From Planctomycetota bacterium (lineage in GTDB: Bacteria > Planctomycetota > Planctomycetia > Planctomycetales > Planctomycetaceae): 64,000 nt of DNA. Below are positions 1-64,000 of this stretch, piece after piece. A program made the position numbers and the translations under genes. The stretch covers positions 19,336 through 83,335 of the forward strand of contig JBPOIW010000061.1 of the NCBI GenBank assembly GCA_052034165.1, written 5' to 3'. How positions within the stretch are numbered: position 1 is the stretch's first letter; each line of letters starts with the position of its first letter. Under the pieces are notes generated by a model. The model had not been told where the DNA came from, did not search any database, and saw only the letters and a list, made by a program, of their open reading frames with translations.

Positions 1-1190
1 AAGTTTGCTGGAGTGAATTCCATTGCCCACGCTCTCGCAATTTCCCCATGCAATTGTAGAAGATCTCTGTCGGCTTGGTACAACGCGAGTCGTTCCGCAA
101 TAGCGAAAGACGAATGCGATGGCACTTTCCAAGCGTCTATTGGCACAGGCACCCCCGTCATTGTTGTGACAATCACAGGCAGACCGCAGGCCATTGCCTC
201 AAGGGCCACAAAGCCAAAGGAATCCCCAAGACTGGGAAGCACCAACACATCATGGGCATGAAAGAACTCAGCCAGCTTGCTGCGCGGAACCCATGGAGTT
301 TCAGTGTAGTTTGACATTCTGGCACCGGCCCAGTCCCGAATCTCCTGATCGACACCTCCACAAAGCGTCAGCACACAACTTGACCCAAGGGAATCCACTG
401 CGTCCATCAGATAAGGTACGCCTTTCGCCAGGGAGGAACGCCCTGCGTACAAAACGCGAAGAGGTTTGCTCCTATTGAGTACGGCGAATTTTTCTGGAAT
501 CGCAAGAAAGCAGTCATCGACCCAAAGACTGTTAACAAACAATCGGGACTTCTCCACCCCAGACTTACCCAACGCTGTTCGCGCCAAGTCCGAGCAGACA
601 AAGACCAAATCTGCGAGATTCAGCTCTTCATGCCGTCTCCGAGCCATTCCGTCGCAACTCTTTGATCGCTCGACAGGTATGCCTAGTTCTGACCCTGCCA
701 GCAATCGGTTCTCCTCAAGCATGTCAGAAGGAATCCCAGGACAATCCAGAACACACTTCATCCCTGATTTCCGGGCGGCACGAAATACTTCAAGAGAGCA
801 TGTCTCTGCACCTACGAAGATTCTGGCTGAATGACGACCAAGTCGTTGCGCGACAGATTTTGCGAACATCGTATTTGATGAAAGATAAGTCTCCTGAGCG
901 CCTCGCCCTAGGGAACGCTGGATATTTCGGCTAAGAATTGGCCACGGAATTTCATGCAACCGTTCGAATGGCAATGCATCAAGGCCCAACGGACTGAACA
1001 TCGCTCCGCCGGCCCATCGGGATGGAAAACTTCCCCACTTGCCAGGGCGATCCACCATGGAGCAGTAAAACGCTTCCAGCTCGCCGATCTCGTGTGCAGC
1101 CAGTGCGAGCTGGAACATTTGATGAACGGCAATGTAGCCCAAAACAATCCCATGTGATTTCAAATTAACCCCTACTTGGTGGATGCACAT
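1..1190 (-). CDS. glycosyltransferase family 4 (GT-B fold), C-terminus cut by window edge
   Basis: Absent from the ORF track because it has no in-window stop. The minus-strand frame is open from ATG 1188-1190 down to base 1. My translation gives MCIHQVGVNLKSHGIVLGYIAV...RVLYAGRSSLAKGVPYLMDAV...HDVLVLPSLGDSFGFVALEAMACGLPVIVT, the classic GT1/GT4 C-terminal block. Confidence 0.75.
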   Translation of the reverse strand, partial: MCIHQVGVNLKSHGIVLGYIAVHQMFQLALAAHEIGELEAFYCSMVDRPGKWGSFPSRWAGGAMFSPLGLDALPFERLHEIPWPILSRNIQRSLGRGAQETYLSSNTMFAKSVAQRLGRHSARIFVGAETCSLEVFRAARKSGMKCVLDCPGIPSDMLEENRLLAGSELGIPVERSKSCDGMARRRHEELNLADLVFVCSDLARTALGKSGVEKSRLFVNSLWVDDCFLAIPEKFAVLNRSKPLRVLYAGRSSLAKGVPYLMDAVDSLGSSCVLTLCGGVDQEIRDWAGARMSNYTETPWVPRSKLAEFFHAHDVLVLPSLGDSFGFVALEAMACGLPVIVTTMTGVPVPIDAWKVPSHSSFAIAERLALYQADRDLLQLHGEIARAWAMEFTPAN

Positions 1191-1237
1191 TACACCAGCA
1201 TAGTCGTTAGTATTTTCAATACTCAATCAGAAACGAA

Positions 1238-2332
1238 TCACGAAGACGCGGCACGATGCTGCGTGACCCCAATTGTCTTTTGCGAATCGAGATAGACACT
1301 ATCCGCCACAAACTTCAGGGGCGGCAGATAGCCTGCGACGCCGGTCAGAGCTTGCGACGCTCGTAATACGGCCCTCCGCATCGGTGGCATCATGTGTGCG
1401 TCGGAAGCTTGCCATCCGATGCCGAAAAAGCAGTCAACGGAGACCGTTGTCGGACCAATGGCACGACTGAAAGTGCGTTGTAATTCCGACACTTTCCAAT
1501 ATCGCACTTCAAACCCCTGAGTATCCCGAAATCTGCGGCGAGCTTGGTTGTACAGACAACGAATTCCGTACCGTGTTGGCATCTGCACAAGTGAGTTTCC
1601 ACCCTCGGCCAAAACACGTCCGATCTCATCAAAGCATTGTCTTGCGTGCTCACAGCTCAAGTGTTGAAGGACGCTATAGGAATAGGCCTGATCAAATATT
1701 CCACTCTGAAATGGCAAATATCGGGCGTCACCGACGACGAATTCGGCCTCAACGTTAAGATCCCTGGCGACTCGTCGCGCGGCCATCACGGCGCCAAGCG
1801 ATGGGTCCAACCCGACCGGCTTGTAGCCTTTTCGGGCCGCTGCCACTGACCAGCGACCCCAACTGCAGCCAATGTCGAGCAGGTTTCTGCCATTGCCTTC
1901 AGGCAAACGAATTTCAGGAATCGGGTATTCATTAAGAGTTCCAATGAGATGTTTATACGCGATCCCATTCGTGGCCCCGACGAGGTAGGCGGCGACGGGA
2001 TCAATTACTGACCCACGGTTGGCTAATTCCTGAATACCCGCTTTTTCTTCTTCCGACAGCAAAACCGTGTCGAGATACAACGGACCGTCGGCAATCGTCG
2101 CGGTTCGGGCAAGTGAAATTGGAGGCAGCGCATGTGATGCACCCTCCGTGAGCATGATGGGGATGCCATCAATGACCGGGTAAAAATGTCCATGCGGACA
2201 CGTCAATCCAGTTCCAGGAGACGCCACCTGCGATAGAGAACATTTATCGACGGGACATACCAGCTTGTTCAGCAACGAAGCCTTAAGTTCCATTGCGACT
2301 CCCGGGACGATTCCACAAAAAAAATGCGACAA
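1238..2332 (-). CDS. Trm112-like zinc-ribbon domain fused to class I SAM-dependent methyltransferase
   Basis: The N-terminal segment LVCPVDKCSL...CPHGHFYPVIDGIPIML is followed by SAM motif I LLDIGCSWGRWS. The likely true start is MELKAS at 2293. Confidence 0.7.
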   Translation of the reverse strand: MSHFFCGIVPGVAMELKASLLNKLVCPVDKCSLSQVASPGTGLTCPHGHFYPVIDGIPIMLTEGASHALPPISLARTATIADGPLYLDTVLLSEEEKAGIQELANRGSVIDPVAAYLVGATNGIAYKHLIGTLNEYPIPEIRLPEGNGRNLLDIGCSWGRWSVAAARKGYKPVGLDPSLGAVMAARRVARDLNVEAEFVVGDARYLPFQSGIFDQAYSYSVLQHLSCEHARQCFDEIGRVLAEGGNSLVQMPTRYGIRCLYNQARRRFRDTQGFEVRYWKVSELQRTFSRAIGPTTVSVDCFFGIGWQASDAHMMPPMRRAVLRASQALTGVAGYLPPLKFVADSVYLDSQKTIGVTQHRAASS

Positions 2333-2735
2333 TCTCCACGTCGCTGTCTACCCTGAAGAAAGTGAGAATCATGTCCCTTTTTCAACCGTCGTTAACAGAT
2401 GGCCGCCAATTCTTTGATGCAGGAACTCACTTTCGCAGAGTCGGAACACAACGCACCCCGCAGTTACAGAACAGCAAACGCACAAAAAGTGCTGCATACT
2501 TTAAGAATGTCCGTGTGCGCAGTCACTTAAGACCGTCGCGCTCCTCAAAACAACGAGCGAGAAATGCGTAATGTACAGGCTATACGATTGAACGCCCAAC
2601 CATTCTCACGAGGCTGGCTGGCTAGCCAGTTTGTAGGCCCAGACCAGAGGAGCCCGCGACCGTGGCCAACGATCACATAGACAGCCAGTAGTCCACGGAG
2701 TGAATCAAGCCCTCTCAAATTGATTCCGGCAGTAT

Positions 2736-3629
2736 TCATGCGGACTTCGGATGCCGCCGGAGCTGAAGATAGGAACGCACCGAAGACAACGGTACAACCT
2801 TACGGAATTTTCGATGTTGCCAGAGATGGCGTGGAATCAAGGTCAGGCCCCGAAGTATACCGGCAGAACGTCCATTCCGAAGGAGCCACTGCAGTCGATT
2901 CAGCAATTGGGCGAGACCATAAGGCCAAAGGCTTAAGGGATATCGCAAAAAAACGAGCAACGCGATATTTGCCAAACTCATTGCGGTCACCCTCGGATCA
3001 GAATGCCGAACCAAATCGGTATCGTGGAACACGCGCAGCCATTTCGAATACAAAACTCTTCCACCAACGGCATGCAACCTAAGCCCCAAGTCGACTTCTT
3101 CCATTCCATAAGCAACCGGCAATGGGACATATCCAGAAGTCTTCGAAAAATGATCACGGCGATAGGCAGAGGCACCTCCGCAAAAATCAGCGGTCCACAA
3201 ATCCACGCGTTTAGCGGGAGTTAACGTCTCTCCCTGATGAAACACCTGCGCATTAATCACTGAAGCATCTGGATGCTCTTGAAATAGAGTGTTCAGCCGC
3301 TTGAAGAAATCGCCATCGATCGGACGCGAATCGTCATCAAAACTTGCTACTATATCGTTATTGGCAAACTCGATCATTTTGTTTCGACCGCCACCTGGCC
3401 CGATATTTGTTTCGGTGACCATCACATGCACGTTCGGAAACATCTGACGGATTCGAGCCGCGTTCTGGACTTGACCTCCATCAAAATGTACCACTATCTG
3501 ACTGGGGGCTGGCCGACAGGCCTCCAGGCACTGAAGTGTATCTATTGTCTCATCCATGCGTTGAAATGCTGCAACCATCGCAGAGATAGGCAAAACATCG
3601 GAAAGCGGGCTTTCGACTTCGAGACTCAC
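2736..3629 (-). CDS. glycosyltransferase family 2
   Basis: 297 aa with a GT-A layout and the acidic DxD-type block IVASFDDDSRPIDGDFF. It sits in a glycan gene cluster. Confidence 0.7.
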   Translation of the reverse strand: MSLEVESPLSDVLPISAMVAAFQRMDETIDTLQCLEACRPAPSQIVVHFDGGQVQNAARIRQMFPNVHVMVTETNIGPGGGRNKMIEFANNDIVASFDDDSRPIDGDFFKRLNTLFQEHPDASVINAQVFHQGETLTPAKRVDLWTADFCGGASAYRRDHFSKTSGYVPLPVAYGMEEVDLGLRLHAVGGRVLYSKWLRVFHDTDLVRHSDPRVTAMSLANIALLVFLRYPLSLWPYGLAQLLNRLQWLLRNGRSAGILRGLTLIPRHLWQHRKFRKVVPLSSVRSYLQLRRHPKSA

Positions 3630-3721
3630 AATAATGGCTTCAATTCAATGCGGTATCTGAATAATGGTACTACTTTAGAGACCGAGTATCCAAACTTACG
3701 TCGAGTCAAATCTAAAGAGCG

Positions 3722-4546
3722 TCAAATGACTGCATACCCCGTTAGATCAATGAACTGTTTTATGTCCCTGACGGCAATGAGATTGTCGTATTGTGGTGGA
3801 TCAAACGCAGTATCCACTCTCGTAACGCTTTCAGTATCGACATGGCGTAACAAAGTGAATCCTGCAATAGCGATCATCTCAAGAAGTTCTTTTGTCGTGT
3901 AGCCAAACCATCCAAAATGAGTCGCACAGACTTCGAAATAGATGCACTCGGTTCGTCCTATGACTTCCGGGCCGCCCTCAAATACGAATTTTTCAAACCC
4001 TTCCACATCCACCTTCAGCAAAGCGATTGCGGGCGATCGCGGCACAAGATCATCCAGCCGGGCGACCTTGACTTCCAAGTCCCCGCCACCGACTCGATTC
4101 ATGTCATCACGACGGTCATCGGAAAAGCGAACCACACCCGCTTCGGCTCCGACAGCTGAATGGATCAATGTTACATTCTCAGCTTGGTTAATTTTGATGT
4201 TCTCTGTCAGAAACTCGAACGTCCGTGGATGAGCTTCAATCCCGGTCACGTTACCCTGATTGCCCACAATCAAGGACTCAACCAAGACGGTATCGCCTAT
4301 GTTCGCCCCTACGTCAATCACCGTGTCGCCAGCTTTCAGATAGCGGCGAAAGAAGGCGAGAGATTCCTCTCGAAAACTAGGATCTATCCAGAGTTGTGAC
4401 GACAAATTCGCCCGATGAAACCGAAGCCGATATCCATCCTGCTGAATCGATAGCCAGCGGCACAAGCCTGTCGCCATCAGAATCCTTGCGATGACAAAAC
4501 GGAATGGGTGCTTATGTTTTGAAAGAATCTGAAAGTATCTAAACAC
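3722..4546 (-). CDS. FkbM family methyltransferase
   Basis: VIDVGANIGDTVL glycine-rich motif, with the length and layout typical of FkbM-type SAM methyltransferases. Confidence 0.75.
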   Translation of the reverse strand: MFRYFQILSKHKHPFRFVIARILMATGLCRWLSIQQDGYRLRFHRANLSSQLWIDPSFREESLAFFRRYLKAGDTVIDVGANIGDTVLVESLIVGNQGNVTGIEAHPRTFEFLTENIKINQAENVTLIHSAVGAEAGVVRFSDDRRDDMNRVGGGDLEVKVARLDDLVPRSPAIALLKVDVEGFEKFVFEGGPEVIGRTECIYFEVCATHFGWFGYTTKELLEMIAIAGFTLLRHVDTESVTRVDTAFDPPQYDNLIAVRDIKQFIDLTGYAVI

Positions 4547-4556
4547 AGCGGCAGTA

Positions 4557-5534
4557 TTACCCAGCGGAAAGTAAGATTCGGGAAACGGCCTTTAGGCGAC
4601 CGACAGTCAGTGCAATCCACGGCTTGATCCGAAATCGACGAATTCCACCCAAAAGACTGCTGGTCGATTCGACGGTGAAATACAGGAGTACAAAGCCCAA
4701 CGAGGACATCGCGGAACGTCTCTGTGTACGTTTCATAACAAGATAGCGATTGTAAAGGTCATCTTCTGCGGCCACAGCCGGAGTAACACGGCCGGAAGGA
4801 GCGTGAAAATGTCCAAGCCGGGCAGTCGGACAAAAAACGATTCGCCCAATCTTTGACAACTTCAGCCCAAGATCGACATCTTCATTCATTGTGCAGCGAT
4901 GCAGGAAGAAGTCTGAAAATCCACCAACCTGATCATAGGCCGATCGGCGTATGAGGCTCATGCCAGCACCCAGCCACTCCATGCTTGTCGCGGACTTTTG
5001 AGATTCTGTAAATCCATACCGAAGAAGTGGGCCAATAACTCGTCCCTGCCATGCCCCTTCTGGAATTCGACAGAAGTAGCGCAGGTAAAAGCGCCAGGCA
5101 CGGGTAGGCATTGACCACGCCTGATTGTTGAATGTTGCACAGACTGCGACCGCAGAAGGCATCTCGTCTATCGCCCAAAGCATTTGCTCTAAGCAATCAG
5201 CTTCTAGGACCACATCGTCGTCCAGCAAAAGCAACATCTCGCCAAGAGACGCCTGGATCGCCATTCGACGTTGCCGAACAGCGTTGGGAACAGGAACTGC
5301 GATTCGACGAATCGGAATCTCACGATGCTGCCTACAAAAACATTCCAGTGATTCCTCTACGGCGGCATCGGCACTGCCATCGGCGACAATAATTTCGTCC
5401 GGCCGTCGAGATTGGGCAAAAAGCGATTCCAACAGATTGGCCAGCGACTCCGGCCGACCAATCGTTGGTACAATCACGACCACCTTGGCCATTGGCATAC
5501 CCTTACAGACTTGAGGTGAAGTCCACTCAATCAT
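4557..5534 (-). CDS. glycosyltransferase family 2
   Basis: VVIVPTIGRPESLANLLESL near the N-terminus and LLLLDDDVVLE (DxD). The start is possibly at the internal MPMAK/MAK (about 5492-5498). Confidence 0.75.
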   Translation of the reverse strand: MIEWTSPQVCKGMPMAKVVVIVPTIGRPESLANLLESLFAQSRRPDEIIVADGSADAAVEESLECFCRQHREIPIRRIAVPVPNAVRQRRMAIQASLGEMLLLLDDDVVLEADCLEQMLWAIDEMPSAVAVCATFNNQAWSMPTRAWRFYLRYFCRIPEGAWQGRVIGPLLRYGFTESQKSATSMEWLGAGMSLIRRSAYDQVGGFSDFFLHRCTMNEDVDLGLKLSKIGRIVFCPTARLGHFHAPSGRVTPAVAAEDDLYNRYLVMKRTQRRSAMSSLGFVLLYFTVESTSSLLGGIRRFRIKPWIALTVGRLKAVSRILLSAG

Positions 5535-5668
5535 TGAGAATGCCGAGACTTATTGGATTGCTATTCAAAGAATACCCGATCAACACACAACTTCTCTCAA
5601 TAACAATCTCTTGGCCTAGAAAACTCGGGACAAGAACTAACATCAACGCTTTGAATCCGGTGACCTTA

Positions 5669-6868
5669 TCAAGACTCCAGAATGCGTGAAAGCTCAAGTA
5701 CGATTCGTTCCCCAGCGTGACCATCCCATTTCTCCGGAACAGCACCAGACTTCCATCGACCGGAGAACAATATTTCCAAAGCGTCGATAATTGCATCAGG
5801 ATCGGTGCCCAAGAGCTCATTTGTTCCGACAGTAACTGTCTCTGGTCGTTCTGTCGAATCTCTTAGTGTCATGCACGGCACACCCAGCACCGTGGTTTCT
5901 TCAGTAATTCCGCCCGAATCTGTTATAACGGCCCGCGCATTCTTCACCAAATAGTTGAATTCCAAGTAAGGCTGTGGGCCAATTATATGTAGACTCTTCG
6001 GCAGTTTCCGTACGGATTCAAGAGTCTTAAGTGTGCGAGGGTGCACTGGAAAAACCACTGGCACGCCACGACTTGCAATTTCAAGCGCACGCAAAAACTT
6101 CTGAAACCACTCCGGCCGATCCACGTTCGCTGGGCGATGAAGTGTCAACACCAAATACTGCTGCGGCTGCAAACCTAAATCATTCCAGCATGCAGGCGGC
6201 CTAAATCGCTCAACATTCGACAATAACGTATCGATCATCGTATTTCCTACAAAGAAAATGCGATTGTCTGCTATTCCCGCCGCTCGCAGATTCTGATTTG
6301 CAACTTCACTAGTCGTAAAGAAATAATCAGTAATTGCGTCCGTCACTAGACGATTAATCTCCTCGGGCATTGTGCGATCGCCGGAACGAATCCCAGCCTC
6401 AACATGGGCTACTGGTGTATTCATCTTCTTTGCAACAATAGCGCAAGCCATCGTGGAGGTTACGTCGCCCACCACAAGACATAAACTCGCCGGGGCCTCA
6501 GTAAGTAACTTCTCGTACGCAACCATAATCCCTGCTGTTTGGTATGCTTGCGACCCTGAACCCACCGAAAGATTCACCTGCGGTTGCGGAATCTTGAGCT
6601 GTTCAAAAAAATCGCCGGACATTGCTTTATCATAATGTTGCCCGGTATGAACAAGTCGATATGTCAACTTGTGCGAAATCTTTTTTGATAGCTCGATGGC
6701 GTGAATGATCGGCGCAACCTTCATAAAATTTGGCCGGGCACCAACTATTATATCAATGCAGTTCACAACCGATCCTCTCAGCAATTCACGACGATGGAAC
6801 TCGGGCTTCAAGCGAAACGCCCAATTCACATTGAATCTCGCAAGACACTTGGATCGCCGCTCAGTCAA
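5669..6868 (-). CDS. wecB: UDP-N-acetylglucosamine 2-epimerase (non-hydrolysing)
   Basis: Conserved blocks VGARPNFMKVAPI, HTGQHYD, VVGDVTST, HVEAGIRSGDRTMPEEINR, GNTMIDTL, HRPANVD and DSGGITEE. Confidence 0.9.
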   Translation of the reverse strand: MTERRSKCLARFNVNWAFRLKPEFHRRELLRGSVVNCIDIIVGARPNFMKVAPIIHAIELSKKISHKLTYRLVHTGQHYDKAMSGDFFEQLKIPQPQVNLSVGSGSQAYQTAGIMVAYEKLLTEAPASLCLVVGDVTSTMACAIVAKKMNTPVAHVEAGIRSGDRTMPEEINRLVTDAITDYFFTTSEVANQNLRAAGIADNRIFFVGNTMIDTLLSNVERFRPPACWNDLGLQPQQYLVLTLHRPANVDRPEWFQKFLRALEIASRGVPVVFPVHPRTLKTLESVRKLPKSLHIIGPQPYLEFNYLVKNARAVITDSGGITEETTVLGVPCMTLRDSTERPETVTVGTNELLGTDPDAIIDALEILFSGRWKSGAVPEKWDGHAGERIVLELSRILES

Positions 6869-7026
6869 TTATTAGCGCCACAAATCCATGAACTGTGGGA
6901 AGCTGCGATTCATCGCAAGGTTCTAGGGCAATACGGGAAACATAAGCCAACGCAACGGCTCTAAGTTCCTGCGAGAGCTAATTTTAAAGACTTGAAGAAC
7001 TCAATAACAATTTCAACAGAATTGCC

Positions 7027-8382
7027 CTATGGTCGGTATCGCAGGACGGTACTTCGAACTATACGAGCAAGTTGCGCTGTACATTCACGCCGGTGAAAGC
7101 GACCCACATAATCTCGGTCAATCGAAACAGTTTTCTCGCGATAGATCAACTTTGCGAGTTGCTCTGCGGCGTTTTGGGGATCGTCGGGATCGCAGTCTAC
7201 CGACAACCCTGACTCCGTAAGAATAACTTTCTGAGCTCCTTCCGCTACGAATGCGATAATCGGCTTCTCAAGCATGAAATACTCAAAAGTCTTGCTGGCA
7301 ATACTATAGTCAGCGCCACCTACAATTTTTGATGAGGTAATAAGCAATGCGTCACACTGCTTCTGAAACTTTAAGACCGCCGCATGGTGCAGTCTTCCCA
7401 CGAATTCAACAACCCCTTGCAATCCAAATTCATTGATCTGATCGTCAATCCATGGCGGCTTTGTCCCCGCAAATTTGATGCGCACGCGCTGGCGAAGCTC
7501 TGGACAGGCAAGGAACAACTGGTTGATCGCCCGGAAAAAGAAATACGGGGAACGGTATAGCCAATCTTCCTTTCGAGGCACGTATTGAATCATGTGCCTA
7601 ACCCGCTTCTTCCACCACGGAGCCATCATCGTCTCTCGGCCATCTGGTGAATAATAGAAGCCTCCGACATAACCAATCGTGAACAACGATTTGTCCGGCC
7701 CTGTGGAGTCGTCTAATCCTGCACTATATTCATTATCGTAGCCATTATAAACTACGGAAATTTTGTCGGGAGAAATGCATTTATGGACTTGTAGGAGATC
7801 TAACCGCGTTTGCGGCGAGGTAGTGACAATATGATCGGCTTGCTGCAGGCACTTTCGCTCCAATCGTAATGTAGCATAATAGTGCAACCAACTCTTGTAA
7901 GGCAGCACTCGCCACTGCGACCATGCATCACGGAAGTCGAGGACCAGCGGAATACTGAATCGCTTTGACAGTTTGCACCACAAAGGTCCCATGAAAAATG
8001 GCGGCATGGTTGCATAAATAGCGTCCGGGCGCCGTTCACGAACTAACGTTTCTACAACAGATAACAGCGGCTTTTCCCAATCCGGACCAAATCGCTGCTC
8101 TAGCACTCGGAAATATCCAGCAAATCTATTCCACCGCCCACGGAAGTAACCATGTATCTGCTTTTGACACGAAATTCGCTCTATACTTACAAATGAACTC
8201 AATGAACTTAGAAGTGAATCATCAAACGGCTCCAGGTCAAGATCTACATAGCTTTCCCTATCAGTAGTAACTACGATCGGCGAGATGCCAAATTCAGGAA
8301 GGTAATTCACAAATCCCAATGGACGCCTCACCCCGGCCGACGCGAGGGGGGGGAATTCGAAGGCAGACACGAGAAGTTTCAT
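7027..8382 (-). CDS. glycosyltransferase (GT-B, family 1/4-like)
   Basis: 451 aa. The N-terminus MKLLVSAFEFPPLASAGVRRP is typical of GT4, and the C-terminal half has LLITSS...SKTFEYFMLEKPIIAF. Confidence 0.65.
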   Translation of the reverse strand: MKLLVSAFEFPPLASAGVRRPLGFVNYLPEFGISPIVVTTDRESYVDLDLEPFDDSLLSSLSSFVSIERISCQKQIHGYFRGRWNRFAGYFRVLEQRFGPDWEKPLLSVVETLVRERRPDAIYATMPPFFMGPLWCKLSKRFSIPLVLDFRDAWSQWRVLPYKSWLHYYATLRLERKCLQQADHIVTTSPQTRLDLLQVHKCISPDKISVVYNGYDNEYSAGLDDSTGPDKSLFTIGYVGGFYYSPDGRETMMAPWWKKRVRHMIQYVPRKEDWLYRSPYFFFRAINQLFLACPELRQRVRIKFAGTKPPWIDDQINEFGLQGVVEFVGRLHHAAVLKFQKQCDALLITSSKIVGGADYSIASKTFEYFMLEKPIIAFVAEGAQKVILTESGLSVDCDPDDPQNAAEQLAKLIYREKTVSIDRDYVGRFHRRECTAQLARIVRSTVLRYRP

Positions 8383-8455
8383 AACTCATTCGCGATTTAC
8401 TTGAAGGATAGACTTCACGAGGAGCCGGGCCGAAACGCCCGCTGCGTCACGCAAT

Positions 8456-9244
8456 TCAATTCGCAGTATCGAGAGCAACTGGCATTGGCGATTCGCCCTT
8501 GGGGAAATAGAGTACAGACAAACCCTTCTCAACTGGCAACAGGGTGTGTGCCAACACAGGGTAATTTCGAGTCGCCAATCTAATTACATCCTTTTCATAT
8601 TCCCTGTTCGCATCATCCAAATAGATCTTTCCGCCGGGACTAAGATGTTCTATTGACCATTTGAGCGGCACGAATCGAGTAAACTTGCCATTGTGCCAGA
8701 TTGGCCCATCAACCAATGCCAAATTGATCGTTTCGTTTGGAAGCCCAGACAGGTCGTACGACGCACAACTCTCCACTTTTTCCAAGCCATTGAATTCATG
8801 CGTGGTTAGTGGAACCGTGCGAACGTCAACTACCTCCCCGAGTTCATATCTATCAAGTTGCGAGCGCAGTTTATCCGCGTAATCGGCATCATGTTCGATT
8901 GTCACTAATCGCCCTGCCCTTTGGCTCTTGAAAAACATACCGAACACGATTGTCGATTGCCCTGAACCAAACTCCATCATGAGCGGACTCGCATGATCTC
9001 GCAGTTCTCCGAGTATTATCGCAATGGCATCGGGGCTTAGTGCCCATCCTCGCAGTGGCTTCACGGCGGGATTTCCAGACATTACAGACTGAATACTAAG
9101 CAGTCCTTCAATTTGTCGGTACAAATTTTCAAGATCGTGTCGGCGTGCGCAATCTCCAAGTAACCGATTACGCATCCAATGAATGATTCGCTTCATAAAC
9201 GCAGAATTCTCCGACAACGCTTCATCGCGTGCCAATTTATTCAA
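8456..9244 (-). CDS. class I SAM-dependent methyltransferase-like protein
   Basis: LMMEFGSGQSTIVFG (motif I-like) followed by LVTIEHDADYADKL. The family assignment is tentative. Confidence 0.5.
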   Translation of the reverse strand: MNKLARDEALSENSAFMKRIIHWMRNRLLGDCARRHDLENLYRQIEGLLSIQSVMSGNPAVKPLRGWALSPDAIAIILGELRDHASPLMMEFGSGQSTIVFGMFFKSQRAGRLVTIEHDADYADKLRSQLDRYELGEVVDVRTVPLTTHEFNGLEKVESCASYDLSGLPNETINLALVDGPIWHNGKFTRFVPLKWSIEHLSPGGKIYLDDANREYEKDVIRLATRNYPVLAHTLLPVEKGLSVLYFPKGESPMPVALDTAN

Positions 9245-9304
9245 CCGTACGCCCCGTTGCGGAGCGTGAAAAACACTTGATAATCAGTACCTGCTGCATC
9301 ACAT

Positions 9305-10474
9305 TCAACTTTGACTGACACTTCGCTCCAGCCAACTGAGCAACTGCCTTGAGGTATTCGAGAGTGAATAGAACTGTTCAAAGGCGCGAAATGCGTTTGT
9401 TCTATAGTAATCGTACTTTTCAGCAATGCGCATGATGGCCTCTGGCAACTCTGCAAAGGACGTAATTAATTCACAACAATCCATCGATGATTTCAGGAAT
9501 CGGTAGTCGCAATTATCGAACGCAACAAACGGAATCCCACATTTTGTGTACCGGGCGATTTTTTCGGATGAGAAAGCCGTGGTACGGTTATTGGCATCAC
9601 CTTGTGGGTACAGTGCGATTCCGATCTGAGATCTCGCTATGACATTGTCAAGCTCATCAAACGGAACGGGCGTTCTATCGACAATGAAGCGACCATCCGA
9701 GGCCGAGTCGAGTTTCAGGCATCCTCGCCCCCCCCGAACTCTGACCGTCATGTTTCGGGGCAGAAATCGCGACGTTTTTCTCAGTTCATCAATTAACTCC
9801 GCTGACCAGAGTCCGCCGTAAAACAGAACGTCAAAATCACGACCATTCTTAAATTGGTCGATTCTGGTGCCCGAGCATGCGACTGGAAAGTAGATTGATC
9901 TTTCGCGGTCGTAGTTTGCGACCGACGTTAGGAAGAGATCTTCACGAAAGCGGTCTTGTATCATCAGCGCTGCTAATCGCGGAAGTGCATTGCGTTCAAA
10001 TTCGACGAAGCTTCTGTATTCAGAGTTGAACTGAAACAGAGGATGGCTCTCTTCAATTACCTCAAGGCTATAGTGGATAATGCGATCATATTTCTCTGGA
10101 AACGCTTTGCATGCCAAATAGAGCGACGGCGAGTCAACTGCGAATACAAAGTCAAACTTCAAGCCATCCACGCTTCTTTCTAAGTGCCGTATCTTGCGGT
10201 TCGAGATCCGCCTACGTCCAGCACTTAGCCGAAGTAGCGTAGAAATTTGCGTCCAAACTCTCTGCCAAATTCGGGGTCGATCTATGAATGTGTGACATGG
10301 TATGCCTCGATTTCCTAAATCGACCTTTAGGCTAGCGTAAAGAGGTTCCACATCCTGCAAATCCGTATGCAGCACTGTAACATGATTCCCAGCGTCACGT
10401 AGCAGCACCGCAAGTTGATGGACATAGAAGAAGAAATCACCATCACGCACGATCAGGATACGCTTAGATTTCAT
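9305..10474 (-). CDS. hypothetical protein, possible GT-B glycosyltransferase
   Basis: 389-aa ORF whose start overlaps the stop of the upstream DegT-type gene (10471..11592) by 4 nt. The N-terminus KRILIVRDGDFFFYVHQLAVLLRDAGNHVTVLH looks Rossmann-like. No firm motif found. Confidence 0.45.
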   Translation of the reverse strand: MKSKRILIVRDGDFFFYVHQLAVLLRDAGNHVTVLHTDLQDVEPLYASLKVDLGNRGIPCHTFIDRPRIWQRVWTQISTLLRLSAGRRRISNRKIRHLERSVDGLKFDFVFAVDSPSLYLACKAFPEKYDRIIHYSLEVIEESHPLFQFNSEYRSFVEFERNALPRLAALMIQDRFREDLFLTSVANYDRERSIYFPVACSGTRIDQFKNGRDFDVLFYGGLWSAELIDELRKTSRFLPRNMTVRVRGGRGCLKLDSASDGRFIVDRTPVPFDELDNVIARSQIGIALYPQGDANNRTTAFSSEKIARYTKCGIPFVAFDNCDYRFLKSSMDCCELITSFAELPEAIMRIAEKYDYYRTNAFRAFEQFYSLSNTSRQLLSWLERSVSQS

Positions 10475-11592
10475 CTGTCGGTCACTTGCAACAAGCTTCG
10501 CAATCGTTGTGCAACGATCGCGGGTCCATTTTCCGAAAGTCCCAGTCCACTTGGCAAGTAGAATCCATACTCAGCGAGTAACTCGGCATTTGGGAACTCA
10601 CATCTCTCAAACAGTCCCATCGAGCGGAAGACCGGTTGTTGATGCAAAGGAAAAAAGAACGGACGCGTGCCGATCTTTTGCGTGGCTAATTGTGAGATCA
10701 ACACGGATGCTGGGACTTGTCTTGCCCTATCGAGAACAATCCCAAACACCCAATATATGTTGTCAGCGTAATCCGTTCTTGCCAGCGGCAACTGAATCCC
10801 TCGAGCCGCTTGCAACAGATCTTGGTACTTAGCACCTATTTGGCGTTTGATCAAAACATGCTCGCCAAGCTTTTCTAACTGCGCAAGCCCGAGTGCGGCC
10901 TGCATGTTTGTCATGCGGTAATTCCAACCGAGTTCTTCGTGAACGAATCGGCGACCGGGTTGAAAACAGAGGTTGCGAAGCCGTCGGCAATGTTCAGCAA
11001 CATCATCATCGTCAGTAACGACCATCCCGCCCTCGCCGCAGGTAATATGCTTGTTTGGATAGAAGCTGAAGGTGCTTAGCAGGCCAAAGCTGCCGCACGG
11101 TTTTCCCCGATAGGTTTGGCCGTGCATTTCGGCGGCATCTTCAATGATGACCAGTCCATGTCGCTTTGCAATCTCGAGTACCGGATCCATATCGACTGGT
11201 AGGCCATAGATATGGACTACCAAAATCGCTTTCGTCTTTGAATTAATCTTCTCTTCGATTTGATTTACGTCCATATTCCAAGTCACCGGGTCGCTATCGA
11301 CCAACACGGGAATCCCGCCAGCTCGCACCACAGACGCGGCTGGCGAGATGATGGTAAACGCCGGCATGATCACTTCATCGCCAGGGCCGATCTTCGCCGC
11401 CACAACGGCAATATCCAAAGCGCCAGATCCATTGGCGACCGCGATACCGTGCTTGCGATTGACGACTTTTGCAAATTCGTTCTCGAATCGCTCAACAAAC
11501 GGGCCTTCGCTGCTAATCCAGCCGGAATCGATGCATTCCAGTAGGTATTTGCGTTCATTGCCGTCAAGCAGAGGCGTGTTTACAGGGATCAT
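10471..11592 (-). CDS. DegT/DnrJ/EryC1/StrS family sugar aminotransferase
   Basis: MIPVNTPLLDGNERKYL start (ATG 11590-11592; the longer ORF to 11676 is probably an extension). The PLP-lysine block is FSFYPNKHITCGEGGMVV. Confidence 0.85.
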   Translation of the reverse strand: MIPVNTPLLDGNERKYLLECIDSGWISSEGPFVERFENEFAKVVNRKHGIAVANGSGALDIAVVAAKIGPGDEVIMPAFTIISPAASVVRAGGIPVLVDSDPVTWNMDVNQIEEKINSKTKAILVVHIYGLPVDMDPVLEIAKRHGLVIIEDAAEMHGQTYRGKPCGSFGLLSTFSFYPNKHITCGEGGMVVTDDDDVAEHCRRLRNLCFQPGRRFVHEELGWNYRMTNMQAALGLAQLEKLGEHVLIKRQIGAKYQDLLQAARGIQLPLARTDYADNIYWVFGIVLDRARQVPASVLISQLATQKIGTRPFFFPLHQQPVFRSMGLFERCEFPNAELLAEYGFYLPSGLGLSENGPAIVAQRLRSLLQVTDR

Positions 11593-11647
11593 AATCGACC
11601 AGCTAGTAGCGAAAGAAGAGTAGCGAGAAACAGCCGGGGTTCGGGTA

Positions 11648-12424
11648 TTAGTTTTTTTTCGCGACGAAAGTGACACCCCAGGTTTTCTCGGAGGGCGTGG
11701 CAGAGGTCATCCATTCCTCAGAATGAACGATCCGAAGTCCGTGCATCTCGGCCAGCAACTCCAATTCGGGAGCGAAATAGTAACGCATGTGATGTTGCTC
11801 ACCCAACGTTGACACGGCCCCGGTGGACTTGTCAGTCGCGAGAACTGTGTAGTTCACCTTCACCTGATTGCGATTCATATCGATGGCAGGTTCCGCAAGC
11901 CGAATCACGAAAATTTCGGAATTCTCCATCCGCTTGATCCGAACCGTGGGCAGCATTGAGACCACTGCGGGACCGTACCAGACATCGAAAACAAAGCAAC
12001 CTCGCTGATTCAAATGCATGGCGGCGGTTTCAAACATCTGTTTCACGTCGTCGTTTGATGTTTGATAGCTGACGACGTGAAACAGTGAGAGTACTGCATC
12101 GAATCGCTGATCAACGCGTACGGATCGCGCGTCACCCGGGATTGCTGTAAAGCTACCCTTGGGCGAGCGGGCTGTCGTTGAGCGAACTCGCTCGTTTGCC
12201 TGCTCCAGCATCGTCTCACTGACTTCGACCCCTGTTACACGCAGGCCTGCGTCCGCCAGCAATTCTGCATGGCGACCAGTGCCGCACCCAAGTTCGAGGA
12301 CTGTGAAGCATGAGGGGACAAATCGGGACAGTAAGGCTTGAATGTAACTCGCTTCACCTTTGTAGTCTTTGTCCAGATAAAGGAGATCGTAGTACTGGCT
12401 GTAGGTTCCGAATTGCTTTGTCAT
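11648..12424 (-). CDS. class I SAM methyltransferase, TylM1/DesVI-like (putative NDP-amino-sugar N-methyltransferase)
   Basis: YSQYYDLLYLDKDYKGEASYIQALL...VLELGCGTGRHAELL...VTGVEVSETMLEQA resembles sugar N,N-dimethyltransferases. It lies next to the aminotransferase and isomerase genes. Confidence 0.6.
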   Translation of the reverse strand: MTKQFGTYSQYYDLLYLDKDYKGEASYIQALLSRFVPSCFTVLELGCGTGRHAELLADAGLRVTGVEVSETMLEQANERVRSTTARSPKGSFTAIPGDARSVRVDQRFDAVLSLFHVVSYQTSNDDVKQMFETAAMHLNQRGCFVFDVWYGPAVVSMLPTVRIKRMENSEIFVIRLAEPAIDMNRNQVKVNYTVLATDKSTGAVSTLGEQHHMRYYFAPELELLAEMHGLRIVHSEEWMTSATPSEKTWGVTFVAKKN

Positions 12425-12481
12425 AAATTACCTGTCAGGCTTCAGAGAGCACATTTCCAATAACACGAGTACGCACTAAAT

Positions 12482-12934
12482 TCAAGCCGACGCATTTGCA
12501 CCGCGAACTAATTTCACCGCTTCTGATGGCACTGGATCAAATCGTGTCTTGTCGCGGTCCCCGCAATAGGGTCCTTGCTTAACTTCAATGATTTCGGTTG
12601 GCTCCAGCATTTCGAACCCATGGCCGCCAGCGGCGAGTAGAATCACGTCGCCCGTAGAAACGACTCGGCTTTCTAAGTAATGCTTACCATCGGTAAAAAA
12701 GTCGACTCGTACGCGGCCACTCTTGACAAAGAGCACTTCTTGCGTCCATACGACTGCCCGCTCAACCGGATTGTGAACGTGTGGTGCAATCTTATAGCCC
12801 GTAGGGCGATTCATATACCCTAGTTGCTGTGAAAACATATCCGGTGTAAAGAACTCGATTCCATCTTTTTTAAAACCAGACCGTATAATAATACCGATAG
12901 TCTGGTCCATGTGTTTTACGTGTTCGATATGCAT
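12482..12934 (-). CDS. WxcM/FdtA-like cupin (NDP-4-keto-6-deoxyhexose 3,4-ketoisomerase family)
   Basis: GIEFFTPDMFSQQLGYMNRPTGYKIAPHVHNPVERAVVWTQEVLFVKSGRVRVDFF is a WxcM-like cupin core. The likely start is MHIEHV at 12934. Confidence 0.7.
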   Translation of the reverse strand: MHIEHVKHMDQTIGIIIRSGFKKDGIEFFTPDMFSQQLGYMNRPTGYKIAPHVHNPVERAVVWTQEVLFVKSGRVRVDFFTDGKHYLESRVVSTGDVILLAAGGHGFEMLEPTEIIEVKQGPYCGDRDKTRFDPVPSEAVKLVRGANASA

Positions 12935-12936
12935 AT

Positions 12937-13740
12937 TCAACAACGCTCCAGCTGAGATTTTTTCTTGCAAACGAAATAGATCGTCTCCGACGAGTGATAG
13001 TTCATCTTAAACTCGCAAACAATCTGTAAGTTCAGTAGCGACACAGCCTCGCAGAGTAAAGCCCGTGAAATTACTACTGGAAACGCATATTCGGGCGACT
13101 CTCTTCGCCATTTTTGTATAGTTGCAAAGCAAAACTCTGTATCTAAGAACACATCAAATACTAACATTCCCCCAGGCTTTAACACTCGAACGCACTCTTC
13201 CAGATATCCGATCGTCGTAATTAGCGGTAGATAGACAAACACGGCATGGGTATACACTACATCAACAGAGCAATCACAAGACTGAGCGAGCGATTTTCCA
13301 TCCGGAACATGAACGATAAGATTATGCGGCTCTTTGCCAAACGTTGCGCCGAGATAGTTCCGCCATCCACTTGACGTCTCGTAAAGCTCGATATTGCCAG
13401 GTCTCGCCAGCTCAACAACTCGCTCCAAGTACATTCCAGTACCTGGACCGATTTCTAAAATGCGGTCTACGTTTTGAATGGCACCTGCAGCGAGGAGTCG
13501 CTCAATTACAGCGTCACGACGCCTTCCGACTCCTCCAATATTGTTATTTTCCAAGTATTCGCAGAGTGTGACACCAGACTGCCGGGCTGCACTGACGACT
13601 CGCGCTGGGTTAAAGTATCCAAGCCCGATCGGCGTCAGACTAAAGCCAAACTGACGCAAGCAGGCAGTTGTCAATTTGGAGATGCACCTACGTAAAAAAA
13701 CACCGGCTTTCCGAATTAACATTCTGATGCAATTTCCCAT
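12937..13740 (-). CDS. class I SAM-dependent methyltransferase
   Basis: ILEIGPGTGMYLERV motif I and LKPGGMLVFDVF post-motif. It overlaps the wzt stop region. Confidence 0.7.
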   Translation of the reverse strand: MGNCIRMLIRKAGVFLRRCISKLTTACLRQFGFSLTPIGLGYFNPARVVSAARQSGVTLCEYLENNNIGGVGRRRDAVIERLLAAGAIQNVDRILEIGPGTGMYLERVVELARPGNIELYETSSGWRNYLGATFGKEPHNLIVHVPDGKSLAQSCDCSVDVVYTHAVFVYLPLITTIGYLEECVRVLKPGGMLVFDVFLDTEFCFATIQKWRRESPEYAFPVVISRALLCEAVSLLNLQIVCEFKMNYHSSETIYFVCKKKSQLERC

Positions 13741-14984
13741 TTTACATCCGGTCGGACAATCCCTGGAGTACTACCGGACCATCCAAGTTGTAATACCTTA
13801 TGCTTCACTTCAAACTGCAAAATGTCATCTTCATTTACCACGAAGACGGAATAATCTCGCGAGATCCGAATCGATATAGAGTGAGACCCGTCATTAAAAA
13901 TATAAGCCGGAATCAAAAAACTCACCCGGTGAGTTCCTGCAGTGTATTCACGAGCTTCGGTAAAAGAACAGAAGAGCAGCGTCCCGGTCAACGTGTAGAC
14001 GAACATTTCGATCGCCACTGACTTCAGGGGATTCTGGAACCGAGCCTGACAACTAACTTCTATTGGAAGTGACCCATCCAACTCAGATTCTCGATCACAC
14101 GCCGGGCGGTTCCATATTCGCGCTTGAAGAAGTGCCACCTCCATAAGTGTGTTAAGGTCTGTCTTTTCCCAATTATGGCGGAGCGCGCTTCGGGAACGTG
14201 TAAGATATTGATCGATAATCTGTGCACTTGGACCGACAGATCTCAACTGTCCTAGTTCCAAGAACAGGCAGGTTTCGCACAGGCTTTGAATAGCCGCCAT
14301 GTTATGACTAACAAAAAGAATTGTCCTACCACTGGAAGCAACATCCGTCATCTTTCCCAGACACTTCTTCTGAAACTCTGCATCTCCAACTGCTAGGACT
14401 TCATCAACGACAAGAATCTCAGGGTCCAAATGTGCAGCCACGGCAAATGCGAGCCGTACGTACATCCCGCTGCTGTAGCGTTTCACCGGAGTATCCAAGA
14501 ACTTTGCCACGCCCGCAAATTCAACAATCTCATCAAATTTGCGTTTAATCTCCGCTCGGCTCATCCCAAGAATCGCGCCGTTAAGAAAGATGTTCTCTCG
14601 ACCGGTCAACTCTGGATGAAAACCTGTCCCGACTTCCAGCAGACTGGCCACTCGGCCTCGCAGCGTCACTCGACCACTGGTTGGCTCCGTAATCCGGCTC
14701 AGGATCTTCAACAACGTACTCTTCCCAGCACCGTTGCGGCCGATAATTCCGACCACTTCGCCTTCATTCACCTCAAACGAAACGTCTTTGAGCGCCCAGA
14801 ATTCTTCCTCTGTAGACGATGGGCGGAGGGCGTTGGGCGTTAGGCGGGAAAACAGTTGGCGGGGGTAGGATAGCAATTCTTCACTGAGGCGACGGTAACC
14901 GCCAGCCCGGCCATTGCTCCCAGCTTGATGGGAGATGGTGTAGGACTTGGATAAGCCTTCAACGGAGATTATTGGGGAAGTCAT
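13716..14984 (-). CDS. wzt: polysaccharide/O-antigen ABC transporter ATP-binding protein with C-terminal extension
   Basis: Walker A GRNGAGKST, signature YSSGMYVRLAF and Walker B ILVVDEVL. An extra C-terminal domain of about 170 aa resembles the glycan-binding domain of Wzt proteins. Confidence 0.85.
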   Translation of the reverse strand: MTSPIISVEGLSKSYTISHQAGSNGRAGGYRRLSEELLSYPRQLFSRLTPNALRPSSTEEEFWALKDVSFEVNEGEVVGIIGRNGAGKSTLLKILSRITEPTSGRVTLRGRVASLLEVGTGFHPELTGRENIFLNGAILGMSRAEIKRKFDEIVEFAGVAKFLDTPVKRYSSGMYVRLAFAVAAHLDPEILVVDEVLAVGDAEFQKKCLGKMTDVASSGRTILFVSHNMAAIQSLCETCLFLELGQLRSVGPSAQIIDQYLTRSRSALRHNWEKTDLNTLMEVALLQARIWNRPACDRESELDGSLPIEVSCQARFQNPLKSVAIEMFVYTLTGTLLFCSFTEAREYTAGTHRVSFLIPAYIFNDGSHSISIRISRDYSVFVVNEDDILQFEVKHKVLQLGWSGSTPGIVRPDVKWEIASEC

Positions 14985-15080
14985 AGGGTTTACAGTTGGC
15001 AGTCGTCAGTTGGCAGTGGAGTACACGAAAACAAGTTGAGAATCATCAATTGGAAGTTGCCGTCTACTGCCAACTCTGCC
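14985..15080. repeat. word-repeat filler (CAGTTGGCAG family)
   Basis: CAGTTGGCAGTCGTCAGTTGGCAGTGG at the left end and the inverted word ACTGCCAACTCTGCC at the right end. It fills the gap between the wzt start and the 4HB stop. Confidence 0.7.
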
Positions 15081-15425
15081 TTACTTTCTGATGGATCGAA
15101 TTAGACCTTGGACCATTGCGGCAAGCTCTTTCGTTTCTTGATACCAAGCTTTACCAACTTCTTCCGTTATGAATCCAACTTTCATTCCAACAATCGTCTG
15201 TGTCCGCACTTCGCCACATGAGCCTCGGGCGTAGTCCAAAAACTTACATTGATCAGCAGGTGTGGATCGTTCCAGGCCTTCGGCGATATTCGAAGGTATG
15301 GACAAGCCTGCTCGTGTGATTTGGTCGCGAAACCCAAAGTCGCGAAGATCCCTGGTGTTGGCGTAGATAGCCGCACTCAGTTCAACCGATCGCTTCCATA
15401 CTTCTAAATCTTCGAAACCAGCCAT
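15081..15425 (-). CDS. four-helix-bundle protein (23S rRNA intervening-sequence protein / Avd-like family)
   Basis: MAGFEDLEVWKRSVELSAAIY...IPSNIAEGLERSTPADQCKFLDYARGSCGEVRTQ is the family signature (NIAEG ... GS..E). It is inserted between wzt and wzm. Confidence 0.85.
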   Translation of the reverse strand: MAGFEDLEVWKRSVELSAAIYANTRDLRDFGFRDQITRAGLSIPSNIAEGLERSTPADQCKFLDYARGSCGEVRTQTIVGMKVGFITEEVGKAWYQETKELAAMVQGLIRSIRK

Positions 15426-15501
15426 GTAAAAAAGAGTAGCAAATAATCAGTGATAAGTAGCCAGTAATCACGACTGAAAACTGATAGCTGCCAACGGACG
15501 A
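15426..15501. repeat. AT-rich word-repeat filler
   Basis: GTAGCAAATAATCAGTGATAAGTAGCCAGTAATCAC words, then TAGCTGCCAAC, the inverse of the GTTGGCAG word on the other side of the 4HB gene. Confidence 0.6.
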
Positions 15502-16326
15502 CTAAATGAGATCTGCAAACCGCTTTTCCATGCTGCGGAATTGTTTGATGCCGAGCCAGAGGAAGAACACTGTCACGCCGATGCTGGCGGCGAAGCCGGG
15601 CCAGTAGATGCTGGATTCGCCAAGGATGCACCAGCGAAAGCCATCGATCACGCCGACAACGGGATTCAGCGAATACAACAGACGCCATTTCTCTGGGATG
15701 ACGGAACTGCTGAACCCAACCGGGGAAACGTACAAGCCGAACTGCACCAGAAAGGGAATGATGTACCGAAAGTCGCGATACTTGACATTCAGGGCCGTGA
15801 TCCAGAGACTCGGGCCAAGGCTTGCAAAGAACGCAAGCAGCACAAAAAATGGCAGAAGCAGTACTTGCCATCCAGGCAGCCACTGATACCAAATCATCAT
15901 TGCCACAAGCAAAGAGAAGCTGATCAGAAAATCCACCAACGCGACAATGATAGTTGCTGCCGGGACGATCAGTCGCGGGAAATAGACTTTGCTGATCAAA
16001 TTCGCGTTTGAGATCAGACTGTTCGATGCGTCAGACAATGCTGTGGAGAAAAAAGTCCATGGCAGCATGCCCGCGAATACCAACAGGGCATATGGCGCGT
16101 TACCTTCGCTTGGTAGCTTCGCAACTTTTCCAAAAATAAACGTAAAAACAACCATCGTCAAGAATGGCCGAATAACTGCCCACGCGACGCCAATAACTGT
16201 TTGTTTGTACCGAACCGAGACGTCTCGCCAAGCCAGTACTTGAAAGAGTTCGCGGTACCGCCACAGGTCTCGCCAATAGTTCTTTTCAGCGCGACCAGCT
16301 TCAAGTATGAGTTCGTAGTTAGACAA
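15502..16326 (-). CDS. wzm: ABC-2 type polysaccharide export permease
   Basis: 274 aa, about 6 hydrophobic spans, with an ABC-2 permease N-terminus (YRELFQVLAWRDVSVRYKQTVIGVAWAVIRP). Confidence 0.85.
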   Translation of the reverse strand: MSNYELILEAGRAEKNYWRDLWRYRELFQVLAWRDVSVRYKQTVIGVAWAVIRPFLTMVVFTFIFGKVAKLPSEGNAPYALLVFAGMLPWTFFSTALSDASNSLISNANLISKVYFPRLIVPAATIIVALVDFLISFSLLVAMMIWYQWLPGWQVLLLPFFVLLAFFASLGPSLWITALNVKYRDFRYIIPFLVQFGLYVSPVGFSSSVIPEKWRLLYSLNPVVGVIDGFRWCILGESSIYWPGFAASIGVTVFFLWLGIKQFRSMEKRFADLI

Positions 16327-16374
16327 GCGGGAACCTAAACGATTGGAACAAACAAAAGAAACCGTGGTCGAATG

Positions 16375-17136
16375 TCACCGATTTATGTGGGTACTTAGTA
16401 CAGAATGGCCAAGCCAACTTGAGCGAAATCGTTCACGCGACTCTCGATGCAACTCAACCGATGACGCAATCAAGCTTGGCGAGATCTCTCTCAGCCCTGG
16501 CACGAACACTTGACATTGCAGTGCTCGCTTGTGCGAAGAATCCGAAGCGGCGAATGAGATGATAGGCCGAAGTCGGTCTCCAACTTTGCTGAGGTAGTCG
16601 TCACCCCTTGCATTCAGACGCGGCAGATCAACTCCGGGCGCCGTCGCCCAAAGACCATCTTCAAAGAACACTGAGAATACAAGAATTGCCTGTTCTCCAG
16701 ATTCCATCTTCATCTTTGCGACAGCATACGTTCCACCTGTGTCCGAGTGCTGAAGCACTTCGCGGCTATCGATCGTCCATCCCAAACCCGTATAGCAATA
16801 GGTAAGCTCATGCCAATTTGTTTCACCGAGCTGATCAAACGACACGAGTGCCGTTGTTCTATCTTTCTGATACTGCCATTGATGCACCCACCAAAACTGC
16901 CCTTCTGGTAACTCTTCCACCGGTGGGGCCGGGATGAATTTGGTTCTCGTCCAGCCCGCCAGTTCCGCTGGCAATGCGTCTTCATTGAGTACCAAGTCAC
17001 CTCGGCTCGGGCCGGGCTTTTCACGTCCTGCCCCAGTCGGCCGAGCAAATGTTTGCAGCAGGCCCATGCCGATGATCACGGCGAAGAGACAGAGGGAGGT
17101 TTTGGCATTGGGCGCTAGGCGTTCGGCGGTGGGCAC
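16375..17136 (-). CDS. membrane-anchored hypothetical protein, possibly EpsI-like (exosortase-associated)
   Basis: N-terminal anchor SLCLFAVIIGMGLL and a WHELTYCYTGLGWTI block reminiscent of EpsI. It has a GTG start, and the first ~11 codons are encoded by GGCNTTGGGC word repeats. Confidence 0.5.
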   Translation of the reverse strand: MPTAERLAPNAKTSLCLFAVIIGMGLLQTFARPTGAGREKPGPSRGDLVLNEDALPAELAGWTRTKFIPAPPVEELPEGQFWWVHQWQYQKDRTTALVSFDQLGETNWHELTYCYTGLGWTIDSREVLQHSDTGGTYAVAKMKMESGEQAILVFSVFFEDGLWATAPGVDLPRLNARGDDYLSKVGDRLRPIISFAASDSSHKRALQCQVFVPGLREISPSLIASSVELHRESRERFRSSWLGHSVLSTHINR

Positions 17137-17309
17137 AGAGAACAGGCTTTAGGCGGTAGGCGTTGGGCACGAAAATGGGCGTTGGGCGCGAAACAGGCGT
17201 TGGGACTGGAGTAGTGTTCAGCTATTCGCTATTTACTATTTACTAGTCACCAGTTACCAGTGTTCAGTTGGCTTTGGGCTTTGGGCGGGGAGCAGTGTTC
17301 AGCTATTCC
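17137..17309. repeat. word-repeat array, family A
   Basis: Tandem degenerate 8-mers (GGCTTTAGGC, GGTAGGCGTTGGGC, GGCTTTGGGCTTTGGGC) plus two copies of AGTGTTCAGCTATTC(G/C)CTATTTAC(T/C)ATTTA. Confidence 0.8.
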
Positions 17310-17453
17310 CTATTTACCATTTAGCGGAATGCCAAAAACCTCCAATTGCTGGCCGAGACTCACTGCCGCCTGCAGAATGTTGTTAAGCCCAGCTTTGCCG
17401 TCCGGCTTGCTGGATACCAGCTCACCTTCTAGTCGCTTTCTGCGTTTTGCCAC
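17310..17453 (-). pseudogene. remnant (first ~45 codons) of a nucleotidyltransferase-fold gene
   Basis: From the GTG start the translation MAKRRKRLEGELVSSKPDGKAGLNNILQAAVSLGQQLEVFGIP matches the N-terminus of 20477..20836. The frame then runs into the CTATTTACCATTTA word and stops. Confidence 0.6.
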
Positions 17454-17650
17454 TTCTTCATCCAGACCTGGAACTGTCTCAACCCGGAGTCCGCTCTTGA
17501 TTCGGTCGGGATCTCAACGCCAAGCCATGTCGCCTGCAGTGTCGCGACAGTGTCGCTAAGTCCTCGAAGTTCTTCGTTGCGGATTCGCTCCAGTTCCGGG
17601 CCAGCTCGACGCCAGGCAGCCATCCATTGTTTTTCGAGGTCTGTGGGCAT
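17429..17650 (-). CDS. 73-aa hypothetical protein (paralog of 20812..21033)
   Basis: 63 of 73 residues are identical to the second copy. Its 3' end overlaps the GTG start of the downstream NTase remnant out of frame. Confidence 0.6.
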   Translation of the reverse strand: MPTDLEKQWMAAWRRAGPELERIRNEELRGLSDTVATLQATWLGVEIPTESRADSGLRQFQVWMKKWQNAESD

Positions 17651-17792
17651 GGGGACGTTTTCAGGCAGTAGGCAATTGTCAGCTATTCCCTATTCGCTAT
17701 TTACCATTTACTAGTCGCCATTTACCCGTGTTCAGGGGGCGTTGGGCGTTGGGCTTTAGGCTTTGGTTCCTGACCCTTTTTCCAAACTTGTT
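17651..17792. repeat. word-repeat array, family A
   Basis: TTGTCAGCTATTCCCTATTCGCTATTTACCATTTACTAGTCGCCATTTACCCGTGTTCAG followed by GGCGTTGGGCGTTGGGCTTTAGGCTTTGG. Confidence 0.8.
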
Positions 17793-18344
17793 CTAAAACA
17801 GGTCTTTCAGGTTCAAGACGGCGGATTGCTGAAACGCTGGTGACAGGCTGTGTTCGACCGTGCAGACAAATCGTTTTCGATAATCATCGCCGTGGGGCTC
17901 ACGGTGCACGTGGATACAAGTGGCCTGCGAGTCCACAATCCAGTATTCCCTGATCCCGGCTTCCGCGTACAATCGACGTTTCGTTTCCAAATCGTACGCC
18001 AAACTACTGTAAGAGACTTCTATCGCCAGTTGCACGTCAATCGCCTGAGGGTGCCCGTTGCGGTATCTGGCCGCTCGAATCCACATGATGTCCGGCTCAG
18101 GACGTGATTCCAACTCTGGCAAATCCAGGCCCGTCTGAGATGTAATAAGCGTTTTCGCCGGATCTGCGTTCCTTACCGACCAGTTGTTGAGGTACGTAAT
18201 CAGATCATCATGGATCGGTCCGGCGGGATTCATTTCCAGAAGTTCTCCGCGAATGAGTTCAATCTTCCGTGGAATCGTATCGAATGCACCGACTCGTACC
18301 ATTTGGTCGTACTCGGCAAGGGATAAATGAAGGGTTGTGGGCAT
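17793..18344 (-). CDS. Uma2 family endonuclease (DUF820)
   Basis: ELIRGELLEMNPAGPIHDD...PEPDIMWI...LAIEVSYSSLAYDLETKRRLYAEAGIREYWIVD is the canonical Uma2/PD-(D/E)xK layout. Confidence 0.85.
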   Translation of the reverse strand: MPTTLHLSLAEYDQMVRVGAFDTIPRKIELIRGELLEMNPAGPIHDDLITYLNNWSVRNADPAKTLITSQTGLDLPELESRPEPDIMWIRAARYRNGHPQAIDVQLAIEVSYSSLAYDLETKRRLYAEAGIREYWIVDSQATCIHVHREPHGDDYRKRFVCTVEHSLSPAFQQSAVLNLKDLF

Positions 18345-18490
18345 GGGGATGGTTGTCAGTGTTCAGTGTTCAGTAGGCTTTGGGCTTTGGGCTTTGGGCT
18401 TTGGGGTGCGAAAACGGACTTTAGGCGTTAGGCGGGGAACAGTGTTCAGCTATTCCCTATTCGCTATTTACGAGTTACCAATTACCAAGC
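18345..18490. repeat. word-repeat array, family A
   Basis: CAGTGTTCAGTGTTCAG, GGCTTTGGGC x4, GGACTTTAGGCGTTAGGCGG and CAGTGTTCAGCTATTCCCTATTCGCTATTTACGAGTTACCAATTACC. Confidence 0.8.
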
Positions 18491-18732
18491 CGCGTGACGG
18501 TTGAAAAAGTGCCTGTCGCGGCGCAGACTTCGTTCCTGTCGGTGACCCACGGTGGCGGTCATCGAGGTGTATTTCGGGTGCTTTTTGACGCTTCGCACGG
18601 TAAAGAACAAACCGGCGATTGATGTAAGTGATTCGACGTAAGTTTTCTGAGCTCTGCAATTGTCCTAAACTCAATCAGGGGATTCACATCCCCCGCTCGC
18701 CGAGGCAATGCATCGACGATCAACTTACTCAT
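18468..18732 (-). pseudogene. possible frameshifted small ORF (unknown family)
   Basis: An ATG at 18730-18732 opens a 57-codon frame (MSKLIVDALPRRAGDVNPLIEFRTIAELRKL...) that overlaps the 68-aa ORF 18468..18674 in another frame. A 13-bp palindrome GTCACCTGGTGAC lies about 40 nt upstream. Confidence 0.25.
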
Positions 18733-18860
18733 CTGGAAGTTCCCTACCGTACTCTAAAAAATCAGTCGGTGTCACCTGGTGACCGCTGTCTTCATGTGAA
18801 TTTTGCACGACTGGTGAAACAAAATGCTGTGTGCGGGTATTGAGGGTGGTAAGGGGGCAA

Positions 18861-19022
18861 GTTGGGCTTTGGGCGTTGGGCTTTGGGCATCGCCTACCGA
18901 CAACTGGTAACTCGTAACTGGGGAAGAGCCCGGAGTTTCCCACTGAACACTTGTCTTCTCCTCCATTCCCCATTCCCTGCCTACCGCCCGTCGCCTACCG
19001 CCCATCGCCTACCGCCTACCCT
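18861..19022. repeat. word-repeat array, family A (partly inverted orientation)
   Basis: GGGCTTTGGGCGTTGGGCTTTGGGC, then inverted words CGCCTACCG, AACTGGTAACTCGTAACTGG, CTGAACACT and CATTCCCCATTCCC, then CCTACCGCC x4. The right part encodes the gmd C-terminal tail. Confidence 0.8.
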
Positions 19023-19982
19023 CACATCTTCATCGACCATGAGATGGATTAATTGCTCAAACGTGACGGATCGTTTCCAGTTGAGTTGCTGAATCGCTTT
19101 GCCGGGGTTGCCCAGTAGTTCGTGCGCGTCGGCGGGGCGTTTGAAGCGGTCGTCGATTTTTACATGGTCCTGCCAGTTCAAGCCGACATGCGAAAAGGCG
19201 GTTTCCAGCAAGTCGCGAATGGTATGCGATTCACCAGTGGCCAGCACATAGTCATCTGCCCTGCTCTGCTGCAGCATCAGCCACATGGCGTGGACGTAGT
19301 CTTTGGCAAAACCCCAGTCGCGAGCTGAATCCAGATCGCCGAGACTGACGGTTTTCTGTAAACCGGCTTTTATCTTTGCGGCGGCGAGTGTGACTTTGCG
19401 AGTGACAAAGTTTTCGCCGCGCCGAGGACTTTCATGGTTGTAACATATTGCGTTGCAGAAAAAGAGACCATGCGCTTCGCGATAGATTTTTGTCATCTGT
19501 GTCGCAAATGCTTTGGCACAACCGTAAGGAGAGTTGGGATTGATCGGTGTTGTTTCGTCCTGTGGGCTCACGGTCGGCGTACCGAAGATTTCGCGGCTGC
19601 TGGCGTGCAGGAACTTTGGCGGGCTTGAGAGATCTCGCAGAATTTCCATGATCCGAAGACTTCCCATTGCCGTCAGATCACAAGTGCTTTCCGGAATATC
19701 AAAACTCAGACCCACATGGGACTGACCTGCCAGATGATAGAACTCGGTCGGTTGCACCTTATTGATGATCCGGCGAATCGTGGTCGTGTCGGACAGATCG
19801 GCGTAATGCAGGAACAGACGCTTTTCGTAGACTCCTGCGTCACCATAAAACTGGTTCAGCCGCGAACGTTCCAGCGTACTGCTGCGACGGACGATGCCGT
19901 GAACTTCGTAGCCTTTTTCCAGCAACAGCTCGGTGAGATACGATCCGTCCTGACCTGTGATGCCAGTGATGAGGGCGAGCAT
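18981..19982 (-). CDS. gmd: GDP-mannose 4,6-dehydratase (short type), paralog 1
   Basis: [35 protein letters not shown], ...SPYGCAKAFA... and [15 protein letters not shown]. The last 14 residues VRVGGRRWAVGDGR are encoded by word repeats. Confidence 0.9.
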   Translation of the reverse strand: MLALITGITGQDGSYLTELLLEKGYEVHGIVRRSSTLERSRLNQFYGDAGVYEKRLFLHYADLSDTTTIRRIINKVQPTEFYHLAGQSHVGLSFDIPESTCDLTAMGSLRIMEILRDLSSPPKFLHASSREIFGTPTVSPQDETTPINPNSPYGCAKAFATQMTKIYREAHGLFFCNAICYNHESPRRGENFVTRKVTLAAAKIKAGLQKTVSLGDLDSARDWGFAKDYVHAMWLMLQQSRADDYVLATGESHTIRDLLETAFSHVGLNWQDHVKIDDRFKRPADAHELLGNPGKAIQQLNWKRSVTFEQLIHLMVDEDVRVGGRRWAVGDGR

Positions 19983-20089
19983 GGGGATTTCAGTTGGCTT
20001 TGGGCTTTAGGCTTTAGGCTTTAGGCTTTAGGCATTGGGCATTGGGCGGTTGGGCGGTTGGCAGTGGGAACAAAAACAGGCGTTGGGTG
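19983..20089. repeat. word-repeat array, family A
   Basis: CAGTTGGCTTTGGGC, GGCTTTAGGC x4 (period 8), GGCATTGGGC x2, GGCGGTTGGGCGGTTGGCAGTGG and GGCGTTGGGTGTTAGGGG. Confidence 0.85.
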
Positions 20090-20452
20090 TTAGGGGTTTG
20101 GCTTTCTGGACCGAATCAGGGCTCCGAGACTGGCTCCGAGCGGCTCGGTGCGTCCCAACAGTCCAGCAAGCTGTTCGTCGGTTAGGTATCCGATCTCCTT
20201 TGCAATCTCAAGCTGCGTTTCCAACTCAGCAAGCGATCCCAAGGCAATTCGGAAAAAACGAATTGAATCTTTGTCGCTGGATCTTGCATCGCCTTCAGCA
20301 ATGTTCGATGGAACGCTTACTGCAGCTCGACGCACTTGATCACGAAGCCCCCAGTCTTTGTTCCAAGGATCCATCCCTGTCATCTGATATACCTGAACAG
20401 CCAATGACTTCGACTGCTGCCAGACCATCAGTTTTCGATAACCGATACCCAT
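20090..20452 (-). CDS. four-helix-bundle protein (23S rRNA IVS protein / Avd-like family)
   Basis: MGIGYRKLMVWQQSKSLAVQVY...VPSNIAEGDARSSDKDSIRFFRIALGSLAELETQ. Confidence 0.85.
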   Translation of the reverse strand: MGIGYRKLMVWQQSKSLAVQVYQMTGMDPWNKDWGLRDQVRRAAVSVPSNIAEGDARSSDKDSIRFFRIALGSLAELETQLEIAKEIGYLTDEQLAGLLGRTEPLGASLGALIRSRKPNP

Positions 20453-20560
20453 CGTCCGCTACTAATTGGCTAATTTCTATCGCCTGACGCCTAAAGCCAG
20501 CGGTGGGGATTGGGCGTTGGGCATTGGGTGGAATCGCAGGTAAAAAACAGGTGCTTGGTG
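20453..20560. repeat. word-repeat array where family A meets family B
   Basis: The inverted word CGCCTGACGCCTAAAGCC, then GGGATTGGGCGTTGGGCATTGGGTG, followed immediately by GAATCGCAGGTAAAAAACAGGTGCTTGGTGCTTG. Confidence 0.8.
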
Positions 20561-20836
20561 CTTGTCGATCCTGCTGTTGAACTGTGATAGCAAATGTTCA
20601 ATCGCTGACTCCTCACAACCGAATCCAATCAGCAAGGTGGCATCAACGTCGACCGTTTGACGTGGTTCGCCCCACCGCTGGACAGCGACACCGCCAATCA
20701 CACAATATGGAATCCTAAAAATCTCCAACTGTTGGCCAAGACTGACGGCTGCCTGCAGTATGTTGTTGAGACCAGTGTCGCGATCCGGCGTGCTGAATCC
20801 CGGTTCAGGTTCTACTCGCTTTCTACGTTTTGCCAC
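20477..20836 (-). pseudogene. nucleotidyltransferase-fold gene, 3'-truncated by word repeats
   Basis: NTase motif IPYCVIGGVAVQRWGEPRQTVDVDATLL. After ...SQFNSRID the ORF continues as KHQAPVFYLRFHPMPNAQSPPLALGVRR, which is simply a translation of the family B/A words. Confidence 0.55.
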
Positions 20837-21033
20837 TTCTTCATCCAGACCTGAAATTGCCTCAACCCAGAGTCCACTCTTGATTCAGTCGGTATTTCAA
20901 CACCAAGCCAAGTTGCCTTAAGTGTCGCCGTTTCGTCGCTGAGTCCCCGGAGCTCCTCGGCGCGGATGCGTTCAAGCTCAGGACCGGCTCGACGCCAGGC
21001 GGCCATCCATTTTTCTTCGAGTTCCGTGGGCAT
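20812..21033 (-). CDS. 73-aa hypothetical protein (paralog of 17429..17650)
   Basis: MPTELEEKWMAAWRRAGPELERIR..., ATG at 21031-21033. The longer track ORF to 21114 reads through repeats. Its 3' end overlaps the GTG start of 20477..20836. Confidence 0.6.
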   Translation of the reverse strand: MPTELEEKWMAAWRRAGPELERIRAEELRGLSDETATLKATWLGVEIPTESRVDSGLRQFQVWMKKWQNVESE

Positions 21034-21278
21034 ATGCTCGGTGCCTGGTCGAATCGCAAGGGAAATACACGTCGAATCGCAGGTGCTTAGTGCTTTGTGC
21101 TTGGTCGAAAACACAGTGAAAAAGCAGGTCAGAAACGCAGGTTGAAAACGCAGGTGCTTGGTGCTTGGCCAAAAATGCAGGTCGAGAAAACAGCTTAAAA
21201 CTCAGGTGCTTGGTTGAATCACAGGGTGAAAAACAGGCGCTTGGTTGAATCGCTGGTTCTGGGCAGATCTATGACAAG
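21034..21278. repeat. word-repeat array, family B
   Basis: GAATCGCAAGG, GAATCGCAGGTGCTTAGTGCTTTGTGCTTGGTC, GAAACGCAGGT, GAAAACGCAGGTGCTTGGTGCTTGG and CTCAGGTGCTTGGTTGAATC. Confidence 0.85.
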
Positions 21279-21923
21279 CTACTTCCGCTCTTTTTCCTGC
21301 TTTCGCTCGGCTTCAGCTTCGACCAACAGTTCAATGAACATCTGCTCATATTGAGAATGAACATTGCAAAGATGGTTGCGGATCTTTTCAATGGCAATTG
21401 GGCGCAGTGTCTTCAACACCTCAACCACATGCGCTCGATCCTTCTGCCGTCCGGAACTAATCTTCAGTTCCATCCAATACTCAATCGGGGCATAGTGAAG
21501 CCCGCTATCCAGCCCCATTTTTTTGGGACCCGGAATCACGGTAGGGGATGAGTCACGGGCCTTCCCGCCTTCCGGCACGACTTTGATTTCCACATCCTCG
21601 TGCGTCAGTGTGTGCCAGCCCAACTTTGATTCCCAGGCGACTTTCAGACCATAACGAGATGACGCTTCAATCAGAGACTGCAGGTTCCTGCGATCAATCG
21701 CAATGTCAATGTCCTGAGTGGCCGCCGGATAACCAAAATGAATGGCTCCCAAACCCCCGACAATCGCCAACGAAATGTGCTCCTTTTCAGCCAGACGCTG
21801 AAGATCCTCGAGTGCTCGTGTAAAGCGATTTTCTTCAGAGTTTATGTTCCGCACCGCATCTATACATTCAGAGCCTCGGCTAAGTGTTTCAAGAGCCGAC
21901 TTGATTGCAAAGGAAAGAGGCAT
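21279..21923 (-). CDS. nucleotidyltransferase-fold protein
   Basis: ISLAIVGGLGAIHFGYPAATQDIDIAI (G-G...D-x-D NTase motif) and C-terminal KISSGRQKDRAHVVEVL. The likely start is MPLSFAIK at 21923. Confidence 0.65.
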   Translation of the reverse strand: MPLSFAIKSALETLSRGSECIDAVRNINSEENRFTRALEDLQRLAEKEHISLAIVGGLGAIHFGYPAATQDIDIAIDRRNLQSLIEASSRYGLKVAWESKLGWHTLTHEDVEIKVVPEGGKARDSSPTVIPGPKKMGLDSGLHYAPIEYWMELKISSGRQKDRAHVVEVLKTLRPIAIEKIRNHLCNVHSQYEQMFIELLVEAEAERKQEKERK

Positions 21924-22169
21924 GTGCTTCGTGAAATCGCAGGGAAAAAGCAGGTTGAATCGCAGGTGCTTGGTGCTTGGTCCAAAAAAGCAGGTCAAAT
22001 CTCAAGTGTTTGGTGCTTGGTCGGAAACGCAGGTTGAATCACAAGTGCTTAGTGCTTGGTCAAGAAAACGGGTTAAATCGCAAGTCGATAAAACAGGTGC
22101 TTCGTGCTTGGTCAAAAAAAGCTGGCGACTGAGGACCAAGGACTAAGCACCAAGGACTAAGGACCGGGC
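21924..22169. repeat. word-repeat array, family B, ending in inverted words
   Basis: GAATCGCAGGTGCTTGGTGCTTGGTC-type words, then the inverted form GAGGACCAAGGACTAAGCACCAAGGACTAAGGACC (22128-22165). Confidence 0.85.
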
Positions 22170-22703
22170 TCAAATCCTGACAGGGAAGTCTGGACATAGA
22201 TTCGATTGAGTTGTCAAAACGTCCGGATGGTTTTTCGCATAGAATTCCATCCTGCCATCCTCACGACAATACCAGACTTCCTCCGCTCCGGCTTCAAAGT
22301 ACAGATGCTTCTTGCAGTCCATTTCAGCATCTGTATTGCTCGGCGAAATCACCTCAACACAAATCTCCGGGGCCGCTTCGAATGCGATTTGTCCTTTCAC
22401 TGAAGCAAATCGTTCTGAGGAGTACCATCCCACATCCGCAGCCCGCACACCGTCAAGTGTCGAAATGGGGCATTCCGGAAGCGCATGCCCCGCAAGGATA
22501 GATCGAAGCTGAAACGCAATTTCTCCCTGCAAACTACTGTGATGACCCGAAGGAGGAGGTGTCATTAGTAATGCGCCATAGCAGTTTGTTTCGACTCGAA
22601 ATGGCAGATCCGCCAGTGTTCGATCCGCCAGCACTTCCGCCCATCGCTGGCGATTTTGCCTCAGTGCCTCTTCTCGCGGAGGTAATTCGATAACAAGTTT
22701 CAT
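22170..22703 (-). CDS. Uma2 family endonuclease (DUF820)
   Basis: ...GALLMTPPPSGHHSSLQGEIAFQL...AADVGWYS...PEICVEVISPSNTDAEMDCKKHLYFEAGAEEVWY. Confidence 0.75.
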   Translation of the reverse strand: MKLVIELPPREEALRQNRQRWAEVLADRTLADLPFRVETNCYGALLMTPPPSGHHSSLQGEIAFQLRSILAGHALPECPISTLDGVRAADVGWYSSERFASVKGQIAFEAAPEICVEVISPSNTDAEMDCKKHLYFEAGAEEVWYCREDGRMEFYAKNHPDVLTTQSNLCPDFPVRI

Positions 22704-22941
22704 CAAACCATGCCTTGGGTGTTGGTGTGCTTCGCGGTGCTAGGTCAGAAACGCAGGTTGAATCGCAGGTCGAAAAAGCAGGTGCTTGGTGCTTGGTCGG
22801 AAACACAGTGAAAAAGCAGGTCAGAAACGCAGGTGCTTGGTTGAATCGCAAGGGAAACACAGGTCGAATCGCAGGTGCTTGGTGCGTGGTCGGAAACGCA
22901 GTGAAAAGCAGGTCAAATCGCAGGTGCTTGGGGACTAAGGA
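22704..22941. repeat. word-repeat array, family B, ending in inverted words
   Basis: GAAACGCAGGTTGAATCGCAGGTCGAAAAAGCAGGTGCTTGGTGCTTGGTC ... CAAATCGCAGGTGCTTGGGGACTAAGGACTAAGGAC. The 4HB stop codon lies inside the last word. Confidence 0.85.
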
Positions 22942-23310
22942 CTAAGGACTTCGCGATGCGAGATAGCGGATGAAGCCGCCGATCCTGGTGTGTGTTCTAG
23001 TGGCTTGTTCGTAGATGAGCTGAAACTGCTCGTCAGAGATGTAGTCCTGGTCAAGGGCCGCGTAGAGCTGACTTTTTACCTCGGCGCACGAACGCTGGGC
23101 GTATCGGAGGAACCGAATAAATTCTGCGTCACTTCCTCCGTCAAAACCTTCTGCAATATTGTGCATCGCTGAACCAGCCGCTCGTTGAATCTGATCCTTC
23201 AGGGCGAAGTCTCTGCTGAAATCCGGATTCTTCGTGGCCACATAAACCAAACGAGTCAATTCCCTTGCTAATTTCCAGCCTTCGATATCCTCGAATCGCT
23301 CGATTTTCAT
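22942..23310 (-). CDS. four-helix-bundle protein (23S rRNA IVS protein / Avd-like family)
   Basis: MKIERFEDIEGWKLARELTRLVY...AMHNIAEGFDGGSDAEFIRFLRYAQRSCAEVKSQ, ATG at 23308-23310. The track ORF to 23403 is an extension through repeats. Confidence 0.85.
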   Translation of the reverse strand: MKIERFEDIEGWKLARELTRLVYVATKNPDFSRDFALKDQIQRAAGSAMHNIAEGFDGGSDAEFIRFLRYAQRSCAEVKSQLYAALDQDYISDEQFQLIYEQATRTHTRIGGFIRYLASRSP

Positions 23311-23530
23311 AAACTCAAAGAAGCAGGTTGAAACACAGGTGCTTGGTCGGAAAACAGGTAAAAAAAGCAGGTGCTTAGTGCTTGGTGCTTGGTTGAATCG
23401 CAAGGGAACGGGTCAAAAAAAGCAGGTGCTTGGTGCTTGGTGGAAACGCAGATCGAGAAACCGGGGGCTTGGTGCTCGGTTGAATCGCCTTAAAAAACAA
23501 GGTGAAACGGAGGTTAAAAAAGCAGGGTGA
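23311..23530. repeat. word-repeat array, family B
   Basis: AAGCAGGTTGAAACACAGGTGCTTGGTCGG, AGCAGGTGCTTAGTGCTTGGTGCTTGGTTGAATCGCAAGG and AGCAGGTGCTTGGTGCTTGGTGGAAACGCAG, and so on. Confidence 0.85.
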
Positions 23531-23838
23531 ACGCAGATCTGGTCGGCGCGCACTTCGTTCTTCTGGGTGACAGGGACGAAGGCTGCACGCTGACGAACGT
23601 CTGAGCCACTATTGTTGGCAACCGCGATATGGCATTGTCAACAGTTTTCAGGTTCCATCAAATACTCCCAGAACCAGAAGAGTCAAACATTGTTCCGAAA
23701 CCTTCATGGAACCAATCGACGTTCAGGCAAACTGCGCCAGCTGGAGAGAACTTTGCAACCGCAGCCGTTCCAGTTTCAGGAATAATAACGATTGCGCAGC
23801 GTGCATCGCCGCACAGAGTGATGTGCTCCCGATCGCGG

Positions 23839-23920
23839 GCTCAGAAAAGGGGTCTGGAACCAATAGCCAAATGGCCCGAAGGGTGCTGCGCACTATTGGT
23901 TCCAGACCCGTTTTCTGAGC
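23839..23920. repeat. long palindromic hairpin (28-bp stem, 26-nt loop)
   Basis: GCTCAGAAAAGGGGTCTGGAACCAATAG (23839-23866) pairs with CTATTGGTTCCAGACCCGTTTTCTGAGC (23893-23920), with 1 mismatch in 28. Confidence 0.8.
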
Positions 23921-23926
23921 CTCTAG

Positions 23927-24335
23927 CTGGACAGCGCCATGTTCGGCTCCCTTACAAGCCCGAAGCGCTAGCGTGTGAACACTTTGCGACTCATTCCCTC
24001 GCTGGCGCTTTTTGAAGTTGCGTTATTCGACAACGGAGCAGATCAACAGGGCGAAAACGCAGGGAATTATCATAACCCGACGCGTCAGCGAGGGATTTTC
24101 CCGAACACTGCGTGAAACGCAAAAGCACGATCCCTCGCTAACGCAGCGGGTTGGGACAGTCGCAAATGCGCAACTTCAAAACGCGTCAGCGAGGAATTGA
24201 CGGAAACATTGATAAAACGCAAATGCTCTATCCCTCACTCACGTTTCGGGTTGGGATGGCGACAAATGCGCAACTTCAAAACTGGCGATTCGGGCTTGGA
24301 TTCTCAATGGTTTTCGTGAACATGGCGCTGTCCAG
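23927..24335. mobile_element. MITE family E1 copy A (TIR CTGGACAGCGCCATGT, CTAG target duplication), carrying a nested E2 insertion
   Basis: 16-bp perfect TIRs at 23927-23942 and 24320-24335, flanked by CTAG at 23923-23926 and 24336-39. The first ~85 nt and last ~55 nt match the reverse complement of copy B (49436-49564). Confidence 0.8.
24010..24281. mobile_element. MITE family E2 copy A (TIR TTTTGAAGTTGCG, 8-bp target duplication)
   Basis: TTTTGAAGTTGCG at 24010-24022 and GCGCAACTTCAAAA at 24268-24281, flanked by CTGGCGCT (24002-09) and CTGGCGAT (24282-89). The uninterrupted E1 copy has a single CTGGCGCT at this position. An internal ~100-nt unit is duplicated in tandem. Confidence 0.8.
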
Positions 24336-25310
24336 CTAGGCTTTCCGCTGCAAATCGGCATCGACCATCAATTTGATTAGCTCATCAAACTTCGTTGTGG
24401 GCTGCCAGTTGAGCTGCTGCCGAGCTTTCTCGGGATTGCCCAGCAATTCATGAGCATCTGCGGGGCGGTTAAATCGCTTGTCAACCTTCACATGGTCCTG
24501 CCAGTTCAAGCCAACATGCGAAAACGCGACTTGCAACAGTTCCCGAATCGTATGTGATTCGCCGGTGGCCAGCACATAATCATCCGCCTTGTCCTGCTGC
24601 AGCATCAGCCACATGGCGTGGACAAAATCTTTGGCATAACCCCAGTCACGGGCAGAATCCAAATCGCCGAGGCTGACGGTCTTCTGCAATCCGGCTTTAA
24701 TGCGCGCGGCGGCCAGTGTCACTTTGCGAGTCACAAAGTTTTCACCTCGCCGCGGGCTTTCATGGTTGTAACAGATCGCATTGCAGAAAAAGAGCCCGTG
24801 CGCTTCGCGATAAATCTTCGTCATCTGTGTGGCGAATGCCTTGGCACATCCGTACGGCGAATTCGGATTGATGGGGGTTGATTCATCCTGAGGGCTCACC
24901 ATCGGCGTCCCGAAGATCTCGCGACTGCTGGCATGCAGAAACTTCGGAGGACTCGGGAGATCTCGCAGGATTTCCATAATCCGGAGACTTCCCATCGCGG
25001 TCAGATCACAGGTACTTTCGGGGATCTCAAAACTAAGGCCCACGTGCGACTGACCCGCCAGATGATAAAACTCCGTGGGCTGCACTTTGTTGATAATGCG
25101 GCGGATGGTGGTCGTGTCTGAGAGATCCGCATAGTGCAGGAACAATTTCTTCTCATAGACGTTGTCGTCGCCATAGAACGCCTGCAGACGCGCTCGCTCC
25201 AGCGTACTACTGCGGCGCACGATGCCGTGAACTTCGTAGCCTTTTTCAAGCAGAAGTGCGGTCAGGTAGGAACCGTCCTGACCTGTGATTCCAGTGATGA
25301 GAGCGATCAT
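24336..25310 (-). CDS. gmd: GDP-mannose 4,6-dehydratase (short type), paralog 2
   Basis: [15 protein letters not shown] start (ATG 25308-25310; the track ORF to 25487 reads through repeats). About 35 substitutions versus paralog 1 over ~325 aligned residues by manual alignment. Confidence 0.9.
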   Translation of the reverse strand: MIALITGITGQDGSYLTALLLEKGYEVHGIVRRSSTLERARLQAFYGDDNVYEKKLFLHYADLSDTTTIRRIINKVQPTEFYHLAGQSHVGLSFEIPESTCDLTAMGSLRIMEILRDLPSPPKFLHASSREIFGTPMVSPQDESTPINPNSPYGCAKAFATQMTKIYREAHGLFFCNAICYNHESPRRGENFVTRKVTLAAARIKAGLQKTVSLGDLDSARDWGYAKDFVHAMWLMLQQDKADDYVLATGESHTIRELLQVAFSHVGLNWQDHVKVDKRFNRPADAHELLGNPEKARQQLNWQPTTKFDELIKLMVDADLQRKA

Positions 25311-25490
25311 AGGGAAAAGGCCTGTGCTTGGTTGAATCGCCGGTGCCTGGTGCTGGGTCAAATCGCAAGCAAATCTCAGGTGGTTCGTTGAACCAAGCAC
25401 CTGTTTTCGACCAAGAACCTGCGACTCAACCAAGCACCTGCGATTAGACGGGCGCTTAAACCAAGCACCTGCTGTTTCAACCTGCAACTA
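25311..25490. repeat. word-repeat array, family B (both orientations)
   Basis: CCTGTGCTTGGTTGAATCGC..., then inverted words AACCAAGCACCTG x3 and GACCAAGAACCTGCGACTC. It contains the left copy of a 68-bp direct repeat. Confidence 0.85.
25370..25437. repeat. 68-bp direct repeat, left copy
   Basis: CAAATCTCAGGTGGTTCGTTGAACCAAGCACCTGTTTTCGACCAAGAACCTGCGACTCAACCAAGCAC is identical to 26191-26258 except for one C/T difference. Confidence 0.85.
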
Positions 25491-26078
25491 CTATCCTTCT
25501 GGATCATCGATAAGTTGCTGCAGGCGCTCGGCGTGAAGGCGCGGAAGTTGGGACAACCAACTGGAATCGATTAAGCCGACACTGAGCATATCCAGCAAGT
25601 GCACCTGATCTTTGCGGCGAAATGAATTGAGCTTCATCTTTAGCAGTGCCAGCAAGTTGACCACATCATACTCATCCGCCGACTCCACTTCCGTGACGTC
25701 GGCTGAAGGCACCGCATATTCAGGCCGGACCTTCTCTGCGGCATATAGCAAATGCACGCCATCACGTGGGCTTCCGTCGGGGCCGTCGATGAAGCAATCG
25801 ACTCCCATCAGTTCATGATGGATAAACCCGACTGATTCGAGGGCCTGCTTCACTCGATCGAAATCAGTTCGCCGCACAAGTATGTCGACGTCCTGCGTGT
25901 TGCGCACAGCCGCCCGATCCACTCGAGCAACCCAAGCGGCCACCGCATTGCCTCCGGCCACCGCATAGGGTATCTGCGCGGCCTTCAGCGCCGCCGTCGC
26001 GCGCAAGGCTCGTTCACGGACGGCTTCCACAGCGTCAATCATCCTTTGCCACGAAAAAGGTTTTAGTTCAATGGCCAT
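25491..26078 (-). CDS. nucleotidyltransferase-fold protein
   Basis: IPYAVAGGNAVAAWVARVDRAAVRNTQDVDILV (NTase G-G...D-x-D) and C-terminal LKMKLNSFRRKDQVHLLDML, the same architecture as 21279..21923. Confidence 0.7.
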   Translation of the reverse strand: MAIELKPFSWQRMIDAVEAVRERALRATAALKAAQIPYAVAGGNAVAAWVARVDRAAVRNTQDVDILVRRTDFDRVKQALESVGFIHHELMGVDCFIDGPDGSPRDGVHLLYAAEKVRPEYAVPSADVTEVESADEYDVVNLLALLKMKLNSFRRKDQVHLLDMLSVGLIDSSWLSQLPRLHAERLQQLIDDPEG

Positions 26079-26294
26079 CGTTTGAATCGCAGGTTGAATC
26101 GCAGGTGCTTGGTGCTTGGTGCTTGGTCAAAACGCAGGGGGGAAACGCGGGTCGAAAAAGCAGTCAAAGTACAAGTGCTTGGTGCTTCGTCAAATCTCAG
26201 GTGGTTCGTTGAACCAAGCACCTGTTTTCGACCAAGAACCTGCGACTCAATCAAGCACCAAGGACCAAGCACTAATAACCAAACACAAATCGGC
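26079..26294. repeat. word-repeat array, family B (both orientations)
   Basis: GAATCGCAGGTTGAATCGCAGGTGCTTGGTGCTTGGTGCTTGGTC..., then the right copy of the 68-bp direct repeat, then CACCAAGGACCAAGCAC. Confidence 0.85.
26191..26258. repeat. 68-bp direct repeat, right copy
   Basis: See 25370-25437. The two copies bracket the NTase gene 25491..26078. Confidence 0.85.
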
Positions 26295-26402
26295 CTACAT
26301 TTTGGCAAGGACGGTTTCCTGTTTCTCCAGGTCCAGGTCGTGATCAACCATCAGTTTGGCCAGTCCGGCGAGGTCAGTTCTTGCGGTCCCGCCAGGTTCA
26401 TG
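26295..26402 (-). pseudogene. orphan 3' fragment of a long-type gmd
   Basis: The minus-strand translation [35 protein letters not shown] aligns with the C-terminus of gmd3 ([34 protein letters not shown]). No upstream homology. Confidence 0.7.
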
Positions 26403-26497
26403 GGACGCAGAACTGCCGGAACTTGCTCCGCTCTGTCCGGCCTGTGAACTGCAGATACCGACCTGATGACAAGTCGGCCTAAAGGGTACAGATCGTA

Positions 26498-27508
26498 CTA
26501 CAGTTTTGCCAGCACTGCTTCCTGCTTGGCCAGTTCGAGGTCATGATCAACCATGAGCTTCGCCAGTTGCGCCAGCGATGTCTTTGCGGTCCAGCCGAGT
26601 TTCTGACTGGCCTTAGTGCAGTCACCCAGCAACAGATCCACTTCGGCCGGCCGGAAGTATCGCGGATCAATTTCAATGTACTTCTTTGGATCCAGGTCCA
26701 GCTGCGCGAACACCAGATCAGCAAATTCCTGAACCGTTTGAGTCTTCCCGGTGGCCAGCACAAAGTCATCCGGCTCGGAATGCTGCAGCATCATCCACAT
26801 GCCTTCGACATAGTCCTTCGCATAACCCCAGTCACGTTTTGCTTCCAGATTTCCGAGGTACAGTTTCTCCTGCAACCCCATCTTAATTCGAGTCGCTGCG
26901 CGAGTAATCTTGCGAGTGACGAATGTCTCACCTCGACGCGGACTTTCGTGATTGAACAGAATTCCGTTGACCGCAAACATATCGTACGACTTGCGATAAT
27001 TCACGGTCTGATGGAAGGCAAACACCTTGGCACAACCATAGGGACTCTGCGGCTGAAACGGCGTCTTTTCAGTTTGCGGCGTTTCGAGCACTTCGCCATA
27101 CATCTCGCTTGATGAAGCCTGATAGACCTTCACCAGCTTCTTCTTGTTCAGCTGACGAGCCGCTTCCAGGACGTTCAGAGCACCACCGCCGGTCGCCTGC
27201 AGGGTGTAGACAGGCTGATCAAAAGAGACGCGTACATGACTCTGCGCCCCGAGGTTGTAGATTTCGTCTGGCTCGATATCCAGAATCAGATTGGTCAGAC
27301 TTTGACCATCCGTCAGGTCGCCATAGTGCAATGAGAGCCGCAGGCCGCTCTGGTGAGGATCCTGGTAGATGTGATTGATTCGACCGGTCGTAAATGTGCT
27401 GGCCCGTCGAACCAATCCATGGACGTTGTAGCCTTTCTCAAGGAGCAGTTCCGCAAGATAAGAGCCGTCCTGACCCGTGATTCCGGTGATAAGAGCAGTT
27501 TTTGACAT
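26498..27508 (-). CDS. gmd: GDP-mannose 4,6-dehydratase (long, E. coli-like type), paralog 3
   Basis: [76 protein letters not shown] and [19 protein letters not shown] at 27506-27508. Confidence 0.92.
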
Positions 27509-27605
27509 GGGAGAGATCTGGTTCGCGATATTGAGTGGAGAAAAGAAAGCAGTGGAACTGCGGAACGTATTGAACACTGACCGGCCGTGCCTGCGAAAGA
27601 AAAAC

Positions 27606-28562
27606 TTACGCGGAACGCAATTGCTGGGAACTGGTGGCCTTTAGAAAGTCCTGATAGGCGTCCGCCAGACCGGCCTTCAACGAAATCTGAGGAGCCCAGC
27701 CAGTGGATTTGATTAAACTGATATCGCTGAGCTTGCGGGGAGTTCCATCCGGCTTGGAGAGATCATTCTCAATTTGTCCGGCGTAGCCGATGACTTCAGC
27801 GACCAGCTCCGCCACGCCTCGAATGCTGATTTCCTGACCGCTGCCGATATTGACCAGATCCGGAGGGTCCGCGAGCTCCAACAAGTGAAGAATTCCGGCA
27901 GCCAGATCATCGACATGCAGGAATTCTCGCAACGGAGTTCCGGACCCCCAGATTTTGACGCAGGGAACCTCGGCGACTTTCGCTTCGTGAAAACGACGAA
28001 TCAAAGCCGGAAGAACATGACTGTTGTCCGGATGGTAATTATCTCCCGGACCAAACAGATTCGTGGGCATCGCCGAATGGTACAACACTCCGTATTGGCG
28101 ACGATAATACTGACACAGTTTCAGCCCGGCGATCTTGGCAATCGCATAGGCTTCATTGGTTTGTTCAAGCGGGGATGTCAGCAGACTGTCTTCAGCAATC
28201 GGCTGCGGTGCGAGTCGCGGGTAGATGCAGGTACTGCCGAGAAACAAAAATCTCTGCGTTCCTGTCTGCCACGCGGAATGGACGGCATTGGACGCCATCG
28301 CCAGGTTTTGATAGAGGAACTCGGCCGGATAAGTGCTGTTGGCGTGAATCCCGCCTACCTTTGCCGCCGCAAACACGACAACATCCGGCCGATTGACCGT
28401 GAACCATTGCTGGACCGAGGCCTGGCAGGTCAAATCCAGCTCAGATCGTGAAGCCAGCAACAAGTTGTTGAACCCACGCTGTTGAAGCCGGCGCACAACA
28501 GCGGCCCCCACCATGCCGCGATGACCGGCCACAAAGATTCTGGAAGTCGACGAAAAAGTCAT
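27606..28562 (-). CDS. fcl: GDP-L-fucose synthase (GDP-4-keto-6-deoxymannose 3,5-epimerase/4-reductase)
   Basis: [56 protein letters not shown] and [25 protein letters not shown]. Confidence 0.9.
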
Positions 28563-28783
28563 TTATGCCCGCACTTGACTCAAAAAAACGCTCAAAAATT
28601 GAAGCCTGTCAATGTCTTATGCTGCGTAAAGCGGTTGACGTTCAGCGCTGATCTGCGCTGGGCGTCCTCCCGGCTGCATTGCATCGTCGCAACCTGACCA
28701 CAAAACTCTGTACAACTCAGAAAATCCAGCAAACTGAAATTGGGGGCCGGAGTATACAAATTGACGCATTCTGACAAATAGCG

Positions 28784-30013
28784 TTAATGGCGGATAACAG
28801 CAGTTTTCAGGACGGCCCGGAATTTTTCGGCCGACTTCTCTCGCGTGAATTCAGAAAGAGCCAGTTTTCGAGCATTTTTGCCCATTTCGCTGATTCCTGA
28901 GGCGTCGTTGGCAGCCCTGCGAATTCCGTCCGCAATCGCTTTGGGCGAACCGGGCTCCACAGTCATTCCGACTTGATATTGGCCCGTCAACGTGGCCAAT
29001 TCACTGTCCGCCGGAGCATTGGTCAGATAGGGTCGGCCGGCGGCCAGGATCCCGTAGAGCTTACTGGGCATGAGACATTGGCTGAGTTCGCGAGTCAGTG
29101 GCACAAGATGGAGGTCAGCCGCGTTCAAGCTGTGAGCCAATTCAGATTTGGGCTGATAATCGAAGAATCGCACGTTGGTCAGATTCTTCCGACGAACCAT
29201 CTCAACAAGGCTTGCGCGTTGCGAACCCTGACCGACAAAGGCAAAGACAACCTGCGGCAAGTCCTGCAACAACTCCGCGGCGACAAGAAATTCCTCAAGT
29301 CTCTGCGTCAGCCCCAGGTTGCCGGAGTACATGACCACGAATTTGTCTTCGAGTCCGTGGCTGACGCGAAAGCGACTGTGTTCGAGCGGACGGACAACTT
29401 CGGGATCAGCCCAGTTGGGGACAATGTCGACCCTGTCACCATCAACACCGCCTGAGACGAGCAGACGCTTCATGTCCTCGCTAAGCACCACCATTCTGTC
29501 GCAGGATCGGTAAACGGAAAACAGTGACTTCCGCAGCCGACGAATCATCCAGTTGTTCGGAACTTTGCCGAGAGCCACGGCCACATCGGGATAGATATCC
29601 TGCAAATAACCCACCATTCTGCATCCGGTTCGCCGCTGTAACCTCCGTGCTTCAAACGGCAGCAGAAACGGGTCCGTCTCGAACACCACAACATCAGGAG
29701 CAGCACAGGATCGCAGGAACCGACGGGTGGCTCTTACAAATGAAACGTAATTGAGCGCCTTCAGCAACATGCGACTCTTGGAGAACTGCGAGTGAGCAAC
29801 GCGGTGAATCGTAACGCCATTGCGTACGGGTTCCTTCTGCCACGGAGTTTCGTCATTTGCATCCCGAACCTGATTGGGCTGACCGGCCACAACGCTGACA
29901 TCGAACGACACCTGCAGAGACTCACAGAGTTCCGTCAGTAACTGACCGGTCGCCTCCACGTCCGGCCAATAAGATCGATTCAGGAAAAGGACTTTGGGGC
30001 GGCTGTTCATCAA
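28784..30013 (-). CDS. glycosyltransferase family 4 (WcaI/WbuB-like)
   Basis: KVLFLNRSYWPDVEATGQLLTELCESL N-terminus, and the C-terminal half has VMYSGNLGLTQRLE...HLVPLTRELSQCLMPSKLYGILAAGRP. Confidence 0.75.
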   Translation of the reverse strand: MMNSRPKVLFLNRSYWPDVEATGQLLTELCESLQVSFDVSVVAGQPNQVRDANDETPWQKEPVRNGVTIHRVAHSQFSKSRMLLKALNYVSFVRATRRFLRSCAAPDVVVFETDPFLLPFEARRLQRRTGCRMVGYLQDIYPDVAVALGKVPNNWMIRRLRKSLFSVYRSCDRMVVLSEDMKRLLVSGGVDGDRVDIVPNWADPEVVRPLEHSRFRVSHGLEDKFVVMYSGNLGLTQRLEEFLVAAELLQDLPQVVFAFVGQGSQRASLVEMVRRKNLTNVRFFDYQPKSELAHSLNAADLHLVPLTRELSQCLMPSKLYGILAAGRPYLTNAPADSELATLTGQYQVGMTVEPGSPKAIADGIRRAANDASGISEMGKNARKLALSEFTREKSAEKFRAVLKTAVIRH

Positions 30014-30123
30014 TCGGTCACTTCAGATTCCAGTGAAGCTCAATCATCACTCAGAGCGGCCAACAAAACATGCGTAGTGGCTCGTCAAGTTTTGATTTGG
30101 GGGTTACGGTGGATCCCATTTTC

Positions 30124-30167
30124 GCCGACGGAGCGGCGAAACTACGTAGTCGAGCCGCTCCGTCGGC
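30124..30167. repeat. perfect 14-bp inverted repeat hairpin
   Basis: GCCGACGGAGCGGC (30124-30137) and GCCGCTCCGTCGGC (30154-30167). The outer TTTGGGGGTT...AACCCCAAA arms extend the structure. Confidence 0.8.
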
Positions 30168-30210
30168 TCGCATTGAACCCCAAATCTTGTTCTTGACAGA
30201 ACAGGAGGTA

Positions 30211-30332
30211 TCCGGATTCGTGAGAACTTGGAGCGGTTTCTGAGCTCTTACGAGCTCAGCTACGGTGTTGGTTTCTGAGCTCTCACGAGCTCAGCTACGG
30301 TGTTGTTTCTCAGCTCTCACGAGCTCAGCTAC
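30211..30332. repeat. GNRA-loop hairpin family: one plus-sense copy and three tandem minus-sense copies (period ~35 nt)
   Basis: CCGGATTC-GTGA-GAACTTGG, then CTGAGCTC-TTAC-GAGCTCAG-CTAC, CTGAGCTC-TCAC-GAGCTCAG-CTAC and CTCAGCTC-TCAC-GAGCTCAG-CTAC. Confidence 0.85.
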
Positions 30333-30825
30333 GGTTTTGCTACGGGCTCTTAGCTCAGAAGCCAAGTCCGGTTTTCGTCGCCCATCGATGCACTTCGTTC
30401 CTCTGGGTGACATCTTTTTACGCCACACATGAGCGACGCAGGCCCGTCTCACTCCGACCTTATTTTTCACGTGCAAACAGAGCCATAACAAGCACATCTC
30501 GCGCCAATTCATTGAGTGGCCTGCAATGATCAACGTTTGGGGGTCGAGGCGAGCCGATGGAGCGGCCTGGTTACTTAGCCTCTAATCACTGAGGCCCGGC
30601 CTGATACCAGCGTAACACCGGGATGTTGACGTCATCAGCCGATGGGCACTGGCCCCGGTCGAAATTCCCTGCATCTCCGACGAACTAACCGCGGCTAACA
30701 GACTATTGATTTAATCAGTCGGAACGGGTTAGCAGGCTGTCGATTTAGGCAAGCCGCGGGTGTTGTTTGCCCGATTTCGCCTTCGCCTGCGGCTCGCCGT
30801 TAAACCAAAACGCCCAATCAACCAC

Positions 30826-31010
30826 TAAGAACGGCTAACAAAACCGTAGCTGGGCTCGTGAGAGCTCAGGAACGTCTCCGAATTCTCACGAATTCGGCTA
30901 CTTGAGTAAGAACGGCTGACAAAACCGTAGCTGAGCTCGTGAGAGCTCAGAAACACCTCCGAATTCTCGCGAATCCGGCTACTTGAGTAAGTTTTGTTAG
31001 GCGTTCTAAA
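30826..31010. repeat. two tandem 81-bp units, each with a pair of GNRA-loop hairpins, bounded by inverted AGAACGSCTAACAAAAC arms
   Basis: Each unit is TAAGAACGGCT(A/G)ACAAAACC-GTAG-CTG(G/A)GCTC-GTGA-GAGCTCAG-(8 nt)-CCGAATTC-TC(A/G)C-GAAT(T/C)CGG-CTAC-TTGAG. The inverted GTTTTGTTAGGCGTTCT closes the array at 30991-31007. Confidence 0.85.
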
Positions 31011-31083
31011 TCAACAGCCTCAAGAAGCCAACGCAGCCTGGACTTCACGTTGAGACGACCTGCTGCCTCGCAATTAACGAACC

Positions 31084-33411
31084 TCAGGAGACTGAAGAAT
31101 CGTTAAGATTGTCGGATGTCGATCCCGTCAATTCTCCGGCATGATCATCGGCGTAGTACTCTCGGCCATCTTTACTGCCGTATTCGCCGTACTTGTAGTT
31201 GTAGTTCTTGTAATAGTATCGGTAGTCAGAATAACGGTAGTTGCCATAACCGTAAGCGTCTCGTTCTTCCACACCGTTGATCACAATCCCTGAGAGCGTT
31301 GCCCCGATATCACGCAGTTGCTCAATCGTTCGCCGGCCCAGATCACGCGTATGACGACTCAAACGCATGCACACCAGAACTCCGTCGACTCGAGCAGCCA
31401 CTCCGCACGGGTCCGTCACAGCAAGCACAGGAGGCGTATCGATGATGATATACTCGAACTTCTCTCGAAGCACTTGAAGAATCTGTTCGAATTGAGGACG
31501 AGCCAGCAACTCCGCCGGGTCTTTAGGACGTCTACCGCAAGGCAAAACAAAGAAATCGGAAACTGTGGTTTCCTGAATGGCATCCGTTAGCTCAGCATCG
31601 CCTCGCAATACGTCCACAAAACCAATCTTATTCTCGACTCCCGTCAATTTATGCACTTTGGGACGACGGAAGTCACTCTCGACCAGAACAGTCCGTTTTC
31701 CAGACTGAGCAAGGGACAGAGCCAAATTAAGAGCCAAGGTCGACTTTCCATCACCAGCGGCCGGACTTGTCACAGAGAGCACTCGATGACTAACGCCCAG
31801 TGCGCTAAAGCAAATGGCCGTCCGCACAGCGCGGTAGGCTTCTGCCGGCCTTGATCGCGGCAAATGCACGGAAACAGCCGTACGATCCATCAGAATCCCA
31901 TCAGGGACAGATTTCAAACGCTGCTCGGAGATGTAGGGAACGTGCCCAATGATTGGCACACCAAACTCCCGAATTATATCCTCCGGCTTGCGGAAGCTGC
32001 GGTCGGCAATCTCCACAAGGTAACCCAAGGAAAGACCGACAAATGCCCCCAAGAAAGCCCCCAGGCCCAAAAACTGGCTTAGCTTTGGAAACACAAGGTA
32101 ACCATAGCGAGCCGGAGTAAGAATCTGGGCTTTTACACCGCCCAAGTCGGCCATCACTTTGGTTTCCCGCATCTGTGCGAGCACGTCTTCAAAAAGCTTC
32201 TTCAGCCTGTCGATTTCACTGAGGCGAGAACGATCTTCATTCTCATCGCTCCCCAATGCCCTCGCCAGTCGCTCGGATTCATCAGCCTGCACCTTAAGCT
32301 CAGTCGCTTCTTTTTCGACCGACAGCAGCTCCTGTCGCAAAGACTGGACATAGACAGAAATAAAATCCTGCTGTGGAGCGTCTGTCTCATTCGGAGTGAT
32401 CCCGGCCAGAGACTCTGAGTGCTCTCGAACGAACCGAATCCTGCGATTGATCGCGGCAACCTTCGGGTGATCTTTGCCAAGCTTCTCCTCTAAGTCCGCT
32501 TGCTCGATCAGTAGCGGGAACAACGCATCCAGCATACTCTTTCCATTGGCGAACGCCTTTTCGGCATTCTTATTGGTCGCATCGCCTGCAGCGTTATTCT
32601 GGTTGGTTTTTCCGATCATCAGCAACAGCGCCTCGCGCGAACTCCCTGTTCTCATGGCTTCCTCGAGTGTCGCCAGCTCTGCCTGAAGTGCCGTTTGTCG
32701 CAACGACAGGGCAGACAACTGAGACAACAAAGCCTGCTGACGCTCACGATGCGGGTTCTTGCCATCGCTCATCAAGCCGGACTTGCCTCGGAACTCATTG
32801 TACTCCTGCTCCTTTTGCCGCAGCTCAGTATGAAGCTCTTCACGCGCACGCGTGAGCAAACTTTCCAGCTCACCGCGCGCATCCTTGTAATTCTCCATCT
32901 GCTTGCTGACGTATTCCGTCGCCACAGCATTCGCAATCCTTTCAATCTCGTCCGCACGCGACCCTTCAACCGAGATATCAACTACACTGGTATTCACAGT
33001 CCCGGTCTTCACCTTCAGCATACCGGCGATACGGTCAGCCGCCTGTTCTTCAGTGAGCCCACTCAGCAAAGACAACTGAGACAGTTCATGCTTTGAATAG
33101 GCCGGAATCAGAATACTTGGACTGGAGATAACGTAGGCCGCATCAAGCAAATCCCGATCAGACAGCATTCCGTCAAGCTTGGAATCGGAATGCCGGTGAA
33201 TCACCTGTACCAATGCCGAAGAGCGATAGTTGGGGATTTGACGGTGAAACAAAAGGTAGCCCAGGAATGTCCCCAGCAGGGCAAACACAATAACAAACGA
33301 CTTCCTGCGTTTGACGAAGCCCCAGACATCCAATCCGGCCTCCTGTTCTTCCAGATTATTGGCGGGGCCTGAAGTCGCTCCAAACATCCCAGGTATTGCA
33401 CCAGACGCCAT
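31084..33411 (-). CDS. polysaccharide co-polymerase / tyrosine autokinase (Wzc/GumC-type)
   Basis: N-terminal Wzz-like domain with a coiled coil. The C-terminal kinase has Walker A SPAAGDGKST, VLVESDFRRP and Walker B IIIDTPPVL, plus a Tyr-rich tail YGYGNYRYSDYRYYYKNYNYKYGEY. Confidence 0.85.
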   Translation of the reverse strand: MASGAIPGMFGATSGPANNLEEQEAGLDVWGFVKRRKSFVIVFALLGTFLGYLLFHRQIPNYRSSALVQVIHRHSDSKLDGMLSDRDLLDAAYVISSPSILIPAYSKHELSQLSLLSGLTEEQAADRIAGMLKVKTGTVNTSVVDISVEGSRADEIERIANAVATEYVSKQMENYKDARGELESLLTRAREELHTELRQKEQEYNEFRGKSGLMSDGKNPHRERQQALLSQLSALSLRQTALQAELATLEEAMRTGSSREALLLMIGKTNQNNAAGDATNKNAEKAFANGKSMLDALFPLLIEQADLEEKLGKDHPKVAAINRRIRFVREHSESLAGITPNETDAPQQDFISVYVQSLRQELLSVEKEATELKVQADESERLARALGSDENEDRSRLSEIDRLKKLFEDVLAQMRETKVMADLGGVKAQILTPARYGYLVFPKLSQFLGLGAFLGAFVGLSLGYLVEIADRSFRKPEDIIREFGVPIIGHVPYISEQRLKSVPDGILMDRTAVSVHLPRSRPAEAYRAVRTAICFSALGVSHRVLSVTSPAAGDGKSTLALNLALSLAQSGKRTVLVESDFRRPKVHKLTGVENKIGFVDVLRGDAELTDAIQETTVSDFFVLPCGRRPKDPAELLARPQFEQILQVLREKFEYIIIDTPPVLAVTDPCGVAARVDGVLVCMRLSRHTRDLGRRTIEQLRDIGATLSGIVINGVEERDAYGYGNYRYSDYRYYYKNYNYKYGEYGSKDGREYYADDHAGELTGSTSDNLNDSSVS

Positions 33412-33832
33412 AAATGTACCTTTAAAAGCTCCATGCCCGTGGATGATCCCCCTGCATCCGCCAAATTCGGTGCTTCCACGGCTTTAAGGCGGATTCTTTT
33501 ACGTCCTTCTATTTTGCCCGCAAGTCATATGAGTTTCTACAAACGATCCTGAATTTCAGACGGACTTAGCAAACTACGGGCAACAATCACTTTTGAGACA
33601 GGGCGTTGCATTCTCGCAACAACTCCCAGACCTCACATTTCACCCATCATCATCGCCATGGACCGAAAGGATCGCACGCCAGAAAGGCAGAATCGCCACA
33701 CACCGGCGTATCGGGAATTACCGCTTTGCGGTCCTTCGCCAGTCGAATGCGATCAAACCCATGATTTGATGCCCGCCGGCATGGCATCAGTATTCGCGAA
33801 ACGCAACGTCGGCCGACGAGGCAGGAGAACCA

Positions 33833-36538
33833 TCAAAGCTTGTCAGATAGCCGCTGGAGAGAGGCTTCGGCGGCCGCGTTATCGGGCTCATAATGCTGAA
33901 TTCGCAGCCATTCTCCCAAAGCGTCCTTGAAACGACCGCCCTGCTCGAGTAGCGCCGCACGCATGCGTCTGAGGTCCAGTTCTTCAGGGAATCCCAACAG
34001 GCATTCATCGATCCACAGGATTGCGGAATCAGGATCCGCGATCCTGAGTTGCTTTGCGCGCTGAAGTCGCTGCCGCCTGGATAAGTGATTCAGGTCCAGC
34101 TGCTTCCATTGCTGGTCGCAAAGCTGCAGTACAGACTGACGCAAGCCCGCATTATTGATTTGGTCCAGCACCTGTACGGAATCTTCATAGATGAGGGGAG
34201 CGTAAACGGACAGGCAGTCCACAGGAGCCAACTGCTCCCACGCCTCACTCAGAATGATGGCTCGAAAGGCTTCGGTCGACGCCAGGGATTGCTGCCAACA
34301 TTTTTGAGCAACATCCGGTTTCCCGGCCCATTGAGAAATATGACCAATCCAGAATAGTCGCCGAGCCCCTGCGGGGTCGGCAAACAACAATTCCTGAATT
34401 CGTTCTGACTGTGGAGCCAACCCTGTGATGCAATATTCGGCAGCGATTTCATCCGCTAATACTCCCGGAACGAGCGGGTTCGCCGATGACAACTTTGCTG
34501 CGTCTCGCAGCCAGTCGTTTTCCAGCAGAGCTTCCCGAAACCGTCTCTCGACCTCCTCCTGATTAACAAAGTCTGCCCCCGAACGGAGTACCTGCAGGTG
34601 GCAGGCCAGACCAATGGGAGATAACTGCTCCCAAACAGTCCGCAGAACCTTATCGTCTGGAGGTGTTTCCGCCAGAGAATCAATTAATTTCAAACGAAAT
34701 AAGGACTCCCGGAGACGCAGCTGAGTCCACGTTCCCTCAATATCATCCGGCCTTTCAGCCAATAGCTGCTGCATCGACTTGTTTAACTCCGCAGCCCTGC
34801 CGAGCTGACTTCGGCTGACCGGACTTGCGATGGCACGCTCGGATTCGACAATGACCGTGTAGATTCGATGGGAGTGGATTAAGTCCGAAGTGCCAACAAC
34901 GGCGGTGACCACACAGCAAACGCGAATCATTATCGAAAAGGCGGCTTGGGCTGACACACCAGAATCCGGAAGTCCCCCTGTGTCGCCATTCCGAGTCAAA
35001 GATTTCAGACCTGCAATGGAACCTGCCAGAAATGAAACAACCGAAACCGTTGCCAGCGACCCCGCCCCAAAATCAAACAACATGGCAAAAGCCTGAGATG
35101 GCACAATTGCCAACCCCATCACTCCCGCAGCTCGATAGCCGTGACTTGAGAGCCAATCTCGGGAACGGCCTGATCGGGAAAATTGCAGCAATCGGCCGGA
35201 GTCCAACAACAACGTTCCGCCAAATGCCAGGATCACGCTCAATCCCAAAAACCCTGATTCAACAATGATCTCAATGAACTGATTGTCGGCATTAACAAAC
35301 CAACTCCCGACCCAACGCCGCTGGTAAGGCAGCGTACAAAAACGGTAGGTGCCTAAACCTGCTCCAAGGGCAGGAAAATCCCTGACGACTCCCAGTGAGT
35401 CACTCCAATGCAGAAGTCGCCCAGTGGATTCTGAAACGGGATCCTTAAGAGTCCGCAACTCTTTAAAGACATCCGCGTCAAGATCGAACAGAACAAGCGA
35501 GCCCAGTGCAAGCCCGGAGATCAAAGACATGGGTAGTGCGAAGAGTACTACTTTTCTCCACTGCCACTGGGCGAACACTGCCACTGAAACACAGATAATG
35601 GCCGCACAAATACCGCCACGCGACAGAGTTGCTGCCACACCAAGCAATAACAACACAATTGAGAATGCCGCCAGAATATGCTGAACATTGAGCCGCGCCA
35701 GTCGTGAAGTCCAGTGCGTCAGAGCGATTCGAAAATGCTCATGCCATCGCGCGGGGCCCCATCGCCCGGTGTTGATGTCGGCCTCTCGTCCCCAGACCAG
35801 GATCATCAAGCCGATCGCGATCGCAAGGTGAACACACAGCCATCCAGCCGCGTTATTGGGATTCACAAACGGCCCAAAAGGTCTTGCTGTGTTTCGCATC
35901 CAGAATGCACCGATCAGCATCTTTCCGTCACCAAATGACTGTATCAAGGCCACGAGAGTGACGGCACACGCATTCACAACGAGTACAACAAGACAGCCCA
36001 GAATCCTGGGTTTTGTGCGAATCAAGTCACAGGCCGCACAAAAAATAATGCCTGCAGAGATCCACTGAGCCACCTGAAGTCGAGTCAATGATTCGGCAAC
36101 CGAACGACCGTAGAACCGTAAAGCGTCCTGATTCGGAATCGACGGAGATTCAACACCATCGCGGGGGGGAGCGATCGGAAAGACCGCACTGTGCATCTCC
36201 CTGGTCGCGGGAACCAGGAGCGGGAGCATTTGAACAACGCCAATCGCTGCGTAACCCAGAAGAAGCCAAAAGCCCAAAGGCGGAATCATCAGCTTTCGGC
36301 GAGTAAAAGCCGCAGAGAGGATCACCAGGCTCAAAGACGCGGAACTGCAGATCGCGGCTAAAACCCGGGCAAATGGAATGACCCCACCCAACCACCATGG
36401 CAATAGACACACAGAGCCCAGCAAAAGCAATAACGCCAGAAATTCAGTAAGCAATCCGATGCGCAGAGTCAGGATTTGCTCTCCGGAACGACTACGTCCC
36501 ATCAGTTGACTCCAACAAACGCCAGTTGCAAAAGTCAA
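33833..36538 (-). CDS. O-antigen ligase/polymerase-like (Wzy_C) membrane protein with C-terminal TPR-like domain
   Basis: 901 aa with at least 10 hydrophobic spans and an ATLSRGGICAAIICVSVAVF block typical of the O-antigen ligase family. A soluble helical-repeat C-terminus of about 370 aa follows. Confidence 0.6.
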   Translation of the reverse strand: MTFATGVCWSQLMGRSRSGEQILTLRIGLLTEFLALLLLLGSVCLLPWWLGGVIPFARVLAAICSSASLSLVILSAAFTRRKLMIPPLGFWLLLGYAAIGVVQMLPLLVPATREMHSAVFPIAPPRDGVESPSIPNQDALRFYGRSVAESLTRLQVAQWISAGIIFCAACDLIRTKPRILGCLVVLVVNACAVTLVALIQSFGDGKMLIGAFWMRNTARPFGPFVNPNNAAGWLCVHLAIAIGLMILVWGREADINTGRWGPARWHEHFRIALTHWTSRLARLNVQHILAAFSIVLLLLGVAATLSRGGICAAIICVSVAVFAQWQWRKVVLFALPMSLISGLALGSLVLFDLDADVFKELRTLKDPVSESTGRLLHWSDSLGVVRDFPALGAGLGTYRFCTLPYQRRWVGSWFVNADNQFIEIIVESGFLGLSVILAFGGTLLLDSGRLLQFSRSGRSRDWLSSHGYRAAGVMGLAIVPSQAFAMLFDFGAGSLATVSVVSFLAGSIAGLKSLTRNGDTGGLPDSGVSAQAAFSIMIRVCCVVTAVVGTSDLIHSHRIYTVIVESERAIASPVSRSQLGRAAELNKSMQQLLAERPDDIEGTWTQLRLRESLFRLKLIDSLAETPPDDKVLRTVWEQLSPIGLACHLQVLRSGADFVNQEEVERRFREALLENDWLRDAAKLSSANPLVPGVLADEIAAEYCITGLAPQSERIQELLFADPAGARRLFWIGHISQWAGKPDVAQKCWQQSLASTEAFRAIILSEAWEQLAPVDCLSVYAPLIYEDSVQVLDQINNAGLRQSVLQLCDQQWKQLDLNHLSRRQRLQRAKQLRIADPDSAILWIDECLLGFPEELDLRRMRAALLEQGGRFKDALGEWLRIQHYEPDNAAAEASLQRLSDKL

Positions 36539-38070
36539 ACGGAAGTCGGCTGAGGCAACTGAAACGTGTCGGAATCACTAACCTGAACGACAACCGAAGA
36601 GGCTTTTGCAGCTCGCACATTCCTGATGATTTTCCCGAGCTGAGTCTCAAACGGGGCGAGGCCATCAATCTTTTCCATCATCCATGCACGGATGGAATCA
36701 GAACCTACGGCACCAACGATCTTGATGTGGCCAACTCGGAGCCGTTCGATAACTAATGGTATTTCAGATCGCCACGCCTCGTGGTGCTCCAGCTCAGACC
36801 TTGTTCGCCACGTCGCATGATATTCTTCCCCAAAACTGGGCAGACTGATCATCAATTCGACCCGGTCGAGTGCATGGTCTTCCGCAAACTTTGTCAGTGT
36901 CTGCCAGAGCTCTTCCCACTGACCTTTCCCCTGCAGACGAACCTGTTCATCGTGCATCAGCGGCCTGGGCCCCTCCACTTTCTGCACCAACGACCCGCCG
37001 AACCTGCGAATACGATTCGCCAGCAAATGCATTTCTGCGTACCCGAAAGAACGAGTCACAACAAGAATCAGCACGGCCGTTATCACGCCCACAACGGCGA
37101 TTACATCGTTACCATAGGCAGCAGCCGCTATCGCACCGGCCCCCGTCAAAGAACAAAGTGCACCCACAAAAAACAGAAGGCGAGCCCCTGTATGTCCCCG
37201 ACGAACCAGACAATGGTGCAGATGGCCTCGATCGGTTGCATAAATACTGCGCCCTGTGAGGCGACGCCGCACAATAGCCATTGCCACATCGAAAATCGGA
37301 ATTGCCCAAATCGCCGTAGGCATAATCAGAGCCACAGCGGCGTATTGTTTCAGAGAACACTTTAGAGCCACACAACCCAGAACGAGCCCTATCAACATGC
37401 TTCCGGAATCGCCAAGAAACATCTTTGCTGGCGGAAAGTTGTAGAACAGAAAGCCAATCAGAGCACCTGCGAGTGCCAGGGAAATCAGCAGTCCATCCGG
37501 ACGCCCGCCAAGGATATACGTCACTGCCGCCACCGAAAGACTGAGGATGATGCCGGTGGTACTTGCAAGCCCATCTACGCCATCAATGAGGTTGAGCGCA
37601 TTAATGGCACCCAGAATCCAGAAAATCGTGACGAGGGGAGCAACATCGCCAAATTGAATGGGATAACCAAACACCTCCACCTGCCGAATCATGATGCCCG
37701 ATGGCACCATAATCAACGCCGCCAAAAACTGCCCGAACAACTTCTGGCGACCTCGAATTCCAAACCGGTCGTCCAGCACACCGAGGCAAACAATCAGCAA
37801 GGAAGCCACAGCGAGCAGCATCAGGAACCGAGTGTCTCCCTCGCTTGCACTCAGCAAATCAGAAAAAAAATACGACGTGGCAGAAATCGAAACTATAATA
37901 GACAGGAGGACGGTCGGACCCCCTGTCAATGGAACGGCGCTTACGTGAAGTTTTCGATGTCCATCAGGCCGGTCTACGATGCCCAGCCAACGACAGACGC
38001 GGCCCACCAACGGCGCTAGAATCAGCGCAGAAAGGCATGCGGACATAATCGCGACAACTGAAGAGTACAT
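36535..38070 (-). CDS. MraY/WecA family polyprenyl-phosphate sugar-1-phosphate transferase with ~170-aa C-terminal extension
   Basis: LDDRFGIRGRQKL, NALNLIDGVDGLAS and FLGDSGSMLIGLVLG motifs. 511 aa against about 360 for typical WecA. Its stop overlaps the start of 33833..36538 by 4 nt. Confidence 0.8.
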   Translation of the reverse strand: MYSSVVAIMSACLSALILAPLVGRVCRWLGIVDRPDGHRKLHVSAVPLTGGPTVLLSIIVSISATSYFFSDLLSASEGDTRFLMLLAVASLLIVCLGVLDDRFGIRGRQKLFGQFLAALIMVPSGIMIRQVEVFGYPIQFGDVAPLVTIFWILGAINALNLIDGVDGLASTTGIILSLSVAAVTYILGGRPDGLLISLALAGALIGFLFYNFPPAKMFLGDSGSMLIGLVLGCVALKCSLKQYAAVALIMPTAIWAIPIFDVAMAIVRRRLTGRSIYATDRGHLHHCLVRRGHTGARLLFFVGALCSLTGAGAIAAAAYGNDVIAVVGVITAVLILVVTRSFGYAEMHLLANRIRRFGGSLVQKVEGPRPLMHDEQVRLQGKGQWEELWQTLTKFAEDHALDRVELMISLPSFGEEYHATWRTRSELEHHEAWRSEIPLVIERLRVGHIKIVGAVGSDSIRAWMMEKIDGLAPFETQLGKIIRNVRAAKASSVVVQVSDSDTFQLPQPTSV

Positions 38071-38674
38071 TATTTGGTTACGTCAATCTGTGAGGGGACT
38101 TCCGAAACTCAAACCATCCTGCAGACGACAATCAAACATCTTCAAACCATTCGCCAGCGAGTAATCCGCATCAGCAAATCCCCTGCCATATTCACGGCAG
38201 TTGTCTCCGAAGCGGTTCAAAACAAGTGCCTGAAGTCAGAATCTGATCAAGATCCTCAGAACCTCAGCCCCAAGAAAAATGCGAAAAAACGGGGACAACG
38301 ACCGCCGAAACAGCGCGAGGTCTCCGTTTCTTCAAACAAACCGGGGCACACAGAGTTCACGCCTTCGAGGTCACATCTACGATTTGAGATCATGGTGTCG
38401 CCGGACAACCCGTTGCAAGCACGCAAACATTGAATCGCAAAAAACTCATTCAATGTTCATAAACGGCATCATCACGCATCAGCAGCCAAACTACGCAGAC
38501 CTCCAAAATAAACAAAACGATGTGTCTGAGGTGCTGGCTCACTTGCCAAGGCAGGATTGATTCCCATCATCCAACGAACATATGTGCAGGCATCAGAGGA
38601 CAGAACTTCTCCCCACATCTCGTGGAAAGACATCTTGAATCAATTGCGCAAAAGCTAATCGAATCTGCGGAAAT

Positions 38675-39466
38675 TCAGATCATGAAGTCCGTCTGGCGGC
38701 CCAGAATCCGGTCGACAAGGTCCTGCGGGAAATCAACGGCAGGCGATCGCTCAGGATCCAGGTCTGTCGGGTTGATTCCGCAATACACACTCCACGGACC
38801 CAAATGCCGCCACCGACCAGCTCGCTTGGGCTCACCCGGCAAAACCGGGGTCGTGCAGCGATTGCAGCCAATCGTCGAGAATCCCTGCTTGTGAAGCGGA
38901 TTCAGGATCACCTGGTGCTCGTGAATGTAGCCTTCCAGCTGCTCGTCGCTGAAATTCGCCAGCGGATTCACTCGCAGGCAGTTCAATCGCGAATCGATTG
39001 CCAGGATAGGACATACCCCACGACGGCCGCCATCGGCACGGCGGAGACTGCCTATCAGGGCGTCATAGCGGCCTTTGATTGCATCCAGTGGCTCTGATTT
39101 CCGCATTTCGCAGCACTGCTTCTGACCCTCGGGCGTCAAATACAGAATGCCGAACTTCTCCGTTTGCTCTTCCATCGTGAGTGTCGGCGTCAGGGTCTCA
39201 ATTTCCAACCCATAATGCTGCATCAGGCGATCGCGAGTATCCAGCGTTTCCTGAAAAAGCACGCCAGTGTCGACAAATACGACCGGGATCTTGACGGGAA
39301 TTGAATAGAGCATGTGACAGATCACGTTGCCCGATTCCTGCATCGAAGACATTGCCGCGACTCGTTCGCCAAATGTTTCCTTCGCCCAAAGAATCAGTTC
39401 CTGGGGGGAGCGGTCATCAAACGCGCGATTCAACGCGACGAGATCGGCCTGAGAGAGGCGAGCCAT
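38675..39466 (-). CDS. cysH: adenylyl-sulfate / phosphoadenylyl-sulfate reductase (thioredoxin-dependent)
   Basis: PAPS-reductase fold ([29 protein letters not shown]). The Cys pairs QCCEMRK and GCNRCT are typical of the Fe-S (APS) subtype. C-terminal WSVYCGINP. Confidence 0.85.
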
Positions 39467-39483
39467 GGTTCCAATCCGAGTTC

Positions 39484-39502
39484 CTCCCGGTCAACCCGGG
39501 AG
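39484..39502 (-). promoter_or_regulatory. leader hairpin overlapping a GGAGG-like motif upstream of cysH
   Basis: The minus-strand RNA is CUCCCGG-GUUGA-CCGGGAG followed by GAACUCGGAUUGGAACC-AUG. The 3' arm contains GGGAGGA. Confidence 0.3.
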
Positions 39503-39674
39503 TTACAAACGTCCACGATCGGTGCTGCCCTGAGAATGACAGGGCGTCGGAAGCAACGAACGCAATCCGGTGCGAATAGTAGCGGGTTTGGAAAACTGGA
39601 AAAGCGGTGTTCCCGCTTCAGCCCCGGAAACGGCGGATTACCCGGAAACTCACGTATCGAGAGTTTTCGCCGGG

Positions 39675-39716
39675 AAAAACAACAAAGAGCGAAGGCCATT
39701 GACCCTCGCTCTTTGT
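39675..39716 (-). terminator. rho-independent terminator downstream of the DUF1598 gene
   Basis: On the minus strand: ACAAAGAGCGAGGG-UCAAUGG-CCUUCGCUCUUUGU followed by UGUUUUU. Confidence 0.6.
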
Positions 39717-39792
39717 GTTTGTTCAAACAAACAGGCAAATTATCCCAAAGGGTTTGCCCGATTCGTCTTAGAGTGTTTTTGCCAAGAACTTA

Positions 39793-39891
39793 GGACCAGT
39801 CCCGTAATAACTTCCGTAGCTGAAGTCGTGAGACTTCAGTCCGAACTCTCACGAGTTCGGCTACTACAGGAACTTATTTCGGGACCGTTCC
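39793..39891. mobile_element. MITE family E4 copy A (23-bp TIR GGAAC..CCCGRAATAA..TTCC, TTA flanks) carrying two GNRA hairpins
   Basis: GGACCAGTCCCGTAATAACTTCC (39793-39815) pairs with GGAACTTATTTCGGGACCGTTCC (39869-39891), 19/23 complementary. TTA at 39790-92 and 39892-94; the latter is the stop codon of the adjacent gene. Confidence 0.7.
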
Positions 39892-41592
39892 TTAGCGGGC
39901 TGCAGCATCCCACCACCAACGGCCAGACTGGCCGACGGGATTGGATTCGATGGCCTTTTTCACAACTTCGGCTGAAACCTCGAAATTGTCCGGGTTCCTG
40001 ACAACACTTCTCAAGTCGCCACGCACGCCACCCGCGACCTGGATCACGATCTCGCGGCCGTTGTAGACACGGCTACTGGCCGCCGTCATGAGTTCGGCCG
40101 GCACTTCCACAGGAGCCGGGGAATAACTGCCAGATGCACTGAGCACTTCCGGCTGCCATCCCACCTGGCGATTCAGGCCCATCGTATGAACTAACGCTGT
40201 TGCCAAGCCCAGGTCAAAGACATTTTGCAGGTCAGCAAACACGACGTCCTGACTGGACAATTCCGGCAGATGCTCTGTGAATAATCGAGCAAACTCGGTG
40301 TTGGCGTTGTCTGCTTTTCCAGTGGCCTGACGACTTCCATCTGCCGAGACCAACTGATTCTCAGACTGGCATTGGACTGCTTTGCCAGAAAATTCAAACG
40401 ATTGACGGTCGGGGGAAACCTGAATGGAGTCGTACCCGACGGTCATCCACCATCGCAGGGCATCCATGGCTGAGGCCTTGCGTTCCGCTCGGCTGAGCAG
40501 GTCAAAATAGCTCTTCATGCCCGCCGCGCCTTCGCGTTCGCCAATACCGATCAGTTTCATCTGATAGTCGGCTTCAACGATCACGCTGGCCACGCGAGAA
40601 TCCTGAGGAATCCCCTGAACGATGACGTTCTGCAGGCCCAGCATTTCCTCGAGCTTATCCGTCTCCGCGCCAACATTTCCCGAGGTCAGTTCCATCTTTG
40701 CTGCATAATCACGAACGGCTTTCACCTGTTCCGGCTTTGGATCAATCGAACATCTGAAGAAGCCAGAACCACCCTGCTCGAAGGTGCGGCTCAGAGTGAC
40801 AAGGTCGTCAAAACGAAGTGTCGGATGTCCATTCGATACACTCACGGTCCGCTGATCATCGGCATTCTTCCACGCACCTGCAGGACCACCAATGACAACA
40901 TCCTGTGAGTCTGGAAACACAAACAGGAACTGAACTTCTGTCATACCAGCGAGGCAGGCGACATCGTCTGGAATGGGCTGCCCAGCGGCCATCAGACTCT
41001 TGACATGCTGCTCCAGTCGAGGCAGTGAAACAAGACGCAGTTCTGAAGACTCCTGGACATCGTCGTTTGGATTCGCAGTTCGAGCCAGCTCGGCTGCTGC
41101 CAGCAATCGAGAGTTGTCGTATCTCATCATCAAGGCCGTAGCCATCAGCGGTGTGCCAAAAAACACTCCCTGATCAAACTGAGTGATCGTTCCGAAGTCT
41201 CCCCCGTCCTGTTCCCAGGTGGCCGGTGGGCTGGTCTGTTCAACAATCAGGTTGATCAATGTCTGGAAGTCAGTCTGAGCACCCCCGCCCGCTTCCAGTT
41301 TTTCTCGACTGACGCGAGCGCGGTCGGCAGTTTTTCTGTCCCCGGCTTTCAAAGCAGCGGCTTCAAGATTCTCGGCGGCTTTCCGGAAATCGCCTTCCTC
41401 GGCAGCCAGTCGAGCCTCCAACCTCAATCGGGAAGACTCCATTCCGGCCGTTACGGGCTTATCACTTTCACCTGCTGCGGCCACACCACTCGACGCCAGA
41501 ACCGCACAACCGAAGGCAAACGTCACGCCCCTTCGCAGGAACCGTCGGAAACGAGGACTTGAAGCGGAGAAGACGGAATCAAACAGTGGCAT
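39892..41592 (-). CDS. secreted DUF1598-like protein
   Basis: Likely start MPLFDSVF at 41592, with signal peptide FAFGCAVLASSGVAAAGE. The size and composition fit planctomycete DUF1598 proteins. The track ORF extends to 41814. Confidence 0.55.
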   Translation of the reverse strand: MPLFDSVFSASSPRFRRFLRRGVTFAFGCAVLASSGVAAAGESDKPVTAGMESSRLRLEARLAAEEGDFRKAAENLEAAALKAGDRKTADRARVSREKLEAGGGAQTDFQTLINLIVEQTSPPATWEQDGGDFGTITQFDQGVFFGTPLMATALMMRYDNSRLLAAAELARTANPNDDVQESSELRLVSLPRLEQHVKSLMAAGQPIPDDVACLAGMTEVQFLFVFPDSQDVVIGGPAGAWKNADDQRTVSVSNGHPTLRFDDLVTLSRTFEQGGSGFFRCSIDPKPEQVKAVRDYAAKMELTSGNVGAETDKLEEMLGLQNVIVQGIPQDSRVASVIVEADYQMKLIGIGEREGAAGMKSYFDLLSRAERKASAMDALRWWMTVGYDSIQVSPDRQSFEFSGKAVQCQSENQLVSADGSRQATGKADNANTEFARLFTEHLPELSSQDVVFADLQNVFDLGLATALVHTMGLNRQVGWQPEVLSASGSYSPAPVEVPAELMTAASSRVYNGREIVIQVAGGVRGDLRSVVRNPDNFEVSAEVVKKAIESNPVGQSGRWWWDAAAR

Positions 41593-42264
41593 CTGGATGA
41601 CCTCATAAAGAACCGAACGAAGTACGGACAGAAACCGAGGAGATTCCCGGTTGACAGAAAAAAACTGCGCACACGCCCGCACACGGCATAGAAAACCTTT
41701 GTCTAGGATCGTCGTGCGGACACTCAGCGTCAAGAAGATTCCTTTAATTCCGCGACGTACCAGTTCTCCCGTATCCATGGGCCGTTCCAATCGAACCGGC
41801 TGCACCAGATTCACGGGGTCTTTCAGGGTATTAGGCCGCCATTGCGAAACGGTTTAACGGTTGACCGTGCAAAGCCCTCAGGCCGGAACCCCGGAATCTG
41901 TGTCGGAAAACGTCGCCTCAACCTGCAGGCGGTCTATTGATTCAATCCTTGAGGCGGCATCGGGGAGTTGACAGACCAACCGAAGTTGCCCGTGGCAAAC
42001 GGCCATCCTCGAGAGCCTGGCGACAAACGCTGTGGATTATCAAACCATGAATGCCCGTCCGGGCCACCCGGAATTTGAGCCGGGGACAAGATCATGAACA
42101 TATAGAGAGGGGCTCCGTTGCAGGATCTGAGGATCCCGGCTCGGCTTGCTTGCACCCAGAGAATGCTCCGCTCACGATGCGATCTGTCACCATGATCTGA
42201 AAATATTTCAGATGGTCATGAAAACATCTCCCGTGGACAGTTCTTTGACCCCAAGGCTTGGCTT

Positions 42265-43101
42265 ATGCCCGAACTCCCAGAAGTCGAAACGATGGTTCGA
42301 GGCGTCCGCAGCGATTGTAGCGGTCGAATCATTTCTTCCGTCGAGTTCGTCCAGTGTCAGCGAAAGCCCATCTCCGTTTCACCGGACCGAAGAGCCGTGG
42401 TACAGCGACTCAAGGGCCGTCGCATCTTAGACGTGCACAGACTGGCCAAAAGAATTCTGCTGGAACTCGACTCACGAGAAACGGTGGTCGTCGAACCTCG
42501 CATGACAGGCCTGCTTCTGGTTTCAGAGCCTCCGACCATCGAACACCGCCGCGTCGTATGGCATTTCGAGCCCGTGCCGAACCACGCCCATCAACTGGAA
42601 TTCTGGGATCGTCGAGGGCTTGGGACTCTATCGCTGCTGACGCCCGATCAGCTGGTGGACCTGCGTCTTAAGTTTGGTCCCGACGCGTTAACGATCACCG
42701 AACAGCAATGGCAAAATCAACTTTCGAAAACCGCTCGCGAAATCAAAGTCGCGCTGCTGGATCAATCGCTGGTCGCTGGAATTGGCAACTTGTACGCCAG
42801 TGAGATCCTGCATCGCTCAGGAATCAGTCCGCTCCGCAGCGCCGCAACTGTGACGGCAAAGCAAATTACGAAGCTGAACGAAGCGACGCATCATATTCTG
42901 AACGAGGCCATTCGATATGAAGGTTCAACCCTGAACGATGGCACGTATCGGAATGCCTTAAACAAGGACGGCAGCTATCAGAACCACCATCGCGTTTACC
43001 AAAAGGCGGGAACTCGATGTTCAACCTGCGGTAAAGCCGAGATCCATCGGATCGTTCAGGCACAAAGAGCAACTTTCTACTGCTCCCGGTGCCAAAAGTA
43101 G
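42265..43101 (+). CDS. mutM: formamidopyrimidine-DNA glycosylase
   Basis: The MPELPEVETMVRG N-terminus includes the catalytic Pro2. The zinc finger is CSTCGKAEIHRIVQAQRATFYCSRCQ. Confidence 0.9.
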   Translation: MPELPEVETMVRGVRSDCSGRIISSVEFVQCQRKPISVSPDRRAVVQRLKGRRILDVHRLAKRILLELDSRETVVVEPRMTGLLLVSEPPTIEHRRVVWHFEPVPNHAHQLEFWDRRGLGTLSLLTPDQLVDLRLKFGPDALTITEQQWQNQLSKTAREIKVALLDQSLVAGIGNLYASEILHRSGISPLRSAATVTAKQITKLNEATHHILNEAIRYEGSTLNDGTYRNALNKDGSYQNHHRVYQKAGTRCSTCGKAEIHRIVQAQRATFYCSRCQK

Positions 43102-43153
43102 ACGATGCGAACCAACGGATCCCGTTTGGAGAACTATAGCACGCGTCGCAAAA

Positions 43154-43705
43154 CTACCAGACATCTTCAATGCTGCCAGTATTCGCATGCACAAGCCGAC
43201 CAGGGCCCGCCCAGTCGGGGGCGTTCTGCAGAATTCTCAACCAGACGTTGGAGCCTCGAGCCAGTCCCTCGAAAGAGAGGTGATTTCCTAACTCATCATC
43301 ATGAGCAATCTTCTCAGCCTGCCAATAAATGGCCGGAGGCGAATCAAATGCGGCACAGACGGCCAGAATATCAATCTGAAGTCCCGAAGGAATCTGCCGA
43401 CCATCGGCCGGACCTCCACAGATCTCTGTCCGTGAAACAAACAGAGAAACCTCCCACGAATCCAATTCGATATCGTGAAAGAAATGGCAGCCGATCGGCG
43501 CAGTAACGTGCCGGTCCACCACACCACGAACAGCGTCGTTGACGAACCAACGTAACCATGAAGGTGGGCTGGTCGAGTTTGGGATTGCAGGTATCATCAG
43601 GCGCGAGGAGGGGATCTCAAGCTGATCGAGGATCAGAACAGTAGCGATATCATTAGCTGTAAAGATTCTTAACACGAGTGGTTCGAGCGTACCGCGAGGA
43701 CGCAA
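43154..43705 (-). CDS. hypothetical protein
   Basis: 183-aa ORF with no recognisable motif. It is convergent with mutM. Confidence 0.4.
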   Translation of the reverse strand: MRPRGTLEPLVLRIFTANDIATVLILDQLEIPSSRLMIPAIPNSTSPPSWLRWFVNDAVRGVVDRHVTAPIGCHFFHDIELDSWEVSLFVSRTEICGGPADGRQIPSGLQIDILAVCAAFDSPPAIYWQAEKIAHDDELGNHLSFEGLARGSNVWLRILQNAPDWAGPGRLVHANTGSIEDVW

Positions 43706-43861
43706 ACCCTGCGCCGTTGCCCCTTGATGATGCCGTTCCTCAACACTTTAACGAGAAAATTCCATTCACCCCTCCTTTGGCGCCACGCGTTCTTTACGAA
43801 GTGTTTATCCGCGATGACAACAAAGCCTTACGGTGGCGATCGCACCTGAAGGAAAACTCCA

Positions 43862-45187
43862 ATGCGTTTCCATGGTTTAAAGTCCGCCTTCCTCAGAGTA
43901 AGGGGGACCGGAGGCAACGCTGTCCTCAGCCATCTCGTCCCAGTGATGTTGATTGCCAGTCTGTTGATGACCAGTCTGTTGACTGTCGCGAAGGCCCAGA
44001 TGGCCCCACTGAAGGCTCGGTCCTTTCGGGATCGTGTCGTTGATAAAATCAGCTTGAACGATACGACACTGATCTGGGGGATGATGCTGAGCAGGAGGCC
44101 GACAAGAATTCTGGTGAACACGTCCTGGATGAGGACAAACTGTGCCGACTTTTACGAAAAAGAAATCGCAGCGCTATTAAAAGCGACTCCGCCAGTGACC
44201 TCTTCTGTTTTGGTAGAGATCCTTCAAAACGAAATTGATCTCGCGGCCGCTGCAGAACCTGAGTCACCCCAAAGGACCGGTCTTCTCAAAGAGATTCTCG
44301 ACCATCTCACGCCCGACGAAACTGTGGAGCCGAAATTCGTCATTCTTGAGCTTCCAAAATCTCGCGTGACCAACATTGAATCTCAAACGGAAGCTCGCCG
44401 GGAACTCTGCCGCCTGGCGATCCTGAATCACGTTGAGGATATTGAAGACACGCATTGGAAGTCGATCGTCGAACAGCTTCAGGCAATCCCGGAAGCCGAA
44501 AGAAAACTAACGCCTCCTCAAGCCATCAACGACGACCACAAGAATCTTGAACAGATCCTTGCCGCTGTTGACGTGAGAATGAACGCGGCCTCCCGATTGA
44601 TTCAAACAGGTTCGACAGTGATTGACGAATCCGCGAAGCCGGATCTCAGCCTGCTCCTCAATTCTATGTTAGGAGGAAATGTACAGAGTCTGCTCGGCGA
44701 ACTTCTGAATGAGGGACAGCCGCGACAACCTGACGCCCCACCCCAAAACGACACGCTCCCCGATGCCGCGCGGAGAGTTGCGGATGCGAAAAAGCACTCA
44801 ACCATCGTCCTTTCCGACTTCGAATTTAACATCGCCATGGGCTCAGCCACAGTGACTCGTCGACTGTTTCACAAGGGCAAAGACGGTCAGTGGAAACTGC
44901 TGTTGGCCAGTCGCGAAACGTCGACCGCAGCAGACGTGAAGCCCGGTCAGGTCGAAGCGGTTGAGAATGACCCGCAGGTCAAAGAAATCGCGGGGCTGGT
45001 AGAAGGATCAGGATTGGGAGGTGGTCAATTTGCAAAGGCCCTGCAAATGGGGGCGGTCGTCCAGAATGCGCTCAGCGAAGCCAATCAAAAATTTGAATCC
45101 ACGCTTCAGGAAATTATCACAGCCAGACATCTCACAAATGCACAGGAGCCGCCAGTGATTGTTCTTCCGGAATCCAGAACTCCCTGA
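43862..45187 (+). CDS. hypothetical secreted protein
   Basis: 441-aa ORF with an N-terminal hydrophobic segment LVPVMLIASLLMTSLLTVAKAQ. No family recognised. Confidence 0.5.
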   Translation: MRFHGLKSAFLRVRGTGGNAVLSHLVPVMLIASLLMTSLLTVAKAQMAPLKARSFRDRVVDKISLNDTTLIWGMMLSRRPTRILVNTSWMRTNCADFYEKEIAALLKATPPVTSSVLVEILQNEIDLAAAAEPESPQRTGLLKEILDHLTPDETVEPKFVILELPKSRVTNIESQTEARRELCRLAILNHVEDIEDTHWKSIVEQLQAIPEAERKLTPPQAINDDHKNLEQILAAVDVRMNAASRLIQTGSTVIDESAKPDLSLLLNSMLGGNVQSLLGELLNEGQPRQPDAPPQNDTLPDAARRVADAKKHSTIVLSDFEFNIAMGSATVTRRLFHKGKDGQWKLLLASRETSTAADVKPGQVEAVENDPQVKEIAGLVEGSGLGGGQFAKALQMGAVVQNALSEANQKFESTLQEIITARHLTNAQEPPVIVLPESRTP

Positions 45188-45233
45188 ACCCAACGTCACC
45201 CGATCAATCCAGCATCCTGCTTACTGACGCTTT

Positions 45234-45989
45234 CTACCCAAGCACCGCCACAAAGAATTGTTCCACATCCTGTTCAAGTCGCCCCACGGAATCACGGTGA
45301 AATCGAATCTGACGGCACGATTCATTCGGCGGCTGTCGACGGGTCCTCAGATCTTCTTCGCCCTGCTCAAGCAAAAGTCGAGCAAATACGTTGGGATCAA
45401 CCGGCGATGCTCCCGGAACAACGGCAATTTGGATTTTGCGAAGAACATCGCCATTCGCCTTCAGCTTTTCGACCATGGAAGCCATCTCCGAGTCCAACAA
45501 TGTGCTGGAAGACATTTCAATCCTGAGCGGTCTCACGATCGCCGCCTGTCTCAGTTCGTCAATCGACTGCCTCAGGATCGGATGGATCATCGGAGCTGCG
45601 ACCTGGACTGCCGGGTCCAGAACAAATCGCCGATACCACATGGCGGGGTGAGGCAAGACAATCGCTGGACTTTCGATGACCTCCTCCCCGAACAGGCAGA
45701 GATCCAGATCCAATGTCCGCGGCCCCCAATGAACGGTGCGTTCACGACCAAAGGAATTTTCAACCTCATGGAGCGTATTCAAAAGCGTTACCGGGGCCAG
45801 AGAACATTCCAGTACGGCCGCTGCGTTCACATACTCCTGACCGGCCGCAGATCCCACAGGACGCGTGGTGACGACTCGGCTCAACTGCCGAACCGCAATT
45901 CCCGGTCGCTCAAGGCGCCTCATGGCTTCGAGGAACGCTGCTTCCGAGGCATTAATGTTGCCACCAAGAGCGATCAGGCATTGTGTCAT
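45234..45989 (-). CDS. folK: 2-amino-4-hydroxy-6-hydroxymethyldihydropteridine diphosphokinase with C-terminal extension
   Basis: CLIALGGNI..., GPRTLDLDLCLFGEEVIESPAIVLPHPAMWYRRFVLDP is the HPPK signature. About 90 extra C-terminal residues. Confidence 0.85.
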   Translation of the reverse strand: MTQCLIALGGNINASEAAFLEAMRRLERPGIAVRQLSRVVTTRPVGSAAGQEYVNAAAVLECSLAPVTLLNTLHEVENSFGRERTVHWGPRTLDLDLCLFGEEVIESPAIVLPHPAMWYRRFVLDPAVQVAAPMIHPILRQSIDELRQAAIVRPLRIEMSSSTLLDSEMASMVEKLKANGDVLRKIQIAVVPGASPVDPNVFARLLLEQGEEDLRTRRQPPNESCRQIRFHRDSVGRLEQDVEQFFVAVLG

Positions 45990-46173
45990 GCAGATTTCTT
46001 AATCGAGTTTCGGATTTCTCAAAAACATACGCTCTGCAACCGCGCGTTCTGGTCGAGTTGCAAACAACCATGAGTCAGCGAACATACTGAAAATCTGCAA
46101 ACGTCATGGCGCTCCCGTGCACGATATCGTTTGCTGCTGTCTCTGAGTACTCTGCCCCCATTTTGAGATCACG

Positions 46174-47115
46174 ATGCCCGGCTATTCCCAACGTCTGAAC
46201 GATCGAATCCTGTCCTGCCGCACACCAGCTCTCGTCGGAATTGATCCGCGATGGGACTGGCTGCCAGCCGACATTCGTGCCGCTGCAGAGTCGAGATCCT
46301 CGAACATTCCTGAGCGAACGGCTCTGGGATTCGAAGCCTTCTCAAAACAACTGATCGATATCGTCAGTCCTTTGGTTCCGGCCGTTAAACCTCAGGTCGC
46401 TTTCTTTGAACAGTTGGGTGTGGCCGGATTTCAGGCACTGCATTCTGTCATTCGTTATGCACGAAAGTCCGGACTGATCGTGATTGCTGATGCTAAGCGA
46501 GGAGATATCGGAACGACGGCGGAAGCCTACGCGGACGCATGGCTGGCGGGCGAGGACCCGGACGCCGCTCCATGGTCGGCCGATGCGTTGACGATCAACC
46601 CGTACCTTGGCACCGATTCACTGGATCCTTTCGTCAAGCTGGCGGCAAAACGAGGGGCCGGCCTGTACGTTCTGGTGCGGACCAGCAATCCCGGAGCAGC
46701 CGAGTTTCAGGATCGCGTGTCTGACGAACAACCGCTGTACTGCACCGTCGCAGCCACCGTCCAAAAGCTCAGTGAATCAACTCGATCTTCGGAACAAACC
46801 TTTGGATGCGTGGGTGCCGTGGTCGGAGCCACCTGGCCGACTCAACTGCAGGAACTGCGTCAGCACATGCCAGCCGTGCCACTCCTCATCCCCGGCTACG
46901 GGGCGCAGGGAGGAACGTCTGCGGATACCGCCGGAGCGTTTAACTCCAACGGACTTGGTGCGGTTGTGAACAGCTCACGAGGCATCAACTTTGCGTGGCA
47001 ACGCAAGCCGTACGCGGAGCAATTCGGTGAAGCACGATGGCAGGATGCGATCGAATCCGCGACACGCGATATGATCCGGGATCTGGCGGAGAATACTCCG
47101 GCCGGGACGCTGTAA
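46174..47115 (+). CDS. pyrF: orotidine 5'-phosphate decarboxylase (type 2)
   Basis: LVGIDPRWD, VKPQVAFFE, IADAKRGDIGTTAEAYA and LIPGYGAQGG. Confidence 0.9.
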   Translation: MPGYSQRLNDRILSCRTPALVGIDPRWDWLPADIRAAAESRSSNIPERTALGFEAFSKQLIDIVSPLVPAVKPQVAFFEQLGVAGFQALHSVIRYARKSGLIVIADAKRGDIGTTAEAYADAWLAGEDPDAAPWSADALTINPYLGTDSLDPFVKLAAKRGAGLYVLVRTSNPGAAEFQDRVSDEQPLYCTVAATVQKLSESTRSSEQTFGCVGAVVGATWPTQLQELRQHMPAVPLLIPGYGAQGGTSADTAGAFNSNGLGAVVNSSRGINFAWQRKPYAEQFGEARWQDAIESATRDMIRDLAENTPAGTL

Positions 47116-47220
47116 CCAACTTCAACCGTTGCGGCGACATTCTGGTCAGGATGAGCATTCCTGCCCGCCAATTCGCTGGCGGACAGGATTGTTCAACTAC
47201 AAATCGCACGTCCCGAACGA

Positions 47221-48942
47221 TCACCCGCGGGTCGTTCGTGCATCCTCAGGGTACTCCGGCCGTAGCACACGAATTTCGTCGGACGATGTTGATGGTCGCA
47301 ATGACAATCGCAACCCATCAACCTCAATCTCCTGAATGCGATACATCCCCTGCCCTTCGCGTGATCGGGATGAACCCGACAGAGATCCTCCGAACAGAGG
47401 AAACCGAGATGAACCTCGCTGGTCATTCAACGCAACTTCATCCCGGGTCTCGCGAGTCAACACGATCTGAATCGGAGGCGTTGCCGGATAACGCAGCGTC
47501 ATCTTCAGCGTTGTGCCCAGCTCACCCGATGACTTCGAATCAAGTGAAGGCGTGAAACTTACTTCCAGCCCCTCTTCAATCGCTCGATGTCCGGCGTACT
47601 GAAACGTATGAGAGCCATCGGAGATCAGCGCTTCCGCATCATTGAGTTTCCATCCTCGAGCCGCCGCGACTGAGATCGCATTCATTCGTCCGGATGAGCG
47701 AGGCACAGCCGTCAGTGTAGAGGCCAGATATGTCTCGGCCCCGCGCGGCAAATCATCCGGCCCCAGCAAGCGAGCGCATAACAGGAGTCCGGGAATAGGA
47801 ATCCGGCGAACCACTCTTTCGTCTTCCAGCAGATTCTTCAGCTTGCTTTTGTCCGCAGAATGGAAGTACAGCGAAACCAATGCCACGCTGCTTTGATCCG
47901 TCTCCAGTTCATCATCCATGTTGCACAGGATTAAATCTTCAGCATCACGATATTCTTCATGCCGTCCCAAAACCCAGGCGCAGACGAGGTTGGCTTCCCA
48001 GTTGCGTGTTGAATAATCAAAAGCTCTGGCGGCAGTCCGAGGCGCCTCGGGATCTCGTTCACTCTCCTGAATCAACGCCATGTTGGCCATGCTGCTGGCG
48101 AGCATATCGTCCTGACGAAAATGGCCATGACCAATCTCTGTCAGACGTTCAAACGTTCGCATCGCATCCTGATTCCGACCAAGTTGTTGCTGCGTTCTGG
48201 CAACGTAGTACCAGTAGGGAGGATAACATTCCATAAATCGCTCAGACCGAGCCAGCATCCGCAGTCGACGCTCCGGATCCTGCTCTTCGAGTGTTTCATT
48301 GAGTTGATCCAGATCCTGATCGCGTAGTAACCACTTATCGGGAATCTCATTCTTTCGGCTGAGTTTCCAGAAGCTGTCCAGGAAGGTCGACGACCTTGTC
48401 ATCAAAGTCGTGAACTGTGTCTTCTCCACCTGCCACAAATCTGAGTCACGTTTGATCTGAGTGGAGCGATAATCCCACCAGCTGTTGGCTCCGGACTGAA
48501 TCACAGAGCCAACCTGACCTGTCGCAGCCTGCGCGCCGATCACGAAGAAGTCGGTCCCCAGTTTACGCTGAACACCGCGATGGAATTGTTCACCGATGAC
48601 AACTCGCTCACGGTCACTGATCTCCACCTGACCGATTTCATCCAGAATGGATCGGTAAAGACTGATCACTTCCGGATCATCAATCTGATTCAGGTCCAGA
48701 TTGTTCAGAATACGCTGCTGCTCTTCCAGCAGAACCTGCTTCGACGGCGCGCGGCGAATACGATGTAGCGCGGCGCGACAGTAGTTGAGCGTCACCGCGG
48801 TGTTTCGTCGACTGATTTCCGTCGCCGGAGTCACTGCTCGTTCCGGTTCCTGGGACATGACACCAGCAGGCACCAGCACGAAAAGCGACAGGCAGCACAA
48901 CAGCGATTGACAACAGATTATTCGTCTCATGGTTTCAGTCAC
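47221..48942 (-). CDS. hypothetical secreted protein
   Basis: 573-aa ORF with signal peptide CCQSLLCCLSLFVLVPAGVMSQE. No family recognised. Confidence 0.5.
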   Translation of the reverse strand: MTETMRRIICCQSLLCCLSLFVLVPAGVMSQEPERAVTPATEISRRNTAVTLNYCRAALHRIRRAPSKQVLLEEQQRILNNLDLNQIDDPEVISLYRSILDEIGQVEISDRERVVIGEQFHRGVQRKLGTDFFVIGAQAATGQVGSVIQSGANSWWDYRSTQIKRDSDLWQVEKTQFTTLMTRSSTFLDSFWKLSRKNEIPDKWLLRDQDLDQLNETLEEQDPERRLRMLARSERFMECYPPYWYYVARTQQQLGRNQDAMRTFERLTEIGHGHFRQDDMLASSMANMALIQESERDPEAPRTAARAFDYSTRNWEANLVCAWVLGRHEEYRDAEDLILCNMDDELETDQSSVALVSLYFHSADKSKLKNLLEDERVVRRIPIPGLLLCARLLGPDDLPRGAETYLASTLTAVPRSSGRMNAISVAAARGWKLNDAEALISDGSHTFQYAGHRAIEEGLEVSFTPSLDSKSSGELGTTLKMTLRYPATPPIQIVLTRETRDEVALNDQRGSSRFPLFGGSLSGSSRSREGQGMYRIQEIEVDGLRLSLRPSTSSDEIRVLRPEYPEDARTTRG

Positions 48943-49435
48943 TGATCAGGAGACATCCGTTGAGATCGAGCTGGCGACGGTCTTCGTCGGTGGGTCAAAA
49001 CATCTGACCCGCTGGTCGCTCATGATCTTCTTCAGACATCCCAAACCAACTGACGTCAGCTCTTCCATGAACCGCGCAGCAGAAGTCAGTACATGATTTC
49101 GTCCCGAACTCAGAAGACAACAGTCAATCCCGGCCAGGCCCAACTTAGAGATACGACGACACCGTTTGTGCACACAAGGTAGTCACGGCAATCTGCGCAA
49201 ATCGCCTGACATCACCCCGTTTCGGCAATTTCTGCCGGTTGTTACGGATTCCGCTTTCCGTTGACCACTGTTGCCGCCGAGCCGCCGGCGCCGGCTCACT
49301 CCACGGCGATCCAGCTGGGCGGTCAACGGAAGAATCACGATCCGCCCCAAAATTCGACGGCATCTGCCGCCTTGAGACTTGTCCAGCATTCCTCTGGCGG
49401 CAAATCACCAAAACAATTACACGGAGCCTTTCTAA

Positions 49436-49564
49436 CTGGACAGCGCCATGTACAAGAAAACCCTGGAGAATACGAGCCCGAAGCGCCAGCGAGTGAATGA
49501 GTCGCAATGTGTTCACTCGCTGGCGCTTCGGGCTTGTAAGGGAGCCGAACATGGCGCTGTCCAG
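49436..49564. mobile_element. MITE family E1 copy B (129 bp, uninterrupted), CTAA target duplication
   Basis: Outer TIRs CTGGACAGCGCCATGT (49436-51) and ACATGGCGCTGTCCAG (49549-64). Inner perfect 22-bp stem GCCCGAAGCGCCAGCGAGTGAA (49476-97) and TTCACTCGCTGGCGCTTCGGGC (49512-33). Flanked by CTAA on both sides. Confidence 0.85.
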
Positions 49565-49607
49565 CTAATCAGGACTCTTCCAGATTCGCGACAGCCGGAG
49601 GTCACCG

Positions 49608-50780
49608 ATGCGTGACAAGTTCCTTTCCTTTTCGCTTCCGCTCATCGGCGCAGAAGAAATTGACGAAGTTGTCGAGGCCCTGAAATCAGGTTGGCTCACG
49701 TCCGGCCCACGAACCCGACAATTCGAAAAGGATTTCTGTCAGGCGTTCGGATCACCTGCCGCGTTGTCATTGAACTCATGCACGGCCGGCCTGCATGTCG
49801 CTCTGAAAGTCCTCAACATCGGGCCGGGCGACGAAGTCATCACAACGCCCATGACATTTGCCGCGTCGGTGAATGTCATCGAACATGTCGGGGCCACTCC
49901 CGTCCTTGTCGATGTGGAACCCGATACTCTGAACCTGCAGCCGGATGCCGTCGAACGGGCCATCACTCCCAACACCAAGGCGGTCATCGCCGTTCACTAT
50001 GCGGGCCATCCCGTTGAACTTCATGCGCTGCGATCAATCTGTGATGAATACGATCTGCATCTGATTGAAGATGCCGCTCACGCCATCGGTGCCGCATTTG
50101 ATGGCCAACCCATCGGCGCTGGCTCGAATCTGACCGCGTTCAGCTTCTATGCGACAAAGAACCTGACAACGGGGGAAGGAGGAATGCTGACAGGTTCTGC
50201 TGAGCTTCTGGAGAGGGCTCGCATCTTCAGCCTGCATGGAATGAATCGTGAAGCCTGGAGCCGGTACTCGGCCGGTGGCAAATGGGCTTATGATATCGTG
50301 GAGCCGGGCTTCAAATACAATATGACGGATCTCCAGGCCGCGCTGGGACTACAACAGCTTCGGCGTTTCGATCACATGCAGGCTCGTCGCAGGGAAATCG
50401 TGCAGACTTATAACACTGCATTCCGGAACCATGCCTCCTTTCTGACGCCCGCGACTCGCGACCACGTCACCAACGCATGGCATCTGTATGTGCTGCGACT
50501 GAGATCTTCCGAGCTGACAATCAACCGCAATCAGTTTATCGAGGAAATGACGGCTCGAAACATCGGCACATCGGTGCACTTCATCCCGATCCACATGCAC
50601 TCATATTATCGCGACAAATACAATTACCATCCGGATGATTTCCCGGTCGCGCACGGAGCCTTTCAGAATATGCTCAGTCTGCCGCTGTCGCCTTCGATGT
50701 CGGACCAGGACGTCGCCGATGTGATCGACGCCGTCCTGGATATCCGCAGTAAATTCGCCCGCCGCAGGGCCGCCGCTTAG
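49608..50780 (+). CDS. DegT/DnrJ/EryC1/StrS family aminotransferase
   Basis: SGWLTSGPRTRQFE, DEVITTPMTFAAS, IEDAAHAIGA and the PLP-lysine block FSFYATKNLTTGEGGMLT. Confidence 0.85.
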   Translation: MRDKFLSFSLPLIGAEEIDEVVEALKSGWLTSGPRTRQFEKDFCQAFGSPAALSLNSCTAGLHVALKVLNIGPGDEVITTPMTFAASVNVIEHVGATPVLVDVEPDTLNLQPDAVERAITPNTKAVIAVHYAGHPVELHALRSICDEYDLHLIEDAAHAIGAAFDGQPIGAGSNLTAFSFYATKNLTTGEGGMLTGSAELLERARIFSLHGMNREAWSRYSAGGKWAYDIVEPGFKYNMTDLQAALGLQQLRRFDHMQARRREIVQTYNTAFRNHASFLTPATRDHVTNAWHLYVLRLRSSELTINRNQFIEEMTARNIGTSVHFIPIHMHSYYRDKYNYHPDDFPVAHGAFQNMLSLPLSPSMSDQDVADVIDAVLDIRSKFARRRAAA

Positions 50781-51223
50781 GAACAATCCCGAAATAAGTT
50801 CCGTTTATCCCAACCCGAACCGTCACGGCGTGTTGATTTAATCATAACCCGATGCATCAGTTTTGAAGTTGCGCTGTTCGACAATTGGGGAGATCAACAG
50901 AGCGAAAACACAGGGAATTATCACAACCCGACGCGTCAGCGAGGGATTGAAGGAAACATTGATAAAACGCAAATGCTCTATCCCTCACTCACGTTTCGGG
51001 TTGGGATGGCGGCAATTGCGCAACTTCAAAATGCATCAGCGAGGGATTGTTGTGGAAAAACGCGGCAACTTTTATTCCTCACTGACGTTTCGGGTTGTGA
51101 AAACCCACTAAATCAACAGGCCGGTCAGCGAGAGATCCAGATGTTGTGCAAAATCCCTCGCTGACGCATCGGGTTGGGATTTCAAGGCGTGGAAACCTCC
51201 GGAATTTATTCCGGGACCGTTCC
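50780..51223. mobile_element. MITE family E4 copy B (composite; contains E3 hairpin words and a nested E2)
   Basis: GGAACAATCCCGAAATAAGTTCC (50780-50802) pairs with GGAATTTATTCCGGGACCGTTCC (51201-51223), 19/23 complementary. TTA at 50777-79 and 51224-26. The left end abuts the TAG stop of the aminotransferase. Confidence 0.7.
50861..51031. mobile_element. MITE family E2 copy B (171 bp), perfect 8-bp target duplication TGCATCAG
   Basis: TTTTGAAGTTGCGC (50861-74) and GCGCAACTTCAAAA (51018-31), flanked by TGCATCAG at 50853-60 and 51032-39. The interrupted target reconstitutes the E3 word AACCCGATGCATCAGCGAGGGATT. Confidence 0.85.
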
Positions 51224-51259
51224 TTAACTCTGGGTGAAGGCTCGCACCTCCACAGGAGC

Positions 51260-52240
51260 TCACCACTTCCAGCCGCTCTTGCCCTTCAGATTCTGAATAC
51301 AGTCGGCCGGCCAGTCACCGCGATGCAGCTTCAGAATAATCTCCGCACCCAGGGCCCAGGTCGCATCATGTGACTCGTTGTCGAGTCCGGCCACGTGTCC
51401 GGCCAGCAGCACATTCGACATGCCGATCAACGGACTGCTGAGTGGCAACGGTTCTGTTTCAAATACATCAAGACCAGCCGCGCGAACTCGACCCGTCTGC
51501 AAGGCTTTGATCAGAGCGGGTTCATCAATCAGCGGACCGCGGGCTGTATTAATGATCACAACCGACGGCTTCATCATCGCAATCGACTTCTCATTGATCT
51601 TGTGTTTCGTCTCCGGAGTGGCCGGAGAATGCAACGAAATGAAATCCGATTGCCGGAACAGATCTTCAAGCGACACCATGGTGATCCCATGTTTCTTCAC
51701 AAAGTCAGCTGGCGCGTACGGATCGTAGCTGATCACCTTCATTCCCAGCCCGATCGCGCGGGTTGCGGTGGCCTGACCGATGCGGCCGAGCCCAACCAGA
51801 CCCACGGTGCACGCCGAAATTCGAGGATAAGGAATTCGCTTCCATTCCCCGCGTCGCACTTCCTGATCGAGTGCCGGAAAGCCGCGGCCCAGTGCCATCA
51901 GCATGGCAATCGCATGCTCAGCAACCGAATGATGATTACAACCGGGTGTCGTCGCGACCACAATGCCGGCTTCATCGCAGGCTTTGAGATTAATCGCATC
52001 GAAACCAACACCGGCCCTCGCGAGAACGCGCACCTGAGGAATGGCGGCGATCACGTTAGGAGGATAGGGTTCAGAGCCCGCGATTACGGCGTCATAGCCT
52101 TTGAGTGTGTCAATCAGGACATCGTTATTCCAGAGATCTCGCGACCGGTCCGGAACATGACATTCGTGGCCCGCTTCTGCCAACATCTGAAAGTGGGGGC
52201 CGCTCTCTCCATTCAACGCCGTGCACAAAACGCGTACCAT
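51260..52240 (-). CDS. D-isomer-specific 2-hydroxyacid dehydrogenase (PGDH-like)
   Basis: Start MVRVLCTAL at 52240. NAD motif GLVGLGRIGQATATRAIGLGMKV, plus NTARGPLIDEPAL, DVFETEP and GHVAG. Confidence 0.8.
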   Translation of the reverse strand: MVRVLCTALNGESGPHFQMLAEAGHECHVPDRSRDLWNNDVLIDTLKGYDAVIAGSEPYPPNVIAAIPQVRVLARAGVGFDAINLKACDEAGIVVATTPGCNHHSVAEHAIAMLMALGRGFPALDQEVRRGEWKRIPYPRISACTVGLVGLGRIGQATATRAIGLGMKVISYDPYAPADFVKKHGITMVSLEDLFRQSDFISLHSPATPETKHKINEKSIAMMKPSVVIINTARGPLIDEPALIKALQTGRVRAAGLDVFETEPLPLSSPLIGMSNVLLAGHVAGLDNESHDATWALGAEIILKLHRGDWPADCIQNLKGKSGWKW

Positions 52241-52329
52241 GTGGGTTCCCTGGTCAGTAAAAATCAACTCAGTTGACGGTGGCCGCAGACGACTGCGTCC
52301 AGTCGATGCGGAACAAATCGGATATCTCA

Positions 52330-52827
52330 ATGCGGAACGTATCAGTCAGTTTAAATGCCGACAATCAGATTGCCGTTCAGGTCGGTTCTGAATCCCGCGC
52401 GGGGGAAAGCTATTATCTTGGACTGCAGCCGAATAGCGAAAACCACGAATTTCGTCCGGCGACCGGGACATTGCAGCTTGTGACGGAATGGATTCGACTG
52501 CTCACGGCACTCAACGATGGGCAGACACTGTTCCTGCCTTTTGACTTCTCTGACGAATACACTCGATGGCTGCATGCGCATCGAGAAGGTCGCCATGTGA
52601 CTATCGTCTTCGGCTGGGCCACTGTCGAAGGCTGGGCGATTTCTCCGCAGGATCTTTCTCAATATGCCGAGGCACTTCCCGGCTTTATGCCCGACGAACC
52701 CCTCATCACTCAGACGCTTTACTTGCCTCGAGTTCTCAGCGATCTCCGCCACAGCCGGGAGTTGCTGGCGTCTCAGGCGGCAAGAGAGTTGTTTCACGCA
52801 AAACCTGATGATCGTCTGCTCACATAG
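52330..52827 (+). CDS. hypothetical protein
   Basis: ORF 52273..52827 with a probable start at MRNVSVSL (52330). No family recognised. Confidence 0.4.
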   Translation: MRNVSVSLNADNQIAVQVGSESRAGESYYLGLQPNSENHEFRPATGTLQLVTEWIRLLTALNDGQTLFLPFDFSDEYTRWLHAHREGRHVTIVFGWATVEGWAISPQDLSQYAEALPGFMPDEPLITQTLYLPRVLSDLRHSRELLASQAARELFHAKPDDRLLT

Positions 52828-52879
52828 ACGCGTGGCCTTGAACGGCATCACCCCACAGTTCCGCTCCCGCCGTCACGAG

Positions 52880-53474
52880 TCAGTCATTCAGATTGGGGTA
52901 GTCTTCGGGAAATTCAATGAACCTCGCCGGGACATGATCGGTGAGCCAGACGTCATTGGCCGTCACAAAGAAGACGAATCCTTCCTGCACCATTTCAAAG
53001 GCGTGCACTTTCAGCAGGACCGGCGTTCCTCTCCGACGGCTGAAGCAATGCTGCTGTCGCAGTGAAGATGCACAGATGACGGCTCATTTTTCTGAGACCG
53101 CCTTCACGAATCGCCGCAACGGCTTTGCGAGTCGTCCCATGAAGAAGAATGGCCGGTGGTGCAGCCGGCTCATAGCCTAACTTCACATCAACCGAATGCC
53201 CCTGATTCGCTCGAATTCGCTGACTGTTTTCATCAATAGTGAAACGTTGTTTGTCGTTCGCTCGCACAACATGCTTGAGCTGGTCGTATGAAGTCTTCTG
53301 GCCGATTCTTCGCAAGGCTTCCAGAAGCACTTCTATTTCGACCCAGCCAGCATCGTCGAGTTCAATGCCGATCTGATCCGGCTGATGTCGAAGAACAAGA
53401 CTGAGCAATCTGCTGATTCGTGGCACGTAGTCTTCGTCTGTCGTCATCACGATCCTCATCGCCTGACTCGCCAT
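52880..53474 (-). pseudogene. kptA: RNA 2'-phosphotransferase (KptA/Tpt1) interrupted by two 1-nt frameshifts
   Basis: The N-terminal frame (LSLVLRHQPDQIGIELDDAGW...RIRANQGHS...LLHGTT...GLRKMSRH) stops at 52995. VHLHCDSSIASAVG continues in a second frame and GTPVLLKVHAFEMVQEGFVFFVTANDVWLTDHVPARFIEF in a third, ending at 52880. Confidence 0.7.
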
Positions 53475-53803
53475 TCTCGGGAACTCAAATCACGCCATAT
53501 TTTCCGGCCGGGCAATCCCGCATCTCCAGCGATCTCGGTTATCAAACTCAGGCTGTGTGTCGACGCAAAAACGATGGCTTCACGAGCGATGGCGAAGAGG
53601 GCGTTTCAGCAAGTATCGCGAACAGTCACGCGCTCAAAACAAACTCGTTAAATAGTTCTTTGACAAATTTGCATCCGCGACCCAGGAACCGCGTCCGAAG
53701 GAAGAGCGCCCAAGCTCTGCATCGCGGACGATCGTTGATGAGACCGCGTGAGGCGCCCATGTGATCCTGACAGAATGGGTCAGCATGAATGGGCCGGCAT
53801 GAA

Positions 53804-54415
53804 TTAAGGTGATGGTCGGAGCAGGTCAAACAGGTCGGTCGTGCGACAACAGGACGTTCCGCCGAGCCGACCAATCAGATCCAGCAACTCCGGATCGGCA
53901 TAGCCCGCAGGGTCAAGCACACTCTCATCAAGATGGAGATGCACAATCCGCCCCACGACAATGTTGGCACCACCCGGTCCGTCATCCAGTGCCAGATGAT
54001 GCATCAACTGACACTCTATTCGAACGGGCGAGGAGCTTACTCCGGGCGGCTTCACAACCACCGACTCGGAGCCCTGAAGCCCAGTCAGTTCGAACTCCGA
54101 CTCTTCAGGAGGCAGCTCCGTCGAACTCAGATTCATCGCCTCGGCCAACCGAAAGGGGACGACATTGACGACGAACTCACGAGTGTCTTTGATGTTCTGC
54201 AGGGTATCTTTCGAACTACCGTCGCGTCGATTTGCCGGACAAAACAGGACGCTGGGTGGCCGGGATCCAACACCAGTAAAAAAACTGAACGGAGCAAGGT
54301 TGGCGACGCCGGAGAGCGAGATCGTGGATACCCACGCAATCGGTCTTGGTGCAATCACTCGGATCAGATGCTGGTAGATCGAAGACGCACGAGCAGTTGC
54401 CGTATCTATCTCCAT
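53804..54415 (-). CDS. flavin reductase family protein
   Basis: IAPRPIAWVSTISLSGVANLAPFSFFTGVGSRPPSVLF and EFVVNVV are typical of the flavin reductase-like (DIM6/NTAB) domain. Confidence 0.8.
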   Translation of the reverse strand: MEIDTATARASSIYQHLIRVIAPRPIAWVSTISLSGVANLAPFSFFTGVGSRPPSVLFCPANRRDGSSKDTLQNIKDTREFVVNVVPFRLAEAMNLSSTELPPEESEFELTGLQGSESVVVKPPGVSSSPVRIECQLMHHLALDDGPGGANIVVGRIVHLHLDESVLDPAGYADPELLDLIGRLGGTSCCRTTDLFDLLRPSP

Positions 54416-54470
54416 AGCAGCTCACCCTCTCCCGAAAAAGGCCGTAAACAGGCGTCGCAGTTCAGCGTTT

Positions 54471-55139
54471 TCAGGCAACCTTATCCAGTGGAATCAGCCG
54501 CGGCAGCGCGATTCGAAGCCCCACCACTTCTCCGCAGTGCTTTTGGAGCGTCCCGAAATCGACTTTCAAAAACCTGATCAACTGATCGGAGACTCCCATC
54601 TGAAGGTACTCTTTCGAGTACACCGCCATCTGACGATCGTAGCTCTTCTGACTCCCTGTATGCATGTAACACGATCCGCTGAACCGTCGAATGTCCCCGT
54701 TGAACTGCGGACTGATATGATATAGCTCATGAAAAATCGTGATGAGCTTCTCCTCAAACGACAGGTTCAAGAACCGTGGCAGAAGAAACGTCAAAATGTA
54801 GAGCGCTTCGTTTCCTTGATGGTAGACTCGCTGTACTGTCCACAATCGCCCTTTGCGACGCTCAATCGGAGATCCGCCTTCAAAACGGAGCGGCGTCAAA
54901 CGGGCCTGAACGCCCCATTCCACAGGTGAACGAGCCTGCGCGAAAGTCACAGGAACCTGCGACATCCTGACATGCTGGAACTCGGGGTGCCGAAAGCAGA
55001 TATCCTCGCATAACAGCGTCATCGCCCGGCAAAAATCGAAGTACTGCGCCACAAGTCCGATCCTTCGGATATCAAGGCATGCAATCATTGCATTTGCATC
55101 ATCCAGGTCAACGTATTGAAGTTTCAGCGTTTTGATCAC
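54471..55139 (-). CDS. putative HExxH-motif metallopeptidase-like protein
   Basis: 222-aa ORF with IFHELYHI (HExxH). The family is otherwise unrecognised. Confidence 0.45.
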   Translation of the reverse strand: MIKTLKLQYVDLDDANAMIACLDIRRIGLVAQYFDFCRAMTLLCEDICFRHPEFQHVRMSQVPVTFAQARSPVEWGVQARLTPLRFEGGSPIERRKGRLWTVQRVYHQGNEALYILTFLLPRFLNLSFEEKLITIFHELYHISPQFNGDIRRFSGSCYMHTGSQKSYDRQMAVYSKEYLQMGVSDQLIRFLKVDFGTLQKHCGEVVGLRIALPRLIPLDKVA

Positions 55140-55242
55140 TCGATCATAGCACTACTTCTTTACGATCCGATGGCCCGCGTCAGGCGGTGCCTGAACAGGT
55201 TACGTCGGACCTCGATGGCAAGCAATATCAACCCATCACCAT

Positions 55243-55270
55243 AAAAAAACCCTCGCTCTGAGAGCGAGGG
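55243..55270 (-). terminator. rho-independent terminator after rplQ
   Basis: On the minus strand: CCCUCGCUC-UCA-GAGCGAGGG followed by UUUUUUU. Confidence 0.8.
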
Positions 55271-55296
55271 TTCAGGATGAAAAATGTTCCAGCTGC

Positions 55297-55881
55297 TCAA
55301 TTTGCAGCGGCTTCCACTACGGGTGCCTTCCGCTTCTTCGCCTTCACGCGGTCATTTGTCCCTACAAACTCAATAAGGGCCTGCTCGCCAGCATCACCGA
55401 GGCGAACCCGGGCCAACCGAACGACACGCGTGTAACCGCCAGTGCGATCCTGAAAACGAGCCGCCAGATCCTCGAAGAGAATCTCGACAGCAGAATCATC
55501 CCGCAGATCAGCAAACGCACGTCGACGCATCGTTAGCGCTGGCGCAGTTGCATTAACCCAGCTCTTCCCCTTATCCGAATCACGCCAAGCCTTCCACGCA
55601 TCAGACCCACGCTCAGCGTCTGTCTGAAACTGTGCAGCATCCTGCGTGATCTTCCGAGCCTTCCGCGCCAAGGTGATGAGCTTTTCGATCATCGGACGCA
55701 GTTCCTTGGCCTTTGGAACTGTCGTAACGATCCGTCCAGCTACCTTTGGCTGCCCCGGCTCGCCTTCCAAAATCCTGACAGTCTTGATCAGACTGACGGC
55801 CATATTACGAAACATCGCCTTGCGATGAGACGCATTACGCCCAAGCTTTCGACCCGCAACAAGGTGTCTCATATCAGACAC
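55297..55881 (-). CDS. rplQ: 50S ribosomal protein L17 (extended form)
   Basis: [24 protein letters not shown]... and ...[25 protein letters not shown]. 194 aa, with an internal insertion and a Lys/Ala tail. Confidence 0.9.
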
Positions 55882-55950
55882 TCACCCAAAAATAGCACTA
55901 TGAACTAAACGCTGTCCGAGCCGCCCCGAACCACCCAAAACACATCTCAA

Positions 55951-56973
55951 CTACTTCAACTGCTGATTCGGCAACCGCATACCCAGCCGTAGATCTATAC
56001 CACCCAGACGCTCACGAACTTCTTCAAGTGTCGTCTCGCCGAAGTTCCTCACCTGAAGCAACTCGTCTTCTGTACGCACCACCAAGTCCCGCACAGTATT
56101 AATCCCGACAGACTCAAGGCAATTCGTTGCACGTACAGACAAATTCAACTCCGCCAAACTCTTGTTGAGTTTCTCTTCCAGTTCCATATCGACCGGAGAA
56201 TAACCCGTCGCTTCCATCATGCCTCGCAACCCACCTTCCGGACCCGCCTCTGGCCCAGGTTCACGGAACGTTATAAAGCAATTCAGATGCTTGCGCAAAA
56301 TCTTAGCGGCTTCAACCAAGGCCATATCCGGCGTGATCGTGCCGTTCGTCCAGATTTCCAAATTCAACTTGTCGTAGTTGGTACGCTGGCCAACTCGCGT
56401 CTCTTCAATCAGATGGCGAACTCGCGACACCGGAGAGAACGCAGCATCAAGGGGAATAATTCCCACTTCCGGCTCGTGCTGGTATTGCTCATACGCAGGA
56501 ACGTAACCCCGGCCATTCTCGACAGTCATCTCGACATGAAACGGAACATCATCCGTCATCGTCGCAATCACCAAATCCTTGTTGATGACCTCAACCTGAT
56601 CATCACAAATGACATCTGCACCCGTGACAACCCCGCGAGTATGCTTCTCAATCCGCAACGTCTTGCTGGATGCACTGTGGTTCTTCACTACCAACGACTT
56701 AAGATTCAGGCAAATGTCAGTGACATCTTCTACAACGCCCGGAATCGTAGTAAACTCGTGCTGGATCCCTTGGATTTTCGCGCGAGTGACCGCCGAGCCC
56801 TCAAGACTCGAGAGCAAAATCCGTCGCAGGCTTGTCCCAACAGTGGACCCGAAGCCACGCTCAAACGGCTCCGCAACAAACTTGCCGTAATACCCGGTGC
56901 GTGTCTCGCGATCAACTGCAACCCGACTCGGCAACTCAAGACCACGCCAACGAATTCTCATAACCGCCCCCAA
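55951..56973 (-). CDS. rpoA: DNA-directed RNA polymerase subunit alpha
   Basis: [31 protein letters not shown], and a C-terminal domain with [24 protein letters not shown]. Confidence 0.95.
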
Positions 56974-57003
56974 AAGCTCTTAACACCTGAACGACATCAC
57001 CAA

Positions 57004-57384
57004 TCAAACGCGACGGCGTTTGGGCGGCCTGCAACCATTATGCGGCAGCGGAGTTATGTCTTCAATTGACCGAATCGCCATCCCGGAAGCCTGAAGACCT
57101 GTGATAGCACTCTCCCGGCCAGCACCAGGACCTTTAACCCGGACTTCAACTTCGCGGACACCGACTTTTGAAGCCTTTTCCGCGACAATCTCGGCCGCTC
57201 GCTGCGCCGCAAACGGAGTACTCTTGCGAGAACCCTTGAACCCGACCGTTCCAGCAGTCGCCCAGCAAAGCACATCGCCCGCAGCGTCTGTCATGGTCAC
57301 GATCGTGTTATTGAACGTCGCTTTGATGTATACGACGCCCTTATTGACATTACGACGGACTTTTTTCTTCTTAACTTTCGCCAC
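57004..57384 (-). CDS. rpsK: 30S ribosomal protein S11
   Basis: [46 protein letters not shown]. Confidence 0.95.
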
Positions 57385-57427
57385 GCTTTTGTCTCACTCA
57401 CAAACGAACCATTGACCCGTGATAAGC

Positions 57428-57814
57428 TTAGTGCTTCAGATCCTTAACGCCCTTTTTCCCAGCAACCGTCTTCTTCCGCCCCTTCCGAGTCCTCGCGTTC
57501 GTCTTAGTTCTCTGACCACGCACAGGCAAGCCCTTACGGTGTCGCACTCCGCGGTAACACTGAATCTCGCGAAGCCGCCCGATGTCCTGTTGAATCTTGC
57601 GACGCAGAGGACCTTCGACGGTGTAATTCTTGTCCAGATGCGTCGTGATCCGACTCACCTCATCTTCGCTCAACTCACCTGCACGCACATGGGGATCTAC
57701 ACCCAGTTCGTAACAAATCTGAATCGCAAGAAAGGGACCAATACCATACAAGTAGCTCAACGAAATATACGTTGGCTTATTGTTGGGAATGTCGACACCA
57801 AGCACGCGGGGCAT
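57428..57814 (-). CDS. rpsM: 30S ribosomal protein S13
   Basis: MPRVLGVDIPNNKPTYISLSYLYGIG...YRGVRHRKGLPVRGQRTKTNARTRKG. The start is at 57814. Confidence 0.95.
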   Translation of the reverse strand: MPRVLGVDIPNNKPTYISLSYLYGIGPFLAIQICYELGVDPHVRAGELSEDEVSRITTHLDKNYTVEGPLRRKIQQDIGRLREIQCYRGVRHRKGLPVRGQRTKTNARTRKGRKKTVAGKKGVKDLKH

Positions 57815-57849
57815 TTCAAATCTCCACAACCACTCTTTAAATCAATCAA

Positions 57850-57966
57850 TCAGCCCTGACGCTGCTTATGTCGCGGATTCGACGAACAAATCACGAAAAT
57901 CTTGCCCTGACGTCGCACCAGCTTGCAGGCATCACAAATGCGTTTAACGCTTGAACGAACCTTCAT
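57850..57966 (-). CDS. rpmJ: 50S ribosomal protein L36 (zinc-binding type)
   Basis: Below the ORF-track size cutoff. My translation is [38 protein letters not shown]. Confidence 0.9.
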
Positions 57967-57996
57967 TGTATCACCACTCTTCAAGCAGCAATCGCG

Positions 57997-59367
57997 CTAC
58001 TTATCTGAATCAAGCAAACCAGGATAGTTTCGCATCACCAAGTGAGAATCAATCTTCTGCACAAGGTCCAGCGCCACAGAAACAATAATCAAGAGACCAG
58101 TACCGCCGAAGAAACTCGCAGTGACGAAGTCCTGAGTCACCGTGTTTGAAACAATCGTAGGAATAACTGCGATCACCGCAAGGAACGCTGCACCGACGTA
58201 AGTGATCCGAAGCATGACCTGCTCAAGATGACTCGCGGTCCGCTGTCCCGGACGATAACCCGGAATGAAACTCCCGTTATCCTTAAGGTTCTCCGCCATT
58301 TCCTTGGGATTAAAAGTAATCGCCGTCCAGAAATAGCAGAAAAAGTAAATCAACACGATGTAGGCAAGACTATACACGAAACCTTGACCAGGAGCAAACG
58401 CCGCACCGATCGCCCCAAACACTCCGCCCACTCCAGAGTCAGGTCCAAACATAGAACCAACCTGAGTGAACACAAAATAGGGAATCATCAACAGACTGCT
58501 GGAAAAAATGATCGGCATCACACCAGACTGGTTAACCCGCAATGGTAACCACTGCCGATTCCCGCCCATCACTCTCCGACCACGGACATGCTTCGCACTC
58601 TGGATCGGAATCCGCCGCTGCCCTTGCGTGATAAACACAACCACAGCGATTACACACACGAACAAAGCGGCCATGACGAGCAAGCGCTCAATGCCATATT
58701 GACTGCCGATCTGCAAGCCGCTGGACTGGATTCCAGCTATCCACTTGCTGGCTATCTCCGGCATCCTGGCCAAAATCCCTGCCATAATCAGAAGACTAAT
58801 CCCATTACCAATTCCATAGGCGTCGATCTGCTCCCCGATCCACATGAGGAACACAGTCCCAGCCGTCATCAGGATAGTGCCAAACACTATCCAACCCAAA
58901 CTGTCATACTCTTGCAGAATCGCCGCCTGCCCGGGTGCACCCCCGCGCATCGACCAAAGCAACCCAAAACTCTGCAAAACACACACAAACACCGTGGCGT
59001 ATCTGGTGTACTCATTCAACCTGCGCCGACCTGACTCGCCCTCTTTCTGCAACGCCTCAAGCGGCGGGTAAACCGTGCCCAAGAGCTGAAACACGATCGA
59101 GGCGGTTATGTAGGGCATGATGCCCAAGCCAAACACGGACCCACTTTGCAATGATGACGCGGAGAATACCGACACCACCTGCAACAGACCCGCCACCCCA
59201 GTTGTACCACTCTGGGCATTCTCCATCACATTCTTGATGGCGTCATGATCCATGAACGGCAATGTGATGTGAAACCCAAGCCGATAAACCGCGAGAAGGA
59301 CGACAGTGAGAACAATCTTTCGGCGCAGCTCAGGGATGCGAAAAATCGTCAGCAGCTTTGCAAACAT
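57997..59367 (-). CDS. secY: preprotein translocase subunit SecY
   Basis: Likely start MFAKLLTIFRIPELRRKI. About 10 TM segments, with GIMPYITASIVFQLL and GGNRQWLPLRVNQSGVMPIIFSSSLL. Confidence 0.95.
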   Translation of the reverse strand: MFAKLLTIFRIPELRRKIVLTVVLLAVYRLGFHITLPFMDHDAIKNVMENAQSGTTGVAGLLQVVSVFSASSLQSGSVFGLGIMPYITASIVFQLLGTVYPPLEALQKEGESGRRRLNEYTRYATVFVCVLQSFGLLWSMRGGAPGQAAILQEYDSLGWIVFGTILMTAGTVFLMWIGEQIDAYGIGNGISLLIMAGILARMPEIASKWIAGIQSSGLQIGSQYGIERLLVMAALFVCVIAVVVFITQGQRRIPIQSAKHVRGRRVMGGNRQWLPLRVNQSGVMPIIFSSSLLMIPYFVFTQVGSMFGPDSGVGGVFGAIGAAFAPGQGFVYSLAYIVLIYFFCYFWTAITFNPKEMAENLKDNGSFIPGYRPGQRTASHLEQVMLRITYVGAAFLAVIAVIPTIVSNTVTQDFVTASFFGGTGLLIIVSVALDLVQKIDSHLVMRNYPGLLDSDK

Positions 59368-59400
59368 TCCGCTCCCCTTTCGTGTCTGAACAACCAAATA

Positions 59401-59862
59401 CTAGAAGCTACCAACGGGAATAACGCTGTATGTCCCGCCAGCGGCACTGATCTTTGCTTCGGCCGATGCCGAGAACCGATGTGCAGAAATCTTGAGACCC
59501 TTACTCAGCTCGCCGTCGCCGAGAACCTTAAGCTCTTCGAACGAACTCCTGACAAGCCCCTTCTGCACCAGCAACTCGGGAGTAATCTCACTGCCAGCAT
59601 CAAAAGCTTCGTTCAACTCACCAACGTTAATCACCGCAACATCAGCGGCGAAAAAGTTGTTACTGAAACCCCGTTTGGCCACCCGACGGAACAGAGGCAT
59701 CTGCCCGCCCTGAAAGCCCAAGCGTCGAGAAGAGCCAGATCGGCTAAAGAATCCCTTATGACCACGCCCGGATGTCTTACCGTGACCAGAACCCGTACCG
59801 CGCCCGATGCGCTTGCGCGCCTTACGAGGCTCATTACCACTCTGCACATCATTCAAAATCAC
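59401..59862 (-). CDS. rplO: 50S ribosomal protein L15
   Basis: [22 protein letters not shown]...[18 protein letters not shown]. Confidence 0.95.
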
Positions 59863-60356
59863 AGCGACACCCCTCGCAGTCGTTCAATTTGCTCACGCGT
59901 TCGAAGCTTCTTCAGAGCTTCCATCGTAGCCTTCACCAAGTTCAACGGGTTCGTCGAACCGTAGGCTTTTGTCAAAATGTCAGTAATACCAACAGCCTCA
60001 ACGACGGATCGCACACAGTCCCCCGCAATGATGCCCGTACCAGGCTTCGCTGGCAGCAGCAGAACTCGCGACGAACGAAACTCCCCGATTACCTGATGCG
60101 GGATCGTGGTGCCAACCACGGCGACGCTCATCTGGCTTCGGTTTGACTGCTTGGTCGCTTTGTCCACTGCCAAAGGAACTTCGATGGCTTTCCCATAGCC
60201 ATAACCAACTCGGCCATGACCGTCGCCCGTAACCACTAAAGCGGCAAAGCTAAAACGGCGACCGCCCTTGACGACGCATGCACACCGGCGAATCTGCACG
60301 ACTCGCTCACCGGAATCATTTTTTACTTCTGCGGACGACACCCGACACCTCGCCAA
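59859..60356 (-). CDS. rpsE: 30S ribosomal protein S5
   Basis: [40 protein letters not shown]. It overlaps the rplO start by 4 nt, so there is no rpmD between them. Confidence 0.95.
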
Positions 60357-60385
60357 ACAGCATAGACAAAACTAATAATTGAATC

Positions 60386-60757
60386 TTAGAAATCGAGCCC
60401 TGATTCGCGGGCCGCTTCGGCAAGGGCAGCCACTCGTCCATGGTAAGCAAACCGACCACGGTCAAACACGACCTGAGTAATCCCAGACTTCACTGCACGC
60501 TCAGCCAGAAGCTGTCCGACTTTTCGCGCTGCATCCTGATCGCCGCCTACTCCACCAGGACCGGCAATCTCCGACTCGACCGTACTGGCCGACACCAAAG
60601 TCTTGCCCGCAGCATCGTCAATGATCTGAGCATACATGTGACGATTGCTACGAAATACACTGAGTCGCAGACGACCATGAGAATCTCGGACAACCCGATT
60701 TCGCACTCGATACTGGCGACGCTTCTGCTGCAATGCAAGACGGGAACGAACACTCAT
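60386..60757 (-). CDS. rplR: 50S ribosomal protein L18
   Basis: [19 protein letters not shown]...[28 protein letters not shown]. Confidence 0.95.
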
Positions 60758-60786
60758 CGCTAAACTCGACTGTTAGTATACAAAAA

Positions 60787-61329
60787 TCACTTGGAACCGA
60801 AAGCCTTACCCGCTTTACGTCGAACGAACTCGTCCTGATAACGGATCCCCTTGCCCTTGTAAGGCTCAGGCGGGCGTACAGAACGAATCTCTGCCGCGAA
60901 CTGACCACATGCCTGCTTGTTCGAGCTCTTGATGATCACATGCGTGGCGTCGGGGACTTCGCACTTAACTCCCGCAGGAACCTCAAGCACAATCTTGTTG
61001 GCGAAGCCGACCTGCAGAGTCAATTTCGTGCCTGAGATGCTGGCGTTATACCCAACACCCTGAATCTCCAGTTTCTTCTCGAAGGGCTTCACAACCCCCG
61101 AAACCATATTCTGAATCAAACTGCGCGTCAGCCCATGCAACGCTCGGCTGCTGCGCTTGTCATCCGGTCGGCTAACCAAAACGGCCGAACCATCAACAGA
61201 AACCATCATCAACGGATGAACCGCGAGTAATAGCTCTCCCGCAGGCCCTTTCGCCGTCACTTGATTGCCGCTAACTTCGACCTTTACACCGCCTGGTATG
61301 GCGACCGGCTTTTTACCAATTCTCGACAT
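60787..61329 (-). CDS. rplF: 50S ribosomal protein L6
   Basis: MSRIGKKPVAIPGGVKVEV...PPEPYKGKGIRY. Confidence 0.95.
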   Translation of the reverse strand: MSRIGKKPVAIPGGVKVEVSGNQVTAKGPAGELLLAVHPLMMVSVDGSAVLVSRPDDKRSSRALHGLTRSLIQNMVSGVVKPFEKKLEIQGVGYNASISGTKLTLQVGFANKIVLEVPAGVKCEVPDATHVIIKSSNKQACGQFAAEIRSVRPPEPYKGKGIRYQDEFVRRKAGKAFGSK

Positions 61330-61363
61330 GACAATTCACCCACCGTGAAAACAACCGGCTACC

Positions 61364-61759
61364 CTACCAAACCTGACAAACAAGCTCACCACCGACGCCC
61401 AACTTCCTGGCTTCACGGTTGCTGAGAACGCCCTTAGACGTCGACAAGACGGCTATGCCCGTTCCTTGTCGAATGTCCTTCATTTCGGAAACAGCACAGT
61501 AGACGCGGCAGCCAGGCTTCGAAACTCTCTCAATGTGCTGAATCACATGCTCACCGGCAGGACCATACTTCAGGTTTACTCGCAACGTCTTGCCGCACTC
61601 CGCATCCAGAACCTCATAGTCCCAGACGAACCCTTCACGCTGAAGCGCCTCAACGATGCTCACTTTAATCCTGGAACAAGGTACATCGACGAAGGGACGC
61701 TCAACCTGGACGCCATTTCGGATTCGTGTCAACAAGTCTGCAATCGGATCTGTCATCAT
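61364..61759 (-). CDS. rpsH: 30S ribosomal protein S8
   Basis: MTDPIADLLTRIRNG...GIAVLSTSKGVLSNREARKLGVGGELVCQVW. Confidence 0.95.
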   Translation of the reverse strand: MMTDPIADLLTRIRNGVQVERPFVDVPCSRIKVSIVEALQREGFVWDYEVLDAECGKTLRVNLKYGPAGEHVIQHIERVSKPGCRVYCAVSEMKDIRQGTGIAVLSTSKGVLSNREARKLGVGGELVCQVW

Positions 61760-61777
61760 AATACACCAACCCTTGTT

Positions 61778-61963
61778 CTACCAACTGGCCTTCTTGACAC
61801 CCGGGATCAAACCATCCAGCGCCAGGTTTCTGAAGCAAATTCTGCACACCTTGAACTTGCGATAAACCGCCCGCGGTCTGCCACACAGCATGCACCGATG
61901 CTCCTGGCGACTGCTAAACTTCGGAGTTCGGTTTGCCTTCTCAATTTTTGCTTTGCTTGCCAT
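61778..61963 (-). CDS. rpsN: 30S ribosomal protein S14 type Z
   Basis: 61 aa with a CxxC...CxxC zinc motif ([23 protein letters not shown]). Confidence 0.95.
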
Positions 61964-62002
61964 TGCCTGATCTCATGACCCATTTACACGCGAAATGTCA
62001 AT

Positions 62003-62548
62003 CTATTCTTCTGTCTTGAAAGGCATCCCAAATGCCTTCAACAATGCACGCCCATCATCGTCTGTAACAGCCGTCGTCACAAAGGTGATGTTCATACCCT
62101 GTGTCGCTGTTACCGTCTCCGGATCGATCTCAGGAAACACCAACTGCTCCGTCAGGCCACAGTTATAGTTCCCATTCCCGTCGAAACCCTTAGGGCTCAC
62201 ACCCCGAAAGTCTCTGACTCGAGGAAGCGCCAACGTGATGAGCCGCTCCAAAAAATCGTACATTCTCTTGCTTCGTAGCGTGACTCGGCAACCAATAGGC
62301 TGACCTTCACGCAATCGAAAACCGGAAACCGACTTCCGAGCTCGCGTGATCTGAGCCTTCTGCCCAGCCAACTGCGTCAGTTGCTCAACCGCCTGATCAA
62401 GTCGCTTCCGATCGTTGACGGCCTCGCCAACCCCCATGCTGACGACGATCTTCTGCAGTCTCGGCACAGCATGGATGTTCGACTTACCGAGCGACGCCTG
62501 CAGCTCGGGAATAATTCGGCTACGATACTCTTCGTGCAACCGGGTCAT
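62003..62548 (-). CDS. rplE: 50S ribosomal protein L5
   Basis: NIHAVPRLQKIVVSMGVGEA...RDFRGVSPKGFDGNGNYNCGLTEQLVFPEI. Confidence 0.95.
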   Translation of the reverse strand: MTRLHEEYRSRIIPELQASLGKSNIHAVPRLQKIVVSMGVGEAVNDRKRLDQAVEQLTQLAGQKAQITRARKSVSGFRLREGQPIGCRVTLRSKRMYDFLERLITLALPRVRDFRGVSPKGFDGNGNYNCGLTEQLVFPEIDPETVTATQGMNITFVTTAVTDDDGRALLKAFGMPFKTEE

Positions 62549-62585
62549 GTCTGATCACTCTTGAAAATAACCGCCGAAAAAATCC

Positions 62586-62954
62586 CTAAACCACTTCGCT
62601 CGCGAGGCTAACGATCTTCATGTAACGCCGATCCCGCAACTCACGAGCCACAGCGCCGAAAATACGCGTCCCTTTCGGGTTGCCATCATTGTCTACAATC
62701 ACGATCGCATTCCGGTCAAACTTAACGTAAGAACCGTCTGGCCGCCGCGCTGCCTTGCGAGTGCGGACCACCACACCCTTAACAACTGAGCCCGACTTGA
62801 TCGCACTGCCGGCGAGAGCCTTCTGGACGCTCACAACAACAATGTCACCTAAACCTGCGTACCGACGACGAGTACCACCCAGCACCTTAATGCACCGAGC
62901 CGTCTTTGCTCCGGAATTGTCCGCAACATCGAGAAGTGTCTGCATCTGTATCAT
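62586..62954 (-). CDS. rplN: 50S ribosomal protein L14
   Basis: [27 protein letters not shown]...[13 protein letters not shown]. Confidence 0.95.
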
Positions 62955-62988
62955 GATTCAACCCCACGGAGCCTGGCATAACGCCACG

Positions 62989-63252
62989 CTACTCACCAAT
63001 GGCCGGAATAGCGGATGTACTGACCACCCGAACAAGCTCCCAACGCTTGAGCTTCGACTTCGGCGGACACTCTACAATCTCTACGGTGTCGCCCTTCTTG
63101 GCCACACCCTGCTCGTCATGCACATGACAAACCGTACGACCACGAATGATCTTCCCATACTTCGGGTGTCTCATTCGGCGATCAATCTCGACTCGCACCG
63201 TATTCGGACGCGGATCACGCGCAACAACCCCAACTAATGTCTTTCTCATCAC
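62989..63252 (-). CDS. rpsQ: 30S ribosomal protein S17
   Basis: RKTLVGVVARDPRPNTVRVEIDRRMRHPKYGKIIRGRTVCHVHDE. Confidence 0.95.
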   Translation of the reverse strand: MMRKTLVGVVARDPRPNTVRVEIDRRMRHPKYGKIIRGRTVCHVHDEQGVAKKGDTVEIVECPPKSKLKRWELVRVVSTSAIPAIGE

Positions 63253-63262
63253 ACCGCCCCAA

Positions 63263-63463
63263 TCAAACTCTAGAAAGTTCTCGCTCGCGTTGAACAGTGA
63301 AGATCCGCGCGATGTCCCGACGCAACTTCTTCACATTACTTGGGACGTCATTCCGCTCAGTAGCCGCCTGAACACGCAACCGAAACAGCGATTGCTGAGC
63401 CTCCCGCAGCTCATGCTGCAGTTGCTCGTCAGACATCTCCCGAATTGCGCTCGACTTTGCCAT
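63263..63463 (-). CDS. rpmC: 50S ribosomal protein L29
   Basis: IREMSDEQLQHELREAQQSLFRLRVQAA. Confidence 0.9.
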   Translation of the reverse strand: MAKSSAIREMSDEQLQHELREAQQSLFRLRVQAATERNDVPSNVKKLRRDIARIFTVQRERELSRV

Positions 63464-63474
63464 TGCAACCTCAA

Positions 63475-63894
63475 CTAAATCTCTGGTCGTCGCCCCACGA
63501 GGCGAACTCGCACCGGAAGCTTATGAGCAACACGATTGAAACAGCTTCGCGCTGTGTCGTGAGACACACCACCAAGCTCAAACAAAACCGTCCCGGGCTT
63601 CACAACAGCAACCCAACGGTCTGGTTCCCCTTTACCCTTACCCATTCGGGTTTCAAGCGGCCGAGAAGTCACAGACTTCTGAGGAAATATACGGATAAAG
63701 ACTCGACCTTCGCCGCGGACATACTGTGTCGCCGCGATACGGCATGCTTCAATCGTCTGCCCAGTGATGTGACCAGGATCCAATGACTGCAGTGCCCATT
63801 CGCCAAAAACAACAGTGTTGCCGCGAGTCGCCTTACCTCTTATACGCCCTCTTTGGCTTTTTCGATGCTTGACCCGCTTTGGCATTAGCGCCAT
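63475..63894 (-). CDS. rplP: 50S ribosomal protein L16
   Basis: MALMPKRVKHRKSQRGRIRGKATRGNTVVFGEWALQ...; ATG at 63892-63894. The track ORF to 63930 is an upstream extension. Confidence 0.95.
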   Translation of the reverse strand: MALMPKRVKHRKSQRGRIRGKATRGNTVVFGEWALQSLDPGHITGQTIEACRIAATQYVRGEGRVFIRIFPQKSVTSRPLETRMGKGKGEPDRWVAVVKPGTVLFELGGVSHDTARSCFNRVAHKLPVRVRLVGRRPEI

Positions 63895-64000
63895 CTGCAG
63901 TCTCCTCGTTCGAATAATCGCCCAGATCAATCCACACTTTCACACCAATGATCCCCATCGCCGTCTTCGACTCGGCAAAGCCATAGTCGATATGCCGACG
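63833..64000 (-). CDS. rpsC: 30S ribosomal protein S3, C-terminal part (N-terminus beyond window edge)
   Basis: Not in the track because it runs off the window. My translation ...RRHIDYGFAESKTAMGIIGVKVWIDLGDYSNEETADGANAKAGQASKKPKRAYKR* has its stop at 63833-63835 and overlaps the rplP start. Confidence 0.75.
   Translation of the reverse strand, partial: RRHIDYGFAESKTAMGIIGVKVWIDLGDYSNEETADGANAKAGQASKKPKRAYKR

What the first reader, a model, noticed from the sequence alone, without database searches (positions are those of the whole stretch)
14985..15501. Avd/IVS-type four-helix-bundle gene inserted between wzt and wzm of an ABC exporter operon
wzm and wzt are normally adjacent or translationally coupled. 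Here they are separated by 517 bp holding a 114-aa four-helix-bundle gene in the same orientation. It is flanked by CAGTTGGCAGTCGTCAGTTGGCAG on one side and by the inverted words ACTGCCAACTCTGCC and TAGCTGCCAAC on the other. This is an isolated instance of the cassette-plus-word architecture seen at 17-26 kb. It shows that the unit can sit inside an essential-looking operon without disrupting either neighbour, which is how a self-contained insertion module, or an intervening sequence in a transcript, would behave.
Basis: partly seen in the sequence, partly recalled or inferred. Interest (0 to 1): 0.65.

Follow-up and report, generated by a model that had tools for sequence, protein, structure and literature searches.

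The report
IVS-like 4HB cassette inside exporter operon
A small four-helix-bundle gene of the family first found inside ribosomal-RNA intervening sequences sits between the two genes of a sugar-polymer exporter, bracketed by complementary 7-base word arrays, and comparison with other genomes shows it is a self-contained unit that has been exchanged horizontally and recurs at this same junction in many phyla.

Summary
A 114-aa PF05635/TIGR02436 four-helix-bundle (4HB) gene (15081-15425, minus strand) lies between intact wzm and wzt. Its flanks carry GTTGGCAG/CTGCCAAC words well above chance.

New here:
- A 16-bp stem (15488-15504 x 15000-15016) closes the whole insert. It starts on the wzm stop codon and ends 15 nt before the wzt start.
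- The same 4HB subfamily, with the same words, occurs next to unrelated neighbours in other planctomycetes.
- About 8% of roughly 140 wzm-wzt junctions, from seven or more phyla, hold a co-oriented 4HB gene. Each lineage has its own words, but 5' and 3' flanks stay complementary.
- Close Wzm relatives (80-82% identity) have empty 20-45 nt junctions.
- Against the closest relative, the 4HB gene shows pS 0.12 while wzm shows 0.80. That indicates recent horizontal exchange of the cassette.

Best reading: a mobile, co-transcribed cassette built like a 23S rRNA intervening sequence but sitting in an mRNA operon. I infer that its bracketing stem keeps the neighbours expressed, by translational coupling or by RNase III excision. 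RNA processing is untested and no mobility enzyme was found. It is not a DGR Avd and not an integron cassette. I found no published description in the searchable library. Interest is fairly high.

The parts
15502..16326 (-). wzm, the ABC-2 permease of a polysaccharide exporter and the upstream neighbour. Its UAG stop codon (15502-15504) is part of the bracket stem.
   Evidence: Pfam ABC2_membrane E 2.7e-22 and NCBIfam Wzm/RfbD-like. Full-length alignment to homologues.
15488..15504 (-). 5' arm of the bracket stem. On the mRNA it reads UAGUCGUC-C-GUUGGCAG, i.e. the wzm stop codon followed by the sense word.
   Evidence: Present in the MFE and centroid folds. Inverted repeat I24. Duplex against shuffles, 1/300.
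15426..15487 (-). U-rich leader of the 4HB gene, made of degenerate 7-nt units (CAGUUUU CAGUCGU ...).
   Evidence: Sequence. This segment is the least conserved part against L087, with indels.
15081..15425 (-). 114-aa four-helix-bundle protein of the 23S-rRNA-IVS protein family (subfamily NF008912).
   Evidence: PF05635 E 5.4e-31, TIGR02436, NF008912 above cut-off. PDB 2GSC E 2.4e-14. AF2 pLDDT 97 with four helices; Foldseek 2GSC TM 0.88, 2RLD 0.83, Avd 4DWL 0.79. dN/dS 0.06-0.26.
15066..15080 (-). Proximal sense word just after the 4HB stop codon (GGCAGAGUUGGCAGU). It is an alternative pairing partner for the distal antisense words.
   Evidence: Sequence. The same position holds the same word in the Stieleria loci L085 and L086.
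15017..15065 (-). Spacer inside the 3' flank.
   Evidence: Sequence. 91-94% identical to L087.
14993..15016 (-). Tandem antisense words (ACUGCCAACUGACG ACUGCCAACUG). Positions 15000-15016 form the 3' arm of the bracket stem. The array ends 8 nt before the wzt AUG.
   Evidence: TRF period 7.. The same 14-nt unit occurs 2-16 times before the downstream start codon in L085, L086, L175, L177 and L180.
13716..14984 (-). wzt, the ABC ATPase of the exporter and the downstream neighbour.
   Evidence: Pfam ABC_tran E 1.8e-24; best NCBIfam matches are TagH/Wzt.
14820..14846 (-). Period-7 array (CGCCUAA CGCCCAA CGCCCUC ...) inside the variable N-terminal loop of wzt.
   Evidence: TRF. Analogous arrays lie inside the same wzt loop in L074 and L017.

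Best explanation
The 517-bp interval is a horizontally exchanged gene cassette embedded in the operon. It consists of an IVS-family 4HB gene plus its own flanking arrays of 7-nt words. G-rich 'sense' copies follow the upstream stop codon. C-rich reverse-complement copies run up to the downstream start codon.

It is read through with wzm and wzt as one transcript. In the RNA the two arrays pair and loop out the 4HB cistron. This places the wzm stop codon and the wzt initiation region at the base of one stem, the same layout as a 23S rRNA intervening sequence that carries a 4HB ORF.

I infer that this stem is what makes the insert harmless. Either ribosomes terminating at wzm open it and expose the wzt start, restoring translational coupling at a distance, or RNase III cuts it and releases the insert.

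Shown: family identity, architecture, complementarity that is kept while the words change between lineages, empty sites, recurrence at this junction, purifying selection on the protein, and a much younger age than the neighbouring genes.

Inferred: co-transcription, stem formation in the cell, its effect on wzt, and how the unit moves. Homologous recombination through the conserved wzm 3' and wzt 5' ends explains the closest case only.
For: - Family and fold.
- Stem: 16 bp with one mismatch, in both the MFE and centroid folds. It runs from the wzm UAG to 15 nt before the wzt AUG.
- The words travel with the gene. The same subfamily (71-93% aa identity) with GTTGGCAG/CTGCCAAC words lies between Bac_transf and gmd in Stieleria maiorica and S. 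neptunia. It also lies after Wzm proteins only 22-38% identical to this one. One relative (L171) has the paired change GTCGGCAG/CTGCCGAC.
- Other phyla: a 4HB gene between wzm and wzt in Verrucomicrobiia, Lentisphaeria, Paceibacterota, Chloroflexia and Methylomirabilota, each with its own words. In a 9x9 matrix the cognate 5'/3' flank pair is the best in every independent lineage.
- Statistics: an exact inverted repeat of 10 nt or more between flanks in 9/25 4HB genes against 27/1030 control ORFs (p 3e-8). Flank-duplex z-scores are lower than for control genes (p 4.5e-4). 4HB at 11 of about 140 wzm-wzt junctions against 3 of about 800 other junctions in the same loci (p 1.4e-7). All 25 of 25 are co-oriented with the operon.
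- Empty sites of 20-45 nt occur in Wzm relatives of 80-82% identity.
- Age contrast against L087: 4HB 94.5% nt identity with pS 0.12; wzm codons 1-230 pS 0.80; wzm last 44 codons and wzt first 20 codons pS 0.35. A high-identity block runs from about 15640 to 14940.
- No sigma-70-like promoter or intrinsic terminator in the flanks.
- One metatranscriptome read-contig from the same study spans 15350-15499.
- Coxiella IVS for comparison: 428 nt, 28-bp terminal stem, S23p ORF, cut by RNase III (PMC4990558).
Against: - There is no direct evidence for the stem, for cleavage or for coupling. RNA coverage is a few reads and could include DNA.
- Whole-insert folding energy is no better than shuffles (z -0.2).
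- A 16-bp stem with a mismatch is short for RNase III.
- Several 4HB cassettes lack complementary flanks (window 22942-23310, L110, L158, L034), so the bracket is common but not obligatory.
- The subfamily's persistent linkage to wzm/wzt, even when these are non-orthologous, could reflect a function with the exporter rather than selfish spread.
- No recombinase, transposase or reverse transcriptase is in the window, and there is no target-site duplication.
- The middle of the 5' flank is diverged inside the otherwise young block, so the history is more than one simple transfer.
- Planctomycete promoters are not covered by the promoter scan.
Confidence: 0.6

Rival explanations
1. The 4HB protein is a genuine accessory or regulator of ABC-transporter-dependent glycan export. 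For example, it could bind the heptamer arrays in the mRNA to tune wzt translation, or act on the exporter itself. On this reading its position between wzm and wzt is selected for function and does not come from mobility.
For: The hb1 subfamily lies directly upstream of wzt or after wzm in 7 of about 10 contexts, although those Wzm/Wzt are non-orthologous. The junction is enriched about 20-fold over other junctions. There is strong purifying selection (dN/dS 0.06-0.26). Each protein subfamily keeps its own words.
Against: About 90% of related wzm-wzt pairs work without it, including close relatives. The same subfamily also sits between Bac_transf and gmd, and in arrays of HNH/PIN genes. Junction 4HBs come from several distant subfamilies (30-49% identity), and toxin-antitoxin or NYN genes occupy the same junction elsewhere. 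The protein is near neutral (pI 6.3). No known exporter component has this fold.
Confidence: 0.2
2. It is a DNA-level mobile element. The inverted word arrays would be terminal repeats or recombination sites recognised by an enzyme encoded elsewhere (as for a MITE-like element or an integron-like cassette). RNA pairing would then be incidental.
For: Terminal inverted repeats bracket the unit. The cargo spectrum at such sites (4HB, Uma2, nucleotidyltransferase, toxin-antitoxin, HNH) resembles that of cassette arrays. There is clear horizontal exchange.
Against: Words differ between cassettes in the same window (GTTGGCAG, GGCTTTA, GGTGCTT), which argues against one sequence-specific enzyme. There is no target-site duplication and no integrase or transposase in 64 kb. 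The repeat order is GTTGGCA...GCCAAC, the reverse of attC (RYYYAAC...GTTRRRY), and the words fail those consensus sites. The arms are flush with stop and start codons and are strand-asymmetric relative to transcription in every lineage, as expected for an RNA-level constraint.
Confidence: 0.15
3. The heptamer arrays are simple-sequence contingency repeats. Copy-number slippage in the wzt leader, and in the array inside wzt, would switch exporter expression on and off. The 4HB gene would be a passenger.
For: Copy number of the 14-nt unit before the downstream start varies from 2 to about 16 between relatives. A period-7 array lies inside wzt codons, where one unit gained or lost shifts the frame. 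Heptamer repeats just upstream of start codons are known in other phyla and are proposed to affect translation (PMC4679880).
Against: The arrays are imperfect (77-80% matches in the window), so slippage would be inefficient. No length variants were seen in four metagenome runs of the same population, though contig data are weak for this. This reading does not explain the complementary 5' arrays or the link to 4HB genes.
Confidence: 0.1
4. It is the accessory variability determinant (Avd) of a diversity-generating retroelement.
For: The fold is related to Avd (4DWL TM 0.79; 8UBE), and both belong to the same Pfam family.
Against: No reverse transcriptase is in the window. Identity to Avd is 10-14%, and 2GSC and 2RLD are closer. 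The protein is not basic.
Confidence: 0.01

Closest known systems
Intervening sequences (IVS) of 23S rRNA that carry an S23p/4HB ORF (Leptospira, Coxiella, Xanthomonas, Brucella; PMC4990558)
   Same: Same protein family in the loop. Similar size (428 nt in Coxiella; about 500 nt here including the arms). Bordered by complementary termini that form a stem closing the whole element. Sporadic distribution with horizontal transfer. Sits in a transcript whose two halves must both stay functional.
   Different: The host transcript is a protein-coding operon, not rRNA. The arms are arrays of 7-nt words and are shorter (16 bp against 28 bp). The base of the stem coincides with a stop codon and a translation start rather than an rRNA helix. 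RNase III excision is not shown here.
Intergenic heptamer direct repeats just upstream of start codons (TAACTGA repeats of Beggiatoaceae, Cyanobacteria and Bacteroidetes; MacGregor 2015, PMC4679880)
   Same: Period-7 tandem arrays in forward orientation that end within a few nt of a start codon, in lineages that make little use of Shine-Dalgarno sites. The unit here contains CAACTGA, 6 of 7 bases matching TAACTGA. Copy number is variable, and some arrays lie inside ORFs.
   Different: That paper reports essentially only direct repeats and no link to 4HB genes or to cassettes. Here the arrays come with complementary partners on the other side of an inserted gene, and they differ by lineage.
Avd of diversity-generating retroelements (PDB 4DWL, 8UBE)
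   Same: Four-helix-bundle fold in the same Pfam family. Avd works in a ribonucleoprotein with structured RNA.
   Different: No RT and no template or variable repeats here. Only 10-14% identity. Avd is strongly basic by my recollection of the literature, whereas this protein has pI 6.3.
Integron gene cassettes / attC sites
   Same: Small promoterless genes in one orientation, each with an imperfect inverted repeat. Sequence is variable but structure is conserved. Cargo is rich in toxin-antitoxin and unknown small proteins.
   Different: No integrase. The repeat brackets the ORF instead of following it. The polarity of the arms is the reverse of R''/R'. The arms are tandem 7-mers. The host is a functional biosynthetic operon.

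Membership tests
PF05635 / TIGR02436 four-helix-bundle (23S rRNA IVS protein) family | Profile match above the curated cut-off | tested here: met
   PF05635 107.4 bits (cut-off 33.8). TIGR02436 105.2 bits (cut-off 24). NF008912 156.9 bits (cut-off 124).
PF05635 / TIGR02436 four-helix-bundle (23S rRNA IVS protein) family | Four-helix-bundle fold like XCC0516 and BT_0352 | tested here: met
   AF2 pLDDT 97.4 with helices 8-24, 30-52, 56-83 and 88-113. Foldseek 2GSC TM 0.88 and 2RLD TM 0.83. phmmer 2GSC E 2.4e-14.
PF05635 / TIGR02436 four-helix-bundle (23S rRNA IVS protein) family | Homopentameric ring, as in 2GSC | not tested
   Only the monomer was modelled.
23S rRNA intervening sequence (IVS) element | Inserted in a 23S rRNA helix (9, 25 or 45) | tested here: not met
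   It lies between two protein-coding genes. No rRNA or other Rfam family matches at 13.5-27 kb.
23S rRNA intervening sequence (IVS) element | Complementary termini forming a stem that closes the element | tested here: met
   16 bp plus one mismatch, in the MFE and centroid folds. Inverted repeat I24. Complementarity is kept with different words in six lineages.
23S rRNA intervening sequence (IVS) element | Carries an S23p/4HB ORF (the ORF-bearing class) | tested here: met
23S rRNA intervening sequence (IVS) element | Excised from the transcript by RNase III | not testable with these tools
   Metatranscriptome coverage is one 151-nt contig over 15350-15499.
DGR accessory protein Avd | Adjacent DGR reverse transcriptase | tested here: not met
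   No RT domain in any ORF of 150 aa or more scanned in the window.
DGR accessory protein Avd | Template/variable repeat pair with adenine-specific differences | not tested
   No search was made. The absence of an RT makes it moot.
Integron gene cassette (attC) | Integron integrase nearby, or an array of canonical attC sites | tested here: not met
   No tyrosine recombinase in the window.
Integron gene cassette (attC) | attC polarity: RYYYAAC at the 5' end and GTTRRRY at the 3' end of an imperfect palindrome located 3' of the ORF | tested here: not met
   By inspection the order is GTTGGCA...GCCAAC on both strands. GTTGGCA and TGCCAAC each miss the consensus by one position. The main repeat brackets the ORF.
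MITE / non-autonomous transposon | Target-site duplication outside the terminal inverted repeats | tested here: not met
   The bases outside the arms are TTGGC (14996-15000) and AAATG (15504-15508).
MITE / non-autonomous transposon | Many near-identical copies sharing the same termini within a genome | tested here: inconclusive
   Only 64 kb of the genome is available. Other cassettes in it use different words.
Heptamer direct repeats upstream of start codons (TAACTGA type) | Tandem period-7 array in forward orientation ending a few nt before a start codon | tested here: met
   TRF period 7 at 14993-15017. The array ends 8 nt before the wzt ATG. The same holds in 10 or more related loci.
Heptamer direct repeats upstream of start codons (TAACTGA type) | Unit sequence TAACTGA | tested here: not met
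   The unit is CTGCCAACTGACGA and contains CAACTGA (6 of 7). Other lineages use unrelated words.
Wzm/Wzt ABC exporter operon | ABC-2 permease followed by a TagH/Wzt-type ATPase in the same orientation within a glycan cluster | tested here: met
   The surrounding 1-38 kb encodes glycosyltransferases, gmd, an epimerase, Wzy_C and a WecA-like protein.

The most novel reading that the evidence does not exclude
4HB/IVS elements are one widespread class of structured 'inter-cistronic introns'. On this reading they are mobile cassettes that can live in any long-lived transcript, rRNA helices and operon junctions alike, because a bracketing stem lets the host RNA keep working. The Avd-like 4HB protein would then be the element's own factor. 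It would recognise its cognate word arrays and promote spread, for example RNA-mediated with a host reverse transcriptase, or by protecting or processing the excised RNA. The 23S rRNA IVSs known since 1990 would be the special case, and operon cassettes the common one.
Probability: 0.12. Interest if true: 0.9.

Novelty: new variant of a known kind. Interest (0 to 1): 0.75.

Why it matters
The 4HB/'S23p' family is very large: 11,336 clusters at 50% identity match this one protein. It still has no known function outside DGR Avd, and the origin and mobility of rRNA intervening sequences have been open questions since their discovery.

If IVS-type units also live between cistrons of ordinary operons, there is now a tractable setting for the question. 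The arms can be mutated, there are two reporter-ready neighbours, and cultured Stieleria strains carry the same cassette.

It would also show how bacteria tolerate selfish inserts inside stoichiometry-sensitive operons. It would give the enigmatic heptamer arrays upstream of start codons a structural partner.

For annotation, it explains odd gaps, N- or C-terminal ORF extensions and assembly breaks in polysaccharide loci.

Tried and rejected
- DGR Avd: no RT, and the closest structures are IVS-type.
- Integron attC: no integrase, wrong polarity and wrong position.
- MITE: no target-site duplication, and the words differ between cassettes.
- Own promoter or terminator: one promoter-like and one terminator-like hit, both inside wzm and fewer than in shuffles.
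- Rfam: only sub-threshold miRNA-model noise.
- PADLOC and PHROGs: no hit for any of the three 4HB proteins; only the Uma2 genes hit candidate system PDC-S03.
- Close relatives in species-representative genomes: none. The best Wzt is 51% identical, so the empty-site comparison had to rest on Wzm relatives from metagenomes.
- Raw flank-duplex energies against control genes were confounded by G+C (p 0.10). I replaced them with exact inverted-repeat length and shuffle z-scores.
- Empty-site alleles within the source population: none among contigs of four runs. Contigs drop rare variants, and they break at the arrays.
- RNA evidence: three metatranscriptomes from the same study gave only four 151-nt contigs over 4 kb. 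One compost 'transcriptomic' contig ends at 14976, which is not interpretable.
- Literature: six full-text searches found no paper linking 4HB genes to heptamer brackets or to wzm-wzt. Subscription journals are not covered.
Full report
WHAT IS THERE

On the minus strand the window encodes wzm (15502-16326; ABC2_membrane), a 114-aa ORF (15081-15425) and wzt (13716-14984; ABC_tran, with TagH/Wzt-type best matches). The small ORF belongs to PF05635 (23S rRNA intervening-sequence protein, E 5.4e-31), to TIGR02436 'four helix bundle protein', and to subfamily NF008912, above its cut-off. Its only sequence relative in the PDB is XCC0516 (2GSC, E 2.4e-14). An AlphaFold model (pLDDT 97.4) has four helices. 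It superposes best on 2GSC (TM 0.88) and BT_0352 (2RLD, TM 0.83), and less well on DGR Avd (4DWL, TM 0.79, 10-14% identity). It is therefore IVS-type and not Avd proper.

The window is chromosomal: rpoA, secY and ribosomal-protein genes lie at 55-64 kb. It comes from a planctomycete found in wastewater and sludge metagenomes. The best named RpoA hits are Planctomycetaceae MAGs at about 90% and Planctomicrobium at 79-80%. Positions 1-38 kb form one long minus-strand polysaccharide cluster. I found no reverse transcriptase, integrase or transposase.

THE WORDS AND THE BRACKET

- CAGTTGGCAG occurs twice against 0.13 expected.
- Four of the eight GTTGGCAG copies in 64 kb lie in this 517 bp.
- TRF calls the left array as period 7.
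- Read on the mRNA strand, the 5' flank begins UAG-UCGUC-C-GUUGGCAG, directly at the wzm stop codon.
- The 3' flank has one more sense copy just after the 4HB stop codon, then a spacer, then tandem ACUGCCAACUGACG units that end 8 nt before the wzt AUG.
- The outer copies form a 16-bp stem with one mismatch (15504-15488 x 15016-15000). It is present in both the MFE and the centroid fold of the whole interval, and the repeat finder reports it independently (I24).
- Flank-to-flank pairing beats 299 of 300 dinucleotide shuffles. The a-priori chance of a 14/15 match is about 2e-4.
- Whole-insert folding energy is unremarkable (z -0.2), as expected for a coding loop.
- No sigma-70-type promoter or intrinsic terminator lies in the flanks. 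No Rfam family matches.

THE WORDS TRAVEL WITH THE GENE

Close homologues of the protein (72-93% identity) are numerous in planctomycete genomes and metagenomes.

- In Stieleria maiorica and S. neptunia the gene sits between a Bac_transf gene and gmd. The flanks nonetheless carry the same words in the same layout: sense copies after the upstream stop codon and after the 4HB stop codon, and two or three ACTGCCAACTGAC units abutting the next start codon.
- In four other lineages it follows Wzm proteins only 22-38% identical to the window's, while the 4HB proteins are 71-80% identical and the words are kept. One locus has about 16 tandem 14-nt units before wzt. Another has the paired change GTCGGCAG/CTGCCGAC.
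- In every pair compared, the 4HB protein (69-93% identity) is more conserved than the adjacent Wzt ATPase domain (35-75%).

THE SAME JUNCTION IN OTHER PHYLA

I fetched 80 loci through Wzt similarity (species-representative genomes) and 80 through Wzm similarity (metagenomes).

- Most wzm-wzt gaps are 0-50 nt. This includes the closest Wzm relatives at 80-82% identity, whose junctions are ordinary 20-45-nt spacers.
- Ten or eleven junctions hold a co-oriented 4HB gene, from Verrucomicrobiia, Lentisphaeria, Paceibacterota, Chloroflexia, Methylomirabilota and unbinned metagenome contigs. Five more have one immediately upstream of wzm.
- That is about 8% of junctions, against about 0.4% of other junctions in the same loci (Fisher p 1.4e-7).
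- All 25 4HB genes in the fetched DNA are co-oriented with the operon.
- The junction proteins belong to different subfamilies (30-49% identity to each other's types), so these are independent acquisitions.
- A few junctions hold toxin-antitoxin-like pairs or a NYN gene instead. At least two of those are also flanked by 7-nt arrays.

COMPLEMENTARITY IS KEPT WHILE THE WORDS CHANGE

Each lineage has its own words, for example:
- GAGAAAT / CTCATTG
- AAATGCTGAAA / TTTCAGCATTT
- GAAAGGTGAAAG / CTTTCACCTTTC
- GACGGAGGAC / GTCCTCCGTC
- TGTCCATAAAGTCA and its complement, which includes the wzt ATG
- GGGTGGCGGGTAAC / ACCCGCCACCCGTTAC
- AGGTTTTGGTTT / AAACCAAAACCT

In each case the purine-rich copies follow the upstream stop codon and the complementary copies run up to the downstream start codon. 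In a 9x9 matrix of 5' flanks against 3' flanks, the cognate pair is the strongest in every independent lineage. The four planctomycete loci cross-pair because they share words.

An exact inverted repeat of 10 nt or more between 110-nt flanks occurs in 9/25 4HB genes against 27/1030 other ORFs (p 3e-8). Shuffle-normalised duplex scores are also lower than for control genes (p 4.5e-4). In the loci scored, the 5' arm starts at a median of about 0 nt after the upstream stop codon and the 3' arm ends at a median of about 5 nt before the downstream start.

The bracket is not universal. The window's third 4HB gene (22942-23310) and loci L110, L158 and L034 show only direct arrays or none.

AGE OF THE CASSETTE

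The nearest relative (L087, a metagenome contig) has wzm-4HB-wzt at the same site, but with a Wzt_C-type wzt and different downstream genes.

| Segment | nt identity | pS (NG dS, where computed) |
|---|---|---|
| 4HB gene | 94.5% | 0.12 (dS 0.14) |
| wzm, whole gene | 77% | (dS about 2.9, saturated) |
| wzm codons 1-230 | not computed | 0.80 |
| wzm last 44 codons | not computed | 0.35 |
| wzt first 20 codons | not computed | 0.35 |

A sliding window shows about 90-98% identity from roughly 15640 to 14940, set in a background of about 60-78%. This is the signature of recent horizontal exchange of the cassette, carried in by recombination through the conserved ends of the neighbours.

The middle of the 5' flank is replaced within the block, so the arrays turn over faster than the rest. 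dN/dS of 0.06-0.26 shows the protein is under purifying selection.

HOW IT PROBABLY WORKS

- Shown: a self-contained unit (gene plus cognate complementary arrays) that is co-oriented, lacks recognisable transcription signals of its own, leaves both neighbours intact, is absent from close relatives, recurs at this junction, and is younger than its surroundings.
- Inferred: it is transcribed with the operon. One metatranscriptome contig spans the 5' flank and the start of the gene, which is weak support. I infer that in the RNA the arrays pair and loop out the 4HB cistron.
- The stem begins on the wzm stop codon and ends at the wzt leader. So either a terminating ribosome melts it and frees the wzt start (coupling at a distance), or RNase III cuts it as in rRNA IVSs. 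The Coxiella IVS is 428 nt with a 28-bp terminal stem and an S23p ORF, and is cut by RNase III (PMC4990558).
- I cannot tell these two apart. I put about 0.8 on 'mobile self-contained cassette' and about 0.45 on 'the stem is what protects neighbour expression'.
- How the unit reaches non-homologous junctions is unknown.

RIVALS

- Function with the exporter. The hb1 subfamily's loyalty to wzm/wzt is real, and I cannot exclude that the protein or its arrays tune wzt. Against this, most relatives lack it, it also occurs elsewhere, and other cargo uses the same junction.
- A DNA-level element moved by an unseen enzyme. This is disfavoured by word diversity within one genome, the lack of a target-site duplication, and the polarity relative to transcription.
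- Slippage-based phase variation of the arrays. This is possible as an added layer, since copy number ranges from 2 to 16 between relatives and one array lies inside wzt. It does not explain the complementary partners.
- DGR Avd and integron attC both fail defining features.

KNOWN OR NEW

The protein family, rRNA IVSs, and heptamer repeats before start codons (PMC4679880) are all known. The searchable literature did not yield any description of IVS-family genes as bracketed cassettes in mRNA operons, of their preference for the wzm-wzt junction, or of the lineage-specific complementary arrays. Subscription journals and database family notes are not covered, so prior mention cannot be excluded. 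I rate this a new variant of a known kind.

Noticed in passing
window 20010-20498: A second 4HB gene (20090-20452, 39% identical to the first) is bracketed by its own words. GGCTTTAGGC repeats lie before the gmd start, with the complement GCCTAAAGCC upstream (32-nt arms, 75% complementary, 425 nt apart).
   Followed up: partly
window 22700-23500: A third 4HB gene (22942-23310) is flanked on both sides by long GGTGCTT/AGCAGGT arrays in direct orientation only. This is a cassette without the bracket.
   Followed up: partly
window 25410-26138: A nucleotidyltransferase gene (NTP_transf_5, 25491-26078) is bracketed by 22-32-nt inverted arrays (ACCAAGCACCTGCGA... / ...TCGCAGGTGCTTGGT). It was the strongest flank pairing among 1030 control ORFs. 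The architecture is therefore not restricted to 4HB cargo.
   Followed up: partly
window 21082-22151 and 18457-18928: Two further inverted-array pairs bracket an unannotated 239-aa ORF (21279-21998) and a pair of small ORFs (18468-18973). Pfam and NCBIfam do not match these ORFs. PADLOC and PHROGs, which were run on the 239-aa ORF only, do not match either.
   Followed up: partly
window 17793-18344 and 22170-22706: Two divergent Uma2-family endonuclease genes (31% identical over 93 aligned residues) sit among the cassettes. Both hit the PADLOC candidate defence family PDC-S03.
   Followed up: partly
window 18981-19982, 24336-25487, 26498-27577: There are three GDP-mannose 4,6-dehydratase paralogues. 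The first two are 89% identical and flank the cassette-rich 20-24 kb segment; the third is 50% identical. The listed N-terminal extension of the second is translated array sequence.
   Followed up: partly
window 14820-14846; L074 and L017 wzt: A period-7 array lies inside the variable N-terminal loop of wzt. Wzt genes in Methylomirabilota (L074) and Verrucomicrobiia (L017) carry their own cassette words inside the same loop. One unit gained or lost would shift the reading frame.
   Followed up: partly
window 23838-24339: A 29-nt, 97% complementary hairpin (23838-23866 / 23893-23921) lies next to a perfect 22-nt inverted repeat (23923-23944 / 24318-24339). Both are in the only stretch of the cluster that has a plus-strand ORF. 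They are unrelated to the heptamer words.
   Followed up: no
window 30235-30991: A 35-nt unit repeated 3 times (30235-30339) and an 81-nt unit repeated twice (30826-30991) share the core GCTGAGCTCGTGAGAGCTCAG in opposite orientation. They lie in the gap between a glycosyltransferase gene and the tyrosine-kinase-like gene.
   Followed up: no
L171-L174 (positions 960-1525 against 3029-4351): Upstream of wzm-4HB there is a duplicated remnant. It consists of the 5' 148 nt and the 3' 156 nt of wzm (about 92% identity), joined with the middle deleted, followed by a partial 69-aa 4HB ORF and a Uma2 gene.
   Followed up: no
L175 4355-4585: About 16 tandem copies of the 14-nt unit CTGCCAACTGA(C/A)TA fill the 230 nt between the 4HB stop codon and the wzt ATG.
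   Followed up: no
window 14969-15104 (runs X2-X4) and 14980 (run X5): Short-read assemblies of the source population break at the word arrays. In another sludge metagenome, a relative with a wzt start region about 95% identical has different sequence upstream of wzt, carrying GGTGCTT-type words. This may be a different allele at this junction.
   Followed up: partly
L001, L092 (wzm-wzt junctions): Junctions occupied by toxin-antitoxin-like pairs instead of a 4HB gene are also flanked by 7-nt arrays (GGAGATA..., TTTCAGC...).
   Followed up: no
window 16375-17136: The ORF just upstream of wzm matches the C-terminal domain of exosortase U (NF033780, E 1.5e-29) but is only 253 aa.
   Followed up: no

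What the first reader, a model, noticed from the sequence alone, without database searches (positions are those of the whole stretch)
17137..26295. Unidirectional array of ~10 small accessory-gene cassettes, each bounded by degenerate 8-nt-periodic word repeats, embedded in a glycan locus
Between the EpsI-like gene and gmd3, every gene boundary is filled by 75-250 bp of tandem degenerate words (12 blocks, listed as repeat features). Family A runs from 17137 to about 20520: GGCTTTGGGC, GGCGTTGGGC, GGCTTTAGGC, GGCGGTAGGC, CAGTGTTCAG and the AT-rich CTATTCCCTATTCGCTATTTACCATTTACTAGTC. Family B runs from about 20520 to 26295: CAGGTGCTTGGTGCTTGGT, GAATCGCAGGT, GAAACGCAGGT and the inverse form GGACTAAGCACCAAGGAC. 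The genes between blocks are all on the minus strand and are small multicopy orphan types: two four-helix-bundle genes here plus a third at 15081 (the family of DGR Avd and of the ORFs inside 23S rRNA intervening sequences), two Uma2 endonucleases, three NTase-fold genes plus a remnant, and two 73-aa paralogs. They are interleaved with two closely related gmd copies. Words often occur in opposite orientation on the two sides of a cassette. Examples are GGCTTTAGGC x4 at 20003-20036 versus GCCTAAAGCC at 20489-20498 around the 4HB gene, and AAGCACCAAGG at 22145 versus CAGGTGCTTGGTGCTT at 22779 around Uma2. A long minus-strand transcript could therefore pinch each cassette out on an imperfect stem, as rRNA intervening sequences do. 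The AT-rich words always lie upstream of the next gene and could be portable promoters. No integrase, transposase, RT or cas gene is present, and there are no clean TIR/TSD ends. I cannot map this to integron attC, REP/BIME, CRISPR or MITE architecture.
Basis: partly seen in the sequence, partly recalled or inferred. Interest (0 to 1): 0.85.

Follow-up and report, generated by a model that had tools for sequence, protein, structure and literature searches.

The report
Heptamer repeat arrays flanking small-gene cassettes
In a planctomycete surface-sugar operon, the gaps around about ten small accessory genes are filled with 7-base tandem repeats, a known but unexplained kind of bacterial repeat, and related strains carry these genes in different orders with the joins in or at the edge of the repeats.

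Summary
The repeats are real, far above chance and confined to 14.8-26.3 kb of the window. Their period is 7, not 8: 21 exact heptamer runs lie inside the region, 3 lie outside, and 0.6 are expected by chance.

They are heptanucleotide tandem-repeat arrays of the STRR/LSSR type. These are long known in cyanobacteria, Beggiatoaceae and Bacteroidetes. Here the host is a planctomycete, and the arrays are built into 19-69-nt composite modules.

In the window and two relatives' loci the arrays sit almost only in spacers next to 4HB (23S-IVS protein), Uma2 and NTase genes (18/22 spacers against 3/49). Two further loci look the same by eye.

Relatives show cassette gain, loss and reordering with breakpoints at ORF edges or inside arrays, and a clean +7-nt polymorphism. 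Long direct repeats of the modules bracket cassettes (69 nt at 99% identity).

On the sense strand the arrays are C-rich, G-poor and weakly folded. Four spacers form local hairpins. Most 4HB genes and one NTase gene, but no Uma2 gene, are bracketed by complementary arrays.

Best reading: slippage-prone arrays serve as homology patches for recombination-driven cassette turnover and as non-polar spacers. There is no integron, CRISPR or MITE architecture. The portable-promoter idea is unsupported. I rate it a new variant of a known kind.

The parts
14985..15080 (-). Spacer between 4HB_15081 and wzt. Sense strand carries GCCAACT-type heptamers next to the wzt start and forms a local hairpin.
   Evidence: TRF array 14993-15017. 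RNA fold z -3.1. The relative L152 has (GCCAACT)x3 at the same wzm-to-wzt spacer but no 4HB gene.
15081..15425 (-). 4HB gene (23S rRNA intervening-sequence protein family) inserted between wzm and wzt.
   Evidence: PF05635, E 5e-31. Absent at this position in L152 and L164, present in L178. Flank duplex z -3.6.
15426..15501 (-). Spacer between wzm and 4HB_15081, 7-nt periodic.
   Evidence: Lag-7 identity 0.51, lag-14 identity 0.50.
17071..17325 (-). Family A block upstream of the EpsI-like gene. Sense words are GCCCAAC, GCCTAAA, CTGAACA and AATAGNG. It holds two copies of a 65-nt composite module. The GTG start of the listed ORF lies inside the array.
   Evidence: families D8, D10.
17326..17650 (-). 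p73a (17429-17650) plus about 100 nt of truncated NTase. This is the remnant of an AbiE-like two-gene cassette.
   Evidence: 80% identical over 300-325 nt to 20709-21033 (D4). The full-length 189-aa NTase partner is present in L153, with weak AbiEii matches.
17651..17792 (-). Family A block between Uma2a and p73a.
   Evidence: Lag-7 identity 0.51. TRF arrays. Fold z +0.4.
17793..18344 (-). Uma2a endonuclease-family gene.
   Evidence: PF05685, E 3e-33. Found at 96-98% nt identity in three different array and gene contexts. The identity starts about 5 nt before the ATG and ends 4 nt after the stop.
18345..18488 (-). Family A block upstream of Uma2a: (GGCTTTG)x4, (CAGTGTT)x2 and the AT-rich module.
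   Evidence: TRF 100% match arrays. Lag-7 identity 0.61.
18489..18980 (-). Degenerate segment holding short doubtful ORFs, a conserved 24-nt box (18521-18544) and inverted arrays (18855-19020).
   Evidence: No Pfam hits. Homologous to the '88-aa' region of L163. Box located.
18981..19982 (-). gmd1 (GDP-mannose 4,6-dehydratase paralog). Its last ~13 codons are array sequence.
   Evidence: PF16363, E 1e-122. Array 18979-19020. The gene is absent between the 4HB and Uma2a orthologs in L153-L162.
19983..20089 (-). Family A block between 4HB_20090 and gmd1. It is almost structure-free on the sense strand.
   Evidence: Lag-7 identity 0.63. MFE -3.4 kcal/mol for 107 nt, z +2.25.
20090..20452 (-). 4HB_20090 gene, bracketed by complementary arrays (G-type words 5', C-type words 3').
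   Evidence: PF05635, E 3e-33. Flank duplex z -3.1. The same inverted arrangement appears in L152, L153 and L154, and with different words in L164.
20453..20559 (-). Block where family A changes to family B.
20560..21033 (-). p73b (20812-21033) plus an NTase reading in another frame (20477-20836). This is a disrupted AbiE-like pair.
   Evidence: The G-G...DVD motif is visible in the translation.
21034..21278 (-). Family B block. Sense words are AAGCACC, CCTGCGATTCRAC and CTGCTTTTT.
   Evidence: D1, D3, D11. Fold z +1.5.
21279..21923 (-). NT_21279, a putative NTase-fold gene.
   Evidence: No Pfam or PDB hit. Weak pairwise similarity to NT_25491 and to the L153 NTase. Its 84% ortholog in L127 has a different upstream neighbour and word family.
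21924..22169 (-). Family B block with a GTCCTTA/G arm just after the Uma2b stop, forming a local hairpin.
   Evidence: TRF 39-nt x3.6 and 7-nt arrays. Fold z -2.75 for 22040-22169.
22170..22706 (-). Uma2b endonuclease-family gene.
   Evidence: PF05685, E 1e-14. About 98% identical in L145, while the adjacent 4HB is 88% identical.
22707..22941 (-). Family B block. Together with 21090-21142 it forms a 53-nt, 96% direct repeat that brackets NT_21279 plus Uma2b.
   Evidence: D11. TRF. The block is riddled with whole-word indels relative to L145.
22942..23310 (-). 4HB_22942 gene.
   Evidence: PF05635, E 1e-29. Orthologs sit in L145 (same neighbour) and in L153/L154 (different neighbours).
23311..23500 (-). 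Family B block upstream of 4HB_22942.
24336..25310 (-). gmd2 (GDP-mannose dehydratase paralog, about 80% nt identity to gmd1).
   Evidence: PF16363. 80.7% over 965 nt.
25311..25490 (-). Family B block between NT_25491 and gmd2. A G-type arm and a C-type arm make a strong local hairpin. It contains one copy of a 69-nt direct repeat.
   Evidence: MFE -58 kcal/mol, z -5.0. D13 copy at 25370-25438.
25491..26078 (-). NT_25491 nucleotidyltransferase gene, bracketed by a 69-nt, 99% direct repeat and by complementary arrays.
   Evidence: PF14907, E 6e-8. D13. Flank duplex -89 kcal/mol, z -9.2. The order gmd2-block-NT is kept in L137 at 79% identity.
26079..26294 (-). Family B block upstream of NT_25491, with a local hairpin and the second copy of the 69-nt repeat.
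   Evidence: Fold z -3.6 for 26160-26294. D13 copy at 26191-26259.
26295..26398 (-). Remnant of a gmd3-type 3' end, the scar of a past duplication or deletion that ends at the block.
   Evidence: 76 of 104 nt identical to 26498-26601. The translation matches the gmd3 C-terminus.

Best explanation
The blocks are heptanucleotide tandem-repeat arrays of the STRR/LSSR type, in a planctomycete. Several word types are strung together into 19-69-nt composite modules. They fill the spacers of a long minus-strand wzm/wzt-type glycan operon wherever small accessory genes are interleaved. Those genes are 4HB/23S-IVS-protein genes, Uma2 nuclease genes, AbiE-like p73+NTase pairs, other NTase genes and gmd paralogs.

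Shown: the arrays change by gain and loss of whole words. They are specifically associated with these genes in this lineage. Cassette content and order differ between relatives, with junctions at ORF edges or inside arrays. Copies of the same module bracket cassettes as direct repeats.

Inferred:
1. The arrays grow by replication slippage.
2. Because the same modules recur in every spacer, they act as portable homology patches. RecA-type recombination between them, either unequal crossover or loop-out and Campbell-type re-entry, deletes, duplicates, reorders and imports cassettes without any integrase.
3. The arrays persist because on the transcribed strand they are C-rich, G-poor and nearly structure-free just before each start codon. 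Some have a hairpin just after the preceding stop. An inserted gene therefore does not block expression of the downstream operon genes.
For: Period and chance.

Slippage: there is an exact +7-nt (GGCGGTT) polymorphism among contigs that are otherwise nearly identical over this 200-nt stretch, taken from different samples. Whole-word indels separate the window from L145. Relatives carry 9-15-copy arrays where the window has 2-5.

Association: 18/22 spacers next to cassette genes carry arrays against 3/49 other spacers, p = 2.5e-10. The same picture holds with other word families in L164, L178 and L180.

Cassette turnover:
- L152 has 4HB followed directly by EpsI-like, wzm and wzt, with no gmd1, Uma2a or p73a and no 4HB between wzm and wzt.
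- L153-L162 have the 4HB directly followed by Uma2a.
- L153 has the order 4HB_20090', Uma2a', 4HB_22942', p73', intact NTase.
- L164 and L178 have the same operon backbone with cassettes at other positions.
- The Uma2a ORF sits in three different contexts, and identity is limited to the ORF plus or minus about 5 nt.
- Among codons that keep the same amino acid, 5-7% differ for Uma2 against 34-43% for the neighbours on the same contig.

Homology patches: a 69-nt, 99% direct repeat brackets NT_25491. A 53-nt, 96% repeat brackets NT_21279 plus Uma2b. 65-nt, 82-88% modules bracket p73a and Uma2a. A gmd 3' remnant ends at a block.

Transcript properties:
- GC skew on the sense strand is -0.21 to -0.28 in array spacers against +0.06 to +0.10 in other spacers, in four loci.
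- The last 60 nt before the start codon fold at -5 to -7.5 kcal/mol against -11 to -12.5 kcal/mol.
- No terminator or promoter consensus falls in the blocks.

Precedent: MacGregor 2015 (PMC4679880) describes mixed heptamer assemblages, 7-nt indels, contigs that end in repeats, and a suggested role in gene rearrangement. For STRR, roles in transcript stability and translational coupling have been proposed (PMC2670836).
Against: - Recombination at the arrays is inferred from junction positions, not observed. Fast array turnover could erase older junction sequence and imitate 'breakpoints in arrays'.
- Spacers within one locus are not independent, so the Fisher p-value overstates the evidence.
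- Outside this lineage, heptamer arrays flank ordinary housekeeping genes. Examples are Pirellulales L022 and a cross-phylum sample where 4HB was only 3 of 126 neighbouring ORFs. There the arrays show no orientation bias: 26 C-type against 24 G-type upstream of genes.
- In relative L147 the family-B words lie in the G-rich orientation upstream of a gene.
- 4HB genes of other lineages sit in operons with 3-18-nt spacers and no arrays, so cassettes do not need arrays.
- The leader/non-polarity role rests on composition and folding only.
Confidence: 0.55

Rival explanations
1. Neutral by-product. Insertions of selfish small genes create unconstrained spacer DNA in which slippage-prone heptamers simply accumulate. 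The arrays have no role in recombination or expression, and cassettes moved by unrelated means.
For: Heptamers are the commonest long SSR class in prokaryotes and are attributed to polymerase slippage (Mrazek 2007, as summarised in PMC4679880). Across phyla the arrays sit beside all kinds of genes and more often 3' of genes than 5' (87 against 50), with 23 in convergent against 7 in divergent spacers. Copy number varies freely.
Against: The same strand-specific C-rich, G-poor composition and weak folding recur in four loci with unrelated word sets. High-identity 53-69-nt modules bracket cassettes. Word families are kept across about 20% nucleotide divergence. Other long spacers in the same operon have no arrays.
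Confidence: 0.22
2. RNA-level model, from the first reader and narrowed here. Complementary arrays on the two sides of a gene, or within one spacer, form stems in the long operon transcript. RNase III cuts these stems, as in 23S rRNA intervening sequences and the hmw1A 5'-UTR. This releases or stabilises individual cistrons, above all the 4HB genes.
For: 5'x3' flank duplexes are significant for 7 of 10 4HB genes. They include 4HB_15081 (z -3.6), 4HB_20090 (z -3.1) and L164-4HBa (-88 kcal/mol, z -6.9, built from entirely different words), and also NT_25491 (z -9.2). Local hairpins occur in four window spacers (z -2.75 to -5.0). There is a precedent: a heptanucleotide SSR arm pairs with a G-rich arm and is cut by RNase III in H. 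influenzae (PMC12721329). STRR hairpins lie between hupS and hupL (PMC2670836).
Against: 0 of 6 Uma2 genes, and p73, gmd1, gmd2 and 4HB_22942 in the window, show no significant flank pairing. Most spacers are less structured than shuffles. Each G-type arm also has an adjacent local partner, so long-range pairing is not required. No base-level covariation can be scored because the arrays pair in many registers. 4HB genes elsewhere lack any flanking stems.
Confidence: 0.13
3. A dedicated mobile-cassette system. A recombinase or nuclease encoded elsewhere, or the Uma2 PD-(D/E)XK nuclease itself acting like a homing endonuclease, recognises array words as attachment or cleavage sites and moves single ORFs.
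For: The Uma2a and Uma2b ORFs are 5-8 times less diverged at synonymous sites than their neighbours on the same contigs. Uma2a occurs in three contexts with identity ending within about 5 nt of the ORF. Cassettes are one-directional and lack consensus promoter matches.
Against: No integrase, transposase or RT was found in the 64-kb window. No conserved core site is shared by all junctions. The Uma2a alleles show mosaicism inside the ORF, which is typical of homologous recombination. The 'neighbour' 4HB genes may be paralogous alleles rather than orthologs, since L152 carries a 4HB with only 10% synonymous-codon difference. Several cassette positions are conserved over long distances, such as 4HB between wzm and wzt, and p72+NTase before wzm, in L178.
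Confidence: 0.08

Closest known systems
STRR (short tandemly repeated repetitive sequences) of filamentous cyanobacteria, and long simple sequence repeats with 7-nt units (Mrazek 2007)
   Same: Head-to-tail 7-nt units in intergenic DNA, several unit types per genome, hairpin-forming arrangements inside operons, and copy number changing in 7-nt steps. Function is unknown, with transcript stability and translational coupling proposed (PMC2670836; PMC4679880).
   Different: The host is a planctomycete. The words differ from the classical STRR units as I recall them (CCCCAGT, TTGGTCA, CAACAGT). The arrays are built into 19-69-nt higher-order modules. In this lineage they are tied to spacers around 4HB/Uma2/NTase genes rather than spread over the genome.
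Mixed heptamer assemblages (TAACTGA and others) in Beggiatoaceae, Microcystis, Gramella, Aequorivita and Elizabethkingia (MacGregor 2015, PMC4679880)
   Same: Several different heptamers share one spacer, often directly upstream of start codons that lack a Shine-Dalgarno site. Neighbouring strains lack the repeats or carry another gene there. Contigs break in the repeats. A role in gene rearrangement and translation was suggested.
   Different: That study found no pattern in the functions of neighbouring genes. Here the association with three small-gene families is strong and the cassette permutations are documented directly.
Haemophilus influenzae hmw1A heptanucleotide SSR, (ATCTTTC)n, in the 5'-UTR (PMC12721329)
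   Same: A transcribed 7-nt array pairs with a complementary arm into a long hairpin upstream of a surface-structure gene. RNase III processing and repeat-number variation are coupled. It resembles the G-arm/C-arm hairpins at 25311-25490, 26160-26294 and 22040-22169.
   Different: That case is a single locus and a single array acting as a phase-variation switch. Here there are about 14 consecutive spacers, most of them unstructured, and nothing is known about expression.
Integron gene-cassette arrays
   Same: One-directional cassettes with no consensus promoter match, each a small single ORF, with content varying between relatives.
   Different: There is no intI and there are no attC sites (most spacers do not fold). 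Junctions are tandem arrays, so homologous rather than site-specific recombination is the likely agent.
Neisseria NIME/dRS3 repeat arrays and 'minimal mobile elements' (from my own knowledge, not checked here)
   Same: Arrays of short intergenic repeats mark hot spots where alternative genes are exchanged by homologous recombination after DNA uptake.
   Different: The units there are 20-nt dRS3 repeats flanking 50-150-nt RS elements, not heptamer tandems, and the exchange uses conserved flanking genes.
23S rRNA intervening sequences that carry a PF05635 ORF
   Same: The same protein family. In two of the three window 4HB genes and five of seven in relatives, the ORF is bracketed by complementary sequence that could form a stem.
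   Different: These genes lie in an mRNA operon and not in an rRNA helix. The stems are made of degenerate heptamer arrays. The feature is not universal for 4HB genes.

Membership tests
Heptanucleotide tandem-repeat arrays (LSSR/STRR-type) | Head-to-tail copies of a 7-nt unit, more than chance gives | tested here: met
   TRF period-7 arrays. Lag-7 identity 0.40-0.63. 21 exact runs against 0.6 expected.
Heptanucleotide tandem-repeat arrays (LSSR/STRR-type) | Location between genes rather than within them | tested here: met
   All blocks lie between ORFs with Pfam support. The small exceptions are the gmd1 C-terminal tail and the nominal GTG start of the EpsI-like ORF.
Heptanucleotide tandem-repeat arrays (LSSR/STRR-type) | Copy number differs between close relatives by whole units | tested here: met
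   There is a +7-nt GGCGGTT polymorphism in 3 of 10 near-identical contigs. Whole-word indels separate the window from L145.
STRR in the strict sense | Cyanobacterial host and the classical unit sequences | tested here: not met
   A DUF1598 protein and Planctomycetaceae/Rhodopirellula best hits place the window in Planctomycetes. No TRF consensus equals the classical units, which I give from memory.
Integron cassette array | Adjacent intI tyrosine recombinase | tested here: not met
   No recombinase domain in the window ORFs scanned against Pfam, which were most ORFs of 150 aa or more plus the small ORFs of the region. Only 64 kb was examined.
Integron cassette array | attC: an imperfect palindrome of 60-140 nt at each cassette 3' end | tested here: not met
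   16 of 20 folded spacer segments have z above -1.5. Only four spacers form hairpins (five segments with z of -2.75 or lower), and these are built from tandem words.
CRISPR array | Identical 23-50-nt repeats regularly spaced by unique spacers of similar length | tested here: not met
   The units are 7-26 nt, degenerate and directly abutting. 0.2-1.0-kb genes lie between the blocks.
REP/BIME | A palindromic unit of about 35 nt in alternating orientation, with a RAYT transposase in the genome | tested here: not met
   No recurring palindromic unit. No Y1 transposase in the window. The rest of the genome could not be examined.
MITE | Terminal inverted repeats and a target-site duplication around a short non-coding element | tested here: not met
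   The blocks have no TIRs. A separate MITE-like element with 22-nt perfect TIRs does lie at 23923-24339.
23S rRNA intervening sequence | A PF05635 ORF enclosed by a stem that RNase III cuts | tested here: inconclusive
   The ORF family is met. Flank complementarity has z of -2.3 or lower for 7 of 10 4HB genes, but not for 4HB_22942, L152, L164b or L178. Cleavage cannot be tested here.
23S rRNA intervening sequence | Inserted in a 23S rRNA helix | tested here: not met
   No rRNA or any other Rfam family in the window. The genes lie in a glycan operon.
SSR contingency (phase-variation) locus | Repeat-number change switches expression of the adjacent gene | not testable with these tools
   Repeat-number variation is shown. 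No expression data are available.

The most novel reading that the evidence does not exclude
In this planctomycete lineage, heptamer-array modules form an integrase-free cassette platform inside surface-glycan operons. Single ORFs (4HB, Uma2, NTase toxins, sugar-nucleotide enzymes) loop out and re-enter through recombination between array modules. The arrays double as Shine-Dalgarno-independent, structure-free leaders that make each insertion non-polar. The 4HB cassettes are mRNA-borne counterparts of rRNA intervening sequences, with array-built stems that are processed by RNase III.
Probability: 0.15. Interest if true: 0.8.

Novelty: new variant of a known kind. Interest (0 to 1): 0.55.

Why it matters
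- Heptanucleotide intergenic repeats have been known since about 1990 (STRR) and are the commonest long SSR class in prokaryotes, yet their function is still open.
- This locus and its relatives are a natural experiment. The same operon backbone carries different cassette sets and different word families, and the arrays have the same strand-specific properties throughout. Array-mediated recombination, non-polar leaders and RNase III stems therefore become testable with existing metagenome reads and one cultivable planctomycete.
- The arrays may also explain why many contigs from glycan loci of these organisms end inside arrays, that is, why assemblies break there.
- The data point to an integrase-independent route for diversifying a likely phage-receptor locus.
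- They link free-standing 4HB genes to the stem-bounded layout of rRNA intervening sequences.

Tried and rejected
1. Cross-phylum link between the family-A word and cassette genes. The genome-contig scan gave more than 120 loci in many phyla, and none is homologous to the window. Their neighbours are mostly housekeeping genes, with 4HB in 3 of 126 adjacent against 0 of 126 distant ORFs. I rejected this as a general rule.
2. Universal strand rule for the arrays. Orientation relative to adjacent genes is unbiased across phyla. The rule holds only in this lineage.
3. Portable promoters or terminators. The consensus scans place no promoter-like or terminator-like match in any block, and both counts for the region are below the shuffle means.
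4. Known RNA families: no Rfam match in the window.
5. Known defence systems. PADLOC gave only candidate family PDC-S03 for Uma2 and weak AbiEii and DpdH hits (E 0.005-0.009) for NTase genes. NCBIfam names only the 4HB.
6. Exact-protein look-ups for longer contigs of the same strain returned only contigs of 2 kb or less.
7. The 4HB-in-stem idea as a family-wide rule. P0054 and P0055 homologs sit in operons with 3-18-nt spacers.
8. A structured RNA around the conserved 24-nt box. I found no covarying structure.
9. I considered the 'three-frame stop' property of many words (CTGAACA, GCCTAAA, CTAGCCA, GTCCTTAG). I left it as an idea only, because other abundant words (AAGCACC, GCCCAAC) carry no stop.

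Full report
**1. Observation**

The region is a run of minus-strand genes whose boundaries are filled with tandem degenerate words.
- TRF lists about 40 arrays between 14820 and 26290 and almost none in the rest of the 64-kb window.
- The unit length is 7, not 8. Lag-7 self-identity is 0.40-0.63 in most spacers.
- Exact runs of two or more heptamer copies number 21 inside 14800-26300 and 3 in the other 52.5 kb. The mean is 0.6 (maximum 4) in 200 Markov resamples. Only one exact period-8 run exists.
- The words are nearly confined to the region and strand-biased. GGTGCTT occurs 28 times on the + strand, 25 of them inside. AATCGCAGGT occurs 8 of 8 times inside.
- Family B also has 12-, 19- and 26-nt composites. 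Both families form 30-69-nt modules that recur in every spacer.
- Independent contigs from three samples are 100% identical to 16613-20457, so this is not a misassembly.

**2. Genes and host**

- three 4HB genes of the 23S-IVS-protein family (15081, 20090, 22942);
- two Uma2 genes (17793, 22170);
- gmd1, gmd2, gmd3 and fcl;
- an NTP_transf_5 gene (25491).

The two 73-aa ORFs are the first genes of AbiE-like pairs. The second copy runs into an NTase in another frame, and the first is cut off by arrays. A relative keeps the intact 189-aa NTase, which has weak AbiEii matches. NT_21279 is only weakly NTase-like.

The whole interval 1238-38070 is one minus-strand glycan cluster of methyltransferases, glycosyltransferases, wzt, wzm, gmd/fcl, Wzy_C and a ParA-like protein. 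No recombinase was found. DUF1598 and the best Uma2 hits place the organism in Planctomycetes. There is no Rfam match.

**3. What kind of repeat this is**

Heptanucleotide intergenic tandem repeats are a described class.
- They include STRR of cyanobacteria, the 7-nt peak among long SSRs, and mixed heptamer assemblages in Beggiatoaceae, Microcystis and Bacteroidetes.
- For those, the literature reports 7-nt indels, contigs breaking in repeats, and a suggested role in translation and gene rearrangement (PMC4679880; PMC2670836).
- A scan of 185,579 species' genomes for (GGCKTTR)x3 hit its 120-locus limit, with hits in Acidobacteriota, Bacteroidota, Verrucomicrobiota, Planctomycetota, Chamaesiphon and others.
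- In those loci period 7 dominates all other periods, 234 arrays against 64 or fewer.
- The neighbours there are mainly housekeeping genes, and orientation relative to genes is unbiased.
- In a Pirellulales genome, 100-130-nt arrays abut the start codons of ordinary genes.

The blocks therefore belong to a known, widespread and functionally unexplained class. No paper in the searched library combines Planctomycetes with heptanucleotide repeats.

**4. What is special here: association with the small genes**

I classified spacers as adjacent or not adjacent to 4HB/Uma2/NTase/p73 genes in the window and in two relatives' loci (L163, L164).
- 18 of 22 adjacent spacers carry a period-7/14/21 array, against 3 of 49 others (Fisher p = 2.5e-10). 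Spacers within a locus are not independent.
- Two further loci (L178, L180) show the same by eye, with CTAGCCT, CACTAGT x13 and CACTAGC x8 next to 4HB and Uma2.
- L164 uses unrelated words (CCGCAAC, GCTCCCT) in the same layout.

**5. Cassette turnover**

A metagenome scan for a family-B word and homolog look-ups recovered relatives.
- L152 (4HB 92% aa identity) reads 4HB, EpsI-like, wzm, wzt. It has no gmd1, Uma2a or p73a, and no 4HB between wzm and wzt, although the (GCCAACT)x3 array is there.
- Ten contigs (L153-L162) join the 4HB directly to Uma2a.
- L153 has the order 4HB_20090', Uma2a', 4HB_22942', p73', NTase.
- L145 and L137 keep the window's order at about 80% identity.
- L127 has another neighbour and word family upstream of NT_21279.
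- L164 and L178 share the operon backbone but place cassettes elsewhere. Some positions are old, such as 4HB between wzm and wzt, and p72+NTase before wzm, in L178.

The Uma2a ORF is near-identical in three array and gene contexts. The identity begins about 5 nt before the ATG and ends 4 nt after the stop, and there is mosaicism inside the ORF.

Among codons that keep the same amino acid, 5-7% differ for the Uma2 genes against 34-43% for 4HB and p73 on the same contigs. The 4HB copies may be different alleles, because L152's copy differs at only 10% of such codons.

Direct repeats of the modules bracket cassettes:
- 69 nt at 99% around NT_25491;
- 53 nt at 96% around NT_21279 plus Uma2b;
- 65 nt at 82-88% around p73a and Uma2a.

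A gmd 3' remnant ends at a block. The arrays themselves are unstable: there is a clean +7-nt polymorphism among near-identical contigs, whole-word indels against L145, and 9-15-copy arrays in relatives.

**6. Transcript-level properties**
- On the sense strand, array spacers have C at 0.31-0.36 and G at 0.19-0.21 in four loci (GC skew -0.21 to -0.28). Other spacers of the same operons have skew +0.06 to +0.10.
- The 60 nt before start codons fold at -5 to -7.5 kcal/mol against -11 to -12.5 kcal/mol.
- Most window spacers are at or below shuffle expectation for structure. The spacer 19983-20089 folds at -3.4 kcal/mol with z +2.25.
- Four spacers form local hairpins from a G-type arm right after a stop codon and a C-type arm: 14985-15080, 22040-22169, 25311-25490 (z -5.0) and 26160-26294.
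- 5'x3' flank complementarity is significant for 7 of 10 4HB genes, including one built from different words in L164 (z -6.9), and for NT_25491 (z -9.2). It is not significant for any of 6 Uma2 genes, nor for p73 or gmd.
- No sigma-70-type promoter match or intrinsic-terminator match lies in a block.
- The hmw1A heptamer/RNase III hairpin is a precedent for the local hairpins (PMC12721329).

**7. Interpretation**

The best-supported account has three parts.
- The arrays are slippage-prone heptamer SSRs. This is shown.
- Their shared modules serve as homology patches for recombination that deletes, duplicates, reorders and imports cassettes. This is inferred from junctions, bracketing repeats and mosaic divergence.
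- They are tolerated or selected because they give structure-poor, C-rich intercistronic leaders and occasional 3' hairpins, so insertions are not polar. This is inferred from composition and folding.

Rivals are:
- pure neutral accumulation of slippage arrays;
- an RNA-processing role centred on stem-bracketed 4HB genes;
- a dedicated recombinase or Uma2-driven homing.

The cassette-array idea, the enrichment and the breakpoint predictions are supported.

**8. Verdict**

This is a real and striking locus. It is a new variant of a known repeat class and not a categorically new system. Its value lies in the clear link between heptamer arrays and cassette turnover in a surface-glycan operon, and in the 4HB/IVS-like layout. 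Both are testable.

Noticed in passing
window 23923-24339: A MITE-like 417-bp element with 22-nt perfect terminal inverted repeats (CTAGCTGGACAGCGCCATGTTC) and sub-terminal inverted repeats. Inside are two ~100-nt tandem units, each with its own hairpin. The right end abuts the gmd2 stop codon. A similar internal unit occurs in L178 (spacer 15657-16268).
   Followed up: partly
window 23838-23921: A 29-nt arm, 97% complementary palindrome (GGCTCAGAAAAGGGGTCTGGAACCAATAG ... CTATTGGTTCCAGACCC...) lies just beside the MITE-like element.
   Followed up: no
window 18521-18544 (-) and 23546-23569 (-); also L153-L164, L178, L179: A conserved 24-28-nt box, GTCACCGACAGGAACGAAGTCCGCGCCG, always lies on the sense strand of glycan loci in several planctomycete relatives (0 expected by chance in the window). 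The flanks are not conserved and there is no covarying structure. It may be a protein-binding or regulatory site.
   Followed up: partly
window 30235-30339 and 30826-30991: A 35-nt x3 tandem array and an 81-nt x2 array lie in the spacer between the glycosyltransferase and the ParA-like gene. The two are reverse complements of each other (local score 46 against 17 for the direct comparison). They are unrelated to the heptamer words.
   Followed up: partly
window 18981-19020: The last ~13 codons of gmd1 are encoded by the (GCCTACC/GCCCATC) array, so an array has been recruited as a C-terminal tail.
   Followed up: no
window 26295-26398: A truncated gmd3-type 3' end (76 of 104 nt identical to 26498-26601; the translation matches the gmd3 C-terminus) sits directly upstream of a repeat block.
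   Followed up: yes
L153, L145 against window 17793-18344 and 22170-22706: Both Uma2 genes have 5-8 times fewer synonymous-codon differences than the 4HB and p73 genes next to them on the same contigs. This points to recent exchange of the Uma2 ORFs alone.
   Followed up: partly
L175/L176 (4001-4372), L164, L178: 4HB (PF05635) genes sit inside wzm/wzt-type glycan operons in other, more distant lineages too, there with 3-18-nt spacers and no arrays. This is a recurrent, unexplained placement of the gene family.
   Followed up: partly
L153 3417-3548, L154 2080-2167, L147 1-37, L155 1-100: Contigs of the relatives begin or end inside long arrays, for example (GTCCTTA)n, (TAGTGCT)n and (GTCGTCA)5. 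The arrays are therefore likely to break short-read assemblies of these loci.
   Followed up: no
L022 4956-5001, 5584-5709, 7496-7627: A Pirellulales genome has (CATTGGT)x6, about 100 nt of (GGCGTTG/GGCGTTA) and (GGGGTTA)x19. These directly abut the start codons of three ordinary (non-cassette) genes. One array unit contains ATG and TGA.
   Followed up: no
L147 against L138: Two contigs of one metagenome share the right-hand junction (block B followed by GTTGGACATTCTTGTCCGAC...). L147 carries a P-loop ATPase gene (Walker A motif GPNGAGKT; I read it as zeta-toxin-like, not checked) plus a small partner gene between two copies of block B, while L138 has a single block after a glycosyltransferase gene. 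This may be a filled-site/empty-site pair.
   Followed up: partly

Follow-up and report, generated by a model that had tools for sequence, protein, structure and literature searches.

The ten short hairpins in the 64-kb window, the whole stretch of planctomycete DNA analysed here, are very probably repetitive extragenic palindromes (REP elements) of the GTAG superfamily, organised mostly as inverted doublets and kept and spread by a cognate REP-associated tyrosine transposase (RAYT) which reads folded single-stranded DNA. They represent an ordinary REP family, an already known kind of bacterial repeat. The units lie within the size range of REPs (20-40 bp with a stem of 6-13 bp) and show the traits of the superfamily, namely a GTAG end, complementary stem changes, G:T pairs, inverted dimers and clusters reiterated with flanking DNA (35-nt and 81-nt tandem units). 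Complementary stem variants and frequent G:T pairing are general features of GTAG REP families (Di Nocera et al. 2013, PMC3733652). A pattern scan identified the same motif in at least 119 loci, nearly all of them from Planctomycetota and from many families; related genomes contributed several motif loci apiece among the matches listed.

Hairpin anatomy, covariation and strand rule

Each unit of 24 nt comprises a 4-nt tag, an 8-bp stem and a 4-nt loop. A sequence-only reading of the window had reported ten copies, without identifying them as REPs, and all of them were found again. It had described each as carrying GTAG, which holds for nine; the copy at 30208 has GTAT. A degenerate pattern allowing at most three mismatches gave 11 matches in the window compared to 0.29 expected by chance, with a maximum of two in any of 100 shuffled sequences. 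The eleventh match (5312-5335) neither pairs nor folds and was rejected as a chance match. The copies and their tandem arrangement are:

30208-30231, + strand: degenerate REP copy, GTAT CCGGATTC GTGA GAACTTGG; tag mutated to GTAT, two G:T pairs and one A:C
30240-30263, - strand: REP copy, GTAG CTGAGCTC GTAA GAGCTCAG
30275-30298, - strand: REP copy, GTAG CTGAGCTC GTGA GAGCTCAG; tandem copy of the 35-nt unit
30309-30332, - strand: REP copy, GTAG CTGAGCTC GTGA GAGCTGAG; third tandem unit, G:G mismatch at pair 3
30235-30338, - strand: three tandem 34-35-nt units with one REP copy in each, spaced by 35 and 34 nt
30846-30869, + strand: REP copy, GTAG CTGGGCTC GTGA GAGCTCAG; left partner of the first doublet, one G:T (G53:T66, i.e. 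30853:30866)
30878-30901, - strand: REP copy, GTAG CCGAATTC GTGA GAATTCGG; right partner of the first doublet, identical sequence flanks the RAYT gene in locus L182
30927-30950, + strand: REP copy, GTAG CTGAGCTC GTGA GAGCTCAG; left partner of the second doublet
30959-30982, - strand: REP copy, GTAG CCGGATTC GCGA GAATTCGG; right partner of the second doublet, one G:T
39816-39839, + strand: REP copy, GTAG CTGAAGTC GTGA GACTTCAG; left partner of a doublet with a 1-nt spacer
39841-39864, - strand: REP copy, GTAG CCGAACTC GTGA GAGTTCGG; right partner, identical sequence flanks the RAYT gene in L182

The copies at 30208-30231 (+) and 30240-30263 (-) also form a doublet with the tags outside, the former being the left partner. 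All ten copies are extragenic and are located in two intergenic regions of the window. Among 106 neighbouring hairpin pairs of the wider family, 92 carry their tags outside, with gaps of 1-35 nt. Such a tag-outside inverted doublet is an HH dimer or REPIN-like unit; a REPIN in the strict sense, whose two REPs pair into one long hairpin, was not found. A second GTAG pair at 30120-30171 had no further copies in the approximately 1.1 Mb of DNA searched.

The two stem arms change together, as the sequence-only reading had proposed. In the window copies 97.2% of the stem cells pair and 12 cells are changed on both sides (cells counted as sequences, not as independent events), which none of 500 shuffles equalled; pairing falls to 18-49% when the 3' partner is slid out of register. 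Hairpins flanking RAYT genes, collected by a sequence-only model and therefore free of ascertainment for pairing, gave 98.5% paired cells with 39 changed on both sides, counted in the same way, and again 0 of 500 shuffles reached this result. Copies found without a demand for pairing showed approximately 97-98% Watson-Crick pairs at the free stem positions and all four pair types at two of them, which bears out the earlier view that selection on a local single-stranded hairpin, rather than simple duplication, shaped the units. In the mechanism proposed below, pairing is all that the stem must largely keep, and its sequence would therefore drift by compensated changes. The partners of a doublet were said to differ at two stem positions; this is correct for 39816-39864 only, the two units at 30846-30982 differing at three to four positions, and in all of them each difference is compensated inside its own hairpin. 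The predicted doublet folds consist of two local hairpins, as the stems of the partners differ, and any long stem comes from the outer arms.

It is hardly credible that the units are palindromic sites for a protein binding duplex DNA, or chance matches or recent duplicates, even though all units are palindromes, perfectly or nearly so, and identical copies do occur among them. A protein dimer would conserve sequence and not pairing, yet four pair types swap at two positions; an asymmetry of G:T pairs has no meaning in duplex DNA, and the unpaired GTAG tag renders the unit asymmetric. The excess of pattern matches speaks against chance, and the distribution of the family across many planctomycete families shows that the copies are not all recent identical duplicates, an outcome that would have contradicted the sequence-only reading.

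One-sided stem changes follow a strand rule. At positions where the search pattern allowed both, the GTAG strand carried 54 G:T but five A:C; copies sense to the flanking genes had 15 G:T and two A:C, antisense copies 11 and none, and the two partners of inverted doublets 16 and 18 G:T and no A:C, all these counts referring to sequences and not to independent events. In the window copies, too, the G:T pairs occur only on the GTAG strand, as already observed. Because G:T is tied to the tag whichever way a copy is oriented relative to the flanking genes and whichever partner of a doublet carries it, a single transcript cannot yield the pattern. Of the two options left by the sequence-only reading, RNA or single-stranded DNA, the evidence favours folded single-stranded DNA read by a RAYT, and the constraint appears to act on the DNA rather than on the RNA level.

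We consider it unlikely that the hairpins were selected mainly as RNA, i.e. as GNRA-capped stabilisers of 3' ends, terminators or small RNAs with a secondary link to a transposase, although several observations point in this direction. All ten window loops fit GNRA. Copies are scarce in coding sequence, with 26% inside crude open reading frames where 85% of the DNA is coding, and their density is approximately 2.1 per kb between convergent genes as compared to 1.1 per kb between divergent ones. The doublets at 39816 and 30846-30982 are situated 28-220 nt 3' of the stop codon of the upstream gene, a syntenic relative carries classical terminators at the same intergenic sites, Di Nocera et al. 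(PMC3733652) took G:T pairing as a sign of function as RNA, and the Rfam RNA Acido-Lenti-1 has the same shape. However, the G:T pairs follow the tag and not transcription, so that any transcript would hold A:C in half of the imperfect hairpins. Sense orientation is not clearly favoured (48 sense copies against 37 overall, 10 against 5 for isolated copies), and a T run follows just one of the ten copies, which is no more than in shuffles; the intrinsic (Rho-independent) terminator, defined by a GC-rich hairpin plus T run, was rejected as a candidate. A promoter and terminator scan of the intergenic region revealed nothing above shuffles, with one terminator site against 1.4 expected. The suggested Rfam search returned no family at the gathering threshold in the window; permissive E-values produced sub-threshold matches to Acido-Lenti-1, located on the CTAC strand, and spurious microRNA models.

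Cognate RAYT enzymes and loop types

RB11751, the RAYT of Rhodopirellula baltica, has 863 homologues which are approximately 60% identical across the phylum. The HUH motif PDHIH of this enzyme family does not vary, nor does its tyrosine in YIARNPERAGLV. The NCBIfam model REP_Tyr_transpos (NF047646) matched these RAYTs with E-values from 1.7e-11 to 2.2e-7, yet at 31-44 bits compared to a curated cut-off of 80, and Pfam Y1_Tnp (PF01797) gave 11-17 bits compared to 23; the planctomycete RAYT family is a divergent branch with profile scores below these cut-offs. By sequence, the best PDB match was 4ER8 (E 0.052). The AlphaFold model (pLDDT 91.7) showed the same structure, TnpAREP with a REP hairpin, as its best fold match (TM 0.63, E 2.9e-5), followed by the IS200, IS608 and ISDra2 transposases. 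All traits that define a RAYT are present: the Y1 fold, the HUH motif and a YIxxNP-type motif with the catalytic tyrosine.

The hairpins accompany these genes. At least two GTAG hairpins with the same loop were found at 72 of 84 RAYT loci, and hairpins occurred on both sides of the gene at 62 of 74; there are 6.0 hairpins per kb up to a distance of 400 nt from the RAYT gene and 0.37 per kb beyond, a 16-fold difference. Hairpins with the GTGA loop flank a RAYT gene in seven loci (L150, L158, L162, L182, L183, L197 and L204), and the flank in L182 contains GTAGCCGAACTCGTGAGAGTTCGG and GTAGCCGAATTCGTGAGAATTCGG, both of which recur unchanged among the copies of the window. A tblastn search with six published RAYT/TIRYT sequences identified no RAYT gene in the 64-kb window. 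None of the RB11751 type was found in the 119 pattern-derived loci, where the sole tblastn match was a short TIRYT-like fragment in L031 (query rba2408). The link to the enzyme therefore rests on related DNA and not on the source genome. We infer that the source genome encodes a GTGA-type RAYT of its own which, by analogy with characterised systems, would bind and cleave the window hairpins. The REPs of Stenotrophomonas maltophilia, in which a perfect stem of 8 bp carries a loop of 3 nt, are bound and cleaved solely in single-stranded form, and this applies to the GTAG strand alone (Corneloup et al. 2021, PMC8266576); cleavage requires the GTAG tag, the first G of the loop and an unbroken stem, and the RAYTs comprise two groups, each co-evolved with its REPs (PMC8266576). 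With a crude GC-skew proxy in 8-kb fragments, unpaired copies displayed no replication-strand bias (15 versus 13).

In the window the loops are GTGA in eight copies, GTAA in one and GCGA in one, exactly as counted before. The proposal that GNRA constrains the hairpin family as a whole was not sustained. In the same genomes, 18 of 94 loops from copies not chosen by the search pattern are GCCA or GTCA; family-wide GCCA, GTCA, GCTA, GTTA and 5-nt loops are common. The commonest loops adjoining cognate RAYT genes are GCCA (171), GCAA (67), GTGA (33) and GCCAA (25), so that the bias towards GNRA which the sequence-only reading had itself named as decisive is absent at this level. Loop types (GCCA, GCAA, GTGA, GTCAA and others) group on the RAYT tree. 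Since the loop type follows the lineage of the enzyme, GNRA is not a general rule: the loop rule is G-Y-N-A, set by the transposase lineage, and GNRA is a trait of a sub-family only. This finding, together with an orientation independent of transcription, led us to reject the GNRA-tetraloop RNA hairpin as a class for these units, and it also weakens the RNA interpretation considered above.

We propose that the active form of each REP unit is single-stranded DNA, folded on the strand that bears its GTAG tag. The cognate RAYT (TnpAREP, an HUH/Y1 enzyme) would read the 5' GTAG tag, the perfect 8-bp stem of nearly any sequence and the short G...A loop, and would then cut and rejoin single strands close by, whereby the units would be maintained and spread. 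G:T pairs would be tolerated solely on the strand read by the RAYT, and the loop would be the lineage-specific part, GTGA or GTAA here and GCCA, GCAA, GTCAA or others in sister lineages.

MITE-like composites around the doublets

The MITE suggested by the sequence-only reading around 39820-39860 is indeed present, and a second composite encloses both doublets of 30846-30982:

39790-39894, no strand assigned: MITE-like composite with the doublet 39816-39864 at its centre; TTA, 23-nt left arm (39793-39815), doublet, 23-nt right arm (39869-39891), TTA
30826-31009, no strand assigned: composite with both doublets of 30846-30982; TAA, left arm GAACGGCTAACAAAAC, duplicated 81-nt unit, right arm GTTTTGTTAGGCGTTC (30991-31006), TAA

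The 81-nt tandem units of the latter (30826-30906 and 30907-30987) are 91% identical, and its arms match at 15 of 16 positions, as read from the sequence; the 23-nt arms of the former match at 19 of 23. The same arms enclose a different element of 450 nt at 50777-51226. In all three composites TTA/TAA direct repeats were found at both ends, and the terminal inverted repeats begin with GGAMC or GAACG. The right-hand TTA of 39790-39894 is at the same time the stop codon (TAA, - strand) of a DUF1598 gene. For this composite a long stem topped by two local hairpins is predicted (z -5.7 and -8.5), and copies of it occur in L013, L106, L028 and L107 (80-93% identity over 107-113 nt) and in L076 (86% over 103 nt). 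Locus L208, in which the protein of the neighbouring gene is 96% identical, contains the corresponding empty site with a single TAA. The composites thus display terminal inverted repeats, a target-site duplication, and filled and empty sites, as is characteristic of MITEs. An "empty" composite with abutting arms and no doublet was looked for and not found. A syntenic relative contains no copies in 20.8 kb, and a third relative carries a doublet at a different gene junction. The presence or absence of copies thus varies between relatives, which points to mobility.

Terminal inverted repeats with 3-nt direct repeats are the signature of a DDE-type and not of a Y1 transposase, and at least the three doublets of the window may consequently have moved without a RAYT; the composites probably carried them to their present sites. 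A broader reading, in which the units would be no more than the interior of ordinary MITEs, mobilised by a DDE transposase through the outer terminal repeats, and would have no enzyme of their own, appears very improbable to us. It accounts for the position of all three window doublets between terminal inverted repeats flanked by TTA/TAA, for the single TAA at the empty site and for the reuse of the arms around the 450-nt element. Elsewhere, 18 of 87 doublets had flanks which in local alignments were more palindromic than the 99th percentile of controls, while an ungapped test, which missed offsets, was null. Nevertheless, about two thirds to four fifths of the doublets lack palindromic flanks, and the hairpins flanking RAYT genes have no such arms and are 16 times denser there than elsewhere. 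Moreover, the hairpin core is conserved phylum-wide while the arms vary between composites, and both the covariation and the strand rule belong to the core.

Known systems and significance

Among the closest known systems is GTAG-21 of R. baltica SH1 with RB11751 (PMC3733652). It has the host phylum in common with the window hairpins, as well as the tag, an 8-bp stem with the consensus C-Y-G-R-A-N-T-C and dimers with the tags outside; it is next to a gene of the RB11751 family that hairpins identical to those of the window were found. R. baltica is listed with the families GTAG-20 and GTAG-21 and the RAYT rba11751, and intragenic copies of GTAG-21 encode the peptides VTGFARIR, RILANPA and SRIRQEF (PMC3733652). 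These peptides would back-translate to GTAG CCGGATTC GCCA(A) GAATTCGG, in agreement with the DNA of L124 (Rhodopirellula sp. P2). According to this consensus, deduced from the published peptides and the L124 DNA, the loop of GTAG-21 is GCCA or GCCAA, in contrast to GTGA, GTAA or GCGA in the window.

The SMAG REPs of S. maltophilia with REPtron Sm, in particular the perfect-palindrome group (PMC8266576), resemble the window hairpins in the 8-bp perfect stem, the loop starting with G and the 5' GTAG, but have a 3-nt instead of a 4-nt loop and a gammaproteobacterial host. There, recognition of single-stranded DNA on the GTAG strand only and the loss of cleavage upon stem mismatches are known from biochemistry, whereas for the window hairpins they are predicted. 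E. coli REP/BIME elements and TnpAREP (Ton-Hoang et al. 2012, PMC3333891; 4ER8) share GTAG hairpins, alternating orientation and an HUH/Y1 enzyme; they are longer imperfect palindromes with a bulge, and the enzymes are approximately 16% identical to the planctomycete RAYT. In Pseudomonas fluorescens SBW25 the REPINs (Bertels and Rainey 2011, PMC3116915) likewise consist of two inverted REPs with a short spacer and are linked to a RAYT; the planctomycete partners, however, nearly always differ in the stem and are hence predicted to form two local hairpins rather than one long one. The subterminal hairpins of IS200/IS605 elements (IS608, ISDra2) similarly combine a single strand, a 5' guide tetranucleotide and a Y1 HUH transposase, but they bound an element with its own transposase gene, whereas the window hairpins are free-standing and multicopy, with the enzyme gene elsewhere.

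Rfam RF01687, Acido-Lenti-1 (Weinberg et al. 2010, PMC2864571), is filed as an RNA of Acidobacteria and Lentisphaerae. It has an 8-bp stem, a 4-nt loop and CUA, so that its other strand reads TAG, stem and a GTCA loop. Its best matches below the threshold include several copies of the window (12.7-22.1 bits compared to a gathering threshold of 37), while the model includes an additional 3' part lacking in the window hairpins. Acido-Lenti-1 shows the same anatomy on its opposite strand and may represent a REP instead of a gene for an RNA.

Naming the REP family prevents confusion with a new structured RNA. The doublets nested in MITE-like composites, with an empty site at a stop codon, show how repeats can hitch-hike and replace intergenic terminators. 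Furthermore, the planctomycete data constitute an unusually clean natural experiment on how RAYTs read hairpins: the stem is free to co-vary, the loop follows the enzyme lineage and G:T follows the tag. One can speculate, tentatively and at slightly less than even chances, that a single REP-RAYT system has been retained throughout much of the Planctomycetota with the stem consensus C-Y-G-R-A-N-T-C nearly unchanged. The 4-5-nt loop would then be a recognition code which diversified together with the RAYT (GCCA, GCAA, GTGA/GTAA, GTCAA, GCTA, GTTA and others), with several codes per genome and with doublet partners kept different for local folding of each strand. If true, the phylum would offer a natural series of matched enzyme and hairpin pairs for one family of single-strand DNA transposases.

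The ten hairpins and their surroundings

Reading of the sequence and a degenerate pattern search recovered all ten copies (30208-30982 and 39816-39864, tags included) exactly where the sequence-only reading had placed them. All ten units are 24 nt long: a 4-nt tag is followed by the first arm of 8 nt, a loop of 4 nt and a second arm complementary to the first. With up to three mismatches the pattern produced 11 matches in the window against 0.29 expected and a maximum of 2 in 100 shuffles; the eleventh match (5312-5335) does not fold and was discarded as noise. Aligned along the tag strand, nine of ten units carry GTAG and one carries GTAT, and the loops are GTGA in eight copies and GTAA and GCGA in one each, all of them GNRA as first described. 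The stretch 30339-30363, GCTACGGGCTCTTAGCTCAGAAGCC, which adjoins three tandem (-) copies, resembles a decayed (+) copy (CTGGGCTC...GAGCTCAG) with the loop region deleted.

All window copies are intergenic and occupy two gaps, both within a polysaccharide-synthesis cluster.

Gaps holding the copies, and a second hairpin pair
Gap 1, 1,070 nt: between the Wzz/AAA_31-like gene 31084-33411 (-) and the group-1 glycosyltransferase gene 28784-30013 (-); one copy set
Gap 2: between the DUF1598 gene and the PAPS reductase gene; the other copy set
30120-30171: second GTAG hairpin pair, tags inside; TTTCGCCG-ACGGAG-CGGCGAAA-CTAC / GTAG-TCGAGCCG-CTCCGT-CGGCTCG

About 300 nt of the 1,070-nt gap consist of REP clusters; the approximately 490 nt between them (30333-30825) showed no match in the related DNA compared and no convincing ORF. 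In the pair at 30120-30171 the two 8-bp stems differ from each other by compensated changes and the 6-nt loop is the same in both; as a single strand the pair is predicted to form one long hairpin (z -4.8). A search of the window and of some 1.1 Mb from related loci found no further copy. GC skew is negative throughout the window, which makes the minus strand the probable leading strand. A ribosomal-protein operon occupies 57000-64000 (-), of which L5 alone was confirmed in the window and its neighbours were deduced from the related loci L205 and L206. With 75% identity to its Fuerstiella marisgermanici homologue, the PAPS reductase encoded in the window assigns the source organism to the Planctomycetaceae.

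A REP family and its probable transposase

The hairpins constitute a REP family with a REP-associated tyrosine transposase (RAYT) as probable partner, and are sister to GTAG-21 of Rhodopirellula baltica. A hairpin with an unpaired GTAG foot, occurring singly, in tandem or mostly in inverted pairs, agrees with how GTAG-tagged REPs are described; 24 families of them were distinguished by Di Nocera et al. 2013 (PMC3733652). Most of these split into sub-families by alternative complementary stem residues, G:T pairing is frequent, and R. baltica contains families GTAG-20 and GTAG-21 together with a "plethora" of tyrosine transposases (PMC3733652). Intragenic GTAG-21 units encode the peptides VTGFARIR, RILANPA and SRIRQEF (table in PMC3733652), whose back-translation is compatible with GTAG CCGGATTC GCCA(A) GAATTCGG; in Rhodopirellula sp. 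P2 (L124) the DNA that flanks the RAYT gene contains this sequence. The back-translated GTAG-21 stem is the same as that of window copy 30959-30982, whereas the loop is different.

A scan with the pattern GTAGCYGRNNTCGTGAGANNYCRG, taking one genome per species, returned at least 119 loci, with about 17 chance matches expected from the information content of the pattern. Among the matches listed, nearly all loci belong to Planctomycetota and to many families thereof, including Pirellulaceae, Planctomycetaceae, Gemmataceae, Thermoguttaceae, Schlesneria, Singulisphaera and others. The family is therefore old and phylum-wide, and recent duplication does not account for its copies.

The R. baltica RAYT rba11751, taken from the supplementary alignment of Di Nocera et al. 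(PMC3733652), belongs with 863 homologous proteins, each some 190 residues long and sharing roughly 60% identity across the phylum, in which the HUH motif PDHIH and the tyrosine in YIARNPERAGLV are invariant. The NCBIfam model "REP-associated tyrosine transposase" matched with E values of 1.7e-11 to 2.2e-7, yet at 31-44 bits, below the curated cut-off of 80, and Pfam Y1_Tnp matched weakly. A profile search of PDB sequences ranked E. coli TnpAREP (4ER8) first (E 0.052). For the AlphaFold model (pLDDT 91.7), the single strong fold match was again 4ER8, "REP associated tyrosine transposase bound to a REP hairpin" (TM 0.63, E 2.9e-5), followed by the IS200, IS608 and ISDra2 transposases.

DNA flanking five RAYT genes from genomes and eighty from metagenomes was sampled. 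At least two GTAG-tagged 8-bp hairpins sharing one loop were present at 72 of 84 RAYT loci, and hairpins lay on both sides of the gene at 62 of the 74 loci having enough flank; their density reached 6.0 per kb up to 400 nt from the gene and was 0.37 per kb beyond. These hairpins have the same stems as the window copies (CCGAACTC, CCGAATTC, CCGGATTC, CTGAACTC, CCGAAGTC and others), and at locus L182 GTAGCCGAACTCGTGAGAGTTCGG and GTAGCCGAATTCGTGAGAATTCGG are exactly window copies 39841-39864 and 30878-30901, respectively. No RAYT gene was found in the window or, among the matches listed, in the 119 pattern loci, as expected if a genome carries the gene in one or a few copies. On this sequence evidence, the hairpin-RAYT link is established only in relatives of the source genome.

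Within a RAYT locus the loop is constant, and it varies among loci (L120-L204) while the stems keep one consensus. Near RAYT genes the loops are GCCA (171), GCAA (67), GTGA (33), GCCAA (25), GTAA (20), GTCAA (17), GCTA (14) and GTTA (9), with GTGA/GTAA loops at seven loci. Loop classes cluster on the neighbour-joining protein tree, RAYT identity being 72% (mean) within the GCAA clade vs 60% between, and 79% within the GTCAA clade vs 54% between. Several loop types occur together in pattern-derived genomes, where same-genome copies outside the pattern selection have GTGA (44), GCCA (10), GTAA (10), GTCA (8), GCGA (3) and GCAA (3), both among the matches listed. GNRA, though shared by all window copies, thus characterizes the GTGA sub-family together with mutants one step away from it; the features kept are G first, A last and the closing pairs T-C/G-A.

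Covariation and strand asymmetry of the stems

Both arms were said to change together, and in the window copies 97.2% of stem cells are paired and 12 are altered on both sides, which none of 500 shuffles equalled; pairing falls to 18-49% once the 3' arm is slid. A two-position difference between the stems of a paired unit, first stated for all such units, holds only for 39816-39864; the two units at 30846-30982 show three or four differences. Compensation always lies within each own hairpin. Among the matches listed, 163/166 and 161/166 pattern-derived copies have Watson-Crick pairs at the two stem positions that the pattern does not fix, of which position 6 shows T-A, C-G, G-C and A-T; position 2 likewise shows all four pair types in 94 non-selected copies from the same loci. 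Bias with regard to pairing was avoided by searching a sequence-only model of the ten window copies in RAYT-flanking DNA, itself selected by protein. The 212 matches comprised 46 distinct sequences with 98.5% of cells paired and 39 two-sided changes (0/500 shuffles equal).

On the tag strand, among the matches listed, G:T outnumbers A:C by 54 vs 5 at the two stem positions where the pattern admitted any Y/R combination, counted as sequences and not as independent events, some G:T variants (e.g. CCGGATTC/GAATTCGG) being widespread lineages. This asymmetry is independent of transcription: 15 G:T and 2 A:C were counted where the tag strand is sense to flanking genes, and 11 and 0 where it is antisense. 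Inverted doublets showed 16 G:T in the left partner, 18 in the right and no A:C. As the excess appears in both partners, each hairpin is constrained on its own strand, i.e. on opposite DNA strands, which is not explicable by one transcript. Covariation and strand asymmetry together uphold the earlier proposal of selection on a local single-stranded hairpin.

Copies strongly avoid coding sequence. Their interpretation as RNA elements (GNRA stem-loops, terminators) is not favoured, because the sense bias is not significant (48 vs 37), enrichment between convergent genes is modest, no T run above chance follows the hairpins, and the loops extend beyond GNRA to the GCCA that dominates beside RAYT genes. 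The suggested Rfam search gave no family at threshold in the window. Sub-threshold matches to RF01687 Acido-Lenti-1 (at most 22.1 bits vs a gathering score of 37), all on the CTAC strand, ran via 30240-30272, 30878-30907 and 30919-30950. The Acido-Lenti-1 consensus, CCUAGCGC-UGAC-GCGCUAGG-CUA, reads on the opposite strand as TAG, an 8-bp stem and a GTCA loop, the GTAG REP shape read backwards; Acido-Lenti-1 may be a GTAG-type REP of Acidobacteria/Lentisphaerae instead of an RNA gene.

An enzyme recognizing tag and hairpin in single-stranded DNA, on either strand, would account for the G:T pattern. The closest studied analogue is the S. maltophilia REPtron (Corneloup et al. 2021, PMC8266576), likewise with a perfect 8-bp stem but with a 3-nt loop. 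In that system the enzyme neither binds nor cuts the inverse strand; cleavage requires GTAG and is almost lost when the stem contains a mismatch; the G that opens the loop is critical; and co-evolution of the enzymes with their REPs is reported (PMC8266576). The planctomycete strand rule agrees with this single-strand biochemistry.

Doublets, composite elements and mobility

Neighbouring copies form inverted pairs with tags outside and gaps of 1-35 nt in 92 of 106 cases. Since doublet partners nearly always have different stems, two local hairpins per single strand are predicted and not one long hairpin. The window doublets lie at the centre of two longer, MITE-like composites.

Composite and related elements
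39790-39894: TTA, 23-nt arm, doublet, inverted arm, TTA
30826-31009: TAA, arm GAACGGCTAACAAAAC, doublet, arm GTTTTGTTAGGCGTTC, TAA; internal 81-nt tandem duplication
50777-51226: 450-nt element with the same 23-nt arms (GGAACAATCCCGAAATAAGTTCC ... GGAATTTATTCCGGGACCGTTCC) as the 39816 doublet; TTA direct repeats; between two convergent genes

In place of GTAG hairpins, 50777-51226 encloses a different family of palindromic repeats (AACCCGAYGCRTCAGCGAGGGAT with its inverse, in three or more pairs). Copies of 39790-39894 exist in other Planctomycetaceae, with 80-93% identity over 107-113 nt at four loci and 86% over 103 nt in L076. This composite is placed exactly at the DUF1598 stop codon. In L208, a metagenomic relative with a 96% identical PAPS reductase, the site is empty and reads CCCGATAATTCGGGG, vs CCCGC TAA [99 nt] TAA GTTCTTGG on the minus strand of the window, and no doublet lies within 5.8 kb. 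The syntenic relative L213 (84% identity) has no copy within 20.8 kb, and a 143-nt spacer with a classical terminator (L213:18173-18315) where the window has 1,070 nt. L209 carries a GTGA doublet at another junction, between GT4 and Wzy genes (L209:5341-5407). Units therefore come and go over times comparable to those in which species diverge.

Mobilization by a DDE-type transposase typically leaves terminal inverted repeats and, as here, a short duplication (TWA, 3 nt), so that the doublets of the window composites were probably carried along as hitch-hikers. Outside the window, the flanks of 18 of 87 doublets are more palindromic than the 99th percentile of controls; such flanking is real, yet confined to a minority. 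Relative to the GTAG REP literature consulted, the family goes slightly further in its phylum-wide stem consensus, its lineage-specific loops, a G:T rule which follows the tag in both doublet partners, and its nesting in MITE-like composites.
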